A DNA stretch of 64,000 nucleotides, taken from the NCBI RefSeq assembly GCF_050920415.1, contig NZ_CP169309.1; one strand, 5' to 3'. Positions 1 to 64,000 of this stretch are shown here, piece after piece. The notes below the pieces were generated by a model. It had not been told where the DNA came from. It ran no database searches and saw only the letters and a program-made list of their open reading frames with translations. The position numbers were made by a program, and so were the translations under genes. The DNA is from Escherichia coli (lineage in GTDB: Bacteria; Pseudomonadota; Gammaproteobacteria; Enterobacterales; Enterobacteriaceae). How positions within the stretch are numbered: position 1 is the stretch's first letter; each line of letters opens with the position of its first letter.

Positions 1-1253
1 GCCAGCTTTATCTGTGGCTGTGCCGCCATCGGATCGGAGCCGAACTTATCGCAGCCGGGCAACATTACCCACAGCCGGATCTGGCGTTGTCTCCCGCCGG
101 TTTCAGCGCCAGGGAATCCCTGTTGCCATCTCCCGCCGGAATGCGGGATGGCTACCGGATCTTACAGGACTGGCTCTGTTTCCCTGATGTGCTGTACTTT
201 TTTAATCTCCGCGACGTAGTGGTGCCGGATGGCGTGCTGACCGGCAGTTTTACTCTGCGACTGAATTTTAACCGCCCGTTGCCGGAGGAACTGCACATCA
301 GCCGCGACTCCCTGCGCCTGTACTGCGCCCCGGCGGTGAATCTGTTTGTCCATGACGCCATTCCCTTCGTACCTGACAGCACCCGTCGCGAATATCCGTT
401 GCAGGTCAGCGAAGACTACCCGGATCATTATGATATTTTCAGCGTCAGGGGTATCCGCAACCGGGACAATGGTCCTGAACGCACCGATGGTCTGCGCAAT
501 ATGATGTTATCCCGTGAGCAGAATGTACTCTCCCTGGATAACGATCAGCCGCGCCCGGAATATCATCGCGAGAAGAAAACCATTTACTGGCGGCACCGGA
601 CAAAAACCGCACTGTTACGTGAAACACCGGATCATTTCATTTCGCTGGTTCATTTTGATGGCAGCACGCCAGATGCCTCCCTGATGAGCAGTGAGCCTGT
701 TCTGGTTTCGCTGGTCTGCACCAGTGGTGACAGGCCCTGTTCGCTGGCACCCGGTGATATCTGTGAGGCAGCGGGGCAAAATACCTCCGTGGCGTCATTT
801 TGTAACGTCACCACACCAACAAGACCTGTGCCGCCCGTACCGGATGGCTCCCTGCACTGGTCGCTGCTCAATATTATGACGCTGAACTGGCTGACCATGA
901 ATGACGTGGAAGCCCTGAGGGATATTCTGCGTACGCTGGATCGGCATGGCATTCACAGGCCGCTGACGGCGCGCCTGTCGCCGGAAAAGCTGAACGGACT
1001 GGAGAAACTGGAAACCCTGCCCACCGATCGCCTTTTACGGGGTGTCGTGATACGCGGCCTGTCGTCCACACTGTACGTCAATCCGCAGCCGTTTTCCTGC
1101 GAAGGTGAAATGCACCTGCTGGGAACGGTGCTGTCGCACTTTTTTGCCCTGTACGCCAGCACAAACTCCTGGCATATGCTGACCATGATTAACACAGAAA
1201 CAAAGGAAGCCTGGCGATGGAAGGAAAGAACCGGTCAGTTCCCCCTGATGTAG
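1..1253 (+). CDS. tssF: Type VI secretion baseplate subunit TssF-like, C-terminal part (5' end outside window)
   Basis: Frame-3 ORF open from the window edge to the stop at 1253; overlaps the start of the downstream TssG-like ORF as is typical for tssF-tssG; family assignment from recall, not searched. Confidence 0.5.
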   Translation, partial: QLYLWLCRHRIGAELIAAGQHYPQPDLALSPAGFSARESLLPSPAGMRDGYRILQDWLCFPDVLYFFNLRDVVVPDGVLTGSFTLRLNFNRPLPEELHISRDSLRLYCAPAVNLFVHDAIPFVPDSTRREYPLQVSEDYPDHYDIFSVRGIRNRDNGPERTDGLRNMMLSREQNVLSLDNDQPRPEYHREKKTIYWRHRTKTALLRETPDHFISLVHFDGSTPDASLMSSEPVLVSLVCTSGDRPCSLAPGDICEAAGQNTSVASFCNVTTPTRPVPPVPDGSLHWSLLNIMTLNWLTMNDVEALRDILRTLDRHGIHRPLTARLSPEKLNGLEKLETLPTDRLLRGVVIRGLSSTLYVNPQPFSCEGEMHLLGTVLSHFFALYASTNSWHMLTMINTETKEAWRWKERTGQFPLM

Positions 1254-2281
1254 AAAACGACACGCCCGATAGCGGAAAACGGAATGAGACACAGGCTCTG
1301 CGTGATGCCTGCTACGGCAATTTTTTTGCTGTCACCGATCTGCTGTACCGCAGTCGTGGCGATGCCATTTCACTGAGAACGGAACCGGAGCAGGAAACGG
1401 TTCATTTTCGTGCCAGTCCTGACATCGCGTTTCCCCTGCGGGATATTGAATCGCTGGAAAAAAATACCGCCGATCAGTACGTAATGACCACCCGATTTAT
1501 GGGGTTATCCGGCAGTTCATCACCATTGCCGGGTTACTATCTGGATGAGATGGCCTGGGTGCAGGCACAGGAAGGCGGCAGCACAACGGCGGATTTCCTG
1601 AACCTCTTCACCCACAGGTATACGCAATTTTTGTACCACATCTGGCGAAAATACCGCTGGTATATCAGTTTTCGTAATGGTGGAACGGATAAGATCTCAC
1701 AGCGGATCTATGCGCTTATCGGGCTGGGCAACCCGCGTGTACGGGAACGGCTGGATATCTGCCACAGCAGGCTGCTGGCTTACGCCGGAATATTATCCGG
1801 CCCCGGACGTTCACCGGCAATGATCTGCGATCTGATCGCACACTGTTTTGATCTGCATGATGTCAGACTGGAAAACTGGCAGTTTCGTCGGGTGGCTATT
1901 CCACCTGATCAGCAAACCCGGCTGGGAAGGTGTGAGCCGGATGCCGAAGGGAAGATGCAGGGTAAATCGGTGCTGGGCGTTAATTTTGTTCTCGGCTCGC
2001 GCGTACCGGATTACAGTGGGAAATTTATGTTGTGTATCAGTAACCTGTCACTGCCGCGATATATGGCCTTTTTGCCCGACGGTGAGGAATACCTGGCGCT
2101 GACCACCTTCGTGGCTTTCCTGTTGCGCGATCAGTTTGCCTGGGAGCTGCGGTTAAGTCTTGTGCCAGAGCAAATTGGTGGAATGCGGCTGGGGGATAAG
2201 AGAAGCTCTCAACTGGGGAGAACCAGTTTTATTGGTAAGCCGCCACGCGAACCCTTTGTGACCATACGGGTCAGGGGATAA
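1217..2281 (+). CDS. tssG: Type VI secretion baseplate subunit TssG-like
   Basis: 354-aa ORF overlapping the upstream ORF by 37 nt; contains an FMGLSGSSSPLPGYY motif resembling the conserved TssG FxGLxGxxGPLP signature. Confidence 0.55.
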   Translation: MEGKNRSVPPDVENDTPDSGKRNETQALRDACYGNFFAVTDLLYRSRGDAISLRTEPEQETVHFRASPDIAFPLRDIESLEKNTADQYVMTTRFMGLSGSSSPLPGYYLDEMAWVQAQEGGSTTADFLNLFTHRYTQFLYHIWRKYRWYISFRNGGTDKISQRIYALIGLGNPRVRERLDICHSRLLAYAGILSGPGRSPAMICDLIAHCFDLHDVRLENWQFRRVAIPPDQQTRLGRCEPDAEGKMQGKSVLGVNFVLGSRVPDYSGKFMLCISNLSLPRYMAFLPDGEEYLALTTFVAFLLRDQFAWELRLSLVPEQIGGMRLGDKRSSQLGRTSFIGKPPREPFVTIRVRG

Positions 2282-2616
2282 AGCCTGTACTGGCAATTGT
2301 TCCGGCCTGCGCTTTGCGATCCGTCCTTCCAGAAAATCACTTGCCACCTTTTATGGGTCATTGTATCGTTGCGCCGCGTCTGCAAAATCAGGCGTCGGGA
2401 TTGGTCTCCCGGTTATAACTCGTTGACGGCATATGACATTTCTGTGTCATTTCTGTGCCGTGCGTTCGGCTGCACTTCTATGGTGGGGCCGGGTGGGGGC
2501 GTTGAAAGACGCGCCGGTTCCCAACGAGACCGGTAAGACCAACTCCGTCCGGTTCCACCACCCGTAAGATTGGTCTCTTCAGTGGTGGAAAATATATTCT
2601 CGTTGGAGGCCACATT

Positions 2617-3078
2617 ATGGCTGTTATTTCTGTTCATAAAGACGATTTACTTACCATCCCCTTCAGTGCCGCTACTGATTTCACCGATCTGGCTGCTCAC
2701 TGCGATCGCTTCGCCCAGACCCTGATCGAATGCCACAATCCTGCGCTAAAAATGGCGCTCTGTGGCAGGCTTAATACCTGCCTTGCACTGTTGCGGCCCA
2801 CGCTGAACGAGCCGATCCCGCCGCATCTGATTGACGGTTTTATTACGAATGATTTTCCCGATGTTTCACCCGGTTTTGAACCTGATGCAGAATCACTCTG
2901 CGATTACTGCCTGGCGCTGACACAGATACTGAATGGTCACTCACTGTTACCTGAAACCGAAACCACGCTGACCGGGCTGCTGTGCGAGCTGGTCTGGTAT
3001 TTTGCTGACAGTCTGAAAGCCCCGCACTGGATACGTACCGCTGACGGCGTACAGGTTATCGACGGGAGGCCAGCATGA
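2617..3078 (+). CDS. Hypothetical protein (153 aa), first gene of a two-gene operon with the Ner-like gene
   Basis: ORF with plausible RBS (GGAGG upstream of ATG); stop overlaps start of next ORF (ATGA); no recognisable motif. Confidence 0.5.
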   Translation: MAVISVHKDDLLTIPFSAATDFTDLAAHCDRFAQTLIECHNPALKMALCGRLNTCLALLRPTLNEPIPPHLIDGFITNDFPDVSPGFEPDAESLCDYCLALTQILNGHSLLPETETTLTGLLCELVWYFADSLKAPHWIRTADGVQVIDGRPA

Positions 3079-3329
3079 TGCAGCCGGACTGGCATCCCGC
3101 TGATATTATCGCGGGACTGAGAAAACGGGGGACATCGCTGGCTAAGGTGTCCCGCAGCGCGGGACTGGCGTCCGCCACGCTGGCAAACGCGTTGACCCGT
3201 TCGTGGCCGCGCGGCGAAAAACTCATTGCGGATGCGCTGGAAACATCACCGGAAATTATCTGGCCCTCCAGATATTTCGATAATCAGGGCAACCGCATTG
3301 TAAGACTTATGCGAGAGCGGCGCTCCTGA
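3075..3329 (+). CDS. Ner/Nlp (SfsB)-family HTH DNA-binding protein
   Basis: 84-aa product with DWHPADIIAGLRKRGTSLA...WPSRY, closely resembling recalled Mu Ner / E. coli Nlp(SfsB) proteins. Confidence 0.8.
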   Translation: MMQPDWHPADIIAGLRKRGTSLAKVSRSAGLASATLANALTRSWPRGEKLIADALETSPEIIWPSRYFDNQGNRIVRLMRERRS

Positions 3330-3366
3330 TGGCAGAAGCGTCAGATACAAGGTTACGGTAAAATAT

Positions 3367-3408
3367 CTCCCGGCTCTCTGCCTGCTTCTGCTGGCAGAGA
3401 GCCGGGAG
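3367..3408. terminator. Perfect 16-bp inverted repeat (ctcccggctctctgcc / ggcagagagccgggag) just after the Ner-like gene; terminator-like hairpin without a clear T-run
   Basis: Read directly from sequence. Confidence 0.5.
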
Positions 3409-4219
3409 AAGACAAGCGAAGCGCGGCAGTTTTTCAGTCACGAAGTAAGCAAACAATCTTTTAAACGCAAAAAACGTTTTTTCTTTCTGCGCCAGAAATA
3501 ACGGTGTAATCTCCCTCCTGCACTATGCCTTCGGGCACCCTTTGGCTTCATGGTCTGCAAGAAGCCCCTGATTTATCAGGACGACCAGCCCTTGCTACCG
3601 GTACGACCTCCGCAATACCGGAACGCGAAAGCGTTTGAGGCGAAGTAATTACACACCGGACAGCCCCATCGTCATCGTTTTACCGCAACGGCCTTCACTG
3701 GCTGCAAGGTTTCTCTTTGCCGGAATTTCTCCGGCCTGCTTATCCCCTGCTGATGACCAGCGCCTTTTACATGACGGGCTGCGGCCTGCATTGCCGTCAG
3801 GCTTTGCTGCCGCGTGACCGTTAATCTACCAGACTGTTAATTTTCGAATACTGCACCAGAAACGCAATGTTTACCCCTTGCACCAGACGAGGCGTCACTT
3901 TGATCGCGTCAGCGAAAAAGCAAAGTGACGCCGCACAACTCACCGCCGCAAGCCGCGCCAGTTCTGGCCTGCGCCCTGTTTCCGCCGTCTGACATGCCCT
4001 TTGGGGCCGTTGTCAGCTCAGAGTAAAGGAGAAAAAGATCGATACCGAGGGGGGCACGACGCCCCGGAGACACCCCTGCTTCGTCAGGCAGTCTGTACTG
4101 CGTACAGCCTGAAACTCCCTAAACCTCAACAAACTGCCACTCCGGCGTGAAGGTATCGTTCTGGCGCAGCCAAAAAGCACACGCCGGAGACTGTTTGTTT
4201 TTGTTGTCAGGGGAGAGTC

Positions 4220-5104
4220 ATGAGCAAATTAAGCAGTGAAATGAAGGCGCTGGCGAAGAAAGCGGGCGGCAGCTTCAAAACGGTGAATGATCGTATTCAT
4301 GCCACGAAGCGGTTCAGCCAGCATTTACGCGAACTGAATATCCAGATCCAGCGGGTGGAGCAGATCAAAGTTCGCCATATCGAATGCTACATTCAGGAGC
4401 GGCTGGAGCAGGATATTGGTTTACGCACGCTGCAAAACGAAATGGCGGCGCTGCGCTCCGTACTGAGACTGGCGGGACGCCGACAGGTGGTGGAGCATCC
4501 GCGCCTGACCAATAAGGCGCTGGGGCTGTCAGGCGCTTCGCGCAACGGCACGCGCCGCGCCATTACGCCGGAACATTATGAAAAAGTGATGGAGAGCGCC
4601 CGTGCACAGGATGCGGGGCTGGCGGCAGCGGTGGAGATTGCGCGGCTGATGGGATTACGCTCGCAGGAGGCGGTACAGAGTTCACAGTCGCTGAAAACGT
4701 GGCTGAAAGCCATTTCCCGCGGCGAAACCCGGCTGAAAGTGGTGTTTGGCACCAAAGGCGGGCGTCCACGTTACACAACGATCCTGGACGCTGGTGCAGT
4801 CAGAAAGGCGGTGGAAAACGCGTTACCGATCGCCAGACAGCGCAATGGCAGGCTGATCGACAGGCCTGACCTCAAAACAGCGCTGGAGAGCTGGCACAAA
4901 CAGGCCATTAAGGCGGGACTGAAGGGGGAATTTTCCCCGCACTCACTGCGTTATGCATGGGCACAGGACGCGATCCGTTATTATCTGGCGCAGGGATTCA
5001 GCGAAAAAGAATCCCTGGCGCTGACGGCAACGGATCTGGGCCACGGCGACGGTCGCGGCCGCTGGGTGAAACAGGTGTACGGCTACCGCTGGAAGGAGGA
5101 ATAA
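4220..5104 (+). CDS. Tyrosine-recombinase-like (phage integrase family) protein, atypical, 294 aa
   Basis: HSLRYAWAQD (HxxR-like box), GLRSQE motif and C-terminal Tyr-containing region; strong RBS (GGGGAGAG) before ATG. Confidence 0.55.
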   Translation: MSKLSSEMKALAKKAGGSFKTVNDRIHATKRFSQHLRELNIQIQRVEQIKVRHIECYIQERLEQDIGLRTLQNEMAALRSVLRLAGRRQVVEHPRLTNKALGLSGASRNGTRRAITPEHYEKVMESARAQDAGLAAAVEIARLMGLRSQEAVQSSQSLKTWLKAISRGETRLKVVFGTKGGRPRYTTILDAGAVRKAVENALPIARQRNGRLIDRPDLKTALESWHKQAIKAGLKGEFSPHSLRYAWAQDAIRYYLAQGFSEKESLALTATDLGHGDGRGRWVKQVYGYRWKEE

Positions 5105-6127
5105 CTGAATTCATGAATGGCGCAAAATAGTACGTTATTGTGTAATGACAGCAATCAGTCTGGCGCAGGGACCGGATGAAATAAAACAACCGGATACCTG
5201 CCGTTATCACTTAACAATATAGTGATAATATTGTTACTGTATGGCGAGTAAATATCAATAACCCAGACCTTCCTGCTTCATCAGTGTGTTTTTCTGGAAT
5301 ATTATAGTGATTACCCCTGTAATCACTCGAAACGTTCCCTATTGATAACAGGTGTTTTAATCGTTTTTACCGATACCACAGGACTGGGAAAATGTTAAAA
5401 TGCCAATTCACCAGAATTTCACATTAATTCTGGCGCAGGATTATATCTGAATAATTCTCTCCATGTTTTCCTGCATCCTGTGACATATATTGTATGCTCA
5501 CAGAATGTCTCATGATTTTATAAAAAATGCTGCGACAGTTTTTGACATCATTACCTGCTACATATAGATTAACAATCTTCGGTGCTTCATGTTGTTTTTT
5601 GCACTTTGTGATCATTATCAGGTGGTTAAAATACAATCTGGTGCAGACTGTCATGGCGCATTTCCAAATAAACTGGTTGCGCCAGAAAGGGAAAGGGTCA
5701 TAAAGGTTAAGGGGCAATAAGGGTAACAGCGCCTGACCGGAAAGGGCGGAAAACTAAAGGGCCAGAAACTGGCGCAGTCCTGAGTATTTTAAATCGCAGG
5801 ATGCTGGTGTAGATATCGGCTAATCCGAAATGGTGCAGGATTTTATCTCTGCGTATCTGGTGCGGTTCTTAAAGGTTGCAGGATATATTTTCATGATCAG
5901 GTTGTGGTGCAGATATTTTTGCGTATTAATTGTTTTTTCCGTGAAATTATCGCTTATTGATAGATTTCCACCTGTTTTGATTTGCATGCAAATCAAAACG
6001 GTCAGTTTCCTATTAATAAGGCGTTAATTAATAGGTTTTTACCCAAAATTATTCACTGGTGAATAATTTCGTACTATTTCCAATTAATAATAACAAACAC
6101 AATGGCAATACCTCTCAATACAAAAAA

Positions 6128-6160
6128 GCAGATCCCCGTCAATCAGGATCTGCTTTTCCA
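6128..6160. terminator. Bidirectional rho-independent terminator (gcagatcc...ggatctgc stem flanked by A-run and T-run)
   Basis: Hairpin with flanking A6 and T4; lies about 90 nt downstream of the integrase stop on the minus strand. Confidence 0.6.
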
Positions 6161-6249
6161 TTTTTACAGAATTACATTATTTCTGACTCAGGCAGGCCTG
6201 TGTCACCAGGTATGGCTGATAACGGCTATTTCTGTTGCCATATGGAGCA

Positions 6250-7461
6250 CTATATTGCCCTTACAGTCACAGATGCCTCACTGATCTTCTGCCCCCACCA
6301 ATTCATCAGTTCCACACGCTGAACCAGGTAAACTGCGCGGTTGTAGGCAACACGTGTTGGATTTTCATCAATATGTGACAAAACTGCTTCCACCGCATCC
6401 GGCATAAATCCGGCTTCATGCAGCGCCGTACTGCCCAGCGCGCGGAAACCATGTGAAACCAACTCGCCGCCGTAACCCATCCGCCATAATGCCTTGTTGA
6501 CCGTCTCACTGTGCATTGGCTGGCTGCGTTTAACCCTGCCGGGAAAGACATACAGCGAATGCTCACTTAATGGCTTAAGCTGCGCCAATACCGACATTGC
6601 CTGTGGTGACAGTGGCACCTGGTGCTCACGCTTCATCTTCATGCGTTCAGCCGGGATAGTCCAGAGCCGTTTATCCATATCAATCTCACACCACATCGTT
6701 CCTGCGGCCTCAGCAGGGCGTACCAGGGTCAGGAGTTGCCATTGCAGCAATAACCGCGTCATGGGGCTTAAACAGGTTGTGTGGACCCGCTGCATGAGTT
6801 CCGGCAGACGCTCCGGGCGAATGGTCGGCATATGCTGCTTTTTCGGCTTCACGAATGCTTCATCAATGGTTGACGCCGGGTTTGCATCCAGCAGGCCTGT
6901 ATTAATGGCGAATTTCATGACCTCATTAATTCGCTGCGTCAGCCGGTGCAACGTCTCCAGCGTGCCACGCGCCCGTACAGGCTCCAGGGCGGAAATAAGC
7001 GTGTGCGCTTTCAGTTCTGTCACTGGCATCTGCCCAATGGCCGGGAACACATCGCGCTCCAGCGATCTCCAGATATCGTCTGCATAATCTTCGGAGATTC
7101 TGGTTTTCTTCACCGCGAACCATCTCGTCGCCACATTAATAAACAGGCTCTCCACCGCCAGCCGCTCCCGTTCGGCTTCCTCCTGCTCCAGTTTCTTTGG
7201 GTCAATACCTTTCACAAGCAGGGAAAGCTGTTCGGCGTGTAATGCGCGTGCGCTGGCAAGCGACATGGCAGGATAATGCCCGAGAGTGATGGTGGTTCGC
7301 GCAGTCGAATTTGGCCGTTTGTAACGAAAACGCCAGATCTTTTTACCGCTGGTTCTGACAAACAGGGTCAGCCCCTGCCCGTCAAACAGTTCGTAATCTT
7401 TATCAGAGGGTTTTGCTTTCTGGACTTCGCAAGCTGATAACGGACGGGTAAGAACAGCCAT
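6250..7461 (-). CDS. P4-family site-specific tyrosine integrase
   Basis: 403-aa product with N-terminal DKDYELFDGQGLTLFVRTSGKKIWRFRYK (P4-int signature) and C-terminal catalytic region (HGFRALGST...AYNRA.Y); located immediately downstream of a tRNA operon. Confidence 0.85.
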   Translation of the reverse strand: MAVLTRPLSACEVQKAKPSDKDYELFDGQGLTLFVRTSGKKIWRFRYKRPNSTARTTITLGHYPAMSLASARALHAEQLSLLVKGIDPKKLEQEEAERERLAVESLFINVATRWFAVKKTRISEDYADDIWRSLERDVFPAIGQMPVTELKAHTLISALEPVRARGTLETLHRLTQRINEVMKFAINTGLLDANPASTIDEAFVKPKKQHMPTIRPERLPELMQRVHTTCLSPMTRLLLQWQLLTLVRPAEAAGTMWCEIDMDKRLWTIPAERMKMKREHQVPLSPQAMSVLAQLKPLSEHSLYVFPGRVKRSQPMHSETVNKALWRMGYGGELVSHGFRALGSTALHEAGFMPDAVEAVLSHIDENPTRVAYNRAVYLVQRVELMNWWGQKISEASVTVRAI

Positions 7462-7646
7462 ACAATCACTCCTTAAATGTCAGTTGAAAATGACAGTGAT
7501 TGAGTGGTGCAATATTTTGTTTTCTTGAAGTTTTTTCAGCAGGAAACTGAATATGGGCCTACAAGATTTCCACCGCCAGAAGCATAGGCCCATTCGTAGG
7601 CCCATTTGCTCTGGATTCCCCGAACCCCGGAGAGAAGCATACAGAC

Positions 7647-7682
7647 GAAAAAAAACCGTATCCTGTTGACAGTGATACGGTT
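7647..7682 (-). terminator. Rho-independent terminator of the val-val-val-lys tRNA operon
   Basis: aaccgtatc...gatacggtt hairpin followed on the minus strand by T8. Confidence 0.7.
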
Positions 7683-7726
7683 TTCTTACTTCCCCGGACT
7701 CTATGAGACATCCCAAGAATGTATGT

Positions 7727-7802
7727 TGGTGGGTCGTGCAGGATTCGAACCTGCGACCAATTGATTAAAAGTCAACTGCTCTACCAACTGAGCTAACGAC
7801 CC
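7727..7802 (-). tRNA. lysV: tRNA-Lys (UUU)
   Basis: 76-nt exact match to recalled E. coli tRNA-Lys sequence (reverse complement), ends CCA. Confidence 0.95.
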
Positions 7803-7806
7803 GAAG

Positions 7807-7882
7807 TGGTGGGTGATGACGGGATCGAACCGCCGACCCCCTCCTTGTAAGGGAGGTGCTCTCCCAGCTGAGCTAATCACCC
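7807..7882 (-). tRNA. valY: tRNA-Val (UAC)
   Basis: 76-nt match to recalled tRNA-Val (GGGTGATTAGCTCAGCTGGGAGAGCACCTCCCTTACAAGGAGG...); third of three tandem copies. Confidence 0.95.
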
Positions 7883-7928
7883 ACTTCGGTACTTCACATT
7901 GTTACAAGAAATCTAGCTGGCGAGAAAG

Positions 7929-8004
7929 TGGTGGGTGATGACGGGATCGAACCGCCGACCCCCTCCTTGTAAGGGAGGTGCTCTCCCAGCTGAGCTAATC
8001 ACCC
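7929..8004 (-). tRNA. valX: tRNA-Val (UAC)
   Basis: Identical tandem copy. Confidence 0.95.
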
Positions 8005-8047
8005 ACTTCTCAATTTCTTGCTACACGGCGGAGACTACATAAGTAGT

Positions 8048-8123
8048 TGGTGGGTGATGACGGGATCGAACCGCCGACCCCCTCCTTGTAAGGGAGGTGC
8101 TCTCCCAGCTGAGCTAATCACCC
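8048..8123 (-). tRNA. valU: tRNA-Val (UAC)
   Basis: Identical tandem copy, 5'-most in the operon. Confidence 0.95.
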
Positions 8124-8381
8124 CCGCTGTGTGGAGTCGCATTATAGGGAGAGTTCAAAATGAGTCAACGCATTTTCTAAAGAAATTGTTCGTTCGTCGT
8201 AAATTTAAGCAAGATGATCGCAAAACAGACCGTGTTGCGCAATTTGTCAACGAAAACAATAATGCGTAAGGTTGCAACCCGAACTACATTGAGGAATCAG
8301 GCGGGAGTGATAGAATATCGCCCACTCAATTTTTCCAGGATTTGCCGGTTGTCGGCATCTTTCTAAACGTAAGGCCATTTC

Positions 8382-9797
8382 ATGAAAATCAAAACTCGCT
8401 TCGCGCCAAGCCCAACAGGCTATCTACACGTTGGCGGCGCGCGTACTGCTCTTTACTCCTGGCTTTTTGCACGTAACCACGGCGGTGAGTTCGTGCTGCG
8501 TATTGAAGACACCGATCTTGAGCGTTCCACGCCGGAAGCTATCGAAGCCATTATGGATGGTATGAACTGGCTGAGCCTGGAGTGGGATGAAGGTCCGTAC
8601 TTCCAGACCAAACGTTTTGATCGCTACAACGCGGTGATCGATCAGATGCTGGAAGAGGGCACTGCCTATAAATGCTACTGCTCCAAAGAGCGTCTGGAAG
8701 CGCTGCGTGAAGAGCAAATGGCAAAAGGTGAGAAACCACGTTATGACGGTCGCTGCCGCCACAGTCATGAGCATCACGCTGATGATGAGCCGTGTGTCGT
8801 ACGTTTTGCTAACCCGCAGGAAGGTTCTGTTGTTTTTGACGATCAGATCCGTGGTCCGATCGAGTTCAGCAACCAGGAGCTGGATGATCTGATTATCCGC
8901 CGTACCGATGGTTCCCCAACCTATAACTTCTGTGTGGTTGTCGATGACTGGGATATGGAAATCACCCACGTTATCCGTGGCGAAGACCATATCAACAACA
9001 CACCGCGCCAGATTAACATTCTTAAGGCTCTGAAAGCGCCGGTACCGGTTTACGCGCACGTTTCTATGATCAACGGCGATGACGGTAAAAAACTGTCCAA
9101 ACGTCACGGGGCGGTCAGCGTAATGCAGTATCGTGATGATGGTTATCTGCCTGAAGCACTGCTGAACTATCTGGTGCGTCTGGGCTGGTCCCACGGCGAT
9201 CAGGAAATCTTCACTCGTGAAGAGATGATTAAATACTTCACTCTGAATGCCGTCAGCAAATCTGCCAGTGCGTTCAACACCGACAAGCTGCTGTGGCTGA
9301 ACCATCACTACATTAACGCGCTGCCGCCGGAGTATGTTGCTACTCACTTACAATGGCACATTGAGCAGGAAAATATCGATACCCGTAACGGCCCGCAGCT
9401 GGCTGATCTGGTGAAACTGCTGGGCGAACGCTGCAAGACGCTGAAAGAGATGGCACAGAGCTGCCGTTATTTCTACGAAGATTTTGCTGAGTTCGATGCC
9501 GACGCCGCGAAAAAACATCTGCGTCCGGTAGCGCGTCAGCCGCTGGAAGTGGTTCGTGACAAACTGACTGCGATTACTGACTGGACCGCTGAAAACGTTC
9601 ATCACGCTATTCAGGCGACGGCGGATGAGCTGGAAGTGGGTATGGGTAAAGTTGGTATGCCGCTGCGTGTCGCCGTAACCGGTGCGGGGCAGTCTCCGGC
9701 GCTGGATGTTACCGTTCACGCAATCGGTAAGACCCGCAGTATCGAGCGTATCAACAAAGCGCTGGCTTTTATTGCTGAACGCGAAAATCAGCAGTAA
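8382..9797 (+). CDS. gltX: Glutamate--tRNA ligase
   Basis: 471 aa; class I aaRS HIGH-type motif ([19 protein letters not shown]) and KLSKR (KMSKS) motif. Confidence 0.95.
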
Positions 9798-9817
9798 TTA
9801 GCGCATAAAAGATAAAC

Positions 9818-9848
9818 GGCAGGAGAGATACCCCTGCCGTTTTTTATT
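9818..9848 (+). terminator. Rho-independent terminator after gltX
   Basis: cggcagg...cctgccg hairpin followed by T6. Confidence 0.7.
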
Positions 9849-10240
9849 TATTCTGATTCATCTATGTCGAGACGAGCAAGGAAATGACGAATTCCTTCAC
9901 GTGACAAAAATTGCGCAACTTTTTCCTGCTCACTGTGAGTCATGTTGTCTATTGCGCTGATGATTTGCCGATAAGCGGGAGTGCGAATCCCCGGTGCATA
10001 TTCGGCAAGCGGTTCTTCGGCTTCCAGAAGCATCGGCGTGTTATGGAAGGCTGGCGTGTTCTGAATAAACTCGCAAACTTGCGTATCGACCAGAATAAGT
10101 CTGGCACGACCGCCTTTCACGCCGGGAAATTTTTCCGTTTTCCAGCCTTTCTCTCTGATCCAACGGTTAACAGTTTGTTTAGCCACACCGAGGCATTCCG
10201 CCAGTTCTTCGGTGGTCATTTTATTGCGTAATCTTTTCAT
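9848..10240 (-). CDS. yfeD: Putative DNA-binding protein YfeD
   Basis: 130 aa; paralogous to upstream gene (shared TINKWVRKEGW / TVNRWIREKGW HTH region); position between gltX and tRNA-Ala as in K-12. Confidence 0.85.
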   Translation of the reverse strand: MKRLRNKMTTEELAECLGVAKQTVNRWIREKGWKTEKFPGVKGGRARLILVDTQVCEFIQNTPAFHNTPMLLEAEEPLAEYAPGIRTPAYRQIISAIDNMTHSEQEKVAQFLSREGIRHFLARLDIDESE

Positions 10241-10241
10241 A

Positions 10242-10601
10242 TTATTTGCTATCGCGAATCCCTAAGCGTTGTAATAACCCGATAATCCCTTCCCGCAGAA
10301 GCAAGGATGTAAACTGTTTTTGTTCAACTGGCGTCATCTCTTTCGCCAGTGTCACCAGTAACACTTCAAGCGGCGTATCACCAGACAGGGCAGGTGCTTC
10401 TCCCTGACCTTCCGGACGCTCTGCATTCCGAATATATTCACGAACCTGTTCATTGACGTGAACCAGTCTGGCTTTGCCACCCTGGACGCCTGGTTTTGGT
10501 GACGTCGTCCAGCCTTCCTTGCGTACCCATTTATTAATGGTCTGACGGCTATAACCGGTCAGTCTGGCAAGTTCATCTGGCGTCATCCTCTCCTTGAACA
10601 T
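10242..10601 (-). CDS. yfeC: Putative DNA-binding protein YfeC (start codon uncertain; may begin a few codons downstream)
   Basis: 119-aa ORF, 2-nt gap to yfeD; paralogue of YfeD. Confidence 0.85.
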   Translation of the reverse strand: MFKERMTPDELARLTGYSRQTINKWVRKEGWTTSPKPGVQGGKARLVHVNEQVREYIRNAERPEGQGEAPALSGDTPLEVLLVTLAKEMTPVEQKQFTSLLLREGIIGLLQRLGIRDSK

Positions 10602-10821
10602 AACAATTCCCTGAATGTATGTAGGTCTATTAGCGGTTCATTTTATAACACCACTTTACAGGAAACCGTGACATGAATAACTACTGAATGCGAGCGGTTT
10701 TCCAAAATTGTTCATTTGCCTGATTTTTCAGCGATTGAAACTACACGCTGCAATTTGCCGTTGACACATTCGGGCGGAATTCATATGATGCCGCCCGTCA
10801 ACTCGACAAGCTTTACGTGAT

Positions 10822-10897
<76 letters not shown>

Positions 10898-10936
10898 AAT
10901 TTTGCACCCAGCAAATTTGGTACGTAAACGACTCGT

Positions 10937-11012
<76 letters not shown>

Positions 11013-11020
11013 AATTTCAA

Positions 11021-11048
11021 ACCCTCGCTGCAAAGCGGGGGTTTTTTG
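11021..11048 (+). terminator. Rho-independent terminator after the tRNA-Ala pair
   Basis: GC hairpin (ccctcgctg caa agcggggg) followed by T6. Confidence 0.7.
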
Positions 11049-11218
11049 TCTCTGCCTTTTGCCGCTTTTGTAATACAGTCTACATCCTGGCAGTGCCGTG
11101 TGGTGAATGCATCACTGACTGAAAAAACAGCAACAGGCTGGCCCCTGTTTGCTTCGCGATGCGAATAAACTTATTATTTGTGTGCCTGAAAACCCCGATC
11201 AGTGAGAGTAGTGTACTC

Positions 11219-13408
11219 ATGTTTGTGGAGCATAACCTGATAAAAAATATCAAGATATTCACACTAGCGTTTACGCTCACCGTGGTACTTATTCAGCTAT
11301 CCCGTTTTATTTCGCCACTTGCCATTATCCATTCCAGTTATATCTTTCTGGCGTGGATGCCACTGTGCGTAATGCTGTCAATCTTGTTTATCTTTGGCTG
11401 GCGCGGTGTCGTTCCCGTTTTATGCGGGATGTTTTGCACCAATCTGTGGAACTTTCATCTCTCTTTTTTACAGACCGCGGTCATGCTCGGCAGCCAGACG
11501 TTTGCAGTCCTGTGTGCCTGTGCAATATTACGCTGGCAATTGGGAACGCGTTGGCGTTATGGTTTGACCAGCCGATACGTCTGGCAACGTCTCTTCTGGC
11601 TTGGTTTGGTGGCACCGATTGGCATCAAATGCAGCATGTATCTTGTGGGGAATTTCTTTGATTTTCCGCTAAAGATATCTACCTTTTTCGGCGATGCGGA
11701 TGCCATTTTCACGGTCGTTGATTTGCTAAGCCTTTTCACCGCAGTGCTGATTTACAACATGCTGTTTTACTATCTCACCCGCATGATTGTAAGTCCCCAC
11801 TTTGCGCAGATACTGTGGCGCAGGGATATCGCTCCGTCGTTGAGCAAAGAGAAACGCGCATTTACCTTAAGCTGGCTGGCAGCTCTTAGCGTGCTGCTAC
11901 TTCTGATGTGTACACCGTATGAAAATGACTTCATTGCCGGTTACCTGGTACCTGTTTTCTTTATCATCTTTACCCTCGGGGTCGGTAAGCTTCGCTATCC
12001 GTTTTTAAATCTCACCTGGGCTGTTTCAACGCTTTGCCTGCTGAATTACAACCAGAACTTTTTGCAAGGGGTACTAACCGAATATTCGCTGGCATTTATT
12101 CTCGCAGTGCTGATTTCCTTTAGTGTTTGCCTGCTCTATATGGTGCGCATTTATCATCGTAGTGAATGGCTTAACCGACGCTGGCATTTGCAGGCGCTGA
12201 CCGATCCGTTAACGCTCTTACCCAACTTTCGCGCGTTGGAACAAGCACCAGAGCAAGAGGCTGGCAAGAGTTTTTGCTGCCTGCGTATTGATAACCTTGA
12301 GTTTATGAGTCGTCATTACGGGTTAATGATGCGCGTTCACTGTATCCGCTCAATTTACCGTACGTTAATGCCGCTGATGCAGGAAAACGAAAAGTTGTAT
12401 CAATTGCCGGGGAGTGAACTGCTATTAGTACTGAGCGGGCCGGAAACGGAAGGGCGACTCCAGCATATGGTTAACATCCTGAATAGTCGGCAAATTCACT
12501 GGAACAATACCGGGCTGGATATGGGCTATGGTGCTGCCTGGGGGCGTTTTGATGGAAATCAGGAAACCCTGCAACCCTTGTTGGGGCAGTTAAGCTGGCT
12601 GGCGGAGCAATCCTGCGCACATCATCATGTGCTGGCGCTGGATAGCAGAGAGGAGATGGTTTCCGGGCAGACCACTAAACAGGTGCTATTGCTGAATACC
12701 ATTCGCACGGCGTTAGATCAGGGGGATTTGCTGCTCTACGCCCAGCCAATTCGCAACAAAGAGGGTGAAGGTTATGATGAGATCCTCGCGCGACTGAAAT
12801 ATGACGGCGGCATTATGACCCCGGATAAGTTTCTGCCCCTTATTGCTCAGTTTAACCTTAGCGCGCGTTTTGATTTGCAAGTGCTGGAATCCTTGTTGAA
12901 GTGGCTGGCCACACACCCTTGCGACAAAAAAGGCCCGCGCTTTTCAGTTAATTTAATGCCGCTCACGCTGCTACAAAAGAATATTGCCGGGCGGATTATT
13001 CGTCTGTTTAAGCGTTATCACATCTCCCCGCAGGCGGTCATTCTTGAGATCACCGAGGAGCAGGCGTTTTCTAACGCAGAAAGCAGCATGTACAACATCG
13101 AGCAGCTGCATAAGTTTGGTTTCCGGATTGCGATTGATGATTTTGGCACCGGCTATGCCAACTACGAACGGTTAAAGCGTTTGCAGGCTGATATCATCAA
13201 AATCGATGGCGTCTTTGTGAAAGATATCGTCACGAACACGCTGGATGCGATGATTGTGAGATCAATTACCGATCTGGCGAAAGCGAAGTCATTGAGTGTG
13301 GTCGCGGAGTTTGTCGAGACGCCACAGCAGCAGGCGCTATTGCATAAGCTCGGGGTGCAATATCTGCAAGGGTATTTGATTGGTCGCCCTCAGCCATTAA
13401 CTGATTAA
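11219..13408 (+). CDS. pdeA: c-di-GMP phosphodiesterase PdeA (YfeA), MASE1 membrane domain plus degenerate GGDEF and EAL domains
   Basis: Long ORF with N-terminal multi-TM region and C-terminal EAL signature (ILEITEEQ, IAIDDFGTGYAN, IKIDGVFV); start placed at MFVEHNLIK as recalled for K-12 (ORF track begins 20 codons upstream). Confidence 0.85.
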   Translation: MFVEHNLIKNIKIFTLAFTLTVVLIQLSRFISPLAIIHSSYIFLAWMPLCVMLSILFIFGWRGVVPVLCGMFCTNLWNFHLSFLQTAVMLGSQTFAVLCACAILRWQLGTRWRYGLTSRYVWQRLFWLGLVAPIGIKCSMYLVGNFFDFPLKISTFFGDADAIFTVVDLLSLFTAVLIYNMLFYYLTRMIVSPHFAQILWRRDIAPSLSKEKRAFTLSWLAALSVLLLLMCTPYENDFIAGYLVPVFFIIFTLGVGKLRYPFLNLTWAVSTLCLLNYNQNFLQGVLTEYSLAFILAVLISFSVCLLYMVRIYHRSEWLNRRWHLQALTDPLTLLPNFRALEQAPEQEAGKSFCCLRIDNLEFMSRHYGLMMRVHCIRSIYRTLMPLMQENEKLYQLPGSELLLVLSGPETEGRLQHMVNILNSRQIHWNNTGLDMGYGAAWGRFDGNQETLQPLLGQLSWLAEQSCAHHHVLALDSREEMVSGQTTKQVLLLNTIRTALDQGDLLLYAQPIRNKEGEGYDEILARLKYDGGIMTPDKFLPLIAQFNLSARFDLQVLESLLKWLATHPCDKKGPRFSVNLMPLTLLQKNIAGRIIRLFKRYHISPQAVILEITEEQAFSNAESSMYNIEQLHKFGFRIAIDDFGTGYANYERLKRLQADIIKIDGVFVKDIVTNTLDAMIVRSITDLAKAKSLSVVAEFVETPQQQALLHKLGVQYLQGYLIGRPQPLTD

Positions 13409-13419
13409 CAGGCGTAAAA

Positions 13420-13535
13420 AAAGCAGGGAATTATCCCCGGCTTTTGTGGCTGATGACAAACAGAAAAATGCCTGATGCGCTACGCTTATCAGGCCTACAT
13501 GGAATTGAAGCCGGGGAATTATCCCCGGCTTTTTA
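13420..13535. repeat. REP-type extragenic palindrome (gcctgatgcgctacgcttatcaggcctac) flanked by two copies of a terminator hairpin (ccggggaattatccccgg)
   Basis: Read from sequence; convergent pdeA/nupC intergenic region. Confidence 0.7.
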
Positions 13536-13550
13536 ATTAATGAATTGGAC

Positions 13551-14753
13551 TTACAGCACCAGTGCTGCGATTGACGCAGACAGCACACTCACCAGAGTAG
13601 AGCCGTAAACCAGTTTCAGACCGAAGCGAGAAACCACGTTACCTTGCTCTTCATTCAGGCCTTTAACTGCACCTGCGATAATCCCGATAGAAGAGAAGTT
13701 AGCGAAGGAAACCAGGAACACAGAGATGATGCCTTCAGCACGCGGAGAGAGCGTGGAAGCAATTTTCTGCAGATCCATCATCGCAACGAACTCGTTGGAA
13801 ACCAGTTTGGTCGCCATAATACTGCCCACTTGCAGTGCTTCACTGGAAGGAACACCCATCACCCAAGCAACCGGATAGAAGATGTAGCCCAGGATGCCCT
13901 GGAAGGAGATGCTGTAGCCAAACCAGCCAGTCACAGTGGCAAACAGTGCGTTCAGCGCAGCGATCAGGGCGATAAAGCCGATCAGCATCGCGGCAACGAT
14001 AATGGCAACTTTGAAACCTGCCAGAATGTATTCACCCAGCATTTCGAAGAAGCTCTGACCTTCGTGCAGGTTGGACATCTGAATGTTTTCTTCACTGGCA
14101 TCAACACGGTAAGGGTTGATCAGCGACAGCACGATAAAGGTGCTGAACATGTTCAGTACCAGCGCCGCAACGACGTATTTCGGCTCCAGCATCGTCATGT
14201 ATGCACCAACGATGGACATCGACACGGTGGACATCGCCGTAGCTGCCATGGTGTACATACGATTGCGGGAGATTTTGCCGAGGATATCTTTATAGGCAAT
14301 AAAGTTTTCAGACTGACCCAGAATCAGAGAGCTGACGGCGTTGAAGGATTCCAGTTTGCCCATACCGTTGACTTTGGAGAGCAGGAAACCAATTGCGCGG
14401 ATAATCACCGGCAACACGCGAATGTGCTGGAGAATACCGATCAGCGCAGAGATAAAGACGATTGGGCACAGCACTTTCAGGAAGAAGAATGCCAGGCCTT
14501 GATCATTCATGCTACCAAAGACGAAGTTAGTCCCTTCGTTGGCAAATCCGAGCAGTTTCTCAAACATTTCGGAGAAGCCTTTCACGAAGCCCAAACCAAC
14601 GTCGGAGTTCAGGAAGAACCACGCCAGTAACACTTCGATAACAAGCAGTTGAATAACATAACGGATACGAATTTTTTTGCGGTCGCTGCTTACCAGCAGT
14701 GCGAGAATCGCAACAACGGCAAGTGCCAGTACAAAATGAAGGACGCGGTCCAT
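13551..14753 (-). CDS. nupC: Nucleoside:H+ symporter NupC
   Basis: Polytopic membrane protein of 400 aa from MDRVLHF (ORF track adds 13 codons upstream); concentrative nucleoside transporter family. Confidence 0.9.
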
Positions 14754-15079
14754 ATTTGCTCCAAATATGAGGCAGGTTAAATTTCCGTGCACATTCTATG
14801 TAACATGGTTAAGGAAAACGAGATCTGACACACACTATAATGACGTCCTGTGACAAGCTTCAAAAATAGTGAGCTGTCATACATTTCTGCTATGTTGTGT
14901 ATGGAAGCTGAAAGTTATGTAAATGTGCTAACATTAAACATAATCACAACATTCAAGTCATCAATCTTTTCGTCGTCATAATTCTGGTCTATCAAAGAAA
15001 TCATCACAATCCACTTAAATGAATTTGATAATCATTCTCGTTTGACATAGCATGAAACATAGCAAAGGCTATGTTTTAG

Positions 15080-16327
<1,248 letters not shown>

Positions 16328-16355
16328 TTCAACTGGCGTCGTACCAGGCATCACT

Positions 16356-16445
16356 GGCGGATGCGGCGTAAAACGCCTTATCCGCCCTACACATTAAAGA
16401 GCCGGTTTGTAGGCCTGATAAGACGCGCTAGCGTCGCATCAGGCA
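16356..16445. repeat. BIME: two inverted REP elements
   Basis: ggcggatgcggcgtaaaacgccttatccgccctaca and tgtaggcctgataagacgcgctagcgtcgcatcaggc match the REP consensus. Confidence 0.8.
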
Positions 16446-16468
16446 TTGTGCTCCAGTGGCGAATGTGT

Positions 16469-16795
16469 TTAATGGCGATGCCCATGTCCGCGGCCCTTTC
16501 CGCGATGATCATCACGATCGCGCCAGCCTTCACGATAGCCACGCTCATAGGCTTTACGCTTATCCCAGCCACGGTGGTAGCCATTATCATGACGCCACCA
16601 GCGGTTTTTACGCCATTCATAATTGCGATGCCAGTAGTCACGGTCGCGCCAGTGACCACCGTCCCAGTAATTACCGTAATGATCGCGATCGCCAATTTGT
16701 AATTTGATTGATGGCAGTAGGGTGATTTCACCTGCGTTTGCCACAAGCGGGGTAAATGCCATCAGGGCGGCCGCCAGAAACAGTGACCTGAACAT
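16469..16795 (-). CDS. ypeC: Secreted low-complexity protein YpeC (DUF2502-type), His/Arg/Trp/Asp-rich
   Basis: 108 aa with N-terminal signal peptide ([21 protein letters not shown]) and repetitive W/R/D/H-rich tail. Confidence 0.85.
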
Positions 16796-16909
16796 TGTTA
16801 TTCTCCTTCACGATCGAAGCCGTCAGCGGCCTGTTAACGCAATATTACGGGGAGGTAAAGCCCCGTATCATCGCCATAACTCTTAAATCATAAAGGAGAG
16901 CATTTTTTG

Positions 16910-18166
16910 CTAAATGTTATCGTGGGGTGGCTGTTGCTTCGGACGATTGACTATCATCATCGGCTTACCTGCTAATAACAGCCATGCCGGAAGCATGACG
17001 ATACAGAGCAGCGGTAGCAATGTGGTATTGGGTACAACGACTGCCGCCATAAAAAGACTTAACCAGCCATCGCGTGTTACCACCAGCACGATGCCGAGAA
17101 TAGCGCAGGAAACGGTTATTGCCGCTGGAACGGCGGGAACGTGCTCATGCAGCATCAATCCTAATGCCACGCCGACAAACACTGCCGGGAAGATTCGCCC
17201 ACCGCGAAAGCCGCTGGCGGCAGCAACCACGAGAGCGGCAAGTTTAATCACTGCCAGCAAAAAGTAATCGCTGGTGCTGAAAGCCTGATTTGCCACCATC
17301 TGCTGCATCTCATCCAGCCCTTTAAATAGCGAAACCGGTCCAGCAATAACCCCCAGAATACCGAGAATAAATCCGCCAACTCCTAGCATTAGCACCGGAT
17401 TTTTAATCTGATGCATCATCGCGTGCAACCGTGGCAGACACCATACGGCAACCATCCCTGCTGCGATGGCAATAGCCGCCACAATTGCACCGCTGAGAAT
17501 ATCGGTCATCTCCATCTGCCCATAATGCGCAATGGGCAGTGAAAAATGAGGATGGAAAAATAATCCGGTAGTAAGTGCACCAGCTGCTGCGGCCATTAAC
17601 GGCGCAAAGAGACGGTCCCATAGCGGAACCTCATTACTGCCATTTAAGGTTTGCGAAAATATCAACGCCGCTGCAACAGGTGTGCCAAACAGCGCGCCGA
17701 TGGTTCCGGCAGAGGCTAAAATAGTCCACTCCATTCGGTTGACGCGCGGTAACAGACGAGCGCCAATGGCGACGGCAAGGGCGATATTGACGGTCATGAT
17801 CGGATGTTCCGGCCCGAGACTGACGCCGCCAGCAAGACCGAGAATTAATGCTACGATAAGTCCTGGTAGCGCAGAGGGCGGAACCGGTGCGCCGATCAGC
17901 GGTTCACAGGCGGGGTCTGGCCCGGCATGCCCCTGGCTGAAACGGATAACCAACCCCACCGCAATACCTGTTAGCGTTAATATGGCGATGATCCAGAAAG
18001 GTGAATCCTGGGCTATCCCCAGAGTTCCCGGCAGTCGTTGCCAGAGCAAATTCTGTAATACCGAGGCGATTTTCATCACCACAATCAGAATAAGACTGGA
18101 CGCAATCCCAATTGCCACGGCGGGGAGCGATAATAACAACATGGTTCTGGCTCGCGGATGGAGCAT
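16910..18166 (-). CDS. yfeO: Putative ion-transport membrane protein YfeO (ClC-like)
   Basis: 418-aa polytopic membrane protein; position between ypeC and glk as in K-12. Confidence 0.85.
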
Positions 18167-18369
18167 GTTCTATTCCTTATGCAGGGTCAGATACTTAGTT
18201 TGCCCAGCTTGCAAAAAGGCATCGCTGCAATTGGTGCTGAAACGATAAAGTAATTGTGTGACCCAGATCGATATTTACAGGGAGCCTGCCTTTCCGGCGT
18301 TGTTGTTATGCCCCCAGGTATTTACAGTGTGAGAAAGAATTATTTTGACTTTAGCGGAGCAGTTGAAGA

Positions 18370-19335
18370 ATGACAAAGTATGCATTAGTCGGTGATGTGG
18401 GCGGCACCAACGCACGTCTTGCTCTGTGTGATATTGCCAGTGGTGAAATCTCGCAGGCTAAGACCTATTCAGGGCTTGATTACCCCAGCCTCGAAGCGGT
18501 CATTCGCGTTTATCTTGAAGAACATAAGGTCGAGGTGAAAGACGGCTGTATTGCCATCGCTTGCCCAATTACCGGTGACTGGGTGGCAATGACCAACCAT
18601 ACCTGGGCGTTCTCAATTGCCGAAATGAAAAAGAATCTCGGTTTTAGTCATCTGGAAATTATTAACGACTTTACCGCTGTATCGATGGCGATCCCGATGC
18701 TGAAAAAAGAGCATCTGATTCAGTTTGGTGGCGCAGAACCGGTAGAAGGTAAACCTATTGCGGTTTACGGTGCCGGAACAGGGCTTGGGGTTGCGCATCT
18801 GGTTCATGTTGATAAACGCTGGGTAAGCTTGCCAGGCGAAGGCGGTCACGTTGATTTTGCGCCGAATAGTGAAGAAGAGGCCATTATCCTCGAAATACTG
18901 CGTGCAGAAATTGGTCATGTTTCGGCAGAGCGCGTGCTTTCTGGTCCTGGGCTGGTGAATTTGTATCGCGCGATTGTGAAAGCCGACAACCGCCTGCCAG
19001 AAAATCTCAAGCCAAAAGATATTACCGAACGTGCGCTGGCTGACAGCTGCACCGATTGCCGCCGCGCGTTGTCGCTGTTTTGCGTCATTATGGGCCGTTT
19101 TGGCGGCAATCTGGCGCTCAATCTCGGGACATTTGGCGGCGTGTTTATTGCCGGTGGTATCGTGCCGCGCTTCCTTGAGTTCTTCAAAGCCTCTGGTTTC
19201 CGTGCCGCATTTGAAGATAAAGGGCGCTTTAAAGAATATGTCCATGATATTCCGGTGTATCTCATCGTCCATGACAATCCGGGCCTTCTTGGTTCCGGTG
19301 CACATTTACGCCAGACCTTAGGCCACATTCTGTAA
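18370..19335 (+). CDS. glk: Glucokinase
   Basis: 321 aa; N-terminal ATP-binding [11 protein letters not shown] motif. Confidence 0.95.
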
Positions 19336-19553
19336 ATCCTTCCTGTTATATCGGGAGGTAACTCTCCCGATAATCTTTTAAATCATACAGTTAATTCAAT
19401 TTTTCTTTGTGTCTCCTCACAAGGCCGACCTGCGTCACACTTCCGTACAGCGGGATTAATTCTCCAGTAAATGCATTATTTGTCTGGTAACGGCGATTTG
19501 TTTTGCACGTTCATAATTTCACTCGTCAACTATCACTGAACGAGGAATTAACG

Positions 19554-19880
19554 ATGAGTAAGAAACTGATTGCCTTATGTGCCTGCCCAATGGGCCTGGC
19601 TCACACCTTTATGGCCGCTCAGGCGCTGGAAGAAGCGGCGGTAGACGCCGGTTATGAAGTGAAAATTGAAACCCAGGGTGCGGACGGCATCCAGAATCGT
19701 CTGACCGCGCAGGATATCGCCGAAGCGACCATCATCATCCACTCCGTGGCGGTTACCCCGGAAGATAACGAACGTTTCGAATCACGCGACGTTTATGAAA
19801 TCACTTTGCAGGACGCAATTAAAAACGCTGCGGGCATCATCAAAGAAATCGAAGAGATGATTGCCTCTGAACAACAGTAA
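19554..19880 (+). CDS. fryB: PTS fructose-like EIIB component FryB
   Basis: 108 aa from MSKKLIALCACPMG (PTS IIB Cys-phosphorylation motif); ORF track start is 17 codons upstream. Confidence 0.9.
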   Translation: MSKKLIALCACPMGLAHTFMAAQALEEAAVDAGYEVKIETQGADGIQNRLTAQDIAEATIIIHSVAVTPEDNERFESRDVYEITLQDAIKNAAGIIKEIEEMIASEQQ

Positions 19881-19901
19881 TATTCGACAGGGATAATTGT
19901 T

Positions 19902-21149
19902 ATGGCCATTAAAAAACGCAGTGCAACCGTTGTGCCTGGCGCATCCGGTGCGGCAGCGGCAGTTAAGAATCCGCAGGCCTCTAAAACCAGCTTCTGGGGT
20001 GAACTCCCGCAGCATGTGATGTCAGGGATTTCACGCATGGTGCCGACCTTAATTATGGGCGGTGTGATCCTCGCTTTCAGCCAGCTGATTGCTTATAGCT
20101 GGCTTAAAATTCCTGCGGATATCGGCATCATGGATGCGCTTAATAGCGGGAAATTCTCCGGTTTCGACCTCTCCTTACTGAAGTTTGCCTGGCTGTCACA
20201 GTCCTTTGGTGGCGTGCTGTTTGGCTTTGCCATACCGATGTTTGCCGCTTTTGTGGCGAACTCTATCGGTGGCAAACTGGCATTCCCGGCTGGTTTTATC
20301 GGCGGCTTGATGTCTACCCAGCCGACGCAACTGCTGAACTTCGATCCCAGCACGATGCAATGGGCGACCTCTTCGCCGGTGCCGTCCACCTTCATTGGTG
20401 CCCTGATTATTTCCATCGTTGCCGGTTACCTTGTGAAGTGGATGAACCAGAAAATCCAGTTACCGGATTTCCTGTTAGCGTTCAAAACCACATTTTTGCT
20501 ACCGATTCTTTCCGCCATTTTTGTCATGCTGGCGATGTACTACGTCATCACCCCCTTTGGTGGCTGGATTAACGGTGGTATCCGTACCGTGCTGACTGCC
20601 GCAGGTGAGAAGGGCGCGCTAATGTATGCGATGGGTATCGCAGCAGCGACAGCAATCGACCTTGGTGGCCCGATCAACAAAGCCGCAGGTTTCGTTGCCT
20701 TCAGCTTTACCACTGACCACGTATTACCGGTCACCGCACGTTCTATCGCTATCGTTATTCCACCGATTGGTCTGGGTCTGGCGACCATTATTGACCGTCG
20801 TTTAACCGGCAAACGCCTGTTCAACGCTCAGCTTTATCCGCAGGGTAAAACCGCCATGTTCCTTGCCTTTATGGGGATCAGTGAGGGTGCGATTCCGTTT
20901 GCGCTGGAAAGCCCCATCACCGCCATTCCGTCGTATATGGTTGGCGCGATTGTCGGCTCAACCGCCGCAGTCTGGCTGGGTGCAGTTCAATGGTTCCCGG
21001 AATCTGCTATCTGGGCATGGCCGCTGGTCACTAACCTCGGTGTCTATATGGCGGGGATCGCGCTGGGAGCAATCATTACTGCGCTGATGGTGGTGTTCCT
21101 GCGTCTGATGATGTTCCGTAAAGGCAAATTGTTAATCGATAGCCTGTAA
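19902..21149 (+). CDS. fryC: PTS fructose-like EIIC component FryC
   Basis: 415-aa polytopic membrane protein downstream of fryB. Confidence 0.9.
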
Positions 21150-21163
21150 GAAGGACAATCCTG

Positions 21164-22249
21164 ATGACATTACTCGCTTCGCTGCGCGACTGGCTTAAGG
21201 CGCAACAACTGGATGCGGTGCTTCTCTCCTCACGGCAGAACAAACAACCGCATCTGGGGATCTCCACCGGATCAGGCTATGTGGTGCTTAGCCGTGAAAA
21301 TGCGCACATTCTGGTGGATTCGCGCTATTACGCGGATGTGGAAGCCCGTACGCAAGGCTACCAGATGCATTTGCTTGATGCGACGCACACGCTTGCAACC
21401 ATCGTCAGGCAAATCATTGCCGATGAACAGCTGCAAACGCTCGGTTTTGAAGGCCAGCAGGTGAGTTGGGAAACCGCGCACCGCTGGCAGGCTGAACTCA
21501 ATGCGAAATTGGTAAGCGCCACGCCGGACGTACTGCGGCAAATCAAAACGCCAGAGGAGGTGGAGAAAATCCGTCTCGCCTGTGGGATTGCCGATCGCAG
21601 TGTGCAACATATTCGCCGTTTTATTCAGGCGGGGATGAGCGAATGCGAGATAGCCGCTGAACTGGAGTGGTTTATGCGCCAGCAGGGGGCAGAAAAAGCC
21701 TCTTTTGACACCATTGTCGCCAGCGGCTGGCGTGGGGCGCTGCCGCACGGCAAAGCCAGCGACAAGATTGTTGCAGCGGGCGAGTTTGTCACTCTCGATT
21801 TCGGTGCGCTGTATCAGGGCTACTGCTCTGATATGACGCGCACCTTGCTGGTGAATGGCGAAGGGGTGAGCGCCGAATCTCACCCACTGTTTGATGTGTA
21901 TAACATTGTCCTGCAGGCACAGCTCGCGGCAATCTCCGCGATTCGCCCCGGCGTGCGCTGCCAACAGGTTGACGACGCCGCGCGCCGGATCATTACAGAA
22001 GCCGGTTATGGTGACTATTTTGGTCACAACACTGGTCATGCTATCGGCATTGAAGTCCATGAAGAGCCGCGTTTTTCACCGCGGGACACCACGACGCTAC
22101 AGCCAGGGATGTTACTGACCGTGGAGCCGGGGATTTATTTGCCAGGGCGAGGGGGCGTGCGCATCGAAGATGTCGTGCTGGTTACCCCGCAAGGCGCGGA
22201 AGTGCTCTACGCCATGCCAAAAACAGTGTTGCTCACGGGAGAGGCATAA
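21164..22249 (+). CDS. ypdF: Xaa-Pro aminopeptidase YpdF (M24 family)
   Basis: 361 aa; M24 metal-binding region ([15 protein letters not shown]). Confidence 0.9.
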
Positions 22250-23286
22250 TGGATTTATCGCTATTAAAAGCGTTGAGCGAGGCAGATGCGATCGCCTCCT
22301 CGGAACAGGAAGTGCGGCAGATCCTGCTGGATGAAGCGGATCGACTGCAAAAAGAAGTGCGATTTGATGGCCTGGGATCGGTGCTGATCCGCCTCAATGA
22401 ATCGACAGGTCCGAAGGTGATGATCTGTGCGCATATGGACGAAGTGGGATTTATGGTGCGTAGCATCTCCCGCGAAGGGGCGATTGATGTCCTGCCAGTT
22501 GGCAATGTGCGCATGGCTGCCCGCCAGCTTCAGCCAGTACGGATCACTACTCGTGAAGAGTGCAAAATTCCCGGTTTGCTCGATGGCGAGCGGCAGGGGA
22601 ATGACGTCAGCGCCATGCGCGTGGACATTGGTGCGCGCTCGTATGACGAAGTGATGCAGGCAGGTATTCGTCCGGGCGATCGTGTCACGTTTGATACCAC
22701 TTTTCAGGTTCTCCCTCACCAGCGAGTGATGGGTAAAGCCTTTGATGACCGCCTCGGTTGCTACCTGCTGGTGACGTTACTACGTGAGCTGCACAACACC
22801 GAGCTGCCTGCGGAAGTGTGGCTGGTGGCAAGTTCCAGCGAAGAGGTGGGATTACGCGGCGGGCAAACCGCCACCCGCGCGGTGTCGCCGGACATCGCCA
22901 TTGTGCTTGATACCGCCTGCTGGGCGAAAAACTTTGATTATGGCGCGGCTAACCATCGCCAGATTGGTAACGGCCCGATGCTGGTGTTAAGCGACAAGTC
23001 GCTGATTGCGCCGCCAAAACTTACCGCGTGGATCGAAACCGTGGCGGCAGAAATTGGCGTGCCGTTACAGGCGGATATGTTCAGCAACGGCGGCACGGAT
23101 GGCGGGGCGGTACATTTAACCGGCACTGGCGTACCCACAGTGGTGATGGGGCCAGCAACCCGCCACGGACATTGCGCCGCATCGATTGCCGACTGCCGCG
23201 ACATTTTGCAGATGCAGCAGCTTTTATCTGCCCTTATTCAACGTCTTACCCGTGAGACGGTTGTTCAACTGACGGATTTCAGATGA
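22249..23286 (+). CDS. ypdE: Aminopeptidase YpdE (M42 family)
   Basis: 345 aa; start overlaps ypdF stop. Confidence 0.9.
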
Positions 23287-23310
23287 TCTCCTGATTAACC
23301 CGGAGCGGTT

Positions 23311-25806
23311 ATGTTAACGATTCAATTTCTCTGTCCTTTGCCAAACGGCCTGCATGCTCGTCCGGCGTGGGAACTTAAAGAGCAGTGCAGCCAGTGGCAA
23401 AGCGAAATCATCTTCATTAACCATCGCCAGAACGTAAAGGCCGATGCCAAAAGTTCGCTGGCGCTGATTGGCACCGGCACCTTATTTAATGACAGTTGCA
23501 GCCTGAACATTAGCGGCAGCGATGAAGAGCAGGCGCGGCGCGTGCTGGAAGAGTACATCCAGGTGCGCTTTATCGACAGCGACAGCGTCCAGCCGACGCA
23601 GGCAGAACTGACGGCACATCCACTGCCGCGTTCATTAAGCCGCCTGAACCCTGATTTACTGTACGGCAATGTGCTGGCAAGCGGCGTCGGCGTGGGTACG
23701 TTGACCCTGCTACAGAGCAACAGCCTCGACAGTTATCGGGCAATCCCGGCCAGTGCGCAAGACTCCACCTGGCTGGAACACAGCCTGGCAACGCTTGCCG
23801 AGCAACTGAACCAGCAGTTGCGCGAGCGTGACGGCGAAAGCAAAACTATCCTCAGCGCCCATTTATCGCTGATTCAGGATGATGAATTTGCAGGGAATAT
23901 CCGTCGCCTGATGGCAGAACAGCATCAGGGGCTGGGGGCGGCGATCATCAGCAATATGGAGCAGGTTTGCGCCAAGCTTTCTGCCTCTGCCAGCGATTAT
24001 CTGCGCGAGCGGGTCAGCGACATTCGTGATATCAGCGAACAATTGCTGCATATCACCTGGCCGGAACTGAAGCCGCGTAATAATCTGGTGCTCGAAAAAC
24101 CGACCATTCTGGTGGCAGAAGATTTAACCCCTAGCCAGTTTTTGAGCCTCAATTTAAAAAATCTTGCGGGCATGATTCTGGAGAAAACCGGGCGCACCTC
24201 GCATACTCTGATTCTGGCCCGCGCCTCGGCGATCCCCGTACTGAGCGGCCTGCCGCTGGATGCCATTGCTCGCTATGCCGGGCAACCGGCGGTGCTTGAC
24301 GCCCAGTGCGGCGTGCTGGCGATTAATCCTGATGACGCGGTGAGCGGTTATTATCAGGTTGCGCAGACGCTGGCGGATAAACGCCAGAAACAACAGGCGC
24401 AGGCCGCCGCGCAGCTGGCCTATTCCCGTGATAACAAGCGCATTGATATCGCGGCGAATATTGGCACCGCTCTGGAAGCGCCTGGCGCGTTTGCCAACGG
24501 CGCGGAAGGTGTCGGGCTGTTTCGTACCGAAATGCTCTATATGGAGCGCGACAGTGCGCCGGACGAACAGGAACAGTTTGAAGCATACCAACAGGTGCTA
24601 CTGGCGGCGGGCGACAAGCCGATTATTTTCCGCACGATGGACATCGGCGGCGATAAAAGCATTCCTTACCTCAACATTCCCCAGGAAGAGAACCCGTTCC
24701 TCGGCTATCGCGCGGTACGTATTTACCCGGAATTTGCTGGTCTGTTCCGCACTCAATTGCGGGCTATTTTGCGCGCTGCCAGTTTCGGTAATGCCCAGTT
24801 AATGATCCCAATGGTCCACAGCCTCGATCAGATCTTATGGGTGAAGGGCGAGATCCAAAAAGCGATCGTTGAGCTTAAGCGCGATGGCCTGCGTCATGCA
24901 GAGTCGATTACGCTGGGTATCATGGTGGAAGTACCGTCGGTGTGCTACATCATCGACCACTTCTGCGATGAGGTCGATTTCTTCAGTATCGGTTCTAACG
25001 ATATGACCCAGTATCTGTATGCGGTCGATCGTAATAACCCGCGCGTATCGCCGCTGTATAACCCGATTACGCCATCGTTCCTGCGCATGTTGCAGCAGAT
25101 TGTTACCACTGCGCATCAGCGCGGCAAATGGGTAGGTATTTGCGGTGAACTGGGCGGTGAAAGTCGTTATCTGCCGCTACTGCTTGGACTGGGCCTGGAT
25201 GAGCTGAGTATGAGTAGCCCGCGTATTCCGGCGGTGAAAAGCCAGCTTCGTCAACTGGATAGCGAGGCGTGTCGGGAATTGGCTCGTCAGGCATGTGAAT
25301 GCCGCAGTGAGCAGGAAATTGAAGCGTTACTCACCGCCTTTACGCCGGAAGAAGACGTTCGCCCACTGCTGGCGCTGGAGAATATCTTTGTTGATCAGGC
25401 CTTTAGCAATAAAGAGCAGGCGATCCAGTTCCTGTGCGGCAACCTTGGCGTTAACGGGCGTACTGAACATCCGTTTGAGCTGGAAGAAGATGTCTGGCAG
25501 CGGGAAGAGATTGTTACTACTGGCGTTGGTTTTGGCGTGGCGATCCCGCACACCAAATCACAGTGGATCCGTCATTCCAGTATCAGCATTGCCCGGTTGG
25601 TGAAACCGGTTGACTGGCAGTCAGAAATGGGCGAAGTCGAACTGGTGATCATGCTGACGCTGGGCGCTAACGAAGGGATGAATCATGTGAAAGTCTTCTC
25701 GCAGCTGGCGCGTAAACTGGTGAATAAAAACTTCCGCCAGTCGCTGTTTGCCGCACAAGATGCACAAAGTATTCTGACGCTGCTGGAAACGGAATTAACC
25801 TTCTGA
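23311..25806 (+). CDS. fryA: PTS multiphosphoryl transfer protein FryA (HPr - EI - EIIA fusion)
   Basis: 831 aa; N-terminal HPr-like HARPA motif region (PNGLHARPAWE), central enzyme I-like PEP-utilising domain, C-terminal IIA domain. Confidence 0.9.
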   Translation: MLTIQFLCPLPNGLHARPAWELKEQCSQWQSEIIFINHRQNVKADAKSSLALIGTGTLFNDSCSLNISGSDEEQARRVLEEYIQVRFIDSDSVQPTQAELTAHPLPRSLSRLNPDLLYGNVLASGVGVGTLTLLQSNSLDSYRAIPASAQDSTWLEHSLATLAEQLNQQLRERDGESKTILSAHLSLIQDDEFAGNIRRLMAEQHQGLGAAIISNMEQVCAKLSASASDYLRERVSDIRDISEQLLHITWPELKPRNNLVLEKPTILVAEDLTPSQFLSLNLKNLAGMILEKTGRTSHTLILARASAIPVLSGLPLDAIARYAGQPAVLDAQCGVLAINPDDAVSGYYQVAQTLADKRQKQQAQAAAQLAYSRDNKRIDIAANIGTALEAPGAFANGAEGVGLFRTEMLYMERDSAPDEQEQFEAYQQVLLAAGDKPIIFRTMDIGGDKSIPYLNIPQEENPFLGYRAVRIYPEFAGLFRTQLRAILRAASFGNAQLMIPMVHSLDQILWVKGEIQKAIVELKRDGLRHAESITLGIMVEVPSVCYIIDHFCDEVDFFSIGSNDMTQYLYAVDRNNPRVSPLYNPITPSFLRMLQQIVTTAHQRGKWVGICGELGGESRYLPLLLGLGLDELSMSSPRIPAVKSQLRQLDSEACRELARQACECRSEQEIEALLTAFTPEEDVRPLLALENIFVDQAFSNKEQAIQFLCGNLGVNGRTEHPFELEEDVWQREEIVTTGVGFGVAIPHTKSQWIRHSSISIARLVKPVDWQSEMGEVELVIMLTLGANEGMNHVKVFSQLARKLVNKNFRQSLFAAQDAQSILTLLETELTF

Positions 25807-25808
25807 CG

Positions 25809-26666
25809 TTAGCCCTGAAAACGTGCGCTATACTCTCCCGGCGTCAGACCAAACTGACGCCGGAAAACGCGACAAAAATAGTCGCTATCCGGAAACCCGC
25901 AACGCTGCGCCACTTCATGAATCGACAGATGATATTTCTGCAAAATCATCCTCGCCTTCGCCATTCGCACCCAACGCACATATTCGATAAAACGCATTGT
26001 TCCATGCTGCGCAAACAGTTTTGACAGATGATTGGGCGTGATATTAAAAAACTGCGCCACGTTCTCACGGGTGAGCGGCTGGGCATAATTATCCTGAACC
26101 CAGTTACAAATGCTGTGATAGAGAAAATCGCCGCGCGGCTGCGAATTACCCGGCGGCATATTCACCACGTTGCGGCAGAGATGCAGCAAACTTAACACCA
26201 GCGGCTGAATGATATTCTGCTCCAGCGGCGAACGGCTAAGATGGGTGAGGGCAGTAAGCATTGCTTCACCTTCGCCGCGTTGCAGGCTGGGAAGTTGGAT
26301 CTGGCGAACTGGATGCAACAACGACGTGGTGCGGCTATCGTAATACGATAAACCAAGCCAGGTCGGCGCGAACACCAGACTTAACAGCATTACCGGTTTG
26401 TTGTTGACCGGTAAATTAGCCGCGCGCGCCGGAATAAACAGCATTTCTCCTTCCACTATATGTTGCTGCTTTGCTTCCAGCAGATTGCCGTATTCGCCGC
26501 GCAGCACGATATCCAGACGGGGAAAATCAATACATAAACTGCCCACCGGCAACGAGGCCGGCTGGCTGGCAAACCAGACGCGCCCCAGTAGTTGCGGGTT
26601 AAGCACCAGGCCGCTGAACAGATCGGCGAAAAATTGTTGATCGGCGGGCAAGCCTGTTGCTTTCAT
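25809..26666 (-). CDS. ypdC: AraC-family transcriptional regulator YpdC
   Basis: 285 aa; C-terminal AraC HTH (ARMILQKYHLSIHEVAQRCGFPDSDYFCRVFRRQFGLTPGEY). Confidence 0.9.
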   Translation of the reverse strand: MKATGLPADQQFFADLFSGLVLNPQLLGRVWFASQPASLPVGSLCIDFPRLDIVLRGEYGNLLEAKQQHIVEGEMLFIPARAANLPVNNKPVMLLSLVFAPTWLGLSYYDSRTTSLLHPVRQIQLPSLQRGEGEAMLTALTHLSRSPLEQNIIQPLVLSLLHLCRNVVNMPPGNSQPRGDFLYHSICNWVQDNYAQPLTRENVAQFFNITPNHLSKLFAQHGTMRFIEYVRWVRMAKARMILQKYHLSIHEVAQRCGFPDSDYFCRVFRRQFGLTPGEYSARFQG

Positions 26667-26677
26667 GAAAATCCCGA

Positions 26678-27412
26678 TTACAGATGCATTAACTGCCTGA
26701 ATTCTTTTACTTTGCTACGGCTGACCGGTACTTCAAAATCCAGATCTTTCAGTCGCAGAATGTAGGTGTTATTAAACCACGGTTCGATTTCGCGGATTTT
26801 GTTCAGATTGACACAAAATGAGCGATGGCAGCGGAAAAAATGTGACGGCGGCAGCTTGCTGCAAAATTCAGTAATGTTCATTGGCATTACGTAGGATTCA
26901 CGCCGCGTATAGACAAAGGTCATTTTCTCGTGCGCTTCGGCGTAATAGATATCGTTAATTGGCGTGACGATGATTCGCTCATCTTTCACCAGATTAATGG
27001 TGTCATTCTCACGCGTTACCATTGCGGCAGGCGTACTGCTGGTTTGCTGTTGCTGCCAGGCTGCTTCCAGCTTTTGCAGCATTCCTGTAATGCGTGATTC
27101 CTGATACGGTTTGAGAATGTAGTCAAACGCCTCCAGCTCAAACGCTTCTACCGCATGTTCTTTCCACGCAGTGATGAACACAATAAACGGTTTATGGGCA
27201 AACTGGCTGATGTTTTGCGCCAGCAACACGCCATCCAGCGACGGAATATTGATATCCAGAAAAATGGCGTCGACGCGGTTATGCTGCAAAAACTTCAACA
27301 CGTCCAGACCATCGTCAAAGGTGCCGACAATCTCCATCTGGCTGTGCTCTTTAATCAGCCAGCTCAGTTCCTGTTGTGCCAGGAATTCGTCTTCAACAAT
27401 GATGACTTTCAC
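26678..27412 (-). CDS. ypdB: LytTR-type response regulator YpdB
   Basis: Receiver domain (KVIIVEDE...DAIFLDINIP) plus LytTR output domain; start taken at the GTG giving MKVIIVEDE (ORF track starts 6 codons upstream). Confidence 0.9.
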   Translation of the reverse strand: MKVIIVEDEFLAQQELSWLIKEHSQMEIVGTFDDGLDVLKFLQHNRVDAIFLDINIPSLDGVLLAQNISQFAHKPFIVFITAWKEHAVEAFELEAFDYILKPYQESRITGMLQKLEAAWQQQQTSSTPAAMVTRENDTINLVKDERIIVTPINDIYYAEAHEKMTFVYTRRESYVMPMNITEFCSKLPPSHFFRCHRSFCVNLNKIREIEPWFNNTYILRLKDLDFEVPVSRSKVKEFRQLMHL

Positions 27413-27426
27413 AATATCACTCCGGC

Positions 27427-29124
27427 TCAAAGCAATAACGTAGCCTGTGAGGCGACAGGGGGGCGTTGGTTAGGAATGTAAAATGCGATTTCCGTCCCAG
27501 GCTCCAGACGACGAATATGCAGCCCTTCGCCATATAACAACTTCACGCGGTGATGGACATTAAGCAGGCCAATTTTATTGCCTGGCATTTCATTCGCTTC
27601 GACCCGTTCAATCACCTTTGGATCGATGCCGTGCCCGGTGTCTCGCACCGCAATGCGTACCCGATTGCCGCACTCTGCAACGCTGATGGTGACAACGCCT
27701 TTTCCCTTACAAGGCTGAATACCGTGGACAATGGCGTTCTCCACTAAAGGCTGGATCAGCAGGCTGGGAATGTAGCAATTCACCTCTTCATCAATATCAT
27801 AGATAACCGTCAGCTTGTCGCCAAAGCGGGCCTGCTCAATGGCAATATAGTCTTTAATTTGGTACAGCTCTTTTTTGATATCGATTTGCTCATCGTCTTT
27901 TAATTCAATGTTATAGCGCAGATAACGCGACAGATTAAAGATTAACTGGCGAGCGGTATCCGGATTCAGACGGATCGACGATGAGATAGCATTCAGAGCA
28001 TTAAACAGGAAATGGGGATTAATTTTGCTTTGCAGAGCGCGAAGCTCTGCCTTATTTGCCATTTCACGTAGCTGCTCGGCGCGTGAAACCTCCAGTTGGG
28101 TGGAGATGATTTGAGACAGACCGACAGCCATTTCCTGTAATGACGAGGTGATCTGATGCGCGTGGCAGTAGTAAATTTTCAGTGTTCCTGTCACCACGCC
28201 TTTCTCCCACAATGGGATCACCAGCATCGAATGAATCTCTGGCGTGCGGTGGGCTTCATCATTGTTTTTAATAATGATTTTTCCGTAATTCATTGCCTGA
28301 CGCGTTGTTGGGCTAATGAAATCATCGCCATTCTGATAGTTGTGCTCACCTACGCCAACATAGGCCAGCACATGATCGGTGTTGGTAATCGCTACCGCAT
28401 CGGCGTGAATATCATCGCGGATAATTTCACAAACTTTGCGTAATGACTCGCTATTGACATGGCGAAACAGCGGCAGCGTTTTGTTGGCGATATCCAGCGC
28501 CAGCTTGGCCTGCCGCGCGGCGCTGGCCTCTTTTTCGCCCTCAACGCTTTGTACCAGCAACACAATAAAGCCGATACAAACGCTGCCGAGGATCATCGGA
28601 ATCCCGATTTTGGAGACGATATCAATCCCCAGTGCAGTGGTGGGCGCCCAGACAATCACCAGAATCATCGTCAACGTTTCACATAACATGCCACCGAGAA
28701 TACCGACGCGCCAGCGCTGTGCTTTGGGGATTTTCAGGTTGATCCAGCCTGATATGCAACCCGCGAGAATACTGGTGATAAAGCACGGAATTGCCGTCAC
28801 GCCGCCGATGTCAATTAAATAACGGTGAATACCCGCAATCACACCGGTAATGATGCCTACCCACGGGCCAAATAGAATTCCGCCTGACATCACCGCGATA
28901 ATGCGCACATTAACCAGCGAGCCTTCTACGGGCACGCCGGACCAGGTGCTGAACAGGGCGAACAGCGAGAAAATGGCGGTAACGGCGAGCAGCTCTTTTG
29001 GGGAGTGTGCCGACTTGTGCAACAGTTCGCGAAACAGGCGGATACGGATAAGAAAGAACAGGCAGATAAGCATTAACGCTGCCCGATCGAAGACCGCCAG
29101 CAGCATGTTGAATATTTCGTGCAC
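27427..29124 (-). CDS. ypdA: Sensor histidine kinase YpdA (LytS-like)
   Basis: 565 aa; N-terminal multi-TM sensing domain, GAF-like region, C-terminal HisKA_3/HATPase ([10 protein letters not shown]...GHGI). Confidence 0.9.
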
Positions 29125-29500
29125 GGGTGACTCTGAATAAGGATTAAACCTCTATGATAGGTAACCTGAAGGCTGATGACCAGCAGGCCGTTTTTGAGGA
29201 AAAACCACAATTTTAAAAGGGGATTGAAAGATAAATGGTGTATTAGCAATGCATCTCTTGATAATGCATATCTGTTTGGTAAATTTATTGAAATTATAAT
29301 GTTAATAGATTGAGTGGTAATTTTCTTGTTAGCGTAGATAAATTTCCTGTTTTTAAAGCGGAGTTCCTCATTTAAGGCTATTAACAAAAATGTTCTAAAA
29401 CGCTGGACAGACAGAAATTAATCAGGCTATTTTCAAAACAGCCACCATCGTGGCAGCGTCGCTCGGACGGTCCGGGCGCTCACGTTAATCTGAGGAAATT

Positions 29501-30739
29501 ATGGCTGACACTCGCCCTGAACGTCGCTTTACGCGTATTGATCGTCTCCCACCCTACGTTTTTAACATTACCGCTGAACTGAAAATGGCTGCGCGTCGGC
29601 GCGGCGAAGATATTATCGATTTCAGTATGGGTAACCCGGACGGTGCGACCCCGCCGCATATCGTCGAAAAATTATGTACGGTGGCCCAGCGACCGGACAC
29701 GCATGGTTACTCCACCTCGCGTGGTATTCCGCGGTTACGTCGCGCCATTTCCCGCTGGTATCAGGATCGTTACGACGTCGAGATCGACCCGGAATCAGAG
29801 GCTATCGTCACCATTGGCTCGAAAGAGGGGCTGGCGCATCTGATGCTGGCGACGCTGGATCACGGTGACACTGTACTGGTGCCTAATCCAAGCTACCCGA
29901 TTCATATTTACGGCGCGGTGATTGCCGGAGCGCAGGTACGCTCAGTGCCGCTGGTGGAAGGTGTCGATTTCTTCAACGAACTGGAACGCGCTATCCGTGA
30001 AAGTTATCCGAAACCGAAGATGATGATCCTCGGCTTCCCGTCGAACCCAACCGCGCAATGCGTGGAACTGGAATTCTTTGAGAAGGTTGTGGCGCTGGCG
30101 AAACGCTACGATGTGCTGGTGGTCCATGACCTGGCCTATGCCGATATCGTCTACGATGGCTGGAAAGCGCCGTCAATCATGCAGGTGCCAGGTGCACGCG
30201 ATGTGGCGGTAGAGTTCTTTACGCTGTCGAAAAGCTACAACATGGCGGGCTGGCGTATCGGCTTTATGGTCGGTAACAAAACGCTGGTCAGCGCGTTGGC
30301 ACGTATTAAAAGCTATCACGATTACGGTACTTTTACGCCGTTGCAGGTGGCGGCGATTGCGGCGCTGGAGGGAGATCAACAGTGCGTTCGCGACATTGCC
30401 GAACAGTACAAACGCCGCCGCGATGTACTGGTTAAAGGGCTGCATGAAGCGGGCTGGATGGTCGAAATGCCGAAGGCTTCGATGTATGTCTGGGCGAAAA
30501 TCCCGGAACCATATGCGGCCATGGGCTCACTGGAATTTGCCAAGAAACTGCTTAACGAAGCGAAGGTCTGTGTCTCTCCAGGGATTGGCTTTGGCGACTA
30601 CGGCGACACCCATGTTCGCTTTGCGCTGATTGAAAACCGCGATCGTATTCGCCAGGCGATTCGTGGAATTAAAGCGATGTTCCGTGCCGACGGTTTACTA
30701 CCCGCCAGCAGCAAACATATTCACGAAAACGCGGAATAA
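29501..30739 (+). CDS. alaC: Glutamate-pyruvate aminotransferase AlaC (YfdZ)
   Basis: 412 aa; PLP-dependent aminotransferase class I with [12 protein letters not shown] lysine motif. Confidence 0.9.
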
Positions 30740-30762
30740 ACACCATCGCCAGAAATGCAAAC

Positions 30763-30787
30763 AGGAGCCAGATGGCTCCTGTTTTTC
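30763..30787 (+). terminator. Rho-independent terminator after alaC
   Basis: aggagcca ga tggctcct hairpin followed by gttttt. Confidence 0.7.
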
Positions 30788-31229
30788 ATTGCACAGTTTG
30801 CTTTTAGATCATCAGGGCAAAAGTACCGGCCCAAACGATGACCATAAAAGAAATGCCCATAAAGAAATATTTCACTTTACATCTCTCCGCGTAATTACTG
30901 TTACGCCTGAATGACTTCATTACACCTGATACAGTGAGTTGACACCGGGCAAAACGACATTGAAAGTCCGTATTTTACCGTGGGCATCACCCCAGAATTC
31001 TGAGCTAAACTGCTCGAGACGGCGCTAATGTACGCCTAAAACTGAAACGAGACAAGAGGCATTTTCTTATTTACTTTTAGTAACTTACAGGTGTCTCATA
31101 TCGGCGACAGTTTAATTTCTGACGGTAATAATTAGAGATTCAGCGAAGGAAAAAACCTTAAGAAAAAAGCCATAAAAACCATGAGGTTAATATGGCTGAT
31201 TTGAGGAGGGAAAGAGTAGAAGCAATTTG

Positions 31230-32150
31230 TTAAATGTATAACGACGATTCTCCCACCGGGCGCGTTTTAAAGCGACGGTGGATCCAGAGGTACTGCTCAG
31301 GTGCGCGCATAATCTCTTTCTCGATAATCTTGTTCATATAGGCAGCGGCTTGATTTTCATCTGCCGGGTAGCCTTCCATTTCAGGGGTGATGAACAACCG
31401 ATATCCGCTGTAATCCGTTTTTCTGACCATCGTTACGGTCAACATGGCTGCGCCAGAGAGACGAGAGAGGACATAGGTGCCATTTGTTGTGGCAACATTT
31501 TCTACCGCAAAGAACGGTGCGAAGGAGCTACCTTTACGACCATAATCCTGATCGGGAGCAAACCATACGGCTTCACCTTTCTTCAGCGCACCGACAATAC
31601 CGCGCAGATTATTTCTGCCGATCATCGCTTTGTTAGAGCGCATGCGACCACGGGTCTGCACCCATTCCATCAGCTGATTATTATGTGGACGATAGGTGGC
31701 CATCATTGGCTGACATAGTCCCATCACGCGGCCGCCCAATTCCAGCGACATAAAATGGACGCCGACAACCATCACGCCACGATTTTGCAGTTGTGCGCGT
31801 TTGAGGTTATCCAGCCCTTCAACATCAAACCATTTACGTACGCGACTGTCGGGCCAGAACCATGCCATGCCGGTTTCTACCAGCGCCATGCCGAGTGAAC
31901 GAAAGTTTTCGGCAATCATCTTCTCGCGCTCTTCAGCAGAATGCTGTGGGAAACAAAGTTCCAGGTTCTTACGGGCGATAGATTCACGACGTTTCAGGAA
32001 TGGTCGCGCCATCGTGCCGATACGCGTGCCGAGAAAACAGAGAACAGGGTAAGGAAGCTGTACCCAAAGCCAGAGTACACCAAGCCCAAACCACGTGAGC
32101 CAGTAGCGAGGATGTAGAAACTCGCGGGAAAATTTGCATTTTGGAAACAT
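31230..32150 (-). CDS. lpxP: Lipid A palmitoleoyltransferase LpxP (Ddg)
   Basis: 306 aa from MFPKCKF (ORF track begins 22 codons upstream); HtrB/MsbB-family late acyltransferase. Confidence 0.85.
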   Translation of the reverse strand: MFPKCKFSREFLHPRYWLTWFGLGVLWLWVQLPYPVLCFLGTRIGTMARPFLKRRESIARKNLELCFPQHSAEEREKMIAENFRSLGMALVETGMAWFWPDSRVRKWFDVEGLDNLKRAQLQNRGVMVVGVHFMSLELGGRVMGLCQPMMATYRPHNNQLMEWVQTRGRMRSNKAMIGRNNLRGIVGALKKGEAVWFAPDQDYGRKGSSFAPFFAVENVATTNGTYVLSRLSGAAMLTVTMVRKTDYSGYRLFITPEMEGYPADENQAAAYMNKIIEKEIMRAPEQYLWIHRRFKTRPVGESSLYI

Positions 32151-32502
32151 AGTTACCTTCTGTAGATACAAATTGTTGTATCGCAGAAGATTCCATGTCG
32201 ACAGCGGTACACTCAATTGATTGGGCCATCATGTACGACAATGGTTCCTGTAAAGAGTGTAAAGACTAGTCAGGACATAACCACGAGGAGCATGAATGCG
32301 GTGCTTTTACTTTATCACTGGCTGACTGCTTTCAGCTACTGATTATTTATCGTGCAAAGTAAATATTTTTTCGCACATTACAGTCTTGCATTTAACGTGC
32401 TGTTTTCATTAATACTTAGCAAAAATTGCCAGAGGTTAAGGATTGTCTTACTATTAAAGTGACTGAAGTTACAGGTTTTTTAGCGCGGCAGGAGGTTGAG
32501 CT

Positions 32503-32745
32503 ATGATTTATTTATGGATGTTTCTCGCCCTGTGTATTGTCTGCGTAAGCGGATACATCGGTCAGGTACTGAACGTGGTCTCGGCGGTCTCTTCTTTCTT
32601 CGGCATGGTGATCCTCGCTGCACTCATTTACTACTTCACCATGTGGTTAACTGGCGGTAATGAACTAGTGACGGGGATATTTATGTTTCTTGCCCCGGCT
32701 TGTGGCTTGATGATTCGCTTTATGGTGGGGTATGGCAGGCGGTAG
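32503..32745 (+). CDS. yfdY: Small membrane protein YfdY (DUF2545)
   Basis: 80 aa, two predicted TM helices. Confidence 0.8.
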   Translation: MIYLWMFLALCIVCVSGYIGQVLNVVSAVSSFFGMVILAALIYYFTMWLTGGNELVTGIFMFLAPACGLMIRFMVGYGRR

Positions 32746-32821
32746 TAGTTCAGGATGGATCATTTGGGCAGGTGCTCACATCATCAACAGATATGATTGT
32801 TCACCTGCCATGTGACAGACG

Positions 32822-33097
32822 CTATCGCACAGGATGAATAAGATAATTCGCCTTTGTCGGAAAAGGGGGCGTGATGTCTTCTGTGAGATTTAATGGTGGC
32901 GCATCTTCTCTCATCTTAAACAAAATCGCCTGTGATGGTTGAAGTTTTGTAGAATGAGTTGTCGTCATCACTGACGTTTTTTCTGTCTCTTTATAGCTCG
33001 TCTCACTTCCGCCACCAGAAATGGAAAATGCAAAAACATTGCATGCCATAATAGAGACCAATAAAAATAAGCTAAAAAGCATTAAGTTTACTTTCAT
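32822..33097 (-). CDS. ypdI: Small exported protein YpdI
   Basis: 91 aa with signal peptide and lipobox-like MAC motif. Confidence 0.75.
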   Translation of the reverse strand: MKVNLMLFSLFLLVSIMACNVFAFSISGGGSETSYKETEKTSVMTTTHSTKLQPSQAILFKMREDAPPLNLTEDITPPFPTKANYLIHPVR

Positions 33098-33392
33098 AGA
33101 AAGTTATCCTGAGAATGGCTCACTGAGAACCTACGATGTTATGACTGTATTTACATTTAATTAATCAGTATTTACATCGATATAATAAATGACATCTCTT
33201 TGTGGTATATAAGAATAGTTCTCTGCGACAGGAAGCATATTCCTACAATTGTAAGACTAAAATACTTCTTGCGATAATAACTACAACTGTAAGATAACCC
33301 TTTCAAAATGACCGTTGCTCTCTGATTTCTCATTTCATGCTCACCCAATATGATGGCGGCGTTTTCTAAAACTGTTAAAGAATGAGGTAAGT

Positions 33393-34025
33393 ATGAAACG
33401 TTTAATTATGGCTACGATGGTCACAGCAGTTCTGGCATCTTCAACTGTATGGGCTGCTGATAATGCACCGGTAGCAGCACAACAGCAAACTCAGCAAGTT
33501 CAGCAAACCCAGAAAACGGTAGCAGCAGAGCGTATCTCTGAACAGGGTTTATATGCGATGCGTGACGTGCAGGTAGCGCGCCTGGCTCTGTTTCATGGCG
33601 ATCCGGAAAAGGCAAAAGAACTGACCAATGAAGCTTCCGCTTTGCTGTCAGATGACAGTACTGAATGGGCAAAGTTCGCTAAGCCAGGTAAAAAGACCAA
33701 TATCAATGATGACCAATATATTGTCATTAATGCATCTGTCGGAATTTCTGAGAGTTATGTAGCGACACCCGAAAAAGAAGCAGCGATAAAAATTGCGAAT
33801 GAAAAAATGGCGAAAGGGGATAAAAAGGGAGCAATGGAAGAGCTTCGCCTGGCCGGTGTTGGCGTAATGGAAAACCAATATCTGATGCCGCTTAAACAGA
33901 CTCGTAATGCACTTGCTGATGCGCAGAAACTGCTTGATAAAAAGCAATACTACGAGGCAAACCTGGCGCTTAAAGGTGCGGAAGATGGAATCATCGTCGA
34001 TAGCGAAGCACTGTTTGTGAACTAA
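33393..34025 (+). CDS. yfdX: Periplasmic protein YfdX
   Basis: 210 aa with signal peptide ([21 protein letters not shown]); first gene of the EvgA-regulated yfdX-frc-oxc-yfdV-yfdE cluster. Confidence 0.85.
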
Positions 34026-34538
34026 TGCTGACAGGCAGCATATTGAAGTAAAAGATTTTACTCCCTCCAGGCGACAATTTTTTATGACCACAATACGACC
34101 GATTGTGGTCATAAAATTATTTGGCGCTCGCGGTTCTATAAACACGCATTATCTATTCCTCAAAGTAAACATCAATAATCCCGTGTCATCACGAAATCAT
34201 TGTTTATGTTATGTTTTATGGTACGATTTAAAAATCGTAATCATTTCCCTCACTGTAAATCACAATCGCTTCTTACAGTTGTAAGAATAACATCACAAAT
34301 GTCGCGGCTCTCTCTGATTACCGCAAACCAATATTTATCATATTCTTCTTTTCGTCCTCACTACTTACCATGCAAAAAGGAATTGGTAGTGGCGATGAAA
34401 TGATTTCCAGCACTTGATACAGGAATTTAAAAATATCGAGTGCAGCTACGACGATATTTTGCGGATTATTTATAGAGGGCGTTATGCCTTAAATAAACGC
34501 TAAATTAACATATATTTAATTAACTAATAGGTATTGCT

Positions 34539-35789
34539 ATGTCAACTCCACTTCAAGGAATTAAAGTTCTCGATTTCACCGGTGTGCAATCTGGCCCATC
34601 TTGTACTCAGATGCTGGCGTGGTTTGGCGCTGACGTCATTAAAATTGAACGTCCCGGCGTTGGTGACGTAACGCGTCGCCAGCTGCGAGATATTCCTGAT
34701 ATCGATGCACTTTACTTCACCATGCTTAACAGCAACAAACGTTCTATTGAATTAAATACCAAAACAGCGGAAGGCAAAGAGGTAATGGAAAAGCTGATCC
34801 GCGAAGCTGATATCTTGGTCGAGAACTTTCATCCAGGGGCTATTGATCACATGGGCTTCACCTGGGAGCATATTCAGGAAATCAACCCACGTCTGATTTT
34901 TGGTTCGATCAAAGGGTTTGATGAGTGTTCGCCTTATGTGAATGTAAAAGCCTATGAAAACGTTGCTCAGGCAGCGGGTGGCGCGGCATCCACTACGGGT
35001 TTTTGGGACGGCCCGCCGCTGGTAAGCGCTGCAGCGTTGGGTGACAGCAACACCGGAATGCATTTGCTGATCGGTTTACTTGCTGCTTTGCTGCATCGCG
35101 AAAAAACGGGGCGTGGGCAACGAGTTACCATGTCAATGCAGGATGCCGTGTTGAACCTTTGCCGCGTGAAATTACGCGACCAGCAGCGCCTCGATAAGCT
35201 GGGTTATCTGGAAGAATACCCGCAGTATCCGAATGGCACATTTGGTGATGCAGTTCCCCGCGGTGGTAATGCGGGTGGTGGCGGTCAGCCTGGCTGGATC
35301 CTGAAATGTAAAGGCTGGGAAACCGATCCTAATGCCTATATTTATTTCACTATTCAGGAGCAAAACTGGGAAAACACCTGTAAAGCTATCGGCAAACCAG
35401 AATGGATTACCGATCCGGCATATAGTACAGCTCATGCCCGACAGCCACATATTTTCGATATTTTTGCTGAAATCGAAAAATACACTGTCACTATTGATAA
35501 ACATGAAGCGGTGGCCTATTTGACTCAGTTTGATATTCCTTGTGCACCGGTTTTAAGTATGAAAGAAATTTCACTCGATCCCTCTTTGCGCCAAAGTGGC
35601 AGTGTTGTCGAAGTAGAGCAACCGTTGCGTGGAAAATATCTGACCGTTGGTTGTCCAATGAAATTCTCTGCCTTTACGCCGGATATTAAAGCTGCGCCGC
35701 TATTAGGTGAACATACCGCTGCTGTATTGCAGGAGCTGGGTTATAGCGACGATGAAATTGCTGCAATGAAGCAAAACCACGCCATCTGA
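34539..35789 (+). CDS. frc: Formyl-CoA:oxalate CoA-transferase Frc
   Basis: 416 aa; CoA-transferase family III. Confidence 0.9.
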
Positions 35790-35842
35790 TATTAACGGGG
35801 GCTTCTGGCTCCCAATTTATAAAAATTTCGAGGTTATTAATC

Positions 35843-37537
35843 ATGTCAGATCAACTTCAAATGACAGATGGTATGCATATCATCGTTGAAGCATTAAAAC
35901 AGAATAATATTGACACTATTTATGGTGTTGTAGGTATTCCTGTGACGGATATGGCGCGCCATGCCCAGGCGGAAGGCATTCGTTATATTGGTTTTCGTCA
36001 TGAGCAATCTGCAGGCTATGCGGCTGCGGCAAGCGGTTTTCTTACCCAAAAGCCAGGGATCTGCCTGACCGTTTCTGCGCCAGGATTCCTCAATGGTTTG
36101 ACCGCATTGGCCAACGCAACAGTAAATGGTTTTCCGATGATCATGATCAGCGGCTCCAGCGATCGCGCGATCGTTGATCTCCAGCAAGGTGATTATGAAG
36201 AGCTGGACCAAATGAATGCGGCAAAACCCTATGCCAAAGCGGCATTCCGCGTTAACCAGCCGCAGGATCTTGGCATTGCGTTGGCACGCGCTATCCGGGT
36301 CTCCGTTTCGGGTCGCCCTGGTGGTGTTTATCTTGATTTGCCAGCAAATGTCCTGGCTGCGACGATGGAAAAAGACGAAGCATTAGCCACTATTGTTAAA
36401 GTTGAAAACCCATCGCCAGCGTTATTGCCATGCCCGAAGTCAGTCACTAGTGCAATTTCGCTGTTAGCAAAAGCAGAACGGCCATTAATTATCCTTGGTA
36501 AAGGCGCGGCGTATTCACAAGCTGATGAGCAGCTTCGTGAGTTTATTGAAAGTACCCAGATTCCATTCCTGCCAATGTCTATGGCGAAAGGGATCCTGGA
36601 AGATACGCATCCACTTTCTGCGGCGGCTGCGCGTTCGTTTGCGCTGGCAAATGCTGATGTTGTCATGCTTGTTGGGGCGCGACTGAATTGGTTACTGGCG
36701 CACGGTAAAAAAGGATGGGCGGCAGATACACAGTTTATTCAACTGGATATAGAACCGCAGGAAATTGACAGCAACCGCCCCATTGCTGTGCCAGTCGTTG
36801 GTGATATTGCATCCAGTATGCAAGGTATGCTGGCAGAACTGAAACAAAACACATTTACGACTCCACTGGTGTGGCGCGATATTTTAAATATCCACAAGCA
36901 GCAAAATGCGCAAAAAATGCATGAAAAGTTAAGTACAGATACCCAACCATTAAATTACTTTAATGCATTGAGTGCGGTGCGCGATGTATTGCGCGAGAAC
37001 CAGGATATTTATGTAGTTAATGAAGGGGCAAATACCCTGGATAATGCACGAAATATTATTGATATGTATAAACCACGTCGTCGTCTGGATTGTGGCACCT
37101 GGGGTGTCATGGGCATCGGTATGGGCTATGCCATCGGTGCTAGCGTGACCTCTGGTTCTCCGGTTGTCGCCATTGAAGGTGATAGTGCTTTTGGTTTCAG
37201 TGGGATGGAGATTGAAACGATTTGTCGATATAACCTGCCGGTGACGATCGTTATTTTTAATAATGGCGGCATCTACAGAGGAGACGGTGTTGATCTCAGT
37301 GGCGCTGGTGCACCATCACCAACAGATCTATTGCACCATGCAAGGTATGACAAATTAATGGATGCATTTCGTGGCGTTGGATATAACGTCACCACGACAG
37401 ATGAGCTTCGTCATGCGTTAACCACCGGTATTCAGTCGCGCAAACCGACCATTATTAATGTGGTCATCGACCCAGCAGCAGGAACTGAAAGTGGCCATAT
37501 TACCAAACTTAACCCAAAACAAGTCGCTGGTAATTAA
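35843..37537 (+). CDS. oxc: Oxalyl-CoA decarboxylase Oxc (ThDP-dependent)
   Basis: 564 aa; ThDP-binding motif region ([31 protein letters not shown]). Confidence 0.9.
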
Positions 37538-37605
37538 ATACTGACATCGTCTCCTCTTGCCAACTCATTATCGATGGTGAGGGGACCCTTATCGGAAATA
37601 CTATT

Positions 37606-38550
37606 ATGCTAACATTTTTTATTGGCGATTTATTGCCTATTATCGTAATCATGCTGTTGGGTTATTTTAGCGGCAGACGAGAAACTTTTTCAGAAGATCA
37701 AGCCCGGGCATTTAATAAACTGGTATTAAACTACGCTCTTCCTGCGGCCCTATTTGTTTCTATTACCCGGGCAAACAGGGAAATGATTTTTGCGGACACT
37801 CGCCTGACCCTTGTATCACTTGTGGTTATTGTCGGATGTTTCTTTTTCTCCTGGTTTGGTTGCTACAAATTTTTTAAACGTACCCATGCAGAAGCAGCAG
37901 TATGTGCATTAATTGCAGGTTCACCTACCATTGGATTCCTGGGGTTTGCAGTTCTCGACCCTATTTATGGTGATTCCGTATCAACAGGTTTAGTGGTAGC
38001 AATTATTTCTATTATTGTTAACGCAATTACTATTCCTATTGGTCTGTATTTGCTGAATCCCTCCTCAGGAGCGGATGGTAAGAAGAATAGCAATCTGAGC
38101 GCGTTAATCTCTGCGGCAAAGGAGCCAGTCGTATGGGCACCTGTTCTGGCAACGATCCTGGTGTTGGTTGGGGTAAAAATTCCGGCAGCATGGGATCCAA
38201 CCTTTAATCTGATTGCGAAGGCCAACTCAGGGGTAGCGGTATTCGCTGCGGGGTTGACTCTGGCTGCACATAAATTCGAGTTCAGTGCTGAAATTGCTTA
38301 TAACACCTTCCTGAAGCTGATTCTGATGCCACTGGCACTGCTTCTCGTTGGTATGGCATGTCATTTGAACAGCGAACATCTGCAGATGATGGTACTGGCA
38401 GGCGCATTACCGCCGGCATTCTCCGGAATCATTATTGCCAGCCGGTTTAATGTCTACACCCGCACTGGTACAGCGTCATTGGCTGTTAGCGTGCTGGGTT
38501 TTGTCGTCACGGCTCCCTTGTGGATTTATGTCAGTCGACTGGTTTCATAA
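37606..38550 (+). CDS. yfdV: AEC-family transporter YfdV
   Basis: 314-aa polytopic membrane protein. Confidence 0.85.
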
Positions 38551-38623
38551 TTAATCATGTTATTAATTTTCATAAATGCCGAAGAGTCTTTTCACCTTCG
38601 GCTTTTTTTCAAGGCATAAGCAA

Positions 38624-39769
38624 ATGACAAATACTAAAAGCAAAGGCCCATTTGAAGGGTTATTAGTTATTGATATGACTCATGTCCTTAATGGGCCTTT
38701 CGGAACTCAACTCCTTTGTAATATGGGCGCAAGGGTCATTAAAGTTGAGCCGCCGGGTCATGGTGATGATACCCGCACATTTGGTCCCTATGTGGATGGG
38801 CAGTCACTCTATTACAGTTTTATTAATCATGGCAAAGAGAGCGTGGTTCTTGATTTAAAGAATGACCACGATAAAAGTATATTTATAAATATGCTTAAAC
38901 AAGCGGATGTATTAGCTGAGAATTTTCGCCCAGGTACAATGGAAAAACTGGGATTTTCGTGGGAAACGCTACAAGAAATCAACCCACGCCTCATATATGC
39001 TTCATCGTCAGGTTTCGGACATACCGGTCCGCTAAAAGATGCTCCGGCCTACGATACCATTATTCAGGCAATGAGTGGAATAATGATGGAAACGGGATAT
39101 CCTGATGCTCCGCCAGTGCGTGTTGGCACCTCTCTTGCAGATCTCTGTGGCGGTGTCTATTTATTCAGTGGAATCGTGAGTGCGCTTTATGGCCGCGAAA
39201 AGAGCCAGCGAGGGGCGCATGTCGATATCGCGATGTTTGATGCCACTCTGAGTTTTCTGGAGCATGGACTGATGGCATATATCGCGACAGGGAAGTCACC
39301 ACAACGCCTGGGAAATCGCCATCCCTACATGGCTCCTTTTGATGTTTTCGATACTCAGGATAAACCAATTACTATTTGTTGTGGTAATGACAAGCTTTTT
39401 TCTGCGTTATGCCAGGCACTGGATCTGACGGAACTTGTTGATGATCCCCGATTTAACAGCAATATTTTACGTGTACAAAATCAAGCTATTCTTAAACAAT
39501 ATATTGAGCGGACGTTAAAAACGCAGGCAGCTGAAGTTTGGTTAGCCAGAATAAATGAAGTTGGTGTGCCTGTAGCGCCGCTATTAAGTGTGGCTGAGGC
39601 CATTAATTTGCCACAAACTCAGGCGAGAAATATGTTGATTGAAGCTGGCGGAATAATGATGCCGGGTAATCCGATAAAAATCAGCGGCTGCGCGGACCCG
39701 CATGTTATGCCGGGAGCGGCAACGCTCGACCAGCATGGGGAACAAATTCGCCATGAGTTCTCATCATAA
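38624..39769 (+). CDS. yfdE: Acetyl-CoA:oxalate CoA-transferase YfdE
   Basis: 381 aa from MTNTKSK (ORF track starts 16 codons upstream); paralogue of Frc. Confidence 0.85.
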   Translation: MTNTKSKGPFEGLLVIDMTHVLNGPFGTQLLCNMGARVIKVEPPGHGDDTRTFGPYVDGQSLYYSFINHGKESVVLDLKNDHDKSIFINMLKQADVLAENFRPGTMEKLGFSWETLQEINPRLIYASSSGFGHTGPLKDAPAYDTIIQAMSGIMMETGYPDAPPVRVGTSLADLCGGVYLFSGIVSALYGREKSQRGAHVDIAMFDATLSFLEHGLMAYIATGKSPQRLGNRHPYMAPFDVFDTQDKPITICCGNDKLFSALCQALDLTELVDDPRFNSNILRVQNQAILKQYIERTLKTQAAEVWLARINEVGVPVAPLLSVAEAINLPQTQARNMLIEAGGIMMPGNPIKISGCADPHVMPGAATLDQHGEQIRHEFSS

Positions 39770-39824
39770 ATGTAAGATGTGCTGGTAAATAGCTCCCACA
39801 TTTGAACCTTGTGGGAGCCGCTAT

Positions 39825-42800
39825 TTAGTCATTTTGTTGACAGAAAACCGCAATCTCCTGGTCTAACTCTGCAATGTGTTCTTTAACAGAGTTCAGCAAC
39901 TTAAGAATTTCAGGCTTGCTGTCATCTGAAACGGGCGTTATTTCTAACTGGTGGCTAAGATTAATCAACTTTTGCAAATTCAGGATGTTAGCCGCACCGT
40001 GGATGCGATGAATACACTGATGGAAAGTTCTGTTATCGCCAGCTTCTAACGCATGAAACGCAGCGGGTAGATCTTTATGCGTTTCATGCTGGAAAGTCAT
40101 GAGAATCTCCTGCATCAGTTGTAGATCGTTCGCCGTATTATTTTTCAGGGCCTCGATATCAAGGTGGCGATACTGAGGTGCAATATGTGCAACCTGGTGT
40201 AACTGACTTAAATGTGTTTTCAGTACATCCAGGGTTAACGGTTTGAACAAACATAAGTTCATGCCGCAATTTAACCCTTTTTCACGTTCGTTAGCCTGTG
40301 CGTTGGCTGTAAGCCCCCAGATGGGTAAGGAAGAATTTTGCTCACGGAGTTTGCGAGTCAACTCAAAACCATCCATATTCGGCATATTAACGTCAGTAAT
40401 AAGCAGATCATAATGTTGCATACTGACTTTGTGTAGCGCTTGCACACCATCAGTTGCTTCATCAACATCATATCCTAATAGGTTTAGCTGGCGTTTGAGT
40501 AATAGCCTGTTGGTCGGATGATCATCCGCGATTAATATGCTCAACTTTTCAGGGAGTGTCATAGGTTGTTCTGCTTTTGCCTCGACAGTCGCCACTTGTT
40601 GGGTAATTTCTACCGGGATTGTGATCGTAAATGTCGTTCCTATGCCTGGATGACTTTCTAATGACAAATCGCCCTGCATGTTTTTAATTAATTCTTTGCA
40701 GATCATTAAGCCTAAACCAGAACCTGTTTGCTGACGACCTGCTGTTGTTTGGCTATAGCGTTTAAACAGTTGTTGTTGTTCTTCCTGAGATAATCCGCTT
40801 CCGGTGTCCATAATGGTCATTTTGATAACAGCGTGGTTGTCATCAATATGAACCAGGGAAGTCGTAATTTTTACTGCCCCCTCGGTGGTAAATTTAAGGG
40901 CATTACTCAGTAAATTAGACAGCACCTGCTTAAATGCTTGAGGGTCGATTTTAACCAGGTAGCGTTCAGGAAGCGTACTGCTGCAATTTAATGCGATGGA
41001 TTTGCTTGCAGCAATCGCACCGAAAGAATGACAAGTGTTCTGGACTAAAGTAGGGATATCGACCCATTGTGGTTGAAGTTGATAGTTACCCGACTCAATT
41101 TTGTCGACATCAAGGATTTCACCAATTAAGCCGAGGAGCGACTGTCCGGTGGCGTAAGCAAGTGAAATCGCCTCCACACGTTGCTCCTTGCTAAGACCTG
41201 AACCCGACAGAAGTTCCAGGAAGCCCATAATGGAGCTTATTGGTGTTCTTATTTCGTGACTCATTGTTGCCAGGAACTGGCTTTTTGCGACAGTTGCATT
41301 GATCGCTTTATTTCTTTCTACTTCGAGTGCATGAATTAAATCACGCGTCTCGGTAATATCTTGCCAACCACAAATATATACTGCATTGTCACTTGCAGGT
41401 AAATTGCATAATGTATGCCAATGATTAATGCATCTTTTTTCAGTACCATTATTAATTTCAAAAACTTGGCTATATATTGTTCTGTTTTCTTTTGTTTCTG
41501 CTGTGACTTCATGCACATTAGAAAAAACATCTTTAAAGGGGGAGTCACTGTTTTCTAATGGTAACATTGCATTTTTGTAGTAATCAGCAGTGAAATAATG
41601 TTCAAATGCACTATTGTGACTAATGACATTACCTTGCCAGTTTACAACATAAGTTGGATTCGGTAAGGAATCCGAGAGTGCTTTCCGGAATGATATTTGG
41701 TTTTCTAAATCACCCTGAATTACCTTACGACGACGAACTGAGCGTAACAGGTAGAATCCCCATAAAAGGCTACTGCCAACTAATAAAACGGATAAAGTCG
41801 TAACAATGTAAAATTGCTCACTATAGAGGTCCCATGTGTCAATGGTCACATTGGGCATTTTGATCCATTTTTCCGTCAGGCGCAGAACTTCGCTTGGGGG
41901 AATTGCATTCAATGCTTTATTAATAATATCCTTAAGTTCTGGTTCTCCGCGAGGAAAAGCGAACGAAAGCGATGCATTCTCAACGCCGGGAATAAGAAAA
42001 TGATAAAGCTCATTAGGATAGTAATGGTCGATCATGTAACGCGAATTTAGCTGTGTCGCGACCAGGGCATCAAGTTCACCTTCCTTAACCTTGTGAAATG
42101 CAGCGCTAGCATTATCGACTTGTATCCACTCAACCTCCGGATACATCTCTTTCAATTGCGAATGAAGCTCATAATAATATGGAATGGCAACTTTCATTCC
42201 TTTTTTTAAAGTTTGTTCACTATCAGGCGCTTTTTGCATGACGAAAACGTAAGGCGTTGTTATGAATGCTTCAGCAAATAAAACATTATTTTCTCGATCT
42301 TCACTATAAATAGCGCCAGGTAAGATATCCCATCCATCGGGATTAAGCTGTGTTCCGGCATGGATATTGTGTGAAACGGTGATCGGAGAAAATCTTAAAC
42401 CTGTTTGCAATGTAATAATATTAAGAATATCCCCCATAACGCCCCGAACCGAGCCATTTTCATCAGTCATAGAATAGGGAGGGGAGTAAGGATTTTCCAG
42501 CACCTTTAAATCGGGATGTTGCTTAATCCACTGTTTTTCATGTTCAGTGAGTTCTAATGGTTTGTTCAGAAAGGCCAGGTTTCCTGTATCAAGCCAATTT
42601 TGTGATACTTCATAGCGAACTTCATTTGTTAAAGCATCAACAAACCGATTGAGTACTTCATTAAGAATGACGGATTCTTTTCTGGTCAAGAAAAAATTAT
42701 ATTGACGCGGCGAGTTATAATATTTCACTACATTTAAGGAGTGAGTGAAATAGCGGGAAATCATACTGCTGGTAATGATGTTACTACCAATAAAGTAATC

Positions 42801-43418
42801 ATTATGTCCGGTAGAAACGGATGCTAATGCCTGATATAAATTTGTAAAAGAGATAATTGTTGCTTTTGGAAATGATTGATGAATTACCTCGTCTGGGGGG
42901 TAATTTGCTACCCGAGCAATATTTACTGGTTTTGGTGAGGTAAGCGGTCGCATTGAGTCGTGAAGGGTGGTTACCAGCGCCGGAAAGGTAATTATCAATG
43001 GTTTGGTTGCAGCAATGTCATTATTAAGAGGCGGCGAAGTAACTAAATGTGATAACACTATATCGACTTCACCTTCTGCAAGCGCGTCCATTGCTTTTTG
43101 ATGATCTGCGTATTCCCGGAGTGTTAATTTGATATTTAACGCTCTTTTTAAAAGATTTAAATAATCAGCATTAATACCACGAACCCGTTGCTGCGAATCG
43201 GTATGCAACAACGTAGCCGTTTGGGACTTGTGTACTGCAATCACAAGATTTTTTTTGCTCGCTAACCAACGTAATTCCTTGTTGCTCAGACGTAGTGGAT
43301 CAAGCGTGACACGGTTGTTACTACTGATGCCACGATATTCGATGTAATCTTCGTCTGCGAAACTTATGGTCGACCAAAGACCACAACAGAGAAGAAAAAA
43401 ATAGGGTAAAAACTTCAT
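39825..43418 (-). CDS. evgS: Hybrid sensor histidine kinase EvgS
   Basis: 1197 aa; two periplasmic solute-binding-like domains, TM, PAS, HisKA (MSHEIRTP), HATPase, receiver and HPt domains. Confidence 0.95.
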   Translation of the reverse strand: MKFLPYFFLLCCGLWSTISFADEDYIEYRGISSNNRVTLDPLRLSNKELRWLASKKNLVIAVHKSQTATLLHTDSQQRVRGINADYLNLLKRALNIKLTLREYADHQKAMDALAEGEVDIVLSHLVTSPPLNNDIAATKPLIITFPALVTTLHDSMRPLTSPKPVNIARVANYPPDEVIHQSFPKATIISFTNLYQALASVSTGHNDYFIGSNIITSSMISRYFTHSLNVVKYYNSPRQYNFFLTRKESVILNEVLNRFVDALTNEVRYEVSQNWLDTGNLAFLNKPLELTEHEKQWIKQHPDLKVLENPYSPPYSMTDENGSVRGVMGDILNIITLQTGLRFSPITVSHNIHAGTQLNPDGWDILPGAIYSEDRENNVLFAEAFITTPYVFVMQKAPDSEQTLKKGMKVAIPYYYELHSQLKEMYPEVEWIQVDNASAAFHKVKEGELDALVATQLNSRYMIDHYYPNELYHFLIPGVENASLSFAFPRGEPELKDIINKALNAIPPSEVLRLTEKWIKMPNVTIDTWDLYSEQFYIVTTLSVLLVGSSLLWGFYLLRSVRRRKVIQGDLENQISFRKALSDSLPNPTYVVNWQGNVISHNSAFEHYFTADYYKNAMLPLENSDSPFKDVFSNVHEVTAETKENRTIYSQVFEINNGTEKRCINHWHTLCNLPASDNAVYICGWQDITETRDLIHALEVERNKAINATVAKSQFLATMSHEIRTPISSIMGFLELLSGSGLSKEQRVEAISLAYATGQSLLGLIGEILDVDKIESGNYQLQPQWVDIPTLVQNTCHSFGAIAASKSIALNCSSTLPERYLVKIDPQAFKQVLSNLLSNALKFTTEGAVKITTSLVHIDDNHAVIKMTIMDTGSGLSQEEQQQLFKRYSQTTAGRQQTGSGLGLMICKELIKNMQGDLSLESHPGIGTTFTITIPVEITQQVATVEAKAEQPMTLPEKLSILIADDHPTNRLLLKRQLNLLGYDVDEATDGVQALHKVSMQHYDLLITDVNMPNMDGFELTRKLREQNSSLPIWGLTANAQANEREKGLNCGMNLCLFKPLTLDVLKTHLSQLHQVAHIAPQYRHLDIEALKNNTANDLQLMQEILMTFQHETHKDLPAAFHALEAGDNRTFHQCIHRIHGAANILNLQKLINLSHQLEITPVSDDSKPEILKLLNSVKEHIAELDQEIAVFCQQND

Positions 43419-43422
43419 GTGA

Positions 43423-44037
43423 TTAGCCGATTTTGTTACGTTGCGCGAATGTGTAAAGATCCATCAGTGATTTACATTCTAATTTTTCCATCAGGCGACT
43501 TTTATACGTGCTGACAGTTTTGTTGCTGATGAACATTTTTTCCGCAATGTCATTATTGTCCTTGCCATCAAGAATATACCTCATGACACTAATTTCTTGT
43601 TTCGATAAGGAGTCGAGTTTTTGCTGGTCGGACGTTAAACTTCCAACAAACCGGTTGAGAGAGAAAGGGAAATAGCAGTAGCCATTTTTTGCAGCTTCAA
43701 TAGCCGCAATGATATTGTTCATGCCTTCTTTTTTACTCACGAATCCATTAGCGCCAGCATCAGCACAATGTTTCCCGTAAAAATGGTCATTTTTAGCGGA
43801 GACGATAATAATAATTCCGCTATATTGGCGCTTCCTCAGCGTTTCTAACACCTGGATACCGTTAACTCCGGGGATATCGACATCAATGATGACGATATCA
43901 GGTTTAAGTGTTTCCACCCGCTGAACGGCACTTCCCCCTTCAGTCAACTCCGCTAAGATTTCAATATCGTTTTTGATCAATAAATTACGAATTGCTGCGA
44001 TAGCAAGAGGATGGTCATCAATAATTATTGCGTTCAT
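43423..44037 (-). CDS. evgA: Response regulator EvgA (NarL/LuxR family)
   Basis: 204 aa; receiver domain plus LuxR-type HTH. Confidence 0.95.
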   Translation of the reverse strand: MNAIIIDDHPLAIAAIRNLLIKNDIEILAELTEGGSAVQRVETLKPDIVIIDVDIPGVNGIQVLETLRKRQYSGIIIIVSAKNDHFYGKHCADAGANGFVSKKEGMNNIIAAIEAAKNGYCYFPFSLNRFVGSLTSDQQKLDSLSKQEISVMRYILDGKDNNDIAEKMFISNKTVSTYKSRLMEKLECKSLMDLYTFAQRNKIG

Positions 44038-44452
44038 AGATTATTCCCTTTGCAATGAAGCATCTCCCTTCTCCCTGTAGTAATACAGACATAAGGCATC
44101 ATCTCATTTTCTCAATCAAAATAAGAAAATTTGAGCTTCCTTTAAGATAATTCAACAAGTATACCATATAAATAGTCGGCATAAATGAAATGTCAACAAT
44201 AAAATCAGGGATAATACCGCTAACTTATAGTTTCAAATGAGTACTATAAGGCTTCTTATTAATCCTACAGGCGTAAGAATTGTATTGCAAAAGTCACGGT
44301 TTAGTCCTCTGTTGTATCTTCTGCAACTCCTTTAAATTAGGCCTCCAACGTTCCTGGGATAATGTGTAACACATGCACTGTGTTTGATATGAAGAATGAA
44401 TACTCTTTTCATTCAATTCATAAATTTCATCTATGCGAAATGAGAGATAATA

Positions 44453-45616
44453 GTGGAACAGATTAATTCAAATAAAAAACATTCTGACAGAAGAAAATAT
44501 TTTGCTTTATTAGCAGTGGTTTTATTTATTGCGTTTTCAGGAGCCTATGCCTATTGGTCACTGGAATTAGAAGACATGATTAGTACAGATGACGCCTATG
44601 TTACGGGGAATGCTGATCCAATTTCTGCACAAGTCTCAGGCAGTGTCACTGTCGTTAATCATAAAGATACGAACTTTGTTCGACAGGGTGACATTTTAGT
44701 TTCACTGGATAAAACTGATGCTACGATTGCACTCAATAAAGCTAAAAATAATCTGGCAAATATTGTGCGACAAACGAATAAACTATACTTACAGGATAAA
44801 CAATACAGTGCCGAAGTCGCTTCAGCACGTATCCAGTATCAACAATCTTTAGAAGATTATAATCGTCGTGTGCCGCTAGCAAAGCAGGGGGTTATTTCAA
44901 AAGAAACGCTGGAGCACACCAAAGATACGTTAATAAGTAGCAAAGCGGCATTGAATGCAGCTATTCAGGCTTATAAAGCGAACAAAGCCTTAGTAATGAA
45001 CACACCATTAAATCGCCAGCCACAAGTTGTTGAAGCTGCGGATGCAACCAAAGAAGCCTGGTTAGCGCTTAAGCGTACGGATATTAAGAGTCCGGTTACT
45101 GGTTATATTGCCCAGCGAAGTGTGCAGGTTGGCGAAACAGTGAGTCCTGGACAATCGTTAATGGCTGTCGTACCGGCACGTCAAATGTGGGTTAATGCCA
45201 ACTTTAAAGAAACACAACTCACGGATGTACGGATTGGTCAATCGGTTAATATAATCAGCGATCTTTATGGTGAAAATGTTGTGTTTCATGGTCGGGTGAC
45301 AGGGATCAATATGGGAACCGGCAATGCGTTCTCCTTATTACCTGCACAAAATGCGACAGGGAACTGGATCAAAATCGTTCAGCGTGTACCGGTTGAGGTG
45401 TCTCTGGATCCAAAAGAACTCATGGAACATCCCTTGCGCATTGGTTTATCGATGACTGCAACCATTGATACCAGGAACGAAGACATTGCCGATATGCCTG
45501 ATCTGGCTTCATCCGTGACGTCAATGCCTGCTTACACCAGTAAGGCCTTAGTTATCGATACCAGTCCGATAGAAAAAGAGATTAACAACATTATTTCTCA
45601 TAATGGACAACTTTAA
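44453..45616 (+). CDS. emrK: Multidrug efflux membrane fusion protein EmrK
   Basis: 387 aa; HlyD-family periplasmic adaptor. Confidence 0.9.
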   Translation: MEQINSNKKHSDRRKYFALLAVVLFIAFSGAYAYWSLELEDMISTDDAYVTGNADPISAQVSGSVTVVNHKDTNFVRQGDILVSLDKTDATIALNKAKNNLANIVRQTNKLYLQDKQYSAEVASARIQYQQSLEDYNRRVPLAKQGVISKETLEHTKDTLISSKAALNAAIQAYKANKALVMNTPLNRQPQVVEAADATKEAWLALKRTDIKSPVTGYIAQRSVQVGETVSPGQSLMAVVPARQMWVNANFKETQLTDVRIGQSVNIISDLYGENVVFHGRVTGINMGTGNAFSLLPAQNATGNWIKIVQRVPVEVSLDPKELMEHPLRIGLSMTATIDTRNEDIADMPDLASSVTSMPAYTSKALVIDTSPIEKEINNIISHNGQL

Positions 45617-47154
45617 TGGCAATCACTAAATCAACTCCGGCACCATTAACCGGTGGGACGTTATGGTGCGTCACTATTGCATTGTCATTAGCGACGTTTA
45701 TGCAAATGTTGGACTCCACTATTTCTAACGTCGCAATACCCACAATATCTGGCTTTCTCGGAGCATCAACGGACGAAGGCACATGGGTTATCACATCGTT
45801 TGGCGTAGCAAATGCCATTGCGATCCCTGTTACCGGCAGGCTGGCACAAAGAATAGGCGAATTAAGGTTATTTTTACTATCAGTAACCTTCTTTTCGCTG
45901 TCTTCATTAATGTGTAGTCTTTCGACTAATCTTGATGTTCTTATATTTTTTAGAGTCGTCCAGGGATTAATGGCGGGGCCGTTAATTCCATTGTCACAGA
46001 GTTTATTATTAAGGAATTATCCGCCAGAAAAAAGAACATTTGCTTTGGCGTTATGGTCAATGACCGTAATTATCGCTCCGATTTGTGGGCCGATATTGGG
46101 TGGCTATATTTGTGATAACTTTAGTTGGGGATGGATATTTTTAATCAATGTCCCTATGGGGATTATCGTCCTGACATTATGTTTAACTTTACTTAAAGGA
46201 AGAGAAACTGAAACTTCACCGGTCAAAATGAATTTACCAGGGTTGACCCTGTTAGTGCTCGGTGTTGGTGGCTTGCAAATTATGCTTGATAAAGGGCGCG
46301 ATCTGGATTGGTTTAACTCGAGTACAATCATAATATTAACAATAGTGTCAATTATTTCTCTGATCTCTTTAGTCATTTGGGAGTCGACCTCAGAGAACCC
46401 AATTCTTGACCTCAGTTTATTCAAGTCGCGTAATTTCACCATTGGTATTGTGTGTATCACATGCGCATATTTATTTTACTCTGGGGCGATTGTACTTATG
46501 CCGCAGTTGCTGCAGGAAACTATGGGGTATAATGCGATATGGGCCGGGCTTGCCTATGCGCCAATCGGCATAATGCCACTATTAATATCGCCTTTAATAG
46601 GACGTTATGGCAACAAAATTGATATGCGTGCATTGGTTACATTTAGTTTTTTGATGTATGCGGTTTGCTATTACTGGCGTTCTGTGACATTTATGCCAAC
46701 GATTGATTTCACAGGCATCATTTTGCCACAGTTTTTCCAGGGATTCGCCGTTGCCTGTTTCTTTTTACCCTTAACAACGATTTCGTTTTCAGGGTTGCCA
46801 GATAATAAATTTGCCAATGCCTCGAGTATGAGTAATTTTTTTCGTACCCTGTCAGGATCAGTTGGTACGTCGTTGACAATGACGTTGTGGGGACGACGCG
46901 AATCGTTACACCATAGTCAGTTGACAGCAACCATCGATCAATTTAACCCCGTGTTTAATTCATCATCACAAATTATGGATAAATACTATGGTTCGCTTTC
47001 AGGGGTTCTTAATGAAATTAATAATGAAATAACTCAGCAGTCACTTTCAATTTCTGCAAATGAGATTTTCCGTATGGCGGCTATTGCTTTTATCTTACTT
47101 ACGGTATTGGTTTGGTTTGCGAAACCGCCGTTTACAGCGAAAGGTGTTGGGTGA
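45616..47154 (+). CDS. emrY: Multidrug efflux MFS transporter EmrY
   Basis: 512 aa, 14-TM MFS (EmrB-like); translationally coupled to emrK. Confidence 0.9.
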   Translation: MAITKSTPAPLTGGTLWCVTIALSLATFMQMLDSTISNVAIPTISGFLGASTDEGTWVITSFGVANAIAIPVTGRLAQRIGELRLFLLSVTFFSLSSLMCSLSTNLDVLIFFRVVQGLMAGPLIPLSQSLLLRNYPPEKRTFALALWSMTVIIAPICGPILGGYICDNFSWGWIFLINVPMGIIVLTLCLTLLKGRETETSPVKMNLPGLTLLVLGVGGLQIMLDKGRDLDWFNSSTIIILTIVSIISLISLVIWESTSENPILDLSLFKSRNFTIGIVCITCAYLFYSGAIVLMPQLLQETMGYNAIWAGLAYAPIGIMPLLISPLIGRYGNKIDMRALVTFSFLMYAVCYYWRSVTFMPTIDFTGIILPQFFQGFAVACFFLPLTTISFSGLPDNKFANASSMSNFFRTLSGSVGTSLTMTLWGRRESLHHSQLTATIDQFNPVFNSSSQIMDKYYGSLSGVLNEINNEITQQSLSISANEIFRMAAIAFILLTVLVWFAKPPFTAKGVG

Positions 47155-47262
47155 TGGTAAAAAGAGAGAGCTATAGCAGGTAAGACGGTAGAATCTTAAG
47201 CCTGCGCCATCGGCAGCATCGTTCACCCAGGGAAAGGATGGTGATGCTGCGTTGAAACGTTA

Positions 47263-48591
47263 TTAACGGCCTTTAGCCAGATATTGCTTCATCTCTTCTT
47301 CCGGCACCATTCCACCTCCTGTCGCCCACACCAGATGAGTGGCATTACGCAGTTGTTCTGTGCTGAAACCTTGCATCTGTTGGTAACTTACTGATGCGCA
47401 CACGCGCTGAGGCCCAGCCATACCCGCCAGTGCTGAAGGTTCAAGACGAATGTCTTCTTCCTGCGCCAGCCAGCCAAGCATGTCATACATGGTTTGATCG
47501 CTAAGGGTATAGAAGCCATCCAGCAGACGCTCCATTGCTCGCCCGACAAAGCCTGATGCGCGACCAACAGCAAGGCCATCCGCTGCGGTAAGGTTGTCGA
47601 TACCAATATCCTGAACAGAAATCTGATTGTGTAGTCCGGTATGGACGCCTAACAGCATACAAGGAGAGTGCGTGGGTTCGGCAAAAAAGCAGTGAACATG
47701 ATCGCCAAATGCCAGTTTAAGACCGAATGCGACGCCACCAGGACCACCGCCAACGCCACACGGCAGATAGACAAACAGAGGGTTACCAGCATCGACGATA
47801 CGACCTTGCTGGGCAAATTGCGCTTTAAGACGCTGGCCTGCGACGGAATACCCAAGGAACAACGTGCGGGAATTCTCGTCATCAATAAAGAAACAGTTCG
47901 GGTCAGACTGCGCTGCTTTACGTCCTTCCTCGACGGCAACCCCATAATCTTGCTCATATTCCACGACCGTAACGCCATGGCTGCGCAGTTTCGCTTTTTT
48001 CCATGCCCGGGCATCAGCAGACATATGTACTGTCACCTTAAAGCCAATGCGGGCGCTCATAATACCGATTGATAACCCCAGATTTCCGGTTGAGCCCACA
48101 GCAATGCTGTATTGGCTAAAGAACTGCTTAAACTCCGGAGAAAGCAGTTTGCTGTAGTCATCTTCAAGCGTCAGCAACCCTGCTTCCAGAGCCAGTTTTT
48201 CTGCATGTGCCAGGGCTTCATAAATCCCGCCGCGTGCTTTTATGGAGCCGGAAATAGGCAAATGGCTATCTTTTTTCAGTAACAGTTGCCCGCTGATCGG
48301 TTGCTGATATTCCTTTTCCAGCCGTTTTTGCATAGCCGGAATGGCAACCAGTTCTGATTCAATAATCCCTCCAGAGGCAGCCGTTTCAGGAAATGCTTTT
48401 GCCAGATAGGGGGCAAAACGAGATAAGCGCGCATGGGCGTCTTGAACATCCTGTTCGGTCAGGCCAACATAAGGTAAACCTTCAGCCAATGAGGTCGTGC
48501 CAGGATTGAACCAGGTGGTTTCTTTAAGAGCAACCAGATCCTTTACCAACGGATACTGGGCGATGAGCGAGTTCATTTTAGCGTTTTCCAT
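47263..48591 (-). CDS. dsdA: D-serine ammonia-lyase (D-serine dehydratase)
   Basis: 442 aa; PLP-lysine motif region ([13 protein letters not shown]). Confidence 0.95.
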
Positions 48592-48608
48592 AGTACGTCT
48601 CTTTGCGC

Positions 48609-48791
48609 TTAGATGATAAATGACAGCAGGAATGTGCCCGCCAGAGCGACGACTGAAGCGATAAATGTCGCTGTCGTATAGTATTTATATGTTTCACTGA
48701 GCGTAGCGCCGCAAAATTGTTTCATCAGCCAGAAAAACGAGTCCGTAACGATCGTGCAGCCAATCGCAATAATTTCCGGGCTGATGTCTGG
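48609..48791 (-). pseudogene. dsdX: 3' remnant of dsdX (D-serine permease, GntP family): only the last 60 codons remain
   Basis: Minus-strand frame translates to ...[56 protein letters not shown], a GntP-type C-terminus, 17 nt upstream of the dsdA start; the frame is closed by a stop at 48792-48794. Confidence 0.6.
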
Positions 48792-49047
48792 TTACAGCCA
48801 CAGCACAATGATCCATATTTATATTTTTTCTCCGGGTGGGTGATGCCAGTCGGCATGTTTTACCTACTTGTCTGCATGGTGACTCGTTGGCGAGAACAGA
48901 GGCGGAATTGGTTACAATTGTCCGGGAATTCTTGTTATTTTTTACTGTATTGTCGTGTCGGGTGATAGGACGTTAAGAATATCGCTGGATCTCGCCAGTG
49001 ACGTCTGTTTCTGCTACAGTGCCCGTTTTACGGCAAACGGCTTGGGT

Positions 49048-50043
49048 ATGGCTTCATTAAAGGATGTCGCACGCCTGGCGGGAGTGTCGATGATGACTGT
49101 CTCCCGGGTGATGCATAATGCAGAATCTGTGCGTCCTGCAACGCGTGACCGCGTATTGCAGGCAATCCAAACCCTGAATTATGTTCCTGATCTTTCCGCT
49201 CGTAAGATGCGCGCTCAGGGACGTAAGCCGTCGACTCTCGCCGTGCTGGCGCAGGATACTGCTACCACTCCTTTCTCTGTTGATATTCTGCTTGCCATTG
49301 AACAAACCGCCAGCGAGTTTGGCTGGAATAGTTTTTTAATCAATATTTTTTCTGAAGATGACGCTGCCCGCGCGGCACGTCAGCTGCTTGCCCTCCGTCC
49401 GGATGGCATTATCTATACTACAATGGGACTGAGGCATATCACGCTGCCTGAGTCTCTGCATGGTGAAAATATTGTATTGGCGAACTGTGTGGCGGATGAC
49501 CCAGCGTTACCCAGTTATATCCCTGATGATTACACTGCCCAATATGAAGCAACACAGCATTTGCTCGCGGCGGGCTATCGTCAACCGTTATGCTTCTGGC
49601 TACCGGAAGGTGCGTTGGCAACAGGGTATCGTCGGCAGGGATTTGAGCAGGCCTGGCGTGATGCTGGACGAGATCTGGCTGAGGTGAAACAATTTCACAT
49701 GGCCATAGGTGATGATCACTACACCGATCTCGCAAGTATACTCAATGCCCACTTCCAGTCTGGAAAACCAGATTTTGATGTTCTGATTTGTGGTAACGAT
49801 CGCGCAGCCTTTGTGGCTTATCAGGTTCTTCTGGCGAAGGGGGTACGTATCCCGCAGGATGTCGCCGTAATGGGCTTTGATAATCTGGTTGGCGTCGGGC
49901 ATCTGTTTTTACCGCCGCTGACCACAATTCAGCTTCCACATGACATTATCGGGCGGGAAGCTGCATTGCATATTATTGAAGGTCGTGAAGGGGGAAGGGT
50001 AACGCAGATCCCTTGCCCGCTGTTGCTCCGTTGTTCCACCTGA
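49048..50043 (+). CDS. cscR: LacI-family sucrose operon repressor CscR
   Basis: N-terminal HTH (MASLKDVARLAGVSMMTVSRV) plus periplasmic-binding-like fold; start chosen at this Met rather than the ORF-track start 31 codons upstream. Confidence 0.85.
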   Translation: MASLKDVARLAGVSMMTVSRVMHNAESVRPATRDRVLQAIQTLNYVPDLSARKMRAQGRKPSTLAVLAQDTATTPFSVDILLAIEQTASEFGWNSFLINIFSEDDAARAARQLLALRPDGIIYTTMGLRHITLPESLHGENIVLANCVADDPALPSYIPDDYTAQYEATQHLLAAGYRQPLCFWLPEGALATGYRRQGFEQAWRDAGRDLAEVKQFHMAIGDDHYTDLASILNAHFQSGKPDFDVLICGNDRAAFVAYQVLLAKGVRIPQDVAVMGFDNLVGVGHLFLPPLTTIQLPHDIIGREAALHIIEGREGGRVTQIPCPLLLRCST

Positions 50044-50050
50044 TATTATG

Positions 50051-51484
50051 TTACCCCAGTTGCCAGAGTGCTCCATGTTGCAGCACGGCCACTCCGTGGG
50101 CGGCATAGAGCGACAGTTCCCGTTCTTCTGGCTGCGGATAGATTCGGCTACTCATCACAGCTTCCCCGTCGTTAATAAATACTTCCACGGATGATGTATC
50201 GATAAATATCCTTAGGGCGAGCGTGTCACGCTGCGGGAGGGGAATACTACGGTAACCATCTAAATTCTCGTGTGGGTAATACCGCCACAAAACAAGTCGC
50301 TCAGATTGGTTATCAATATACAGCCGCATTCCCGTGCCGAGCTGTAATCCGTAATGTTCGGCATCGCTGTTCTTCAGAGCCCAGTGCAACTGAATCTCAA
50401 CCGCTTGCGCGTTTTCCTGCAAAACATATTTGTTGCTGATTGTGTGGGGAGAGATTGATTGATGCTGCTGGCGTAACGACTCAGCTTCGTGTACCGGGCG
50501 TTGTAGGAGTTTGCCATTGCTCTCTGAAAGCTCGCGCGCCAGCGTCATGCAGCCTGCCCAGCCTTCACGTTTTGAGGGCATTGGCGATTCCCACATATCC
50601 ATCCAGCCGATAACAATACGCCGACCATCCTTCGCTAAAAAGCTTTGTGGTGCATAAAAGTCATGCCCATTATCAAGTTCAGTAAAATGCCCGGATTGTG
50701 CAAAAAGTCGTCCTGGCGACCATATTCCGGGTATTACACCACTTTGAAAGCGATTTCGATAATTGTATCCCTCGGCATTCATTCCCTGCGGGGAAAACAT
50801 CAGATAATGTTGATCGCCAAGGCTGAAAAAGTCCGGACATTCCCACATATAGCTTTCACCCGCATCAGCGTGGGCCAGTACGCGATCGAAAGTCCATTCA
50901 CGCAATGAACTGCCGCGATAAAGCAGGATCTGTCCCGTGTTGCCTGGGTCTTTCGCCCCGACTACCATCCACCAGGTGTCGGCTTCACGCCACACTTTAG
51001 GATCGCGGAAGTGCATGATTCCTTCTGGTGGAGTGAGGATCACACCTTGTTTCTCGAAATGAATACCATCCCGGCTGGTAGCCAGACATTGTACTTCACG
51101 AATTGCATCGTCATTACCTGCACCATCGAGCCAGACGTGGCCGGTGTAGATAAGTGAGAGGACACCATTGTCATCAACAGCACTACCTGAAAAACACCCG
51201 TCTTTGTCATTCTCGTCTCCTGGCGCTAGCGCAATAGGCTCGTGCTGCCAGTGGATCATATCGTCGCTGGTGGCATGTCCCCAGTGCATTGGCCCCCAGT
51301 GTTCGCTCATCGGGTGATGCTGATAAAACGCGTGATAACGATTGTTAAACCAGATCAGGCCGTTTGGATCGTTCATCCACCCGGCTGGAGGCGCGAGGTG
51401 AAAATGGGGATAAAAAGTATTCCCCCGGCGCTCGTGAAGTTTTGCTAGTGCGTTTTGCGCCGCATGCAATCGAGATTGCGTCAT
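50051..51484 (-). CDS. cscA: Sucrose-6-phosphate hydrolase / invertase CscA (GH32)
   Basis: GH32 N-terminal catalytic motif (WMNDPNGL) and the RDP and EC motifs; start uncertain by 3 codons. Confidence 0.9.
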   Translation of the reverse strand: MTQSRLHAAQNALAKLHERRGNTFYPHFHLAPPAGWMNDPNGLIWFNNRYHAFYQHHPMSEHWGPMHWGHATSDDMIHWQHEPIALAPGDENDKDGCFSGSAVDDNGVLSLIYTGHVWLDGAGNDDAIREVQCLATSRDGIHFEKQGVILTPPEGIMHFRDPKVWREADTWWMVVGAKDPGNTGQILLYRGSSLREWTFDRVLAHADAGESYMWECPDFFSLGDQHYLMFSPQGMNAEGYNYRNRFQSGVIPGIWSPGRLFAQSGHFTELDNGHDFYAPQSFLAKDGRRIVIGWMDMWESPMPSKREGWAGCMTLARELSESNGKLLQRPVHEAESLRQQHQSISPHTISNKYVLQENAQAVEIQLHWALKNSDAEHYGLQLGTGMRLYIDNQSERLVLWRYYPHENLDGYRSIPLPQRDTLALRIFIDTSSVEVFINDGEAVMSSRIYPQPEERELSLYAAHGVAVLQHGALWQLG

Positions 51485-51699
51485 TTTAATCATCCTGGTT
51501 AAGCAAATTTGGTGAATTGTTAACGTTAACTTTTATAAAAATAAAGCCCCTTATCTTTATAAATGTGATTAATATCACAAATGTTAACGTTAACTATGAC
51601 GTTTTGTGATCGAATGTGCATGTTTTAGTAAATCCATGACGATTTTGCGAAAAAGAGGTTTATCACTATGCGTAAGTCAGATGAATTTGAGGGAAAAAA

Positions 51700-52614
51700 A
51701 TGTCAGCCAAAGTATGGGTTTTAGGGGATGCGGTTGTCGATCTCTTGCCTGAATCAGACGGGCGCCTACTGCCTTGTCCTGGCGGCGCGCCAGCTAACGT
51801 TGCGGTGGGAATCGCCAGATTAGGCGGAATAAGTGGGTTTATAGGCCGGGTGGGTGATGATCCTTTTGGCGCGTTAATGCAAAGAACGCTGCTAACGGAG
51901 GGAGTCGATATCACGTATCTGAAGCAGGATGAATGGCACCGAACATCCACGGTGCTTGTCGATCTGAACGATCAGGGGGAACGTTCATTTACGTTTATGG
52001 TCCGCCCTGGTGCCGATCTTTTTTTAGAGACGACTGACTTGCCCTTCTGGCGACATGGCGAATGGTTACATCTCTGTTCTATTGCGTTGTCTGCTGAACC
52101 TTCGCGTACCAGCGCATTTACTGCGATGACGGCGATCCGGCATGCCGGAGGTTTTGTCAGCTTCGATCCCAATATTCGTGAAGATCTGTGGCAAGACGAG
52201 CATTTGCTCCGCTTGTGTTTGCGACAGGCGCTACAACTGGCGGATGTCGTCAAGCTCTCGGAAGAAGAATGGCGACTTATCAGCGGAAAAACACAGAACG
52301 ATCGGGATATATGTGCTCTGGCAAAAGAGTATGAGATCGCCATGCTGTTGGTGACTAAAGGTGCAGAAGGGGTGGTGGTCTGTTATCGAGGACAAGTTCA
52401 CCATTTTGCTGGAATGTCTGTGAATTGTGTCGATAGCACGGGGGCGGGAGATGCGTTCGTTGCCGGGTTACTCACAGGTCTTTCCTCTACGGGATTAGAG
52501 ACCGATGAGAGAGAAATGCGACGAATTATCGATCTCGCTCAACGTTGTGGAGCGCTTGCAGTAACGGCGAAAGGGGCAATGACAGCGCTGCCATGTCGAC
52601 AAGATCTGGAATAG
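51700..52614 (+). CDS. cscK: Fructokinase CscK (PfkB/ribokinase family)
   Basis: 304 aa; PfkB signature (DSTGAGDAFVAG). Confidence 0.9.
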   Translation: MSAKVWVLGDAVVDLLPESDGRLLPCPGGAPANVAVGIARLGGISGFIGRVGDDPFGALMQRTLLTEGVDITYLKQDEWHRTSTVLVDLNDQGERSFTFMVRPGADLFLETTDLPFWRHGEWLHLCSIALSAEPSRTSAFTAMTAIRHAGGFVSFDPNIREDLWQDEHLLRLCLRQALQLADVVKLSEEEWRLISGKTQNDRDICALAKEYEIAMLLVTKGAEGVVVCYRGQVHHFAGMSVNCVDSTGAGDAFVAGLLTGLSSTGLETDEREMRRIIDLAQRCGALAVTAKGAMTALPCRQDLE

Positions 52615-52685
52615 TGAGAAATAAACGGCGAGGCCGTTCTTGTCTCTGAATAGGACGTGAATATTTTAACGACAGGCAGGTAATT

Positions 52686-53933
52686 ATGGCACTGAATATA
52701 CCATTCAGAAATGTGTACTATCGTTTTGCATCCAGTTACTCATTTCTCTTTTTTATTTCCTGGTCGCTGTGGTGGTCGTTATACGCTATTTGGCTGAAAG
52801 GACATCTAGGGTTGACTGGGACGGAATTAGGTACACTTTATTCGGTCAACCAGTTTACCAGTATTCTATTTATGATGGTCTACGGCATCGTCCAGGATAA
52901 ACTCGGTCTGAAGAAACCGCTTATCTGGTGTATGAGTTTCATCCTGGTCTTGACCGGACCGTTTATGATTTACGTTTATGAACCGTTACTGCAAAGCAAT
53001 TTTTCTGTAGGTCTAATTTTGGGGGCGCTCTTTTTTGGCTTGGGGTATCTGGCGGGCTGCGGTCTGCTTGATAGCTTCACCGAAAAAATGGCACGAAATT
53101 TTCATTTCGAATATGGAACAGCGCGCGCCTGGGGATCTTTTGGCTATGCGATTGGCGCGTTCTTTGCTGGCATATTTTTCAGTATCAGTCCCCATATCAA
53201 CTTCTGGTTGGTTTCGCTATTTGGCGCTGTATTTATGATGATCAACATGCGTTTTAAATATCAGGATCAGCAGTGCGTAGCGGCAGATGCGGGAGGGGTA
53301 AAAAAAGAGGATTTTATTGCAGTTTTCAAGGACCGAAACTTCTGGATTTTCGTCATATTTATTGTGGGGACGTGGTCTTTCTATAACATTTTTGATCAAC
53401 AGCTCTTTCCTGTTTTTTATGCAGGTTTATTCGAATCACACGATGTAGGAACGCGCCTGTATGGTTATCTCAACTCATTCCAGGTTGTACTCGAAGCGCT
53501 GTGCATGGCCATTATTCCTTTCTTTGTTAATCGGGTAGGGCCAAAAAATGCATTACTTATCGGTGTTGTGATTATGGCGTTGCGTATTCTTTCCTGCGCA
53601 CTGTTCGTTAATCCCTGGATTATTTCATTAGTGAAGCTTTTACATGCCATTGAGGTTCCACTGTGTGTCATTTCCGTCTTCAAATACAGCGTGGCAAACT
53701 TTGATAAACGCCTGTCGTCGACGATCTTTCTGATTGGTTTTCAAATTGCCAGTTCGTTGGGGATTGTGTTGCTTTCAACGCCGACTGGAATACTTTTTGA
53801 CCATGCAGGTTACCAGACGGTTTTCTTCGTAATTTCGGGTATTGTCTGCCTGATGTTGTTATTTGGCATTTTCTTCCTGAGTAAAAAACGTGAGCAAATG
53901 GTGATGGAAACGCCTGTACCTTCTGCAATATAG
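52686..53933 (+). CDS. cscB: Sucrose:H+ symporter CscB (MFS, LacY-like)
   Basis: 415 aa, 12-TM oligosaccharide:H+ symporter family. Confidence 0.9.
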   Translation: MALNIPFRNVYYRFASSYSFLFFISWSLWWSLYAIWLKGHLGLTGTELGTLYSVNQFTSILFMMVYGIVQDKLGLKKPLIWCMSFILVLTGPFMIYVYEPLLQSNFSVGLILGALFFGLGYLAGCGLLDSFTEKMARNFHFEYGTARAWGSFGYAIGAFFAGIFFSISPHINFWLVSLFGAVFMMINMRFKYQDQQCVAADAGGVKKEDFIAVFKDRNFWIFVIFIVGTWSFYNIFDQQLFPVFYAGLFESHDVGTRLYGYLNSFQVVLEALCMAIIPFFVNRVGPKNALLIGVVIMALRILSCALFVNPWIISLVKLLHAIEVPLCVISVFKYSVANFDKRLSSTIFLIGFQIASSLGIVLLSTPTGILFDHAGYQTVFFVISGIVCLMLLFGIFFLSKKREQMVMETPVPSAI

Positions 53934-54368
53934 ACGTAAACTCTTTCCGGTTGTTGTCGATAGCTCTATATCCCTCAACCGGAAAATAATAATACCAAAA
54001 TGCTTAGCGCGGCTAATAATCGCCTAATCCAAACGCCTCATTCATGTTCTGGAACAGCCGCTCAAATGTACTCAGGATACGCGGTTCGCTGATTTCCAGG
54101 AAATTGTCGTAATTCAGCGACCTGTCCCGTGTATCACGGGCCTGCTAATCCATCAAGGAATGCATTGCGGAGTGAAGTATCGAGTCAAGCCAGATTTCGC
54201 GATCAGGATTCTGTGTGATGATTACATTGCCAGGCCCGGGGCTGTTTAGTCATCGCCGCACAGTGCTGAGATTTCAACCTGTTGCAGGGAAAATGAGTAG
54301 ATTTAGGGCAAGTGTGCTGCCAAACCCAACTTTTACGCGGGGAAGGTAGATTTCGTTGGAAGGATAAA

Positions 54369-54383
54369 TGGTGTCCCCTGCAG
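54369..54383 (-). repeat. att core: 15-nt copy of the 3' end of tRNA-Arg argW (CTGCAGGGGACACCA on the minus strand)
   Basis: Exact match to the recalled argW 3' end; no complete tRNA gene here, so this is the duplicated core at the int-distal prophage junction. Confidence 0.7.
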
Positions 54384-54456
54384 ACATCTACTTGAAGCGA
54401 CAGGGGATTGATTGGAATGGTGTTTTTTAGATGTGAGAAATATTTTACCCGCTATT

Positions 54457-54657
54457 TTACCCATTGGCGCGGCTTAAGAGCTTATTTTTGAATTCACAAT
54501 GGTCACGATATAACCATCTTGCTCGCCCGTGGATAACTTTGGCTTTTGGCAGGTCGCCGGACTTAATCCGGTCATAGATGAAGGTTTTACCAAAGCCAGT
54601 ATCGGCCATGATGAATTTCAAATCAACCAGTGAATCAGGCTGTAGTTCGTGTTGCAT
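54457..54657 (-). CDS. torI: Excisionase / recombination directionality factor TorI (AlpA-like winged helix)
   Basis: 66-aa product MQHELQPDSLVDLKFIMADTGFGKTFIYDRIKSGDLPKAKVIHGRARWLYRDHCEFKNKLLSRANG matches my recollection of KplE1 TorI. Confidence 0.8.
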   Translation of the reverse strand: MQHELQPDSLVDLKFIMADTGFGKTFIYDRIKSGDLPKAKVIHGRARWLYRDHCEFKNKLLSRANG

Positions 54658-54701
54658 GAGTGCTATCTCCGAATAGGGAATCGAACCTGCAAATCAGGCA
54701 A

Positions 54702-54722
54702 TAAAAAACCGCATTGATGCGG
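54702..54722 (-). terminator. Rho-independent terminator downstream of the leftward early operon
   Basis: ccgca/tgcgg hairpin followed on the minus strand by T6. Confidence 0.55.
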
Positions 54723-54782
54723 CGATGGTAGGTCTGGATATCATTGAGAAATGAACAGGCCTCATCGAGTGTGAGGCTGTGG

Positions 54783-55127
54783 TTAGTCCTTGCGTAACTC
54801 GCTAATTCTTCTGTAAGTCTCTGGTGCTTTGTTTCCGTGTATCTTCATTTCAGACTTCAACAGAGCAACGAGGGAATCCCATTCGTTGAGGATGCCTTTG
54901 AATGCCGGAACGCGCTTTGCAACCTTGTTGAATGAATCTCTGATTTCTGGAATCTGCTCAACAAGTGCAACGCATCGTCTGAAATCGGCTGCGTCATGGG
55001 GAGCGCCGAAGCTATGACCATAGATATTCTTTTTCAGTCCACATGCGATTGAGGCAAGAGTTGCGCTACTGATGCCAACATCGCCAGTCGATTGCCATTT
55101 CAAAACCTTCATAGCCAAATCTGACAT
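54783..55127 (-). CDS. Hypothetical prophage early protein (114 aa)
   Basis: ORF only; no recognised motif. Confidence 0.5.
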   Translation of the reverse strand: MSDLAMKVLKWQSTGDVGISSATLASIACGLKKNIYGHSFGAPHDAADFRRCVALVEQIPEIRDSFNKVAKRVPAFKGILNEWDSLVALLKSEMKIHGNKAPETYRRISELRKD

Positions 55128-55227
55128 TTCTTGTCTCCATAAAACAAAACTCGCCGTAGCGAGTTCAGATAAAATAAATCCCCGCGAGTGCGAGGATTGT
55201 TATTCACCTTTAACGGCAAGTTGCAGG

Positions 55228-55896
55228 TTAGCCACGGTTTACCTCCTGAGGCGGTTCTGCTGCAAAATACGCAATACCTTTATCCCAGATGGATTTAATG
55301 GTCGTCCACGTGACTGGTACTTTAATTTCAATCCGCCCGCTACCGTCACAGGTATCGCAATCATCATCGCCAAAGCATTCCGGGCAGCTGATAAACGTAG
55401 TTTCTGAAAATTCACCGGATAGCGCACCCTTAGCGCCGTTCTCGGCTGTTAGTCTCTTCGGCACCATGACCCAACCATCCGGAGTTACCGGAGAGTTGCC
55501 CGACAGCTCGTTCAACTTGTAAGTTTGGCTTACAGGTTCGGCTTCCAGTTCTGCTATGCGTTTTTTTGCTGCTTCCAGCTCAACACGCAGCCTCCCAACC
55601 GTTAGTGCAATATTCTCGTTCTCCTGGTCGCGGTGTTTGATGTATTGCTGGTTTCTTTCCCGTTCATCCAGCAGCGCCTGCACTACTTCAGGGTTGAAAG
55701 CTGCGATATAACGAGCGTTGTTCTCTGCGTTTTTCTGTCCATCAAAGCCGGTCCATTTGATAACGTCTTCACATCGTTTATCACCGGGCGTATGCACCGC
55801 ATACGTACCAGTACCCGGTGAAATAAATGCGGACCATTCGCCTTGTGTTGCCTTTTTTGCTATCTCACGCAGTGCCTGATAGTCAATCTTGCTCAC
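55228..55896 (-). CDS. Ea22-like prophage protein with DnaJ-type CxxCxGxG zinc-finger pair
   Basis: Start placed at the GTG preceded by AGGAGG (the ORF-track ATG would overlap the upstream gene by about 100 nt); coiled-coil middle; CPECFGDD and CDTCDGSG motifs. Confidence 0.55.
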   Translation of the reverse strand: MSKIDYQALREIAKKATQGEWSAFISPGTGTYAVHTPGDKRCEDVIKWTGFDGQKNAENNARYIAAFNPEVVQALLDERERNQQYIKHRDQENENIALTVGRLRVELEAAKKRIAELEAEPVSQTYKLNELSGNSPVTPDGWVMVPKRLTAENGAKGALSGEFSETTFISCPECFGDDDCDTCDGSGRIEIKVPVTWTTIKSIWDKGIAYFAAEPPQEVNRG

Positions 55897-56200
55897 TGGC
55901 TGCCTCCTTTGCTGGGCTTTCGAACTTCTGAGTGGTTGTATCAAACTCAAGCAACTTAACCACGTCATCAAACAGGACATAATCGCCATCAGAATCTTCA
56001 GTCATGTCAGCGCCACAATCCTGACCGAACGAGTCACAACCATCCATATCAAGCTCGTATCGCTTGAGTTTTGCGATATTTGATAAATTCAGCGCCAGTA
56101 CAGCAAGGTCATAAACCTCGTCAGCGGTATACCCGGCACCATGCCCATACATTTCAATGCGGGATATGATTTCTTCTACACGTTGTTTTGTGATCGTCAT
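55883..56200 (-). CDS. Hypothetical acidic prophage protein (105 aa)
   Basis: ORF translationally coupled to neighbours. Confidence 0.5.
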   Translation of the reverse strand: MTITKQRVEEIISRIEMYGHGAGYTADEVYDLAVLALNLSNIAKLKRYELDMDGCDSFGQDCGADMTEDSDGDYVLFDDVVKLLEFDTTTQKFESPAKEAASEQD

Positions 56201-56742
56201 TTTTGCTCACCTCCCTGTTCTTCCAGAAAAATACGCATAGCCTCAAGCATCTCTTCGGTGTCATACGGTGACAACTTGTCACGCAGGATGTGCTCAATGC
56301 TGTTAATGAACTTGCGGATTGCTTTGCGTTCAATTTCAGCCAGGAAAGCATCGGTGGCTGGGGTGTCTGATTGCAGAGACTTTGCGCGATAGTCATTCCA
56401 CCCTCTTGCATACATGGGATTAACTTGCACTCCATCTTTTACGCAATATGCCTGCCCTCCACGGTTGATAACATTGATTTCGTCCATAGCGCCAGCCTTC
56501 AGCCCCGCATTCTCCGCCGCCAGCGCCGAAAACTTCTCGTGTGCCAACTTAACAGCTGCATCAGCCTGCTTAATTGACTCAATCGCTTTCTGGTGGTCTT
56601 CGTACAGAGCCGAAATCTTGGCCTCCGCTTCAGCAAATTTACGCACCAGATATTCAGCGTTTGTTTCGTTAACCTTTAAATCTCGGGGGATGCATTTACC
56701 TTTCAGAAATCCATCCATCTCAATTAGTGACATTTGTTTCAT
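56197..56742 (-). CDS. Hypothetical prophage protein with coiled-coil region (181 aa)
   Basis: ORF; start overlaps stop of upstream small ORF (ATGA). Confidence 0.5.
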
Positions 56743-56903
56743 TTCTTCCCACTCCGCAACATCGCGTTCAGATATTTGTTTTGATTCACTGAAGGAAAAG
56801 AATTTCTCTTAAGCAATTCCTCTCTCGATGGCATTGGCTTTACGCGTTGGCGAATAATCATTTCTGCCGGAAGAATTCCGGGATTGTATGCAAGTCCTCT
56901 CAT
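56739..56903 (-). CDS. Small ORF (54 aa), not in the supplied track
   Basis: ATG preceded by AAAGAGGA RBS, fills the gap between flanking genes, stop overlaps next start (ATGA); product [54 protein letters not shown]. Confidence 0.4.
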
Positions 56904-56919
56904 GGTAAATTCCTCTTTG

Positions 56920-57234
56920 TTAATTTATTCGTATGCCTGTTCTCTCTTCATCAAGTTTTTTTAGCTTGTATCGCATAGCTCTTACTGAATAAATTGAGCG
57001 GCAGGTTGCAATTGCTATTTCTTCTGCGGAGAACTTACCGAAAAGTGATACTTCGGCTCTTGTCCAGCGTCTTCCACGAAGTCGGCTAACAATGTCAGCT
57101 CCAATCCTTGTTGCTTTCGCCATTACTGCTTTTTCAGTCCTTTCCAGTTTTTCAGCGATAACTTCAACTGGCATTGTCGCCGCCACTTCGCGCAAGAAAT
57201 CGACTTCCCATTTCTCCCATGGAGTCTTTTTCAT
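56920..57234 (-). CDS. Hypothetical prophage protein (104 aa)
   Basis: ORF in the operon. Confidence 0.5.
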
Positions 57235-57245
57235 AGGCGATACCG

Positions 57246-57734
57246 TTATTTGATAAGAAGTGAAGGTTTCCCAACTTTGAGTTGAGCGCCGGGGATATTT
57301 ATTCCTGCTTTTAGTTGGTGTTTGATTGCCAGTTTGTCGGCTTTAATTGTTGTTTCAAACTCAACGTATTCTGGAGGAAGGGCGCTTGAGTCGATGATTT
57401 CTACAGTTTCTGACGGTTTGCGGATTGTTACCTGGTGAATACCTGCTCGAATCTTTTTCTTTCCAACCATTTCAAGCGATGACGCTATATACGTCATAAT
57501 GCTATCAATCTTATTTTGAATTACTGCTGCTCTTTCATTCAGTGACTTTGCCTCTTCCTTGAGGCGTTCAGCATAACCAGACTCATTTTTAATAATGGCA
57601 AGAAGTTGCTCTATTTTATCGGTAAATTCTCCTTCCATGCCTTCTATTGTGTCAGCAATCATCTCTGGTTCTAAATCTGAATCCATCAATTTTGCGTATT
57701 CATTGGCAATTTCATACAGTTTGCTCACTGGCAA
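57246..57734 (-). CDS. Siphovirus Gp157-family protein
   Basis: 162-aa acidic coiled-coil protein immediately downstream of recT; family call from recall of recT-linked Gp157-like proteins. Confidence 0.5.
   Translation of the reverse strand: MPVSKLYEIANEYAKLMDSDLEPEMIADTIEGMEGEFTDKIEQLLAIIKNESGYAERLKEEAKSLNERAAVIQNKIDSIMTYIASSLEMVGKKKIRAGIHQVTIRKPSETVEIIDSSALPPEYVEFETTIKADKLAIKHQLKAGINIPGAQLKVGKPSLLIK

Positions 57735-64000: not shown

Follow-up and report, generated by a model that had tools for sequence, protein, structure and literature searches.

The window analysed here, a stretch of 64,000 nucleotides from Escherichia coli, carries between positions 47263 and 54368 the E. coli argW–dsd locus in its standard csc-type form, with cscRAKB occupying the place of dsdC and of the greater part of dsdX. 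The features of the locus and its right flank are as follows:

47263–48591, minus strand: dsdA, 442 aa, D-serine ammonia-lyase, intact (equivalog TIGR02035, 807 bits, cut-off 368)
48592–48721, minus strand: retained dsdA-proximal upstream region, 130 nt present, including the position of the dsdA promoter element of O'Boyle et al.
48609–48805, minus strand: dsdX 3′ remnant (pseudogene), equivalent to K-12 DsdX residues 374–445, with an in-frame deletion of 21 bp and a TAT-to-TAA change at 48792–48794
48806–49047, no strand: left end of the csc island, from the dsdX′ junction (48805/48806) to the cscR start; presumed cscR promoter
49048–50043, plus strand: cscR, 331 aa, LacI-family sucrose repressor (LacI-family matches, none above an equivalog cut-off)
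50051–51484, minus strand: cscA, 477 aa, GH32 sucrose hydrolase (invertase) (scrB_fam TIGR01322, 480 bits, cut-off 356)
51485–51699, no strand: control region of the divergent cscA and cscKB, holding two operator-like palindromes (TGTTAACGTTAACT; 51518–51531 and 51582–51595)
51700–52614, plus strand: cscK, 304 aa, fructokinase (NF006957, 501 bits, cut-off 450)
52686–53933, plus strand: cscB, 415 aa, sucrose:H+ symporter of the oligosaccharide MFS (TIGR00882, 590 bits, cut-off 220)
54016–54219, minus strand: DUF4942-family gene fragment with an internal stop, a mobile-element remnant in the rightmost part of the island
54368–54383, minus strand: argW 3′-end duplicate (attR core), right boundary of the csc island and start of the prophage
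54384–64000, minus strand: lambdoid/P22-like prophage at argW (torI/xis at 54457–54657; Ea22, RecT, and repressor region), extending past the window

A blastn comparison with a K-12-like genome revealed that K-12 homology ends at 48805 and restarts at 54368, the 3′ end of argW. Between these points, 5,562 bp of csc DNA stand where K-12 has 2,367 bp (positions 4727–7093 of the K-12-like reference locus, L003). The lost K-12 segment comprises 84% of dsdX, the dsdX–dsdC control region, dsdC, and 94 bp beyond dsdC. This direct alignment bears out an earlier note on the same DNA, which had read the csc genes as a replacement of dsdC and most of dsdX, and whose end coordinate, 54368, is exactly the point where K-12 homology resumes. 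Both boundaries are the canonical ones, 48805/48806 on the left in the truncated dsdX and 54367/54368 on the right at the argW 3′ end. The left junction (...CAGCA/CAATGATCCATATTTATAT) is nucleotide-identical in O157:H7, strain 536, and the present divergent lineage, and all three have argW at the right island end; according to the literature, O157:H7 belongs to phylogroup E and strain 536 to B2. Structural comparison with dsdCXA of K-12 and CFT073 revealed that (i) dsdA is orthologous, with 96.6% nucleotide identity and 10 differences in 442 aa; (ii) the neighbours emrY, emrK, and evgAS are the same; (iii) the last 65 dsdX codons and the dsdX–dsdA spacer are kept; and (iv) dsdC, the dsdC–dsdX control region, and 1,120 of the 1,338 bp of dsdX are missing here. 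A tblastn search of the 64-kb window with K-12 DsdC found no homologue (best E = 0.5), as the note had claimed; in terms of a functional dsdCXA system, DsdA is present, and DsdC and DsdX are not. A search for flanking repeats or a duplicated argW/att at the left junction, which would mark site-specific integration, found only short repeats at chance level, and no foreign-DNA signature was seen in the base composition of the csc island.

The dsdX remnant is short and decayed. A tblastn search of the window with K-12 DsdX recovered residues 374–445 only, at 48806–48612 (E = 3e-28), and the piece aligns with positions 379–445 of 445 of the DsdX equivalog profile at 98 bits (cut-off 618). Full-length DsdX is not encoded, and the residues that are left are interrupted by the 7-aa deletion and the stop. 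The remnant reported previously at 48609–48791 is real, but the stop with which it was said to end at the island boundary is not that boundary: dsdX homology runs 14 nt further, to 48805, and the TAA at 48792–48794 is a point mutation. Both the nonsense change and the 21-bp in-frame deletion are lineage-specific, with neither found in O157, 536, or K-12. In strain MFDS1022581, RefSeq annotation treats the equivalent 183 nt as a pseudogene for a partial DsdX.

The genes cscR, cscA, cscK, and cscB follow the remnant at full length and at the coordinates listed above, as had been proposed. Together with dsdA, they have the same lengths as their O157:H7 counterparts, with zero gaps and zero internal stops, and their dN/dS values against O157 range from 0.05 to 0.17. 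The cscR gene is 96.9% identical in nucleotides to that of O157, and cscB is 95.7% identical to O157 cscB and gap-free; in NZ_CM188745.1, the former is annotated under the same name and the latter as a cscB sucrose MFS transporter. The cscA gene, which is convergent with cscR, is annotated as cscA in all matched genomes, and the GH32 motifs WMNDPNG, RDP, and EC are readable in its translation. A pattern search of the window for TGTTAACGTTAACT returned the two sites of the cscA–cscK spacer at 1 mismatch each, where 0.14 matches were expected by chance; the sole other match (17969–17982, 2 mismatches) is remote from both the csc and the dsd genes. The two palindromes agree with the two 12-bp inverted repeats of Jahreis 2002, as far as these are cited in PMC11251922. 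As read from the sequence, CscB, CscA, CscK, and CscR with the two putative palindromic operators make up a complete csc (non-PTS) regulon. On the basis of homology and the literature, CscB would bring in sucrose with a proton, CscA would cleave it into glucose and fructose, CscK would phosphorylate the fructose, and CscR would repress the divergent cscA and cscKB promoters through the two palindromic operators. The strain is therefore expected to be sucrose-positive. Wild csc-positive strains are reported to grow slowly on sucrose (PMC11251922), and the phenotype may be weak.

The csc regulon is readily distinguished from the PTS-dependent scr regulon (scrKYABR). Both serve sucrose use and have a LacI-family repressor with paired operators, whereas the scr system uses PTS uptake, a sucrose-6-phosphate hydrolase, and a porin, and lies at another chromosomal site with no link to dsd (PMC11251922). 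No scr genes were found in the csc/dsd region.

The dsdA gene is intact, as the earlier note had held: it has the same length as in K-12 and O157, without an internal stop, and its dN/dS against O157 is 0.08 at a dS of about 0.11. In K-12, the dsdX–dsdC intergenic region holds the DsdC-dependent operon promoter. The supposition that dsdA is probably without its promoter is right for this intergenic region, which is gone; it does not hold for the 130 nt upstream of dsdA, which are kept together with the reported proximal element. Positions −1 to −96 of this upstream region are identical to K-12, and substitutions occur at −97, −106, −124, and −129. The proximal dsdA promoter element was placed 115 bp upstream by O'Boyle et al. 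2020 and conferred no D-serine tolerance in EHEC (PMC7486766). On the minus strand upstream of dsdA, no sigma-70-like promoter matching at least 9 of 12 positions was found, the only candidates being four weak matches at 8 of 12; a pattern search found no CscR operator-like site near dsdA.

Taken as a whole, a single old replacement that produced the csc-type allele and left dsdA silent and non-inducible, with a predicted sucrose-positive, D-serine-sensitive phenotype, is in our judgement very probably the right explanation. In this account, one old recombination event would have put a segment of 5.56 kb, carrying cscR, cscA, cscK, cscB, and a mobile-element gene fragment, between the argW 3′ end and approximately codon 373 of dsdX, and the same event would have deleted the first 84% of dsdX, the dsdX–dsdC control region, and dsdC. 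The csc state is the derived one because a truncated dsdX can only be derived. Although intact, dsdA would have neither the activator DsdC nor the operon promoter that depends on it, and is therefore expected to be all but silent and not to be induced by D-serine. Consequently, the expected phenotype is sucrose-positive and D-serine-sensitive with non-inducible dsdA, and the strain is predicted to be unable to use D-serine. In EHEC with the same allele, dsdA is silent, there is no growth on D-serine, and D-serine inhibits growth (PMC7486766).

Two alternatives concern the history and the completeness of the dsd genes. That the insertion here was an independent, convergent event, distinct from that of O157, W, and 536, might be argued from the identity of only 95–97% to the O157 island and from the argW region being a known recombination hotspot (PMC4366372). 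The reading is nevertheless scarcely credible: the dsdX breakpoint is nucleotide-identical across three distant lineages with the right end at argW in all, and the dS of the island (0.09–0.18) is comparable to that of dsdA (0.11) and below that of emrK (0.24), as expected for co-inherited DNA. In effect, the shared junction already refutes convergent insertion. If the source genome had a second, complete dsdCXA at another site, as K1 strains do and 536 apparently does, D-serine catabolism would be normal; such two-copy strains are documented, for Moritz & Welch 2006 by the title and for NMEC CE10 in PMC7486766, and in strain 536 a dsdA-containing query matched at two places. The genome-wide dsdC search that the earlier note had suggested was run on MFDS1022581, a complete genome with 100% identity to window positions 1–10304 and 41804–54383, and found no dsdC and no second dsdA on the whole chromosome; as the source genome is represented by 64 kb only, the absence of a second dsdCXA rests on this near-identical proxy. 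A chimeric query of dsdA and reversed K-12 dsdC, searched with megablast (sensitivity about 85% identity or more), matched at one place in MFDS1022581 and at one in 2020CK-00188, the closest prophage-bearing relative, against two in the median genome, and had no plasmid matches. We therefore regard a second copy as very unlikely.

A further alternative accepts the replacement and questions the silence of dsdA, which could be transcribed without DsdC: the retained proximal promoter in the dsdX remnant might drive it, or read-through from the sucrose-induced cscA promoter, antisense over cscR, might reach it. The strain would then still have a useful D-serine detoxification, now answering to another signal. 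Some expression of this kind is conceivable because the proximal promoter position is retained and dsdA is under strong purifying selection (dN/dS 0.08). Of the 130 nt retained upstream, the first 96 equal K-12, and the 179 nt at 48509–48687, covering the dsdA start and upstream region, are without substitutions in a lineage that elsewhere differs by approximately 3–5%. Moreover, cscA and dsdA lie on the same strand with only weak terminator-like hairpins (5–7 pairs) between them, and the EHEC cscAp can drive dsdA after deletion of cscR (PMC7486766). By contrast, D-serine is toxic to wild-type EHEC of the same architecture, and a wild-type cscAp-to-dsdA reporter fusion gave fluorescence significantly below that of the deletion-mutant fusions (PMC7486766); the lack of a nearby CscR operator-like site and of a minus-strand sigma-70-like site of at least 9/12 likewise argues against it. 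Expression of dsdA without DsdC thus appears unlikely here. The related idea that the orphan dsdA keeps a selectable, DsdC-independent role and is not a silent relic, for example in constitutive detoxification at a low level, driven by the proximal promoter, or in sucrose/CscR-linked expression via cscA read-through, draws on the combination of purifying selection between two dsdC-less lineages and the invariant 179-nt stretch, and we hold it to be doubtful. The purifying selection could instead stem from recurrent recombination with dsdCXA-positive strains; the dsdA of O157 differs from that of K-12 by a dS of only 0.04 and is much more distant from the dsdA of the window.

The replacement of dsdCX by csc is already known, the replacement itself, the D-serine sensitivity, and the sucrose/D-serine trade-off having been published in 1979, 2002, 2006, 2014, and 2020. 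The csc regulon at argW–dsdA is reportedly that of Bockmann 1992, Jahreis 2002, and Moritz & Welch 2006. Of 5,426 complete E. coli genomes in a database count, 2,645, approximately half, show the whole arrangement, and it is ordinary for the species. The same replacement was described for EDL933, EC3132, and E. coli W (PMC7486766, PMC4366372, PMC3032704, PMC11251922, PMC13054288). With the csc regulons of EC3132, W, and O157:H7 EDL933, the present locus shares the four genes, their order and their orientation, the two operator palindromes, the dsdX breakpoint, the right end at argW, the DUF4942 fragment (likely z3622 in EDL933), an intact dsdA, and the absence of dsdC. It differs in that (i) nucleotide identity is only approximately 95–97%, because the host lineage is divergent; (ii) the dsdX remnant is more decayed, with the 21-bp deletion and the nonsense codon; (iii) the DUF4942 fragment has an internal stop; and (iv) a lambdoid prophage lies in argW beside the island. 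The lab-evolved EHEC variants LCV2 and LCV10B started from the same csc/dsdX′/dsdA architecture and reveal the outcome for dsdA of an altered upstream context: EHEC dsdA was reactivated only by deletions, of 1.1 kb or 5.6 kb, that removed cscR and fused dsdA to cscAp or z3622p (O'Boyle et al. 2020, PMC7486766). Here, cscR and the entire island are intact, without any deletion of this kind.

Two traits of diagnostic and ecological relevance are set by the allele, namely whether E. coli uses sucrose and whether it tolerates or uses D-serine; they are associated with gut versus urinary niche and with LEE carriage. The inverse sucrose/D-serine phenotype has been linked to the csc/dsd locus (PMC13054288, PMC4366372, PMC3032704, PMC11251922), in descriptions repeated since 1979 and with experimental tests in EHEC; these accounts of the same locus agree with the trade-off to which the earlier note had pointed. 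New from the present strain are only the persistence of the same breakpoint in a divergent lineage and the further decay of the dsdX remnant. For annotation, 48609–48805 can be labelled a dsdX pseudogene and a sucrose-positive, D-serine-sensitive phenotype predicted.

The DUF4942 fragment at the right island end was identified by tblastn, with the fragments annotated in O157 and 536 as queries, at 82–84% identity (E = 1e-32 to 3e-39); its reading frame contains one stop, and it is likely the counterpart of O157 z3622. An Rfam scan of 47000–55000 found no RNA family, and a tRNA scan of 40000–64000 found no tRNA because argW itself lies past the prophage, outside the window. The prophage is absent from the otherwise identical MFDS1022581, in which argW directly adjoins the csc island: the intact tRNA-Arg gene begins at the equivalent of 54368, and the 100% identity to the window stops at 54383. 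The prophage is context, separate from the csc/dsd event.

Homology to the K-12-like reference stretch (L003) ended at window position 48805 on the left side and restarted at 54368. The K-12 segment missing from the window (L003 4727–7093, 2,367 bp) comprises 1,120 of the 1,338 bp of dsdX, the dsdX–dsdC intergenic region (217 bp), dsdC (936 bp), and 94 bp downstream of dsdC, and its place is taken by 5,562 bp (48806–54367). The earlier note, which read this locus as a replacement of dsdC and most of dsdX by the csc island, is correct in both finding and interpretation save two small details (described below). As it had said, dsdC is absent from the window: tblastn revealed no match to K-12 DsdC in the 64 kb, and K-12 DsdX matched over residues 374–445 only. 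The gene order, obtained from the ORF map of the window and the annotation of near-identical genomes, is as follows.

Gene order around the csc island
left flank, − strand: evgA
left flank, + strand: emrK, after evgA
left flank, + strand: emrY, between emrK and dsdA
47263–48591, − strand: dsdA
adjoining dsdA, − strand: dsdX 3′ fragment
49048–50043, + strand: cscR
50051–51484, − strand: cscA
51700–52614, + strand: cscK
52686–53933, + strand: cscB
between cscB and the argW copy: non-coding DNA, 434 bp
54368–54383: copy of the argW 3′ end, 16 nt
54457–54657, − strand: torI, first gene of a prophage that extends beyond the window end

DsdA, CscA, CscK, and CscB scored above the curated NCBIfam family cut-offs, CscR was identified as a LacI-family protein, and the 60-aa piece adjoining dsdA matched the DsdX model over its last 67 positions only. 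The lengths of dsdA, cscR, cscA, cscK, and cscB equal those of their O157:H7 counterparts, with no gaps and no stops. The emrY gene, annotated as frameshifted in O157:H7 strain 9.1_Anguil (L002 1608–3055), is intact in the window (512 aa).

The limit between the dsdX remnant and the island had been placed nearly correctly; alignment with K-12, O157, and the closest relative extends dsdX homology by 14 nt, to 48805. The in-frame TAA at 48792–48794 is a TAT(Tyr)-to-TAA change inside the remnant. The remnant of the window lineage also carries a 21-bp in-frame deletion at 48760–48761; the missing 21 bp, present in O157, 536, and K-12, lie between two short direct repeats of the CAATCGC type, and the deletion looks like slippage. 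In O157 and 536 the remnant is undamaged (219 nt). The deletion together with the gained stop codon shows ongoing pseudogene decay specific to the window lineage. The remaining coordinates proved accurate, including the end at 54368.

On the right the island is bounded by the 3′ end of the tRNA-Arg gene argW. In the close relative MFDS1022581, a complete genome that matches the window at 100% identity over 1–10304 and 41804–54383, the start of the tRNA-Arg gene coincides exactly with the equivalent of 54369 and the prophage is absent there. The window argW carries an integrated prophage, so that only the att-core copy is visible; no tRNA genes were found in 40000–64000, and argW itself must lie beyond 64000. 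No flanking att-like repeats were found at the left junction of the island.

In K-12, the DsdC-dependent promoter that drives the dsdXA operon lies in the dsdX–dsdC region. The window has neither this control region nor the activator gene, and the suggestion that dsdA had probably lost its promoter therefore holds for the operon promoter; the proximal element, in the retained 130 nt upstream of dsdA, is kept. Positions −1 to −96 equal K-12, and substitutions occur at −97, −106, −124, and −129. In EHEC, which carries the same allele, the system is non-functional without DsdC, growth is inhibited by D-serine, CscR has no direct action on dsdA, and dsdA is silent, becoming active only after deletions in which cscR is lost and dsdA is joined to cscAp or z3622p, the promoters of cscA and z3622 (O'Boyle et al., PMC7486766). 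Judged by these EHEC data (PMC7486766), the retained dsdA-proximal element is predicted to be insufficient.

A dsdC copy elsewhere in the genome had been set as a check. A chimeric query, composed of window 46000–48591 (emrY′–dsdA) and the reverse complement of K-12 dsdC, hit, at megablast sensitivity, a single place each in MFDS1022581 (100% identity) and 2020CK-00188, against two places in the median genome; plasmids gave no match. These nearest complete relatives, used as proxies for the source genome, therefore lack both dsdC and a second copy of dsdA at this sensitivity. For the query 47100–54700, strain 536 had two places; CE10 is a described two-copy strain (PMC7486766).

Compared with O157, dsdA has 33 synonymous and 9 non-synonymous changes (dN/dS 0.08). 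A 179-nt stretch (48509–48687), made up of the initial 83 nt of dsdA and the adjoining upstream 96 nt, is free of substitutions relative to O157 or K-12, in contrast to the whole dsdA, which differs by ~3%, and the decaying distal dsdX remnant, which differs by ~5–9%. This stretch may be a conserved 5′ regulatory/translation-initiation region, or a recombination tract. A DsdC-independent role retained by dsdA would be a post-hoc reading of this substitution pattern, and we consider it improbable. The conservation of dsdA could equally result from recombination with dsdCXA+ strains, and O157 dsdA is indeed close to K-12 dsdA (dS 0.04).

By homology and the literature, CscB would take up sucrose by proton symport, CscA would hydrolyze it in the cytoplasm, CscK would phosphorylate the fructose, and CscR would repress the divergent cscA and cscKB promoters. 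The palindrome TGTTAACGTTAACT occurs at 51518–51531 and 51582–51595, the sole matches in the window with 1 mismatch; a weaker match with 2 mismatches, at 17969–17982, is far from the csc and dsd genes. The number of matches expected by chance is 0.14. The two palindromes correspond to the two inverted repeats proposed as CscR operators by Jahreis et al., as summarised in PMC11251922.

The swap itself is already known. Earlier work has repeatedly reported that cscRAKB stands in place of dsdC and part of dsdX at the argW hotspot, that D-serine use is lost as a result, and that the sucrose and D-serine phenotypes are inverse (Connolly 2014, PMC4366372; Archer 2011 for E. coli W, PMC3032704; O'Boyle 2020, PMC7486766; Stephens 2024, PMC11251922; a 2026 study of Crohn's disease isolates, PMC13054288; and, as quoted in later papers, Alaeddinoglu & Charles 1979, Jahreis 2002, and Moritz & Welch 2006). 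The replacement is read here as a single event with wide inheritance. The query 47100–54700 was covered at ≥80% in 2,645 of 5,426 complete E. coli genomes. The left junction, CAGCA followed by CAATGATCCATATTTATAT, is identical in O157:H7, B2 strain 536, and the window, and the island right end adjoins argW in 536 and MFDS1022581. The island is 95.7–96.9% identical to that of O157, and the dS values of its genes (0.09–0.18) are within the range of dsdA (0.11) and below emrK (0.24). This divergence fits co-inheritance with the chromosome, or whole-locus transfer by homologous recombination; it is at odds with a separate acquisition. At the island right end lies a decayed DUF4942-family gene fragment (54016–54219, − strand), which has an internal stop in the window and a short-CDS annotation in O157 and 536; it is likely the counterpart of EDL933 z3622 and probably a remnant of the mobile element with which csc arrived.

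Across a roughly 40-kb core-gene flank (8000–48000), the window is ~94–98% identical to K-12, mostly 95–96.5%, and only a handful of genomes reach at least 99%; at 20000–26000, half of the complete E. coli genomes fall in the 90–95% band and only two records reach at least 99%. The window comes from an E. coli lineage that is rare and divergent. Its closest genome is MFDS1022581 (food, Korea), followed by N96 and 2020CK-00188; similarity to the relatives is mosaic, 2020CK-00188 being 99.4% identical at csc and 97.5% at ptsP–fryC.

K-12 lacks a counterpart of window 1–7700 at this position and carries the xapRBA region there instead. The MFDS1022581 annotation assigns to this stretch the type VI secretion genes tssF and tssG, one small HTH gene, and two genes with integrase domains, and because it abuts the tRNA-Lys/tRNA-Val cluster beside gltX, it is a tRNA-associated genomic island. 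The lambdoid/P22-like prophage in argW (54384–64000), directly after the csc island, carries torI/xis, DUF551/DUF4752, Ea22-like, RecT-like, and repressor-region genes. Since MFDS1022581 lacks it while being otherwise 100% identical up to 54383, the prophage was gained or lost recently. Its make-up is mosaic: Louie, Kapi1, and HK106, the phages that match best, cover only 37–38% at 96–97% identity.

Follow-up and report, generated by a model that had tools for sequence, protein, structure and literature searches.

Among described systems, the closest to the locus analysed here is the integration module common to the KplE1 prophage of Escherichia coli K-12 and the phages HK620, Sf6 and Kapi1, in which the gene for the recombination directionality factor (RDF) lies by attR and the integrase gene by argW at the far end of the prophage (PMC2951348, PMC8787464), attP itself being located between int and xis in Kapi1, Sf6, HK620 and KplE1 (PMC8787464). 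The KplE1 version has a 16-nt core, an intS promoter within attL and torI as its last gene, and contains five GTTCG-type TorI sites as well as TAAA-containing IntS arm sites (PMC2951348, PMC3509656). The TorI pentamers (GTTCG, GATCG or GTCCG) usually form phased arrays. It has been proposed that excision in this module is switched chiefly through control of RDF production (PMC2951348).

Here we describe a junction found within a 64,000-nt stretch of the E. coli chromosome (hereafter the window). The interval is very probably the attR of a lambdoid prophage carrying an HK620/Sf6/KplE1-type module in argW, with a second tRNA-like fragment that belongs to the phage-borne torI leader. The junction type is already known, being textbook for this module and annotated in K-12; the leader fragment is the subject of most of what follows.

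Prophage end next to the csc genes

The window includes the valU-lysV and alaXW tRNA clusters of the E. coli chromosome at 7.7-11 kb and csc sucrose genes, assigned from ORF translations and RefSeq names in relatives, at 48.9-53.9 kb. The full sucrose-utilisation cluster cscR, cscA, cscK, cscB (48955-53933) adjoins the prophage end, and both are placed in the hypervariable argW-dsd region of E. coli. From cscB to attR, the 435-nt bacterial flank (53934-54368) consists of non-coding debris, whose counterpart in related genomes is annotated as a DUF4942 fragment and hypothetical proteins; the first ~8 nt of this flank differ from strain to strain.

Prophage DNA starts at 54363 and reads leftward (Table 1), with ORFs corresponding to torI, Ead/Ea22-like, Gp157, RecT and SieB proteins, an N-like product and lambda-like cI and cII. 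Whereas KplE1 of K-12 is a 10.2-kb remnant lacking the immunity region, the window prophage, with its lambda-like cI/cII/N genes and early-left region, looks like a full lambdoid prophage. On the minus strand at 61216-62011, between the N-like gene and the lambda-like cI, two unrelated ORFs occupy the place of rexB/rexA in lambda: one of 123 aa has a hydrophobic C-terminus and only a weak CorA-like match in PADLOC (E=0.004), the other, of 145 aa, is without a match, and the pair may represent superinfection-exclusion or defence cargo.

Table 1. Features of the prophage end, in window coordinates
Feature	Position	Strand	Remarks
attR core	54363..54383	-	last 15 nt of argW plus phage attP identity
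P arm of attR	54384..54456	-	IntS arm-type repeats and C-side sequence
torI (hkaC / Sf6 gene 18)	54457..54657	-	66-aa recombination directionality factor, reads towards core
Shine-Dalgarno GGAGA of torI	54666..54670	-	
T-arm-like element	54676..54692	-	16-mer at 54677-54692; conserved core CAGGTTCGATTCCC at 54676-54689
TTGC-N5-TTGC	54689..54701	-	aligns with the 13-nt 'cII protein' site of the HK620 record, 1689-1701
Intrinsic terminator of upstream 114-aa gene	54698..54723	-	stem 54708-54723, T-run below
CII gene, lambda-like	63172-63468		window prophage

The attR core, P arm and torI

The last 15 nt of argW (CTGCAGGGGACACCA, read from a related E. coli genome) are found on the minus strand at 54369-54383 without mismatch and occur only once in the window, a second copy not being found there; by calculation, both strands of 64 kb should yield ~1e-4 exact 15-mer matches. 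Identity to the phage attP extends over 21 nt, 54363-54383 (GATAAATGGTGTCCCCTGCAG / …ACCATTTATC), because the BLAST match to HK620 and Sf6 begins at 54363. The first 6 nt of the flank (TTTATC) match the phage P' arm, making the junction repeat 21 nt long here, as against 15-16 nt in K-12 and NZ_CP025869; in K-12, the 15-nt attR copy is carried in RefSeq as the pseudogene pawZ. An ORF of 43 aa (54333-54464, minus strand) crosses the core. Its counterpart in free phages, hkaB/Sf6 gene 17, spans attP; integration swaps one end of this ORF, and in a prophage it is probably not a genuine gene.

The P arm contains two copies of the IntS arm-type repeat GGGTAAAAT, at 54442-54450 and 54454-54462, which overlap the torI stop codon, so that TAAA-containing arm-type repeats (GGGTAAAA) are present between torI and the core (54442-54462); the core-proximal C-side sequence is GTAGATGT. 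The arm-type call compares the window sequence with the TAAA-containing motif of PMC2951348, and both the TorI-site and the IntS arm-type motifs agree with that description.

The 66-aa ORF is 100% identical to TorI of K-12, HkaC of HK620 and gp18 of Sf6, as well as to the solved TorI structure (PDB 1Z4H, 'Tor inhibition protein'). Located 73 nt from the core, this TorI-family RDF is the last gene of the module and is oriented towards attR. TorI (54460-54657) has no Pfam-A match at E<=0.001, and relatives carry the annotations AlpA-family protein or excisionase. ARAGORN detects no tRNA between 11013 and 64000 of the window, and neither an integrase domain among the prophage ORFs scanned nor an integrase-like ORF in the window ORF lists is found. 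The original prediction, which had claimed an exact 15-nt reverse complement of the argW 3' end, a TorI-like excisionase about 70 nt inside the element and the lack of both a full tRNA and an integrase at this end, is thus borne out on all these points.

Layout in free phages and related genomes

In the free phages HK620 and Sf6, the attP-xis segment matches window 54363-54723 at ~97.5% identity, and across HK620, Sf6, Kapi1, HK633, IME10 and others the identity to this block is 96-98%. Phage records annotate within the block the attP core, hkaC/gene 18, hkaB/gene 17 and pI, a putative integration promoter, with the integrase gene on the opposite side of attP. In HK620, Sf6, Kapi1, HK633 and IME10, which are P22-like (Lederbergvirus), the attP core, hkaB/hkaC and the putative pI/cII site take corresponding positions; the genes upstream of the terminator are mosaic, and there the window matches HK97, HK022 and 434, unlike the HK620-type phages.

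Two genomes with the same cscB-attR-torI junction show what stands at the other end. In NZ_CP025869 a P22-like prophage of 44.5 kb ends in tailspike, acyltransferase, intS, argW and yfdC, while the remnant in NZ_CP043414 is 3.6 kb long and its intS, a pseudogene, adjoins argW; CPS-53/KplE1 of K-12 has the same gene order as these relatives. KplE1 also shares with the window the insertion site, core, P arm, layout and the torI leader with its tRNA-like 16-mer, and its TorI is 100% identical; the differences are a degenerate terminator upstream of the leader in K-12 and the bacterial flank, which is dsdC in K-12 and the csc sucrose island in the window. The KplE1-type layout that had been proposed for this end is therefore supported by the attR junction and by the relatives and K-12 with intS-argW at the far end; for the window prophage itself, judging from these relatives, intS and argW (expected sequence TTCCTGCAGGGGACACCATTTATCAGTTCG) would lie at its far end, beyond the 64 kb.

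Because the free-phage order is xis(torI)-attP-int, integration parts the two genes. This end keeps torI together with the P arm and, from the argW 3' end, a copy of 15-21 nt; intS, with its own promoter inside attL, would come to lie beside the restored argW at the far end, beyond the window.

Tandem islands at argW were observed in other genomes, of several species (L092, L099 and L106), where the argW-type core after xis is followed directly by the int-proximal arm of another element; this second arm has repeated ACGGGTAT or GTTCG sites and then ATG.

A T-arm-like element in the torI leader

Upstream of torI, the minus-strand 16-mer TTGCAGGTTCGATTCC equals argW nt 47-62 exactly, and in argW it is located directly 5' of the 15-nt core, with a 1-base overlap and in the same orientation. 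The calculated expectation for exact 16-mer matches is ~3e-5; the only other match in the window at <=2 mismatches is a tRNA-Lys T-arm, and at least two matches (with up to two mismatches) were obtained in none of 100 shuffles. The 16-nt argW T-arm match reported in the original prediction is thus real and exact, although its coordinates, 54678-54693, were one too high (54677-54692). The element sits 294 nt inside the prophage, on the far side of xis from the core, between the intrinsic terminator and the torI Shine-Dalgarno sequence (SD), and its first 4 nt form the second TTGC of the box at 54689..54701.

The terminator is the left mosaic boundary of the integration module. A search of viral contigs with the Xis alignment gave 80 loci (L011-L090), all with 100% identical TorI, which were used for polymorphism and mosaic boundaries. 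At least three types of upstream gene and terminator join the common sequence at the same T-run (~74 IMG/VR loci with identical TorI), and the leader therefore belongs to the integration module. The 16-mer is present in KplE1 of K-12 and in most of the ~74 IMG/VR loci, a few having point variants. Recurrent variants of the E. coli leader are ATTGCC to ATTACC, in many loci, and, more rarely, GATTCCA, GATTACC and GGTTTGATT.

Taken with the copies in free phages, this makes the second fragment a conserved piece of the phage excisionase leader; a reading as the scar of another insertion is not supported.

Conservation of the leader motif

To follow the element beyond E. coli, a survey anchored on the Xis protein rather than on the motif covered 6 phage lineages and 19 usable loci drawn from one-genome-per-species bacterial contigs, with Xis identities in the protein alignment ranging from 36% to 100%. 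In ~16 of the 25 lineages, the motif GTTCGATT, with core (CA)GGTTCGATTCC(C), is found 3-7 nt upstream of the xis SD. It reads ccaaGTTCGATTCCCaaaccGGAGA in Salmonella g341c and Emek (Xis 48-52% identical) and ctaGGTTCGATTCCCagcaaaGGAG in Erwinia phiEt88 (Xis 36-39%), and is also present in prophages of Edwardsiella, Pantoea, Leclercia, Citrobacter and Phytobacter. Erwinia Midgardsormr38 carries two tandem copies, CAGGTTCGATTCCCgtCAGGTTCGATTCCCacc; in modules of this Erwinia type (L005, i.e. Midgardsormr38, 2805-2845, and also L185 and L214) the motif is doubled with a 16-nt period (CAGGTTCGATTCCCgt x2).

Within 400 nt upstream of xis, the motif is absent from 9 of the 25 lineages and is therefore dispensable; where motif-less lineages were inspected, the SD directly adjoins a terminator or an upstream ORF. 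ARAGORN finds no tRNA in any of the 25 loci.

In a 13-lineage alignment, two of whose sequences were found via the motif itself (a slight ascertainment), mean pairwise column identity reaches 0.97 across GTTCGATTCC; the first xis codons score 0.57, the spacer 0.44 and the upstream flank 0.32. A scan of viral contigs with the motif returned 121 matches: all 15 of the 15 CA-preceded copies are followed by a TorI-like ORF, and the G-preceded matches are genuine T-arms of phage tRNAs. Matches outside TorI modules (L127, L168 and L218) lie in unrelated high-GC contexts and were set aside, as were the Pseudomonas F116-like AlpA homologues, whose int/xis arrangement is different.

For 13 consecutive nt, the family consensus CAGGTTCGATTCC is the same as argW, and these nt correspond to the 5' strand and loop of the T-arm. 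Where the E. coli phages have an additional TTG, other lineages have TTC or TTT, and argW does not share the conserved C at the end of the motif. Since a neutral relic would be lost as xis drifts to below 40% identity, the motif is under selection: by its conservation, the leader core CAGGTTCGATTCC(C) is evidently kept by purifying selection across divergent TorI-family modules.

Several functional readings of the motif were considered and rejected. A tRNA or tRNA pseudogene at this end is contradicted by ARAGORN and Rfam, as there are only 15- and 16-nt fragments and no cloverleaf. The leader matches no Rfam family and RNAalifold predicts zero pairs, that is, no conserved RNA structure, so the ideas of a T-arm hairpin and of SD sequestering were dropped. 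A conserved upstream ORF was rejected by eye, the frame over the motif varying among lineages; for sigma-70, sigma-54 and sigma-32 promoters there is no scored site, and hexamers, also by eye, are not conserved.

Origin of the likeness to argW

Of the alternative accounts of the argW likeness, the one that survives best is chance, the motif being a regulatory sequence such as a promoter spacer or GTTCG operator that happens to resemble a T-arm, with TTGC contributed by the cII-type box. GTTCG is indeed the TorI recognition pentamer and TTGC is part of the box annotated in HK620; moreover, the 5' extension is TTCCA or TTTCA in other lineages, so that the 16-nt match is lineage-specific, and the conserved trailing C (CCC) does not come from argW. 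Against this, the 13-nt identity of the family consensus includes the argW-specific CAGG stem and ATT loop variant, and the calculated chance of such a match, allowing for the search space, is ~1e-4. All modules target argW, no TorI-family module targeting another tRNA having been found, and the T-arm stays the same where hosts differ in the argW acceptor: in argW of the variant-acceptor GGGAACGCCA hosts it is identical to that of the usual argW, leaving no host T-arm variation to track. Coincidence is accordingly quite improbable.

The motif could instead derive from an attP with at least 30 contiguous nt of argW, into which an xis-P-arm cassette was inserted and whose T-arm piece was later co-opted. 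That the two pieces abut exactly in argW, with a 1-nt overlap and in the same orientation, would suit such a split, as would the match of the cross-lineage consensus to 13 consecutive nt of argW. However, in many lineages a degenerate T-loop persists on the side of attP nearest the core (ATTCGATGTA followed by TGCAGG, as against GGTTCGATTCC followed by TGCAGG in argW), and this T-loop-like TTCGATGT(A/C), which aligns with the argW T-loop, is still by the core; an insertion therefore did not remove the T-loop from there, and the leader motif is a second copy rather than half of a split site. We regard the split as very improbable.

Least probable is the older or nested attachment scar suggested in the original prediction, namely that an earlier element in argW, with a crossover in the T-arm, left the 16-mer inside the present prophage. 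The exact 16-nt identity to a stretch that adjoins the core in the tRNA and reads the same way, and the tandem islands known at argW in other genomes, speak for it, but the 16-mer stands at the same place in the free HK620 and Sf6 genomes and in K-12, no partner repeat is found in the window (nor a second copy of either fragment), no integrase domain is found in the prophage ORFs scanned, only torI and the P arm, ~97.5% identical to HK620, separate the two fragments, and the motif is conserved across divergent Xis, down to 36-50% Xis identity, a distance over which a neutral scar would not have survived.

What may read the motif

With the motif taken as a selected part of the excisionase leader, it would be a cis-regulatory element of torI, possibly of int too, read as DNA or primary sequence. 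Three readers are candidates, namely a CII-type activator at pI, TorI and the core-binding domain of IntS, with the odds divided roughly evenly among them.

The HK620 record labels this leader stretch pI, a putative integration promoter, and marks a cII-binding site in it. As at lambda pI, a TTGC direct-repeat box is located upstream of recombination genes, and the window prophage encodes a lambda-like CII. The canonical CII box has the spacing TTGC-N6-TTGC, straddles the -35 region and goes with a weak -10, whereas the box here is TTGC-N5-TTGC, with no good -10 and no sigma-70-like site scored; lambda is without a T-arm-like motif, which in TorI modules is the conserved part. Roughly a quarter of E. 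coli loci have TTAC as their first half-site, and the box is missing in distant lineages that retain the motif. Spacing, polymorphism, distant absence and the lack of a sigma-70-like site together weaken the CII/pI reading.

The motif contains one TorI pentamer, GTTCG, and two, 16 nt apart, in the Erwinia phages, so that autoregulation by TorI is possible. In phiEt88, the recognition helix of Xis is divergent and the P' arm is without GTTCG repeats, yet the motif is unchanged, which argues against a pure TorI operator. Finally, the motif equals the argW-side (B) half-site of attB in a family whose modules all target argW, making a site for the IntS core-binding domain conceivable; against a simple Int core site, the real attP C-sites are more variable than the motif.

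A more specific proposal, which we put forward tentatively and consider unlikely, is that the 13-nt mimic of the argW T-arm is read by the core-binding domain of IntS, by TorI via GTTCG or by a host factor, and thereby gates xis.

Discussion

Direct repeats of tRNA 3' ends flank islands with P4-family integrases, and such repeats at integrase islands were reportedly described by Reiter in 1989 and Williams in 2002. The junction resembles P4-type islands in that the phage copy of the tRNA 3' end keeps the gene intact and the displaced copy marks the far junction; it differs from them by the second, non-adjacent copy of the T-arm 5' strand and loop, which selection has conserved.

In the literature covered, no description of the cis-regulation of torI itself was found. 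A full-text search with the motif string returned only papers on eukaryotic tRNAs, and the later KplE1 and torI papers hold nothing on the leader; a key paper on torI transcription lies outside this coverage. Menouni et al. (2013, PNAS) reportedly dealt with termination upstream of torI. A conserved T-arm mimic upstream of an excisionase gene is apparently a small undescribed curiosity.

For this strain, the junction confirms that the hypervariable argW-csc/dsd region harbours a lambdoid prophage like HK620 and Sf6, which helps annotation. For the TorI family, the strongly conserved 10-14-nt element in front of torI offers a clear target for mutagenesis. If the T-arm mimic did gate xis, the integrase might for instance act as a repressor of its RDF, linking the arm-type sites at the torI 3' end with the motif at its 5' end, and the decision to excise would be coupled to the very sequence that the phage targets in the chromosome.

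What the first reader, a model, noticed from the sequence alone, without database searches (positions are those of the whole stretch)
55228..55896. Ea22-like early protein with a DnaJ-type double CxxCxGxG zinc-finger and a GTG start
The ORF-track ATG would overlap the upstream gene by about 100 nt, whereas a GTG preceded by AGGAGG gives a 222-aa product with the usual 14-nt overlap. The C-terminus carries CPECFGDD and CDTCDGSG motifs reminiscent of DnaJ zinc fingers, after a long coiled coil. The function of Ea22-family proteins is poorly defined.
Basis: partly seen in the sequence, partly recalled or inferred. Interest (0 to 1): 0.3.

Follow-up and report, generated by a model that had tools for sequence, protein, structure and literature searches.

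The report
Ea22-family prophage gene, zinc-knuckle tail

Summary
On the minus strand, GTG at 55896 follows AGGAGG plus a 6-nt spacer. It overlaps the upstream gene by 14 nt and gives a 222-aa product. The ATG at 55989 would overlap by 107 nt.

The GTG start is a family-wide trait. Of 41 Ea22-family genes examined, 32 use GTG and 9 ATG at this codon, and lambda ea22 itself uses GTG. RefSeq already holds the identical 222-aa protein as "ead/Ea22-like family protein".

The protein has four parts:
- an Ead/Ea22 N-domain (Pfam E=1e-36);
- a roughly 50-residue helix homologous to lambda Ea22's coiled coil;
- a disordered joint;
- an acidic C-terminal module carrying CPECFGDD-D-CDTCDGSG.

The four Cys are invariant in 267 module sequences. 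The module is under purifying selection (dN/dS 0.05-0.17). It sits at the C-terminus of more than 1,300 protein clusters with very different N-termini, including DUF550, DUF551, Lar and Ea22.

"DnaJ-type" is only a motif-level resemblance. There are two repeats rather than four, so one predicted metal site. All DnaJ-like Pfam models score below threshold (E 0.03-0.08), there is no J-domain, and no fold match was found.

Best reading: an accessory early-left-operon protein that displays an exchangeable zinc-stabilised binding head on a coiled-coil oligomer. Its function is inferred, not shown. Interest is low.

The parts
55228..55896 (-). ea22-family gene, GTG start, 222 codons plus TAA stop
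   Evidence: the identical 222-aa protein P0267 is named ead/Ea22-like family protein in RefSeq
55894..55908 (-). Translation start: AGGAGG (55908-55903), 6-nt spacer, GTG (55896-55894). It lies inside the 3' end of the upstream gene, which suggests translational coupling.
   Evidence: AAAGGAGGCAACCA-GTG is conserved across family members
55699..55896 (-). N-terminal Ead/Ea22 alpha/beta domain, residues 1-66 (helix, three strands, helix)
   Evidence: Pfam PF13935 E=1e-36; AlphaFold2 pLDDT about 80-87
55540..55692 (-). Long helix, residues 69-119, homologous to the coiled-coil region of lambda Ea22 (LLDERERNQQYIK.RDQENE.IALTVG.LRVELE)
   Evidence: pLDDT above 90; alignment with lambda Ea22; PMC7093339; PMC10834534
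55453..55539 (-). Disordered joint, residues 120-148 (AEPVSQTYKLNELSGNSPVTPDGWVMVPKR). Other proteins share this junction peptide in front of different C-terminal domains.
   Evidence: pLDDT below 50; Sf6 gp21 shares the joint but carries another C-terminal domain
55252..55452 (-). C-terminal module core, residues 149-215: LTAENGAK...SGEFSE stretch, strand, Cys loop, strand, helix. Net charge is -7.
55336..55386 (-). CPECFGDD-D-CDTCDGSG, with Cys171, Cys174, Cys180 and Cys183: the predicted single C4 metal site
   Evidence: the sequence itself; the four Cys are invariant in 267 of 267 module sequences
55883..56200 (-). Upstream 105-aa gene (phrog_3126) whose last 14 nt overlap the GTG start
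   Evidence: (full-length match 1-105 of 105); the same junction is annotated by PGAP in NZ_CP104592
55147..55198 (-). Two tandem terminator-like hairpins just downstream of the stop codon
   Evidence: consensus scan only

Best explanation
Shown:
- This is a genuine ea22-family gene in the N-dependent early-left operon of a lambdoid prophage with a TorI/KplE1/Sf6-type excision module.
- It is translated from the GTG at 55896.
- It encodes four segments: an Ead/Ea22 N-domain, a roughly 50-residue helix homologous to lambda Ea22's coiled coil, a flexible junction peptide, and a 70-85-aa acidic C-terminal module with four invariant cysteines in two adjacent CxxCxG(x)G knuckles.
- The module is a protein-level selected unit that phages attach to many different N-termini.

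Inferred:
- The four cysteines hold one structural zinc ion at the tip of a beta-hairpin that packs on a C-terminal helix.
- The coiled coil oligomerises the protein (tetramer in lambda Ea22) and displays several copies of this exchangeable head.
- Being strongly acidic, the head binds a protein partner rather than nucleic acid.
- By analogy with lambda and Stx-phage Ea22, the protein is a non-essential modulator that biases early development towards lysogeny or host survival.
For: Identity and start site:
- Pfam 127 bits.
- Start-codon census of 32 GTG and 9 ATG, including lambda.
- PGAP annotates the same start.
- The identical protein is in RefSeq.

Operon context: CI, N, SieB, RecT, Gp157, DUF2737 and TorI.

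Architecture: AlphaFold2 models and the alignment with lambda Ea22.

The module is a selected, portable unit:
- 1,332 cluster representatives match at E<=1e-3.
- It is C-terminal in 250 of 266 proteins, and the four Cys plus about 25 other positions are invariant.
- dN/dS is 0.05-0.17 with synonymous sites near saturation between genera.
- Partner domains are DUF551, DUF550, Ea22, Lar and ASCH, or have no Pfam match.
- Downstream genes fall into 25 clusters across 76 loci.

Charge of the module core is -7.

From the literature: Ea22 proteins combine a conserved N-terminus and coiled coil with C-terminal domains that differ between phages; lambda Ea22 is tetrameric; and deleting ea22 speeds lytic development (PMC7093339, PMC10834534).
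Against: - No metal binding, oligomeric state, partner or phenotype has been measured for this protein or for any protein carrying this module.
- The C-terminal model has only moderate confidence (mean pLDDT 69; about 80 in the core) and drops below 50 in the full-length run.
- The most conserved stretch, LTAENGAK..LSGEFSE, is modelled poorly.
- One homologue (ST64B Sb31) lacks the first Cys, so the metal site is dispensable or decaying in at least one phage.
- The lambda C-terminal domain alone does not reproduce the lambda phenotype (PMC10834534), and the C-terminal domain here is unrelated to lambda's, so transferring the function is weak.
Confidence: 0.55

Rival explanations
1. The tail is a functional mimic of the DnaJ cysteine-rich domain. 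It would engage DnaK or unfolded clients, acting as a co-chaperone or holdase, or hijacking the host chaperone system that lambdoid replication depends on.
For: - The CxxCxGxG motif is conserved.
- The best PDB sequence hit is the E. coli DnaJ cysteine-rich domain 1EXK (E=0.057).
- hhalign gives 78% probability over 24 columns against DnaJ motifs 3-4.
- RefSeq names some short module proteins "molecular chaperone DnaJ".
Against: - Every DnaJ-like Pfam model scores far below its gathering score.
- There are only two repeats, one residue apart, whereas DnaJ has four repeats forming two interleaved zinc centres.
- There is no J-domain, G/F region or C-terminal client-binding domain.
- No fold match was found.
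- The aligned DnaJ motifs 3 and 4 belong to different zinc centres in DnaJ (established structure of 1EXK).
Confidence: 0.1
2. The cysteine cluster is a redox or metal sensor, or an Fe-S site, rather than a structural zinc site. It would couple prophage behaviour to oxidative stress.
For: - Four invariant, closely spaced Cys.
Against: - The glycines of CxxCxG are conserved as in structural zinc knuckles.
- There is no similarity to any Fe-S family in Pfam or NCBIfam.
- Nothing was measured.
Confidence: 0.08
3. The tail is a nucleic-acid-binding zinc finger, making the protein an early transcription or replication regulator.
For: - C4 zinc modules often bind DNA or RNA.
- Neighbouring exo-xis proteins include predicted DNA binders and the TraR-like Orf73 (PMC8614690).
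Against: - The module core has net charge -7 and the knuckle itself is DDD/D/D-rich.
- No DNA-binding family matched.
Confidence: 0.07
4. The module is conserved only because its DNA serves as a recombination "boundary sequence" between mosaic segments, not because the peptide is functional.
For: - Mosaic break-points fall in and around this gene.
- Junction peptides are shared between different architectures.
- The Sf6 record annotates a boundary sequence at the start of its ea22-like gene.
Against: - dN/dS is 0.05-0.17 while synonymous sites are near saturation.
- Cys and Gly positions are invariant.
- Downstream genes are not conserved.
- This reading may well apply to the short junction peptides, but not to the module core.
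Confidence: 0.03
5. Translation starts at the upstream ATG (55989) and gives a 253-aa protein.
For: It is the longest ORF with an ATG.
Against: - There is no Shine-Dalgarno sequence.
- The 107-nt overlap falls on a gene whose full length is conserved (phrog_3126, positions 1-105 of 105).
- Family profiles start at the GTG.
- The extension is not conserved in length in relatives, and in some it is only 2-6 codons.
Confidence: 0.03

Closest known systems
Lambda Ea22 and Stx-phage Ea22 (Pfam PF13935, Ead/Ea22-like)
   Same: - Same operon position, between the recombination genes and xis.
- Same GTG start with a strong Shine-Dalgarno site.
- The coiled-coil segment is near-identical to lambda's.
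- The N-terminal beta-containing domain resembles the Stx-phage versions.
- Same overall plan of conserved N-terminus, coiled coil and variable C-terminal domain (PMC7093339).
   Different: - The C-terminal domain is unrelated to the lambda C-terminal domain solved by NMR, which is a mixed alpha-beta dimer with no metal (PMC10834534).
- The protein ends in NRG rather than the K/R-G-E tripeptide noted for other Ea22 proteins (PMC7093339).
- No phenotype is known for this variant.
DnaJ cysteine-rich domain (PF00684; PDB 1EXK)
   Same: CxxCxGxG knuckle motif with conserved glycines, giving marginal sequence similarity.
   Different: - Two repeats instead of four.
- One predicted metal site instead of two.
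- Repeats are 1 residue apart rather than 6-19.
- No J-domain.
- Scores are below the family threshold.
Anti-TRAP (PF15777) and other single-site DnaJ-like zinc ribbons (GRXCR1/2 C-terminal domain, PF23733)
   Same: - One C4 site built from two CxxC knuckles, the second being CxxCxGxG.
- The site is followed by a helix.
- Small size. Anti-TRAP is known as a protein-binding inhibitor, which I state from general knowledge rather than from a test here.
- Weak Pfam hits at E=0.03-0.05.
   Different: - Scores are far below threshold.
- hhalign probability is only 40% against a sequence I supplied from memory.
- The knuckle spacing is different.
- Oligomerisation and target are unknown.
Boundary sequences of lambdoid and P22-like phages, as annotated in the Sf6 record
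   Same: Short conserved sequences lie at mosaic joints in this very gene region. Here, conserved junction peptides flank the module.
   Different: Those features were annotated at gene starts. Here the joints lie inside reading frames and preserve the frame, so whole domains are exchanged.

Membership tests
Ead/Ea22-like (PF13935) | Matches the family HMM above the gathering score | tested here: met
   127 bits against a cut-off of 27, E=1e-36, profile positions 1-115 of 139
Ead/Ea22-like (PF13935) | Lies in the early-left (pL) operon between the recombination genes and xis | tested here: met
   CI, N, SieB, RecT, Gp157 and DUF2737 lie upstream, and the TorI excisionase lies downstream, on the same strand
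Ead/Ea22-like (PF13935) | Central coiled-coil segment shared with lambda Ea22 | tested here: met
   Near-identical LLDERERNQQYIK...LRVELE block; single helix over residues 69-119 with pLDDT above 90
Ead/Ea22-like (PF13935) | Tetrameric assembly and pro-lysogenic phenotype | not testable with these tools
   Known only for the lambda and Stx-phage proteins (PMC7093339, PMC10834534)
DnaJ cysteine-rich domain (PF00684) | Matches the family HMM above the gathering score | tested here: not met
   13.6 bits against a cut-off of 32.7, E=0.084, and only when the 30-aa motif is scanned alone
DnaJ cysteine-rich domain (PF00684) | Four CxxCxGxG repeats forming two zinc centres | tested here: not met
   Two repeats only (CPECFGDD and CDTCDGSG), and the first lacks the final Gly
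DnaJ cysteine-rich domain (PF00684) | Embedded in a DnaJ/Hsp40 protein with a J-domain and C-terminal client-binding domains | tested here: not met
   No DnaJ-related Pfam or NCBIfam hit anywhere in the protein
DnaJ cysteine-rich domain (PF00684) | Binds zinc through the cysteines | not testable with these tools
   Needs metal analysis of purified protein
Anti-TRAP (PF15777) | Matches the family HMM above the gathering score | tested here: not met
   14.6 bits against a cut-off of 32; hhalign probability 40%
Known anti-phage defence proteins (PADLOC-DB) | Matches any defence-system model | tested here: not met
   No hit at E<=0.01

The most novel reading that the evidence does not exclude
The last 70-85 residues would be an autonomous, so far uncurated protein domain. 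It would be an acidic, single-site tandem-CxxCxGxG zinc knuckle plus helix, with an equally invariant LTAENGAK..LSGEFSE lead-in. Enterobacterial temperate phages would move it in-frame, through conserved junction peptides, onto more than a thousand different early-protein N-termini. In all these contexts it would bind one common host or phage partner, working as a shared targeting or inhibitory head in the manner of Anti-TRAP.
Probability: 0.3. Interest if true: 0.45.

Novelty: new member of a known kind. Interest (0 to 1): 0.15.

Why it matters
For the gene as flagged, very little. The start codon, the family assignment and the protein itself are already in RefSeq.

Two points have modest value.
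- The database name "molecular chaperone DnaJ", carried by short relatives of the tail module, is not supported by any family test run here and should not be propagated.
- The tail is a clean example of an unnamed, strongly selected domain that is shuffled among accessory early proteins of enterobacterial prophages. It occurs in about 3.5% of complete E. coli genomes, and also in records labelled Salmonella, Klebsiella, Citrobacter and Enterobacter. Finding its partner could give a handle on what the poorly understood exo-xis / "ea" region proteins do.

Tried and rejected
Searches that found nothing useful:
- The afdb50 fold library was not available.
- The PDB sequence search with the full protein gave only a chance coiled-coil hit.
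- NCBIfam and PADLOC gave nothing.
- PHROGs matched only families of unknown function.
- The literature search for CXXCXGXG plus prophage returned nothing relevant.

Ideas tested and rejected:
- Relation to the lambda Ea8.5 zinc-finger fold: rejected, hhalign probability 0.9%.
- A second copy of the module in the window: none found.
- The module being conserved as part of a larger block with the downstream gene: rejected, 25 different downstream gene clusters.

Dead ends:
- Single-linkage clustering of the N-terminal partners lumped almost everything because of mosaic linkers and was uninformative. It was replaced by a Pfam census.
- The ACS Omega 2020 Ea22 biophysics paper (PMC7271347) is not held.

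Not done:
- The roughly 530 weaker hits (E between 1e-10 and 1e-3) of the representative search could not be listed, so the distant limits of the module family remain unknown.

Full report
**1. What is there**

The finding concerns a minus-strand ORF.
- The longest form runs from ATG 55989 to the TAA stop at 55230-55228 (253 aa). An in-frame GTG lies at 55896.
- Read on the coding strand, the sequence is AAAGGAGG-CAGCCA-GTG-AGC-AAG-ATT-GAC. That is a perfect AGGAGG (55908-55903), a 6-nt spacer, and GTG.
- The upstream gene (55883..56200, 105 aa) ends with TGA at 55885-55883. The GTG form therefore overlaps it by 14 nt and the ATG form by 107 nt.
- Nothing resembling a Shine-Dalgarno site precedes the ATG.
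- The GTG product is 222 aa.
- Its C-terminal part contains CPECFGDD-D-CDTCDGSG (residues 171-187, window 55386-55336).
- A tandem pattern of this kind occurs once in all six frames of the window and in none of 100 shuffles.

**2. The start codon**

Four independent lines agree on GTG 55896.
- Family profiles begin there. Pfam PF13935 aligns its position 1 to the residue after the GTG, and PHROGs 368 and 60 align their position 1 to the GTG codon itself.
- The upstream 105-aa protein matches its PHROG end to end (1-105 of 105). The 107 nt that the ATG form would claim are therefore already coding in another frame.
The codon directly before S-K/E-I-D/N-Y-Q-A-L-R is GTG in 32 and ATG in 9. The motif AAAGGAGGCAACCA recurs upstream. 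The in-frame upstream extension varies from 2 to 73 codons, so in several relatives no earlier start is possible. Phage lambda's own ea22 starts with GTG (L007).
- NCBI's pipeline annotates the GTG start with the same 14-nt overlap at a 98%-identical junction in NZ_CP104592, and a GTG start in NZ_AP043606.

The identical 222-aa protein is already in RefSeq and GenBank as "MULTISPECIES: ead/Ea22-like family protein [Escherichia]" (P0267, for example EGE63672.1).

**3. Family and context**

- PF13935 (Ead/Ea22-like) scores 127 bits against a cut-off of 27.
- Upstream on the same strand lie a CI-type repressor (62019..62732), an N antiterminator (60331..60714), RecT (57712..58623), Sipho_Gp157 (57246..57734) and DUF2737 (56739..56903). 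SieB lies on the other strand.
- Downstream lie a 114-aa protein of unknown function and a TorI-type excisionase (54457..54657), followed directly by the chromosomal sucrose-permease gene.
- This is the early-left operon of a lambdoid prophage, which is the position of ea22 in lambda.

**4. Architecture**

AlphaFold2 on an alignment of 143 relatives gives the following:
- an alpha/beta N-domain over residues 1-66, pLDDT about 80-87;
- one uninterrupted helix over residues 69-119, pLDDT above 90;
- a disordered stretch over residues 121-150;
- a poorly modelled C-terminal part.

The helix carries LLDERERNQQYIKHRDQENENIALTVGRLRVELE. This is almost identical to the lambda Ea22 segment that published work treats as the coiled coil of a tetrameric protein (PMC7093339, PMC10834534). 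My own heptad count is only moderately supportive.

Modelled alone with 40 module sequences, the C-terminal part reaches mean pLDDT 69, about 80 over residues 30-80 of the module. Its topology is strand, Cys loop, strand, helix. The two CxxC knuckles therefore sit together at the tip of a hairpin. That fits one C4 metal site.

**5. The C-terminal module**

This is the only part that is not routine.
- A search of 1.84 billion cluster representatives with the last 88 residues finds 1,332 proteins at E<=1e-3 and 246 at E<=1e-30. The 150 listed are 69-100% identical over the module, although each represents a different 50%-identity cluster. Their other parts therefore differ.
- In 266 retrieved proteins the module is C-terminal in 250. 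The four Cys, the FG, the T-C-D and S-G positions, and a preceding LTAENGAK..L.GEFSE stretch are invariant or nearly so.
- A Pfam census of 146 representatives finds DUF551 in 11, DUF550 (dATP/dGTP pyrophosphohydrolase) in 9, Ead_Ea22 in 6, Lar in 2, and DUF3850, ASCH and DUF5490 in one each. The rest show nothing.
- Where the module is internal, it is mostly followed, through another conserved linker, by a DUF551-like domain.
- In 80 IMG/VR loci the host genes range from 132 to 392 aa, and the downstream genes fall into 25 clusters. The module is therefore not riding on a larger conserved block.
- Codon comparisons between the window and copies in E. coli and in phages of Salmonella, Klebsiella and Enterobacter give dN/dS of 0.05-0.17, with synonymous sites near saturation. 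The peptide, not the DNA, is under selection.
- The module core (228 nt) is found in 189 of 5,426 complete E. coli genomes. There it is annotated variously as hypothetical, ead/Ea22-like, DUF550, DUF551 or "molecular chaperone DnaJ". Names also show it in Salmonella, Shigella, Klebsiella and Citrobacter.
- One copy, ST64B Sb31, has Phe in place of the first Cys and LA in place of FG.

**6. Is it a DnaJ-type zinc finger?**

Only at the level of the motif.
- Scanned alone, the module gives sub-threshold hits to three families that share the CxxCxGxG knuckle: Anti-TRAP (14.6 bits against a cut-off of 32), GRXCR1-2_C (14 against 26) and DnaJ_CXXCXGXG (13.6 against 32.7).
- A profile search of PDB sequences ranks the E. 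coli DnaJ cysteine-rich domain first, but at E=0.057.
- hhalign against that domain gives 78% probability over 24 columns. It aligns the two knuckles to DnaJ motifs 3 and 4 with a 5-residue gap.
- In DnaJ those two motifs belong to different zinc centres, and four motifs are needed. Here there are two, separated by a single residue.
- The protein has no J-domain or other DnaJ part.
- No structural neighbour was found in the PDB or BFVD.
- The module is unrelated to the lambda Ea8.5 zinc fold.

I therefore describe it as a single-site, DnaJ-like CxxCxGxG knuckle pair. It is not a member of the DnaJ cysteine-rich domain family. The RefSeq name "molecular chaperone DnaJ" on short relatives is not supported.

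**7. How it most likely works**

Shown:
- the identity of the gene, its start and its operon;
- the four-part architecture;
- that the tail is a selected, portable unit.

Inferred:
- the cysteines hold one structural zinc;
- the coiled coil oligomerises the protein, as in lambda Ea22, and displays several heads;
- the head, with net charge -7, binds a protein rather than nucleic acid;
- the protein is a dispensable early modulator of the lysis-lysogeny balance, as reported for lambda and Stx-phage Ea22, where deletion gives faster induction and more progeny (PMC7093339, PMC10834534).

The published picture already says that Ea22 proteins keep the N-terminus and coiled coil and swap C-terminal domains. 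This protein fits that picture with a C-terminal domain type not discussed in those papers.

The rivals are listed in the rival-explanations section with the evidence for and against each: a DnaJ/DnaK mimic, a redox or Fe-S site, a nucleic-acid finger, pure DNA-level conservation, and the ATG start. The last two are essentially excluded.

**8. Domain shuffling through junction peptides**

- The stretch AEPVSQTYKLNELSGNSPVTPDGWVMVPK between the coiled coil and the module recurs in Sf6 gp21, in front of a different C-terminal domain, with 39 nt at 97% identity.
- NZ_AP043606 carries an extra 42-aa insert between the two halves of this joint.
- Internal modules are linked to DUF551 by APQSPGSEPATVPGKWIPVSE, and many proteins end in PQEVKGE/NRG.
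- Mosaic break-points in database comparisons fall at these places.
- The Sf6 record annotates a "boundary sequence" at the start of its ea22-like gene.

In-frame exchange at conserved linkers is thus the likely source of the module's many partners. This extends a known idea rather than introducing a new one.

**9. Verdict**

The gene is an ordinary, already annotated member of a known family. The uncharacterised and widely shared zinc-knuckle tail is a small loose end worth a biochemical look. Interest is 0.15.

Noticed in passing
window 55147-55198 (minus strand): Two tandem terminator-like hairpins with T-runs sit between the stop of the ea22-like gene and the next gene of the same operon. 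They are presumably read through under N antitermination.
   Followed up: no
window 53934-54657: The TorI-type excisionase (54457-54657) has no integrase next to it. The chromosomal sucrose-permease gene cscB ends only about 520 bp away. This fits the layout in the Sf6 record, where the annotated attP core lies between the TorI-type xis and intS, so int would end up at the other end of the prophage.
   Followed up: partly
L003 (Salmonella phage ST64B) 1928-2761, gene sb31: This copy of the zinc module has Phe in place of the first Cys and LA in place of the FG of the first knuckle (FISFPECLADEECESCDGSG). It is the only homologue seen without all four cysteines, and may be decaying.
   Followed up: no
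window 55453-55539; also L001 3422-4213, L008 1006-1686, and proteins P0175-P0263: Conserved junction peptides flank different domains in many early prophage proteins: AEPVSQTYKL, GNSPV(T/I)PDG(W/Y)VMVP, APQSPGSEPATVPGKWIPVSE and a PQEVKGE/NRG tail. This suggests in-frame domain shuffling at these linkers.
   Followed up: partly
L007 (phage lambda NC_001416) 29847-30395: Lambda's own ea22 starts with GTG. Across 41 family genes, GTG outnumbers ATG by 32 to 9 at the start codon, always with a strong Shine-Dalgarno site inside the preceding gene.
   Followed up: yes
window 56197-56742 (minus strand): The 181-aa protein two genes upstream matches the C-terminal half of phrog_368, and the ea22-like protein matches that family's N-terminal half. 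In other phages the two are therefore parts of one protein. It also gives weak coiled-coil-type hits (Mu Gam, SngA).
   Followed up: no
RefSeq proteins such as WP_343214974.1, WP_244449199.1 (P0049 and P0074 clusters): Short prophage proteins of 137-174 aa that carry this module are named "molecular chaperone DnaJ" in RefSeq and GenBank, although they have no J-domain. The name looks like over-annotation from the CxxCxGxG motif.
   Followed up: partly
window 59770-60714 and 62019-62732: The immunity region carries a SieB superinfection-exclusion gene on the plus strand, next to an N-antiterminator gene and a CI-type S24 repressor. This is a standard lambdoid layout.
   Followed up: no
window 7727-8123 and 10822-11012: tRNA clusters (Lys-UUU, three Val-UAC, two Ala-GGC) lie far from the prophage and are unrelated to the finding.
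   Followed up: no

Follow-up and report, generated by a model that had tools for sequence, protein, structure and literature searches.

The open reading frame of 54 codons at 56739..56903 (minus strand) of the analysed Escherichia coli DNA, a stretch of 64,000 nucleotides from contig NZ_CP169309.1 (the window), is almost certainly a real gene of the DUF2737 family. The ORF list, the sequence and matches to PF10930 and phrog_1117 identify its 54-aa product as a homologue of P22 orf56 and HK97 gp38. The best explanation of the frame, and a very probable one, is that a lambdoid prophage carries it as a small functional gene. The frame is under purifying selection.

Coding evidence for the 54-codon frame

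On the minus strand the frame starts with ATG at 56903-56901 and continues through 54 sense codons to TGA at 56741-56739. A Shine-Dalgarno sequence, AAAGAGGA, was read at 56911..56918 on the same strand, 7 nt (ATTTACC) from the ATG; this element, as GAGGAATTTACCATG, is kept in the alignment with HK106, CUS-3 and P22. The upstream 104-aa ORF ends with TAA at 56922-56920, leaving a spacer of 16 nt before the ATG, and the downstream 181-aa ORF begins with ATG at 56742-56740. The bases ATGA at 56742-56739 (minus strand) are common to both frames. Between the flanking ORFs lies a gap of 177 nt (56743-56919), which is filled by the 54-aa ORF. The frame, its ATG, the ribosome-binding site, the TGA/ATG overlap and the 177-nt gap described in the original prediction were all present in the sequence on this strand. 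The product had been described as basic and proline-containing, and indeed has a mass of 6.24 kDa, a pI of 11.0, 11 K+R versus 3 D+E, a net charge of about +8 and five prolines.

For comparison, 94 related loci were collected, comprising 80 IMG/VR contigs and annotated records which include P22, BTP1, SEN22, SI23, HK106, HK544, an Stx2a phage, ENT47670, CUS-3, Jersey and Tsm2; the 80 IMG/VR loci were chosen as closest relatives, and all locus counts are biased accordingly. The downstream ATG was found 4 nt inside the DUF2737 stop in 87 of the 94 loci, and judging from this arrangement translational coupling of the two genes is possible. Together with the window, the loci contained 63 distinct DNA alleles of the gene, and the frame was intact in 93 of the 94. 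Among the 55 distinct alleles of 165 nt, segregating sites were distributed over codon positions 1, 2 and 3 as 7, 6 and 25, which differs from an even split with a chi-square of about 18 (p ~1e-4), and the mean pN/pS was 0.12. This comparison of synonymous and non-synonymous changes, proposed beforehand as a check of the frame, clearly favours coding. Values of dN/dS against the BTP1, SEN22 and SI23 homologues were between 0.16 and 0.22. Against P22 orf56, where synonymous sites are saturated (pS 0.76), pN was 0.17. Protein relatives with 40-55% identity are carried by Cronobacter, Serratia and virulent Jersey-like siphovirus phages.

Codon 49 (56757-56759) encoded L, W, F or C (TTG, TGG and other codons) among near-identical alleles. 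Residue 49 was the sole clearly polymorphic amino-acid position of the protein in the E. coli clade, and its codon lies 15-17 nt 5' of the ATG of the downstream gene.

The only disrupted frame was that of CUS-3 (CP000711, 2496-2584), which has a 77-nt frame-shifting deletion inside the gene, apparently between the short similar sequences GGACTTGC and GGAATTGC. The remnant reads MRGLA*, with the rest of the C-terminal part in another frame, and is unannotated in the record. A frame broken in a close relative with its flanks kept had been named as the result that would speak against a gene, and this was observed once. With 93 of the 94 sampled loci intact, it points to a dispensable gene that can be lost and does not speak against coding.

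The frame could instead be no gene at all, having arisen by chance or lying in DNA kept as an RNA element, as a recombination linker or only for ribosome binding at the next gene, which is extremely unlikely. It is short, it is disrupted in CUS-3 and its last codons extend into the stretch where ribosomes probably bind for the downstream gene. Against this reading stand the excess of third-position changes, the low pN/pS, the protein similarity kept where synonymous sites are saturated, and protein relatives in other genera with identities as low as about 40%. An Rfam scan of 55500-58000 likewise gave no match at E up to 1. The plus-strand ORF 56414..56812 overlaps just 74 of the 165 bases of the frame, under half. 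When the gap was shuffled 20,000 times, an ORF filling it in the frame fixed by ATGA appeared in 0.47% of shuffles, and in 0.075% when the Shine-Dalgarno core was also included. The non-coding reading is thereby practically refuted.

Family membership and annotation

The 54-aa protein matched PF10930 (DUF2737) with 110.5 bits (cut-off 25; E 3.4e-32), residues 1-53 aligning to positions 1-53 of the 53-position model, and phrog_1117 with 128.2 bits over residues 1-54 of 54. The original prediction had stated that the product contained no recognisable domain; this was wrong, because the ORF matches PF10930 over its full length and also PHROG 1117. The Jersey-type sister family phrog_4684 matched residues 18-50 of the protein. 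All 30 diverse relatives scanned matched PF10930, and the protein, which consists of this single domain, carries every nearly invariant column of the family (E29, R33, N34, S35, F36, N42 and L45). Members of PF10930 occur in the early region of enterobacterial phages and prophages, and the gene occupies the same position in P22, BTP1, SI23, HK106, HK544 and SEN22.

The protein encoded by P22 orf56 (NP_059593) is 77% identical to the 54-aa protein. P22 orf56, HK97 gp38 and BTP1 gp26 share with it full-length homology, the same size, the Shine-Dalgarno context and a stop codon overlapping the next start, and in the PL operon they likewise come directly behind the recombination module. Differences were observed in the C-terminal tail, which is SGKK here but KDKCNR in P22 orf56, and in the upstream neighbour, which is a 104-aa HTH-like gene in the window but abc2 in the P22-type relatives.

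The gene, its family and its position are already catalogued, and PGAP annotates the gene routinely. P22 orf56 and HK97 gp38 are annotated in the GenBank records J02471 and NC_002371; J02471, which covers the erf and abc genes of P22, already contains P22 orf56 as 'ORF-56; putative'. Records of HK phages describe their own copies as similar to HK97 gp38. At least 1000 public contigs encode the identical 54-aa sequence under the name 'DUF2737 family protein', the name used in every sampled RefSeq record, and of 5426 complete E. coli genomes 1263 (23%) contain the 165-nt DNA. Among 1.8 billion proteins, 61 cluster representatives (50% identity) matched the family at E 1e-3 or better; by this sequence search the DUF2737 family is small and restricted.

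The gene had been reported as unannotated. This holds for some phage records, and does not hold for RefSeq, where PGAP annotates it. In Gally (OV696608, 4382-4558) the DUF2737 gene is uncalled, so that an identical gap of 177 nt appears in the record; its frame is nevertheless intact and encodes a protein of 98% identity. In ENT47670 (NC_019927, 2495-2650) the gene is also uncalled, with an intact frame and a protein of 56% identity. Such omissions probably explain the impression of an unannotated gene.

Members of the family in virulent Guernseyvirinae (Jersey-like phages, Kagunavirus), for example gp67 of Salmonella phage Jersey and the protein of Serratia phage Tsm2, had only the C-terminal core motif, joined to an unrelated N-terminal half (PHROG 4684). 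In Tsm2 the DUF2737 gene is followed by an overlapping gene whose product contains an ATPGPW motif and, by eye, resembles Ead/Ea22-like proteins. Longer 'fusion' proteins with a DUF2737 domain were considered as a clue to function, but on inspection of their sequences seem to have arisen by deletion or frameshift in decaying prophages.

Operon context and mosaic neighbours

Gene order and predicted signals place the DUF2737 gene in the early leftward (PL) operon of a lambdoid prophage, which bears out the claim that it belongs to the early operon of a prophage; the operon around this genuine coding gene is tightly packed. A promoter-like sequence, TTGACA-17-GATACT, was found at 60991-60963 and is the putative PL, on the strength of its consensus match only. 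The N antiterminator gene (60331..60714, minus strand; Pfam N_peptide, E 1e-15) stands at the head of the operon and is followed by SieB (59770..60309), on the opposite strand to the operon, Kil (59013..59165) and a 103-aa ORF between Kil and RecT. The recombination module (57246..58623) comprises RecT (57712..58623, minus strand), named by PGAP in the near-identical locus L001, and a Siphovirus Gp157 / Gam-like gene (57246..57734, minus strand; Pfam Sipho_Gp157). Next to it lies the 104-aa HTH-like gene (56920..57234, minus strand; PHROG 'transcriptional regulator, D5-like'). Downstream of the DUF2737 gene follow the 181-aa EaE-like gene (56197..56742, minus strand; phrog_614) and, in order, a 105-aa ORF, an Ead/Ea22-like gene (55228..55989), a 114-aa ORF and an AlpA-like gene (54457..54657). 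A scan of 56700-57600 on the minus strand showed no promoter- or terminator-like site.

Two ORFs, of 145 aa and 123 aa (61216-62011, minus strand), are located in the interval from the CI-like repressor gene (62019..62732) to a terminator-like site (61210-61189) ahead of the putative PL promoter. In lambda this slot is occupied by rexA/rexB. The two ORFs had no Pfam match and just a marginal PADLOC match (CorA-like, E 0.004); by analogy of position they could be an exclusion or defence pair expressed in the lysogen. At the other end, homology to related prophages ends at about 54,36x, where several IMG/VR prophage contigs stop too. Beyond it are host genes for sucrose utilisation, i.e. a cscB-like permease (52686..53933) and a cscK-like fructokinase (51700..52614). 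Neither an integrase gene nor a tRNA (ARAGORN) was found between the AlpA-like gene and the host DNA.

In all lambdoid relatives fetched with flanks, the DUF2737 gene was the first after the recombination module, which consists of erf-abc1-abc2 in P22, BTP1, SI23, HK106 and HK544 and of recT or an exonuclease with other genes in the window, SEN22 and ENT47670. Directly upstream, abc2 was found in 87 of the 94 loci with a fixed 10-nt spacer, a figure that is biased because the 80 IMG/VR loci were picked as closest relatives. Only four loci (the window, L001, Gally and SEN22) had the 104-aa gene with its 16-nt spacer, and homology between the two types of loci begins exactly at the Shine-Dalgarno sequence. 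The gene downstream of DUF2737 also differs, having an unrelated N-terminus in P22, BTP1 and SEN22, and in Jersey and Tsm2 the DUF2737 gene lies within a run of small early genes. Since both neighbours differ across phages, DUF2737 behaves as an independent mosaic unit of one gene.

In a minority of phages the 104-aa gene takes the exact place of abc2, and the Gally record labels its product 'Anti-RecBCD protein 1, similar to P22 Abc1'. The protein was tried as an Abc1 or Abc2, but BLASTP revealed no similarity to either P22 protein; it also weakly matches a winged-helix model. From these sequence comparisons, the label may be unfounded.

The neighbourhood raises the reading that DUF2737 is a cofactor of the recombination/anti-RecBCD module, modulating RecBCD or another host nuclease together with Abc2 or its replacement. 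It would fit the prevalence and fixed spacing of abc2, the kept order erf-abc1-abc2-orf56 in the five P22-type phages, and the window, SEN22 and ENT47670, in which DUF2737 still comes right after recombination genes. The phage of the window, however, is without Abc2 and has in its place a protein dissimilar to Abc1 and Abc2, the mosaic junction runs exactly between the upstream gene and the Shine-Dalgarno sequence of DUF2737, and the Jersey-like virulent phages carry DUF2737 among small early genes with no recombination gene adjoining. A cofactor role is unlikely.

The downstream EaE-like protein has an invariant N-terminus of about 36 aa, while the remainder is hypervariable and coiled-coil-like, with differing C-termini. 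In 87 related loci the gene occurred in 79 distinct versions of 92-301 aa, which PGAP names variously as hypothetical, YfdS family, ead/Ea22-like, HNH endonuclease or DUF5405. By sequence it looks like a recombination hot spot at which C-terminal modules are swapped behind a fixed N-terminal handle. DUF2737 might accordingly be imagined as a partner or chaperone that binds this invariant 36-aa N-terminus, the more so as the two genes overlap by ATGA and the DUF2737 gene and the downstream N-terminus form a conserved block of DNA despite differing upstream sequence (query 386-801; Stx and HF4s phages). This is very unlikely. In an AF2 model of a linker fusion, a weak test owing to the shallow alignment, the DUF2737 block had means of 45-59 versus 62-75 alone; moreover, the downstream N-terminus is unrelated in P22, BTP1 and SEN22, and the neighbours differ in Jersey and Tsm2.

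Structure and proposed function of the DUF2737 protein

Alignment of the 30 diverse members showed a variable N-terminal half and a nearly invariant C-terminal core, P-M-P-S/T-R-E-E-L-L-x-R-N-S-F-x-S-V-N-x-N-K-Y-L. The AF2 monomer model had a pLDDT of 67.8, a pTM of 0.26 and three short helices; this low confidence may reflect the shallow alignment and not disorder. Foldseek comparison of the model with the PDB yielded no match with E below 6, and no relative of the protein was found in NCBIfam or the PDB. PADLOC-DB, which holds defence proteins and no anti-defence proteins, gave no match at E up to 0.1. A likeness to ribosomal protein bL33 (one PDB-wide match, E 0.015) was attributed to chance, as the Pfam model Ribosomal_L33 was matched by none of the 30 members at E up to 10. 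A literature search on DUF2737, P22 orf56, HK97 gp38 and STMMW_03422 returned nothing relevant and no experimental paper. The sequence is absent from the supplements of the accessory-gene screens of Silas et al. and so was not among the genes tested; in their supplementary neighbourhood table DUF2737 is entered only as 'no known function'.

On infection or induction, N antitermination would allow transcription of the gene from PL. Translation would use the gene's own Shine-Dalgarno sequence, and ribosomes terminating at ATGA would help to initiate the downstream gene. The product would be a 6.2-kDa peptide of pI 11 with little stable fold of its own. Its nearly invariant C-terminal segment would bind a host protein or a nucleic acid, in either case a macromolecule conserved across the Enterobacteriaceae, and its role would be a non-essential early accessory function in the general manner of the small proteins of the lambda exo-xis region, by which early development is shifted (PMC8614690, PMC3824215). 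This general mode, a dispensable early accessory peptide acting through its C-terminal segment on a conserved enterobacterial target, is proposed tentatively and has somewhat less than an even chance of being correct.

Precedents for such peptides are known from the same phages. Kil acts on FtsZ and CIII on FtsH; both, like Abc2, are short early lambdoid peptides that act stoichiometrically on one host protein. Abc2 acts on RecC (PMC9836394). Kil, CIII and Abc2 are encoded in the same operon as DUF2737, are of about 50-100 aa and are dispensable; no sequence or fold similarity to DUF2737 was found, and the analogy is one that we infer. The lambda proteins Orf60a/DUF1317, Orf63/DUF1382, Orf61 and Orf73 are likewise encoded between the recombination genes and xis/int on the earliest PL transcript, and with DUF2737 they share the size class of 55-75 aa and a non-essential character. 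They belong to different Pfam families, and DUF2737, in contrast, is also present in virulent phages. Lambda orf60a, orf61, orf63 and orf55 were tried as relatives and rejected: with the family HMM, the best match among six-frame ORFs of lambda 28800-33500 had 4.2 bits (E 0.22). DUF2737 resembles the exo-xis proteins in its genomic niche and in its likely way of working, and not by family.

Genes of the lambda exo-xis region and their small proteins are reported to influence lysogenisation and induction (PMC3824215, PMC8614690), and a regulatory role of this kind has been proposed for Orf60a and Orf61. DUF2737 might similarly bind nucleic acid as a small basic regulator and shift the lysis-lysogeny decision, since it has a pI of 11 with a net charge near +8 and holds the place of lambda orf60a, directly behind the recombination genes. 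The absence of any sequence relation to the four lambda genes weighs against such a regulator, and no DNA-binding fold was recognised in the Pfam scan of 30 members or by Foldseek. Virulent Jersey-like phages, for which there is no lysogeny decision to make, carry the gene as well. We regard this reading, too, as improbable.

A resemblance to the P22-type head-to-tail adaptor gp4, whose C-terminal arm inserts between portal protomers (PMC9728967), was also considered, with DUF2737 as a mimic of this portal-binding arm. The family profile matched residues 104-147 of P22 gp4 with E 0.19 PDB-wide, and with 11.4 bits (E 0.005) among six-frame ORFs of a partial P22 genome (28 of 41.7 kb). Both sequences have P-x-P-S-R and N-S-F-x-x-[LV]-N-E at equal spacing, with six residues between them. 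Profile-profile comparison (hhalign), however, gave a probability of 0.9%, and P22 gp4 itself accounted for every PDB match. Within the gp4 family (PF11650) the matched S and F positions are variable, and the shared residues are not those conserved in gp4, whose invariant Y-P-x-R-M-P-x-G-S-G-N is mostly unshared. DUF2737 also occurs in phages with unrelated virion modules (HK97-like, Stx and Jersey-like). The resemblance was rejected, and mimicry of gp4 is hardly credible.

Another reading is that DUF2737 constitutes an unrecognised family of short, motif-based inhibitors that block a conserved DNA-repair or defence protein of enterobacteria and are encoded beside recombination/anti-RecBCD modules. 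A peptide of about 27 residues would fold on binding its target. A dispensable peptide with a weak fold of its own and a near-invariant C-terminal motif would fit, as would the place of the gene after abc2 or recT and its presence in both temperate and virulent phages. We consider such an inhibitor rather unlikely.

For genome scans, the omissions of the kind seen in Gally and ENT47670 make it likely that the same apparent gap will recur. As an early phage gene, DUF2737 itself is very common and clearly subject to purifying selection; it is found in temperate lambdoid as well as in virulent Jersey-like phages.
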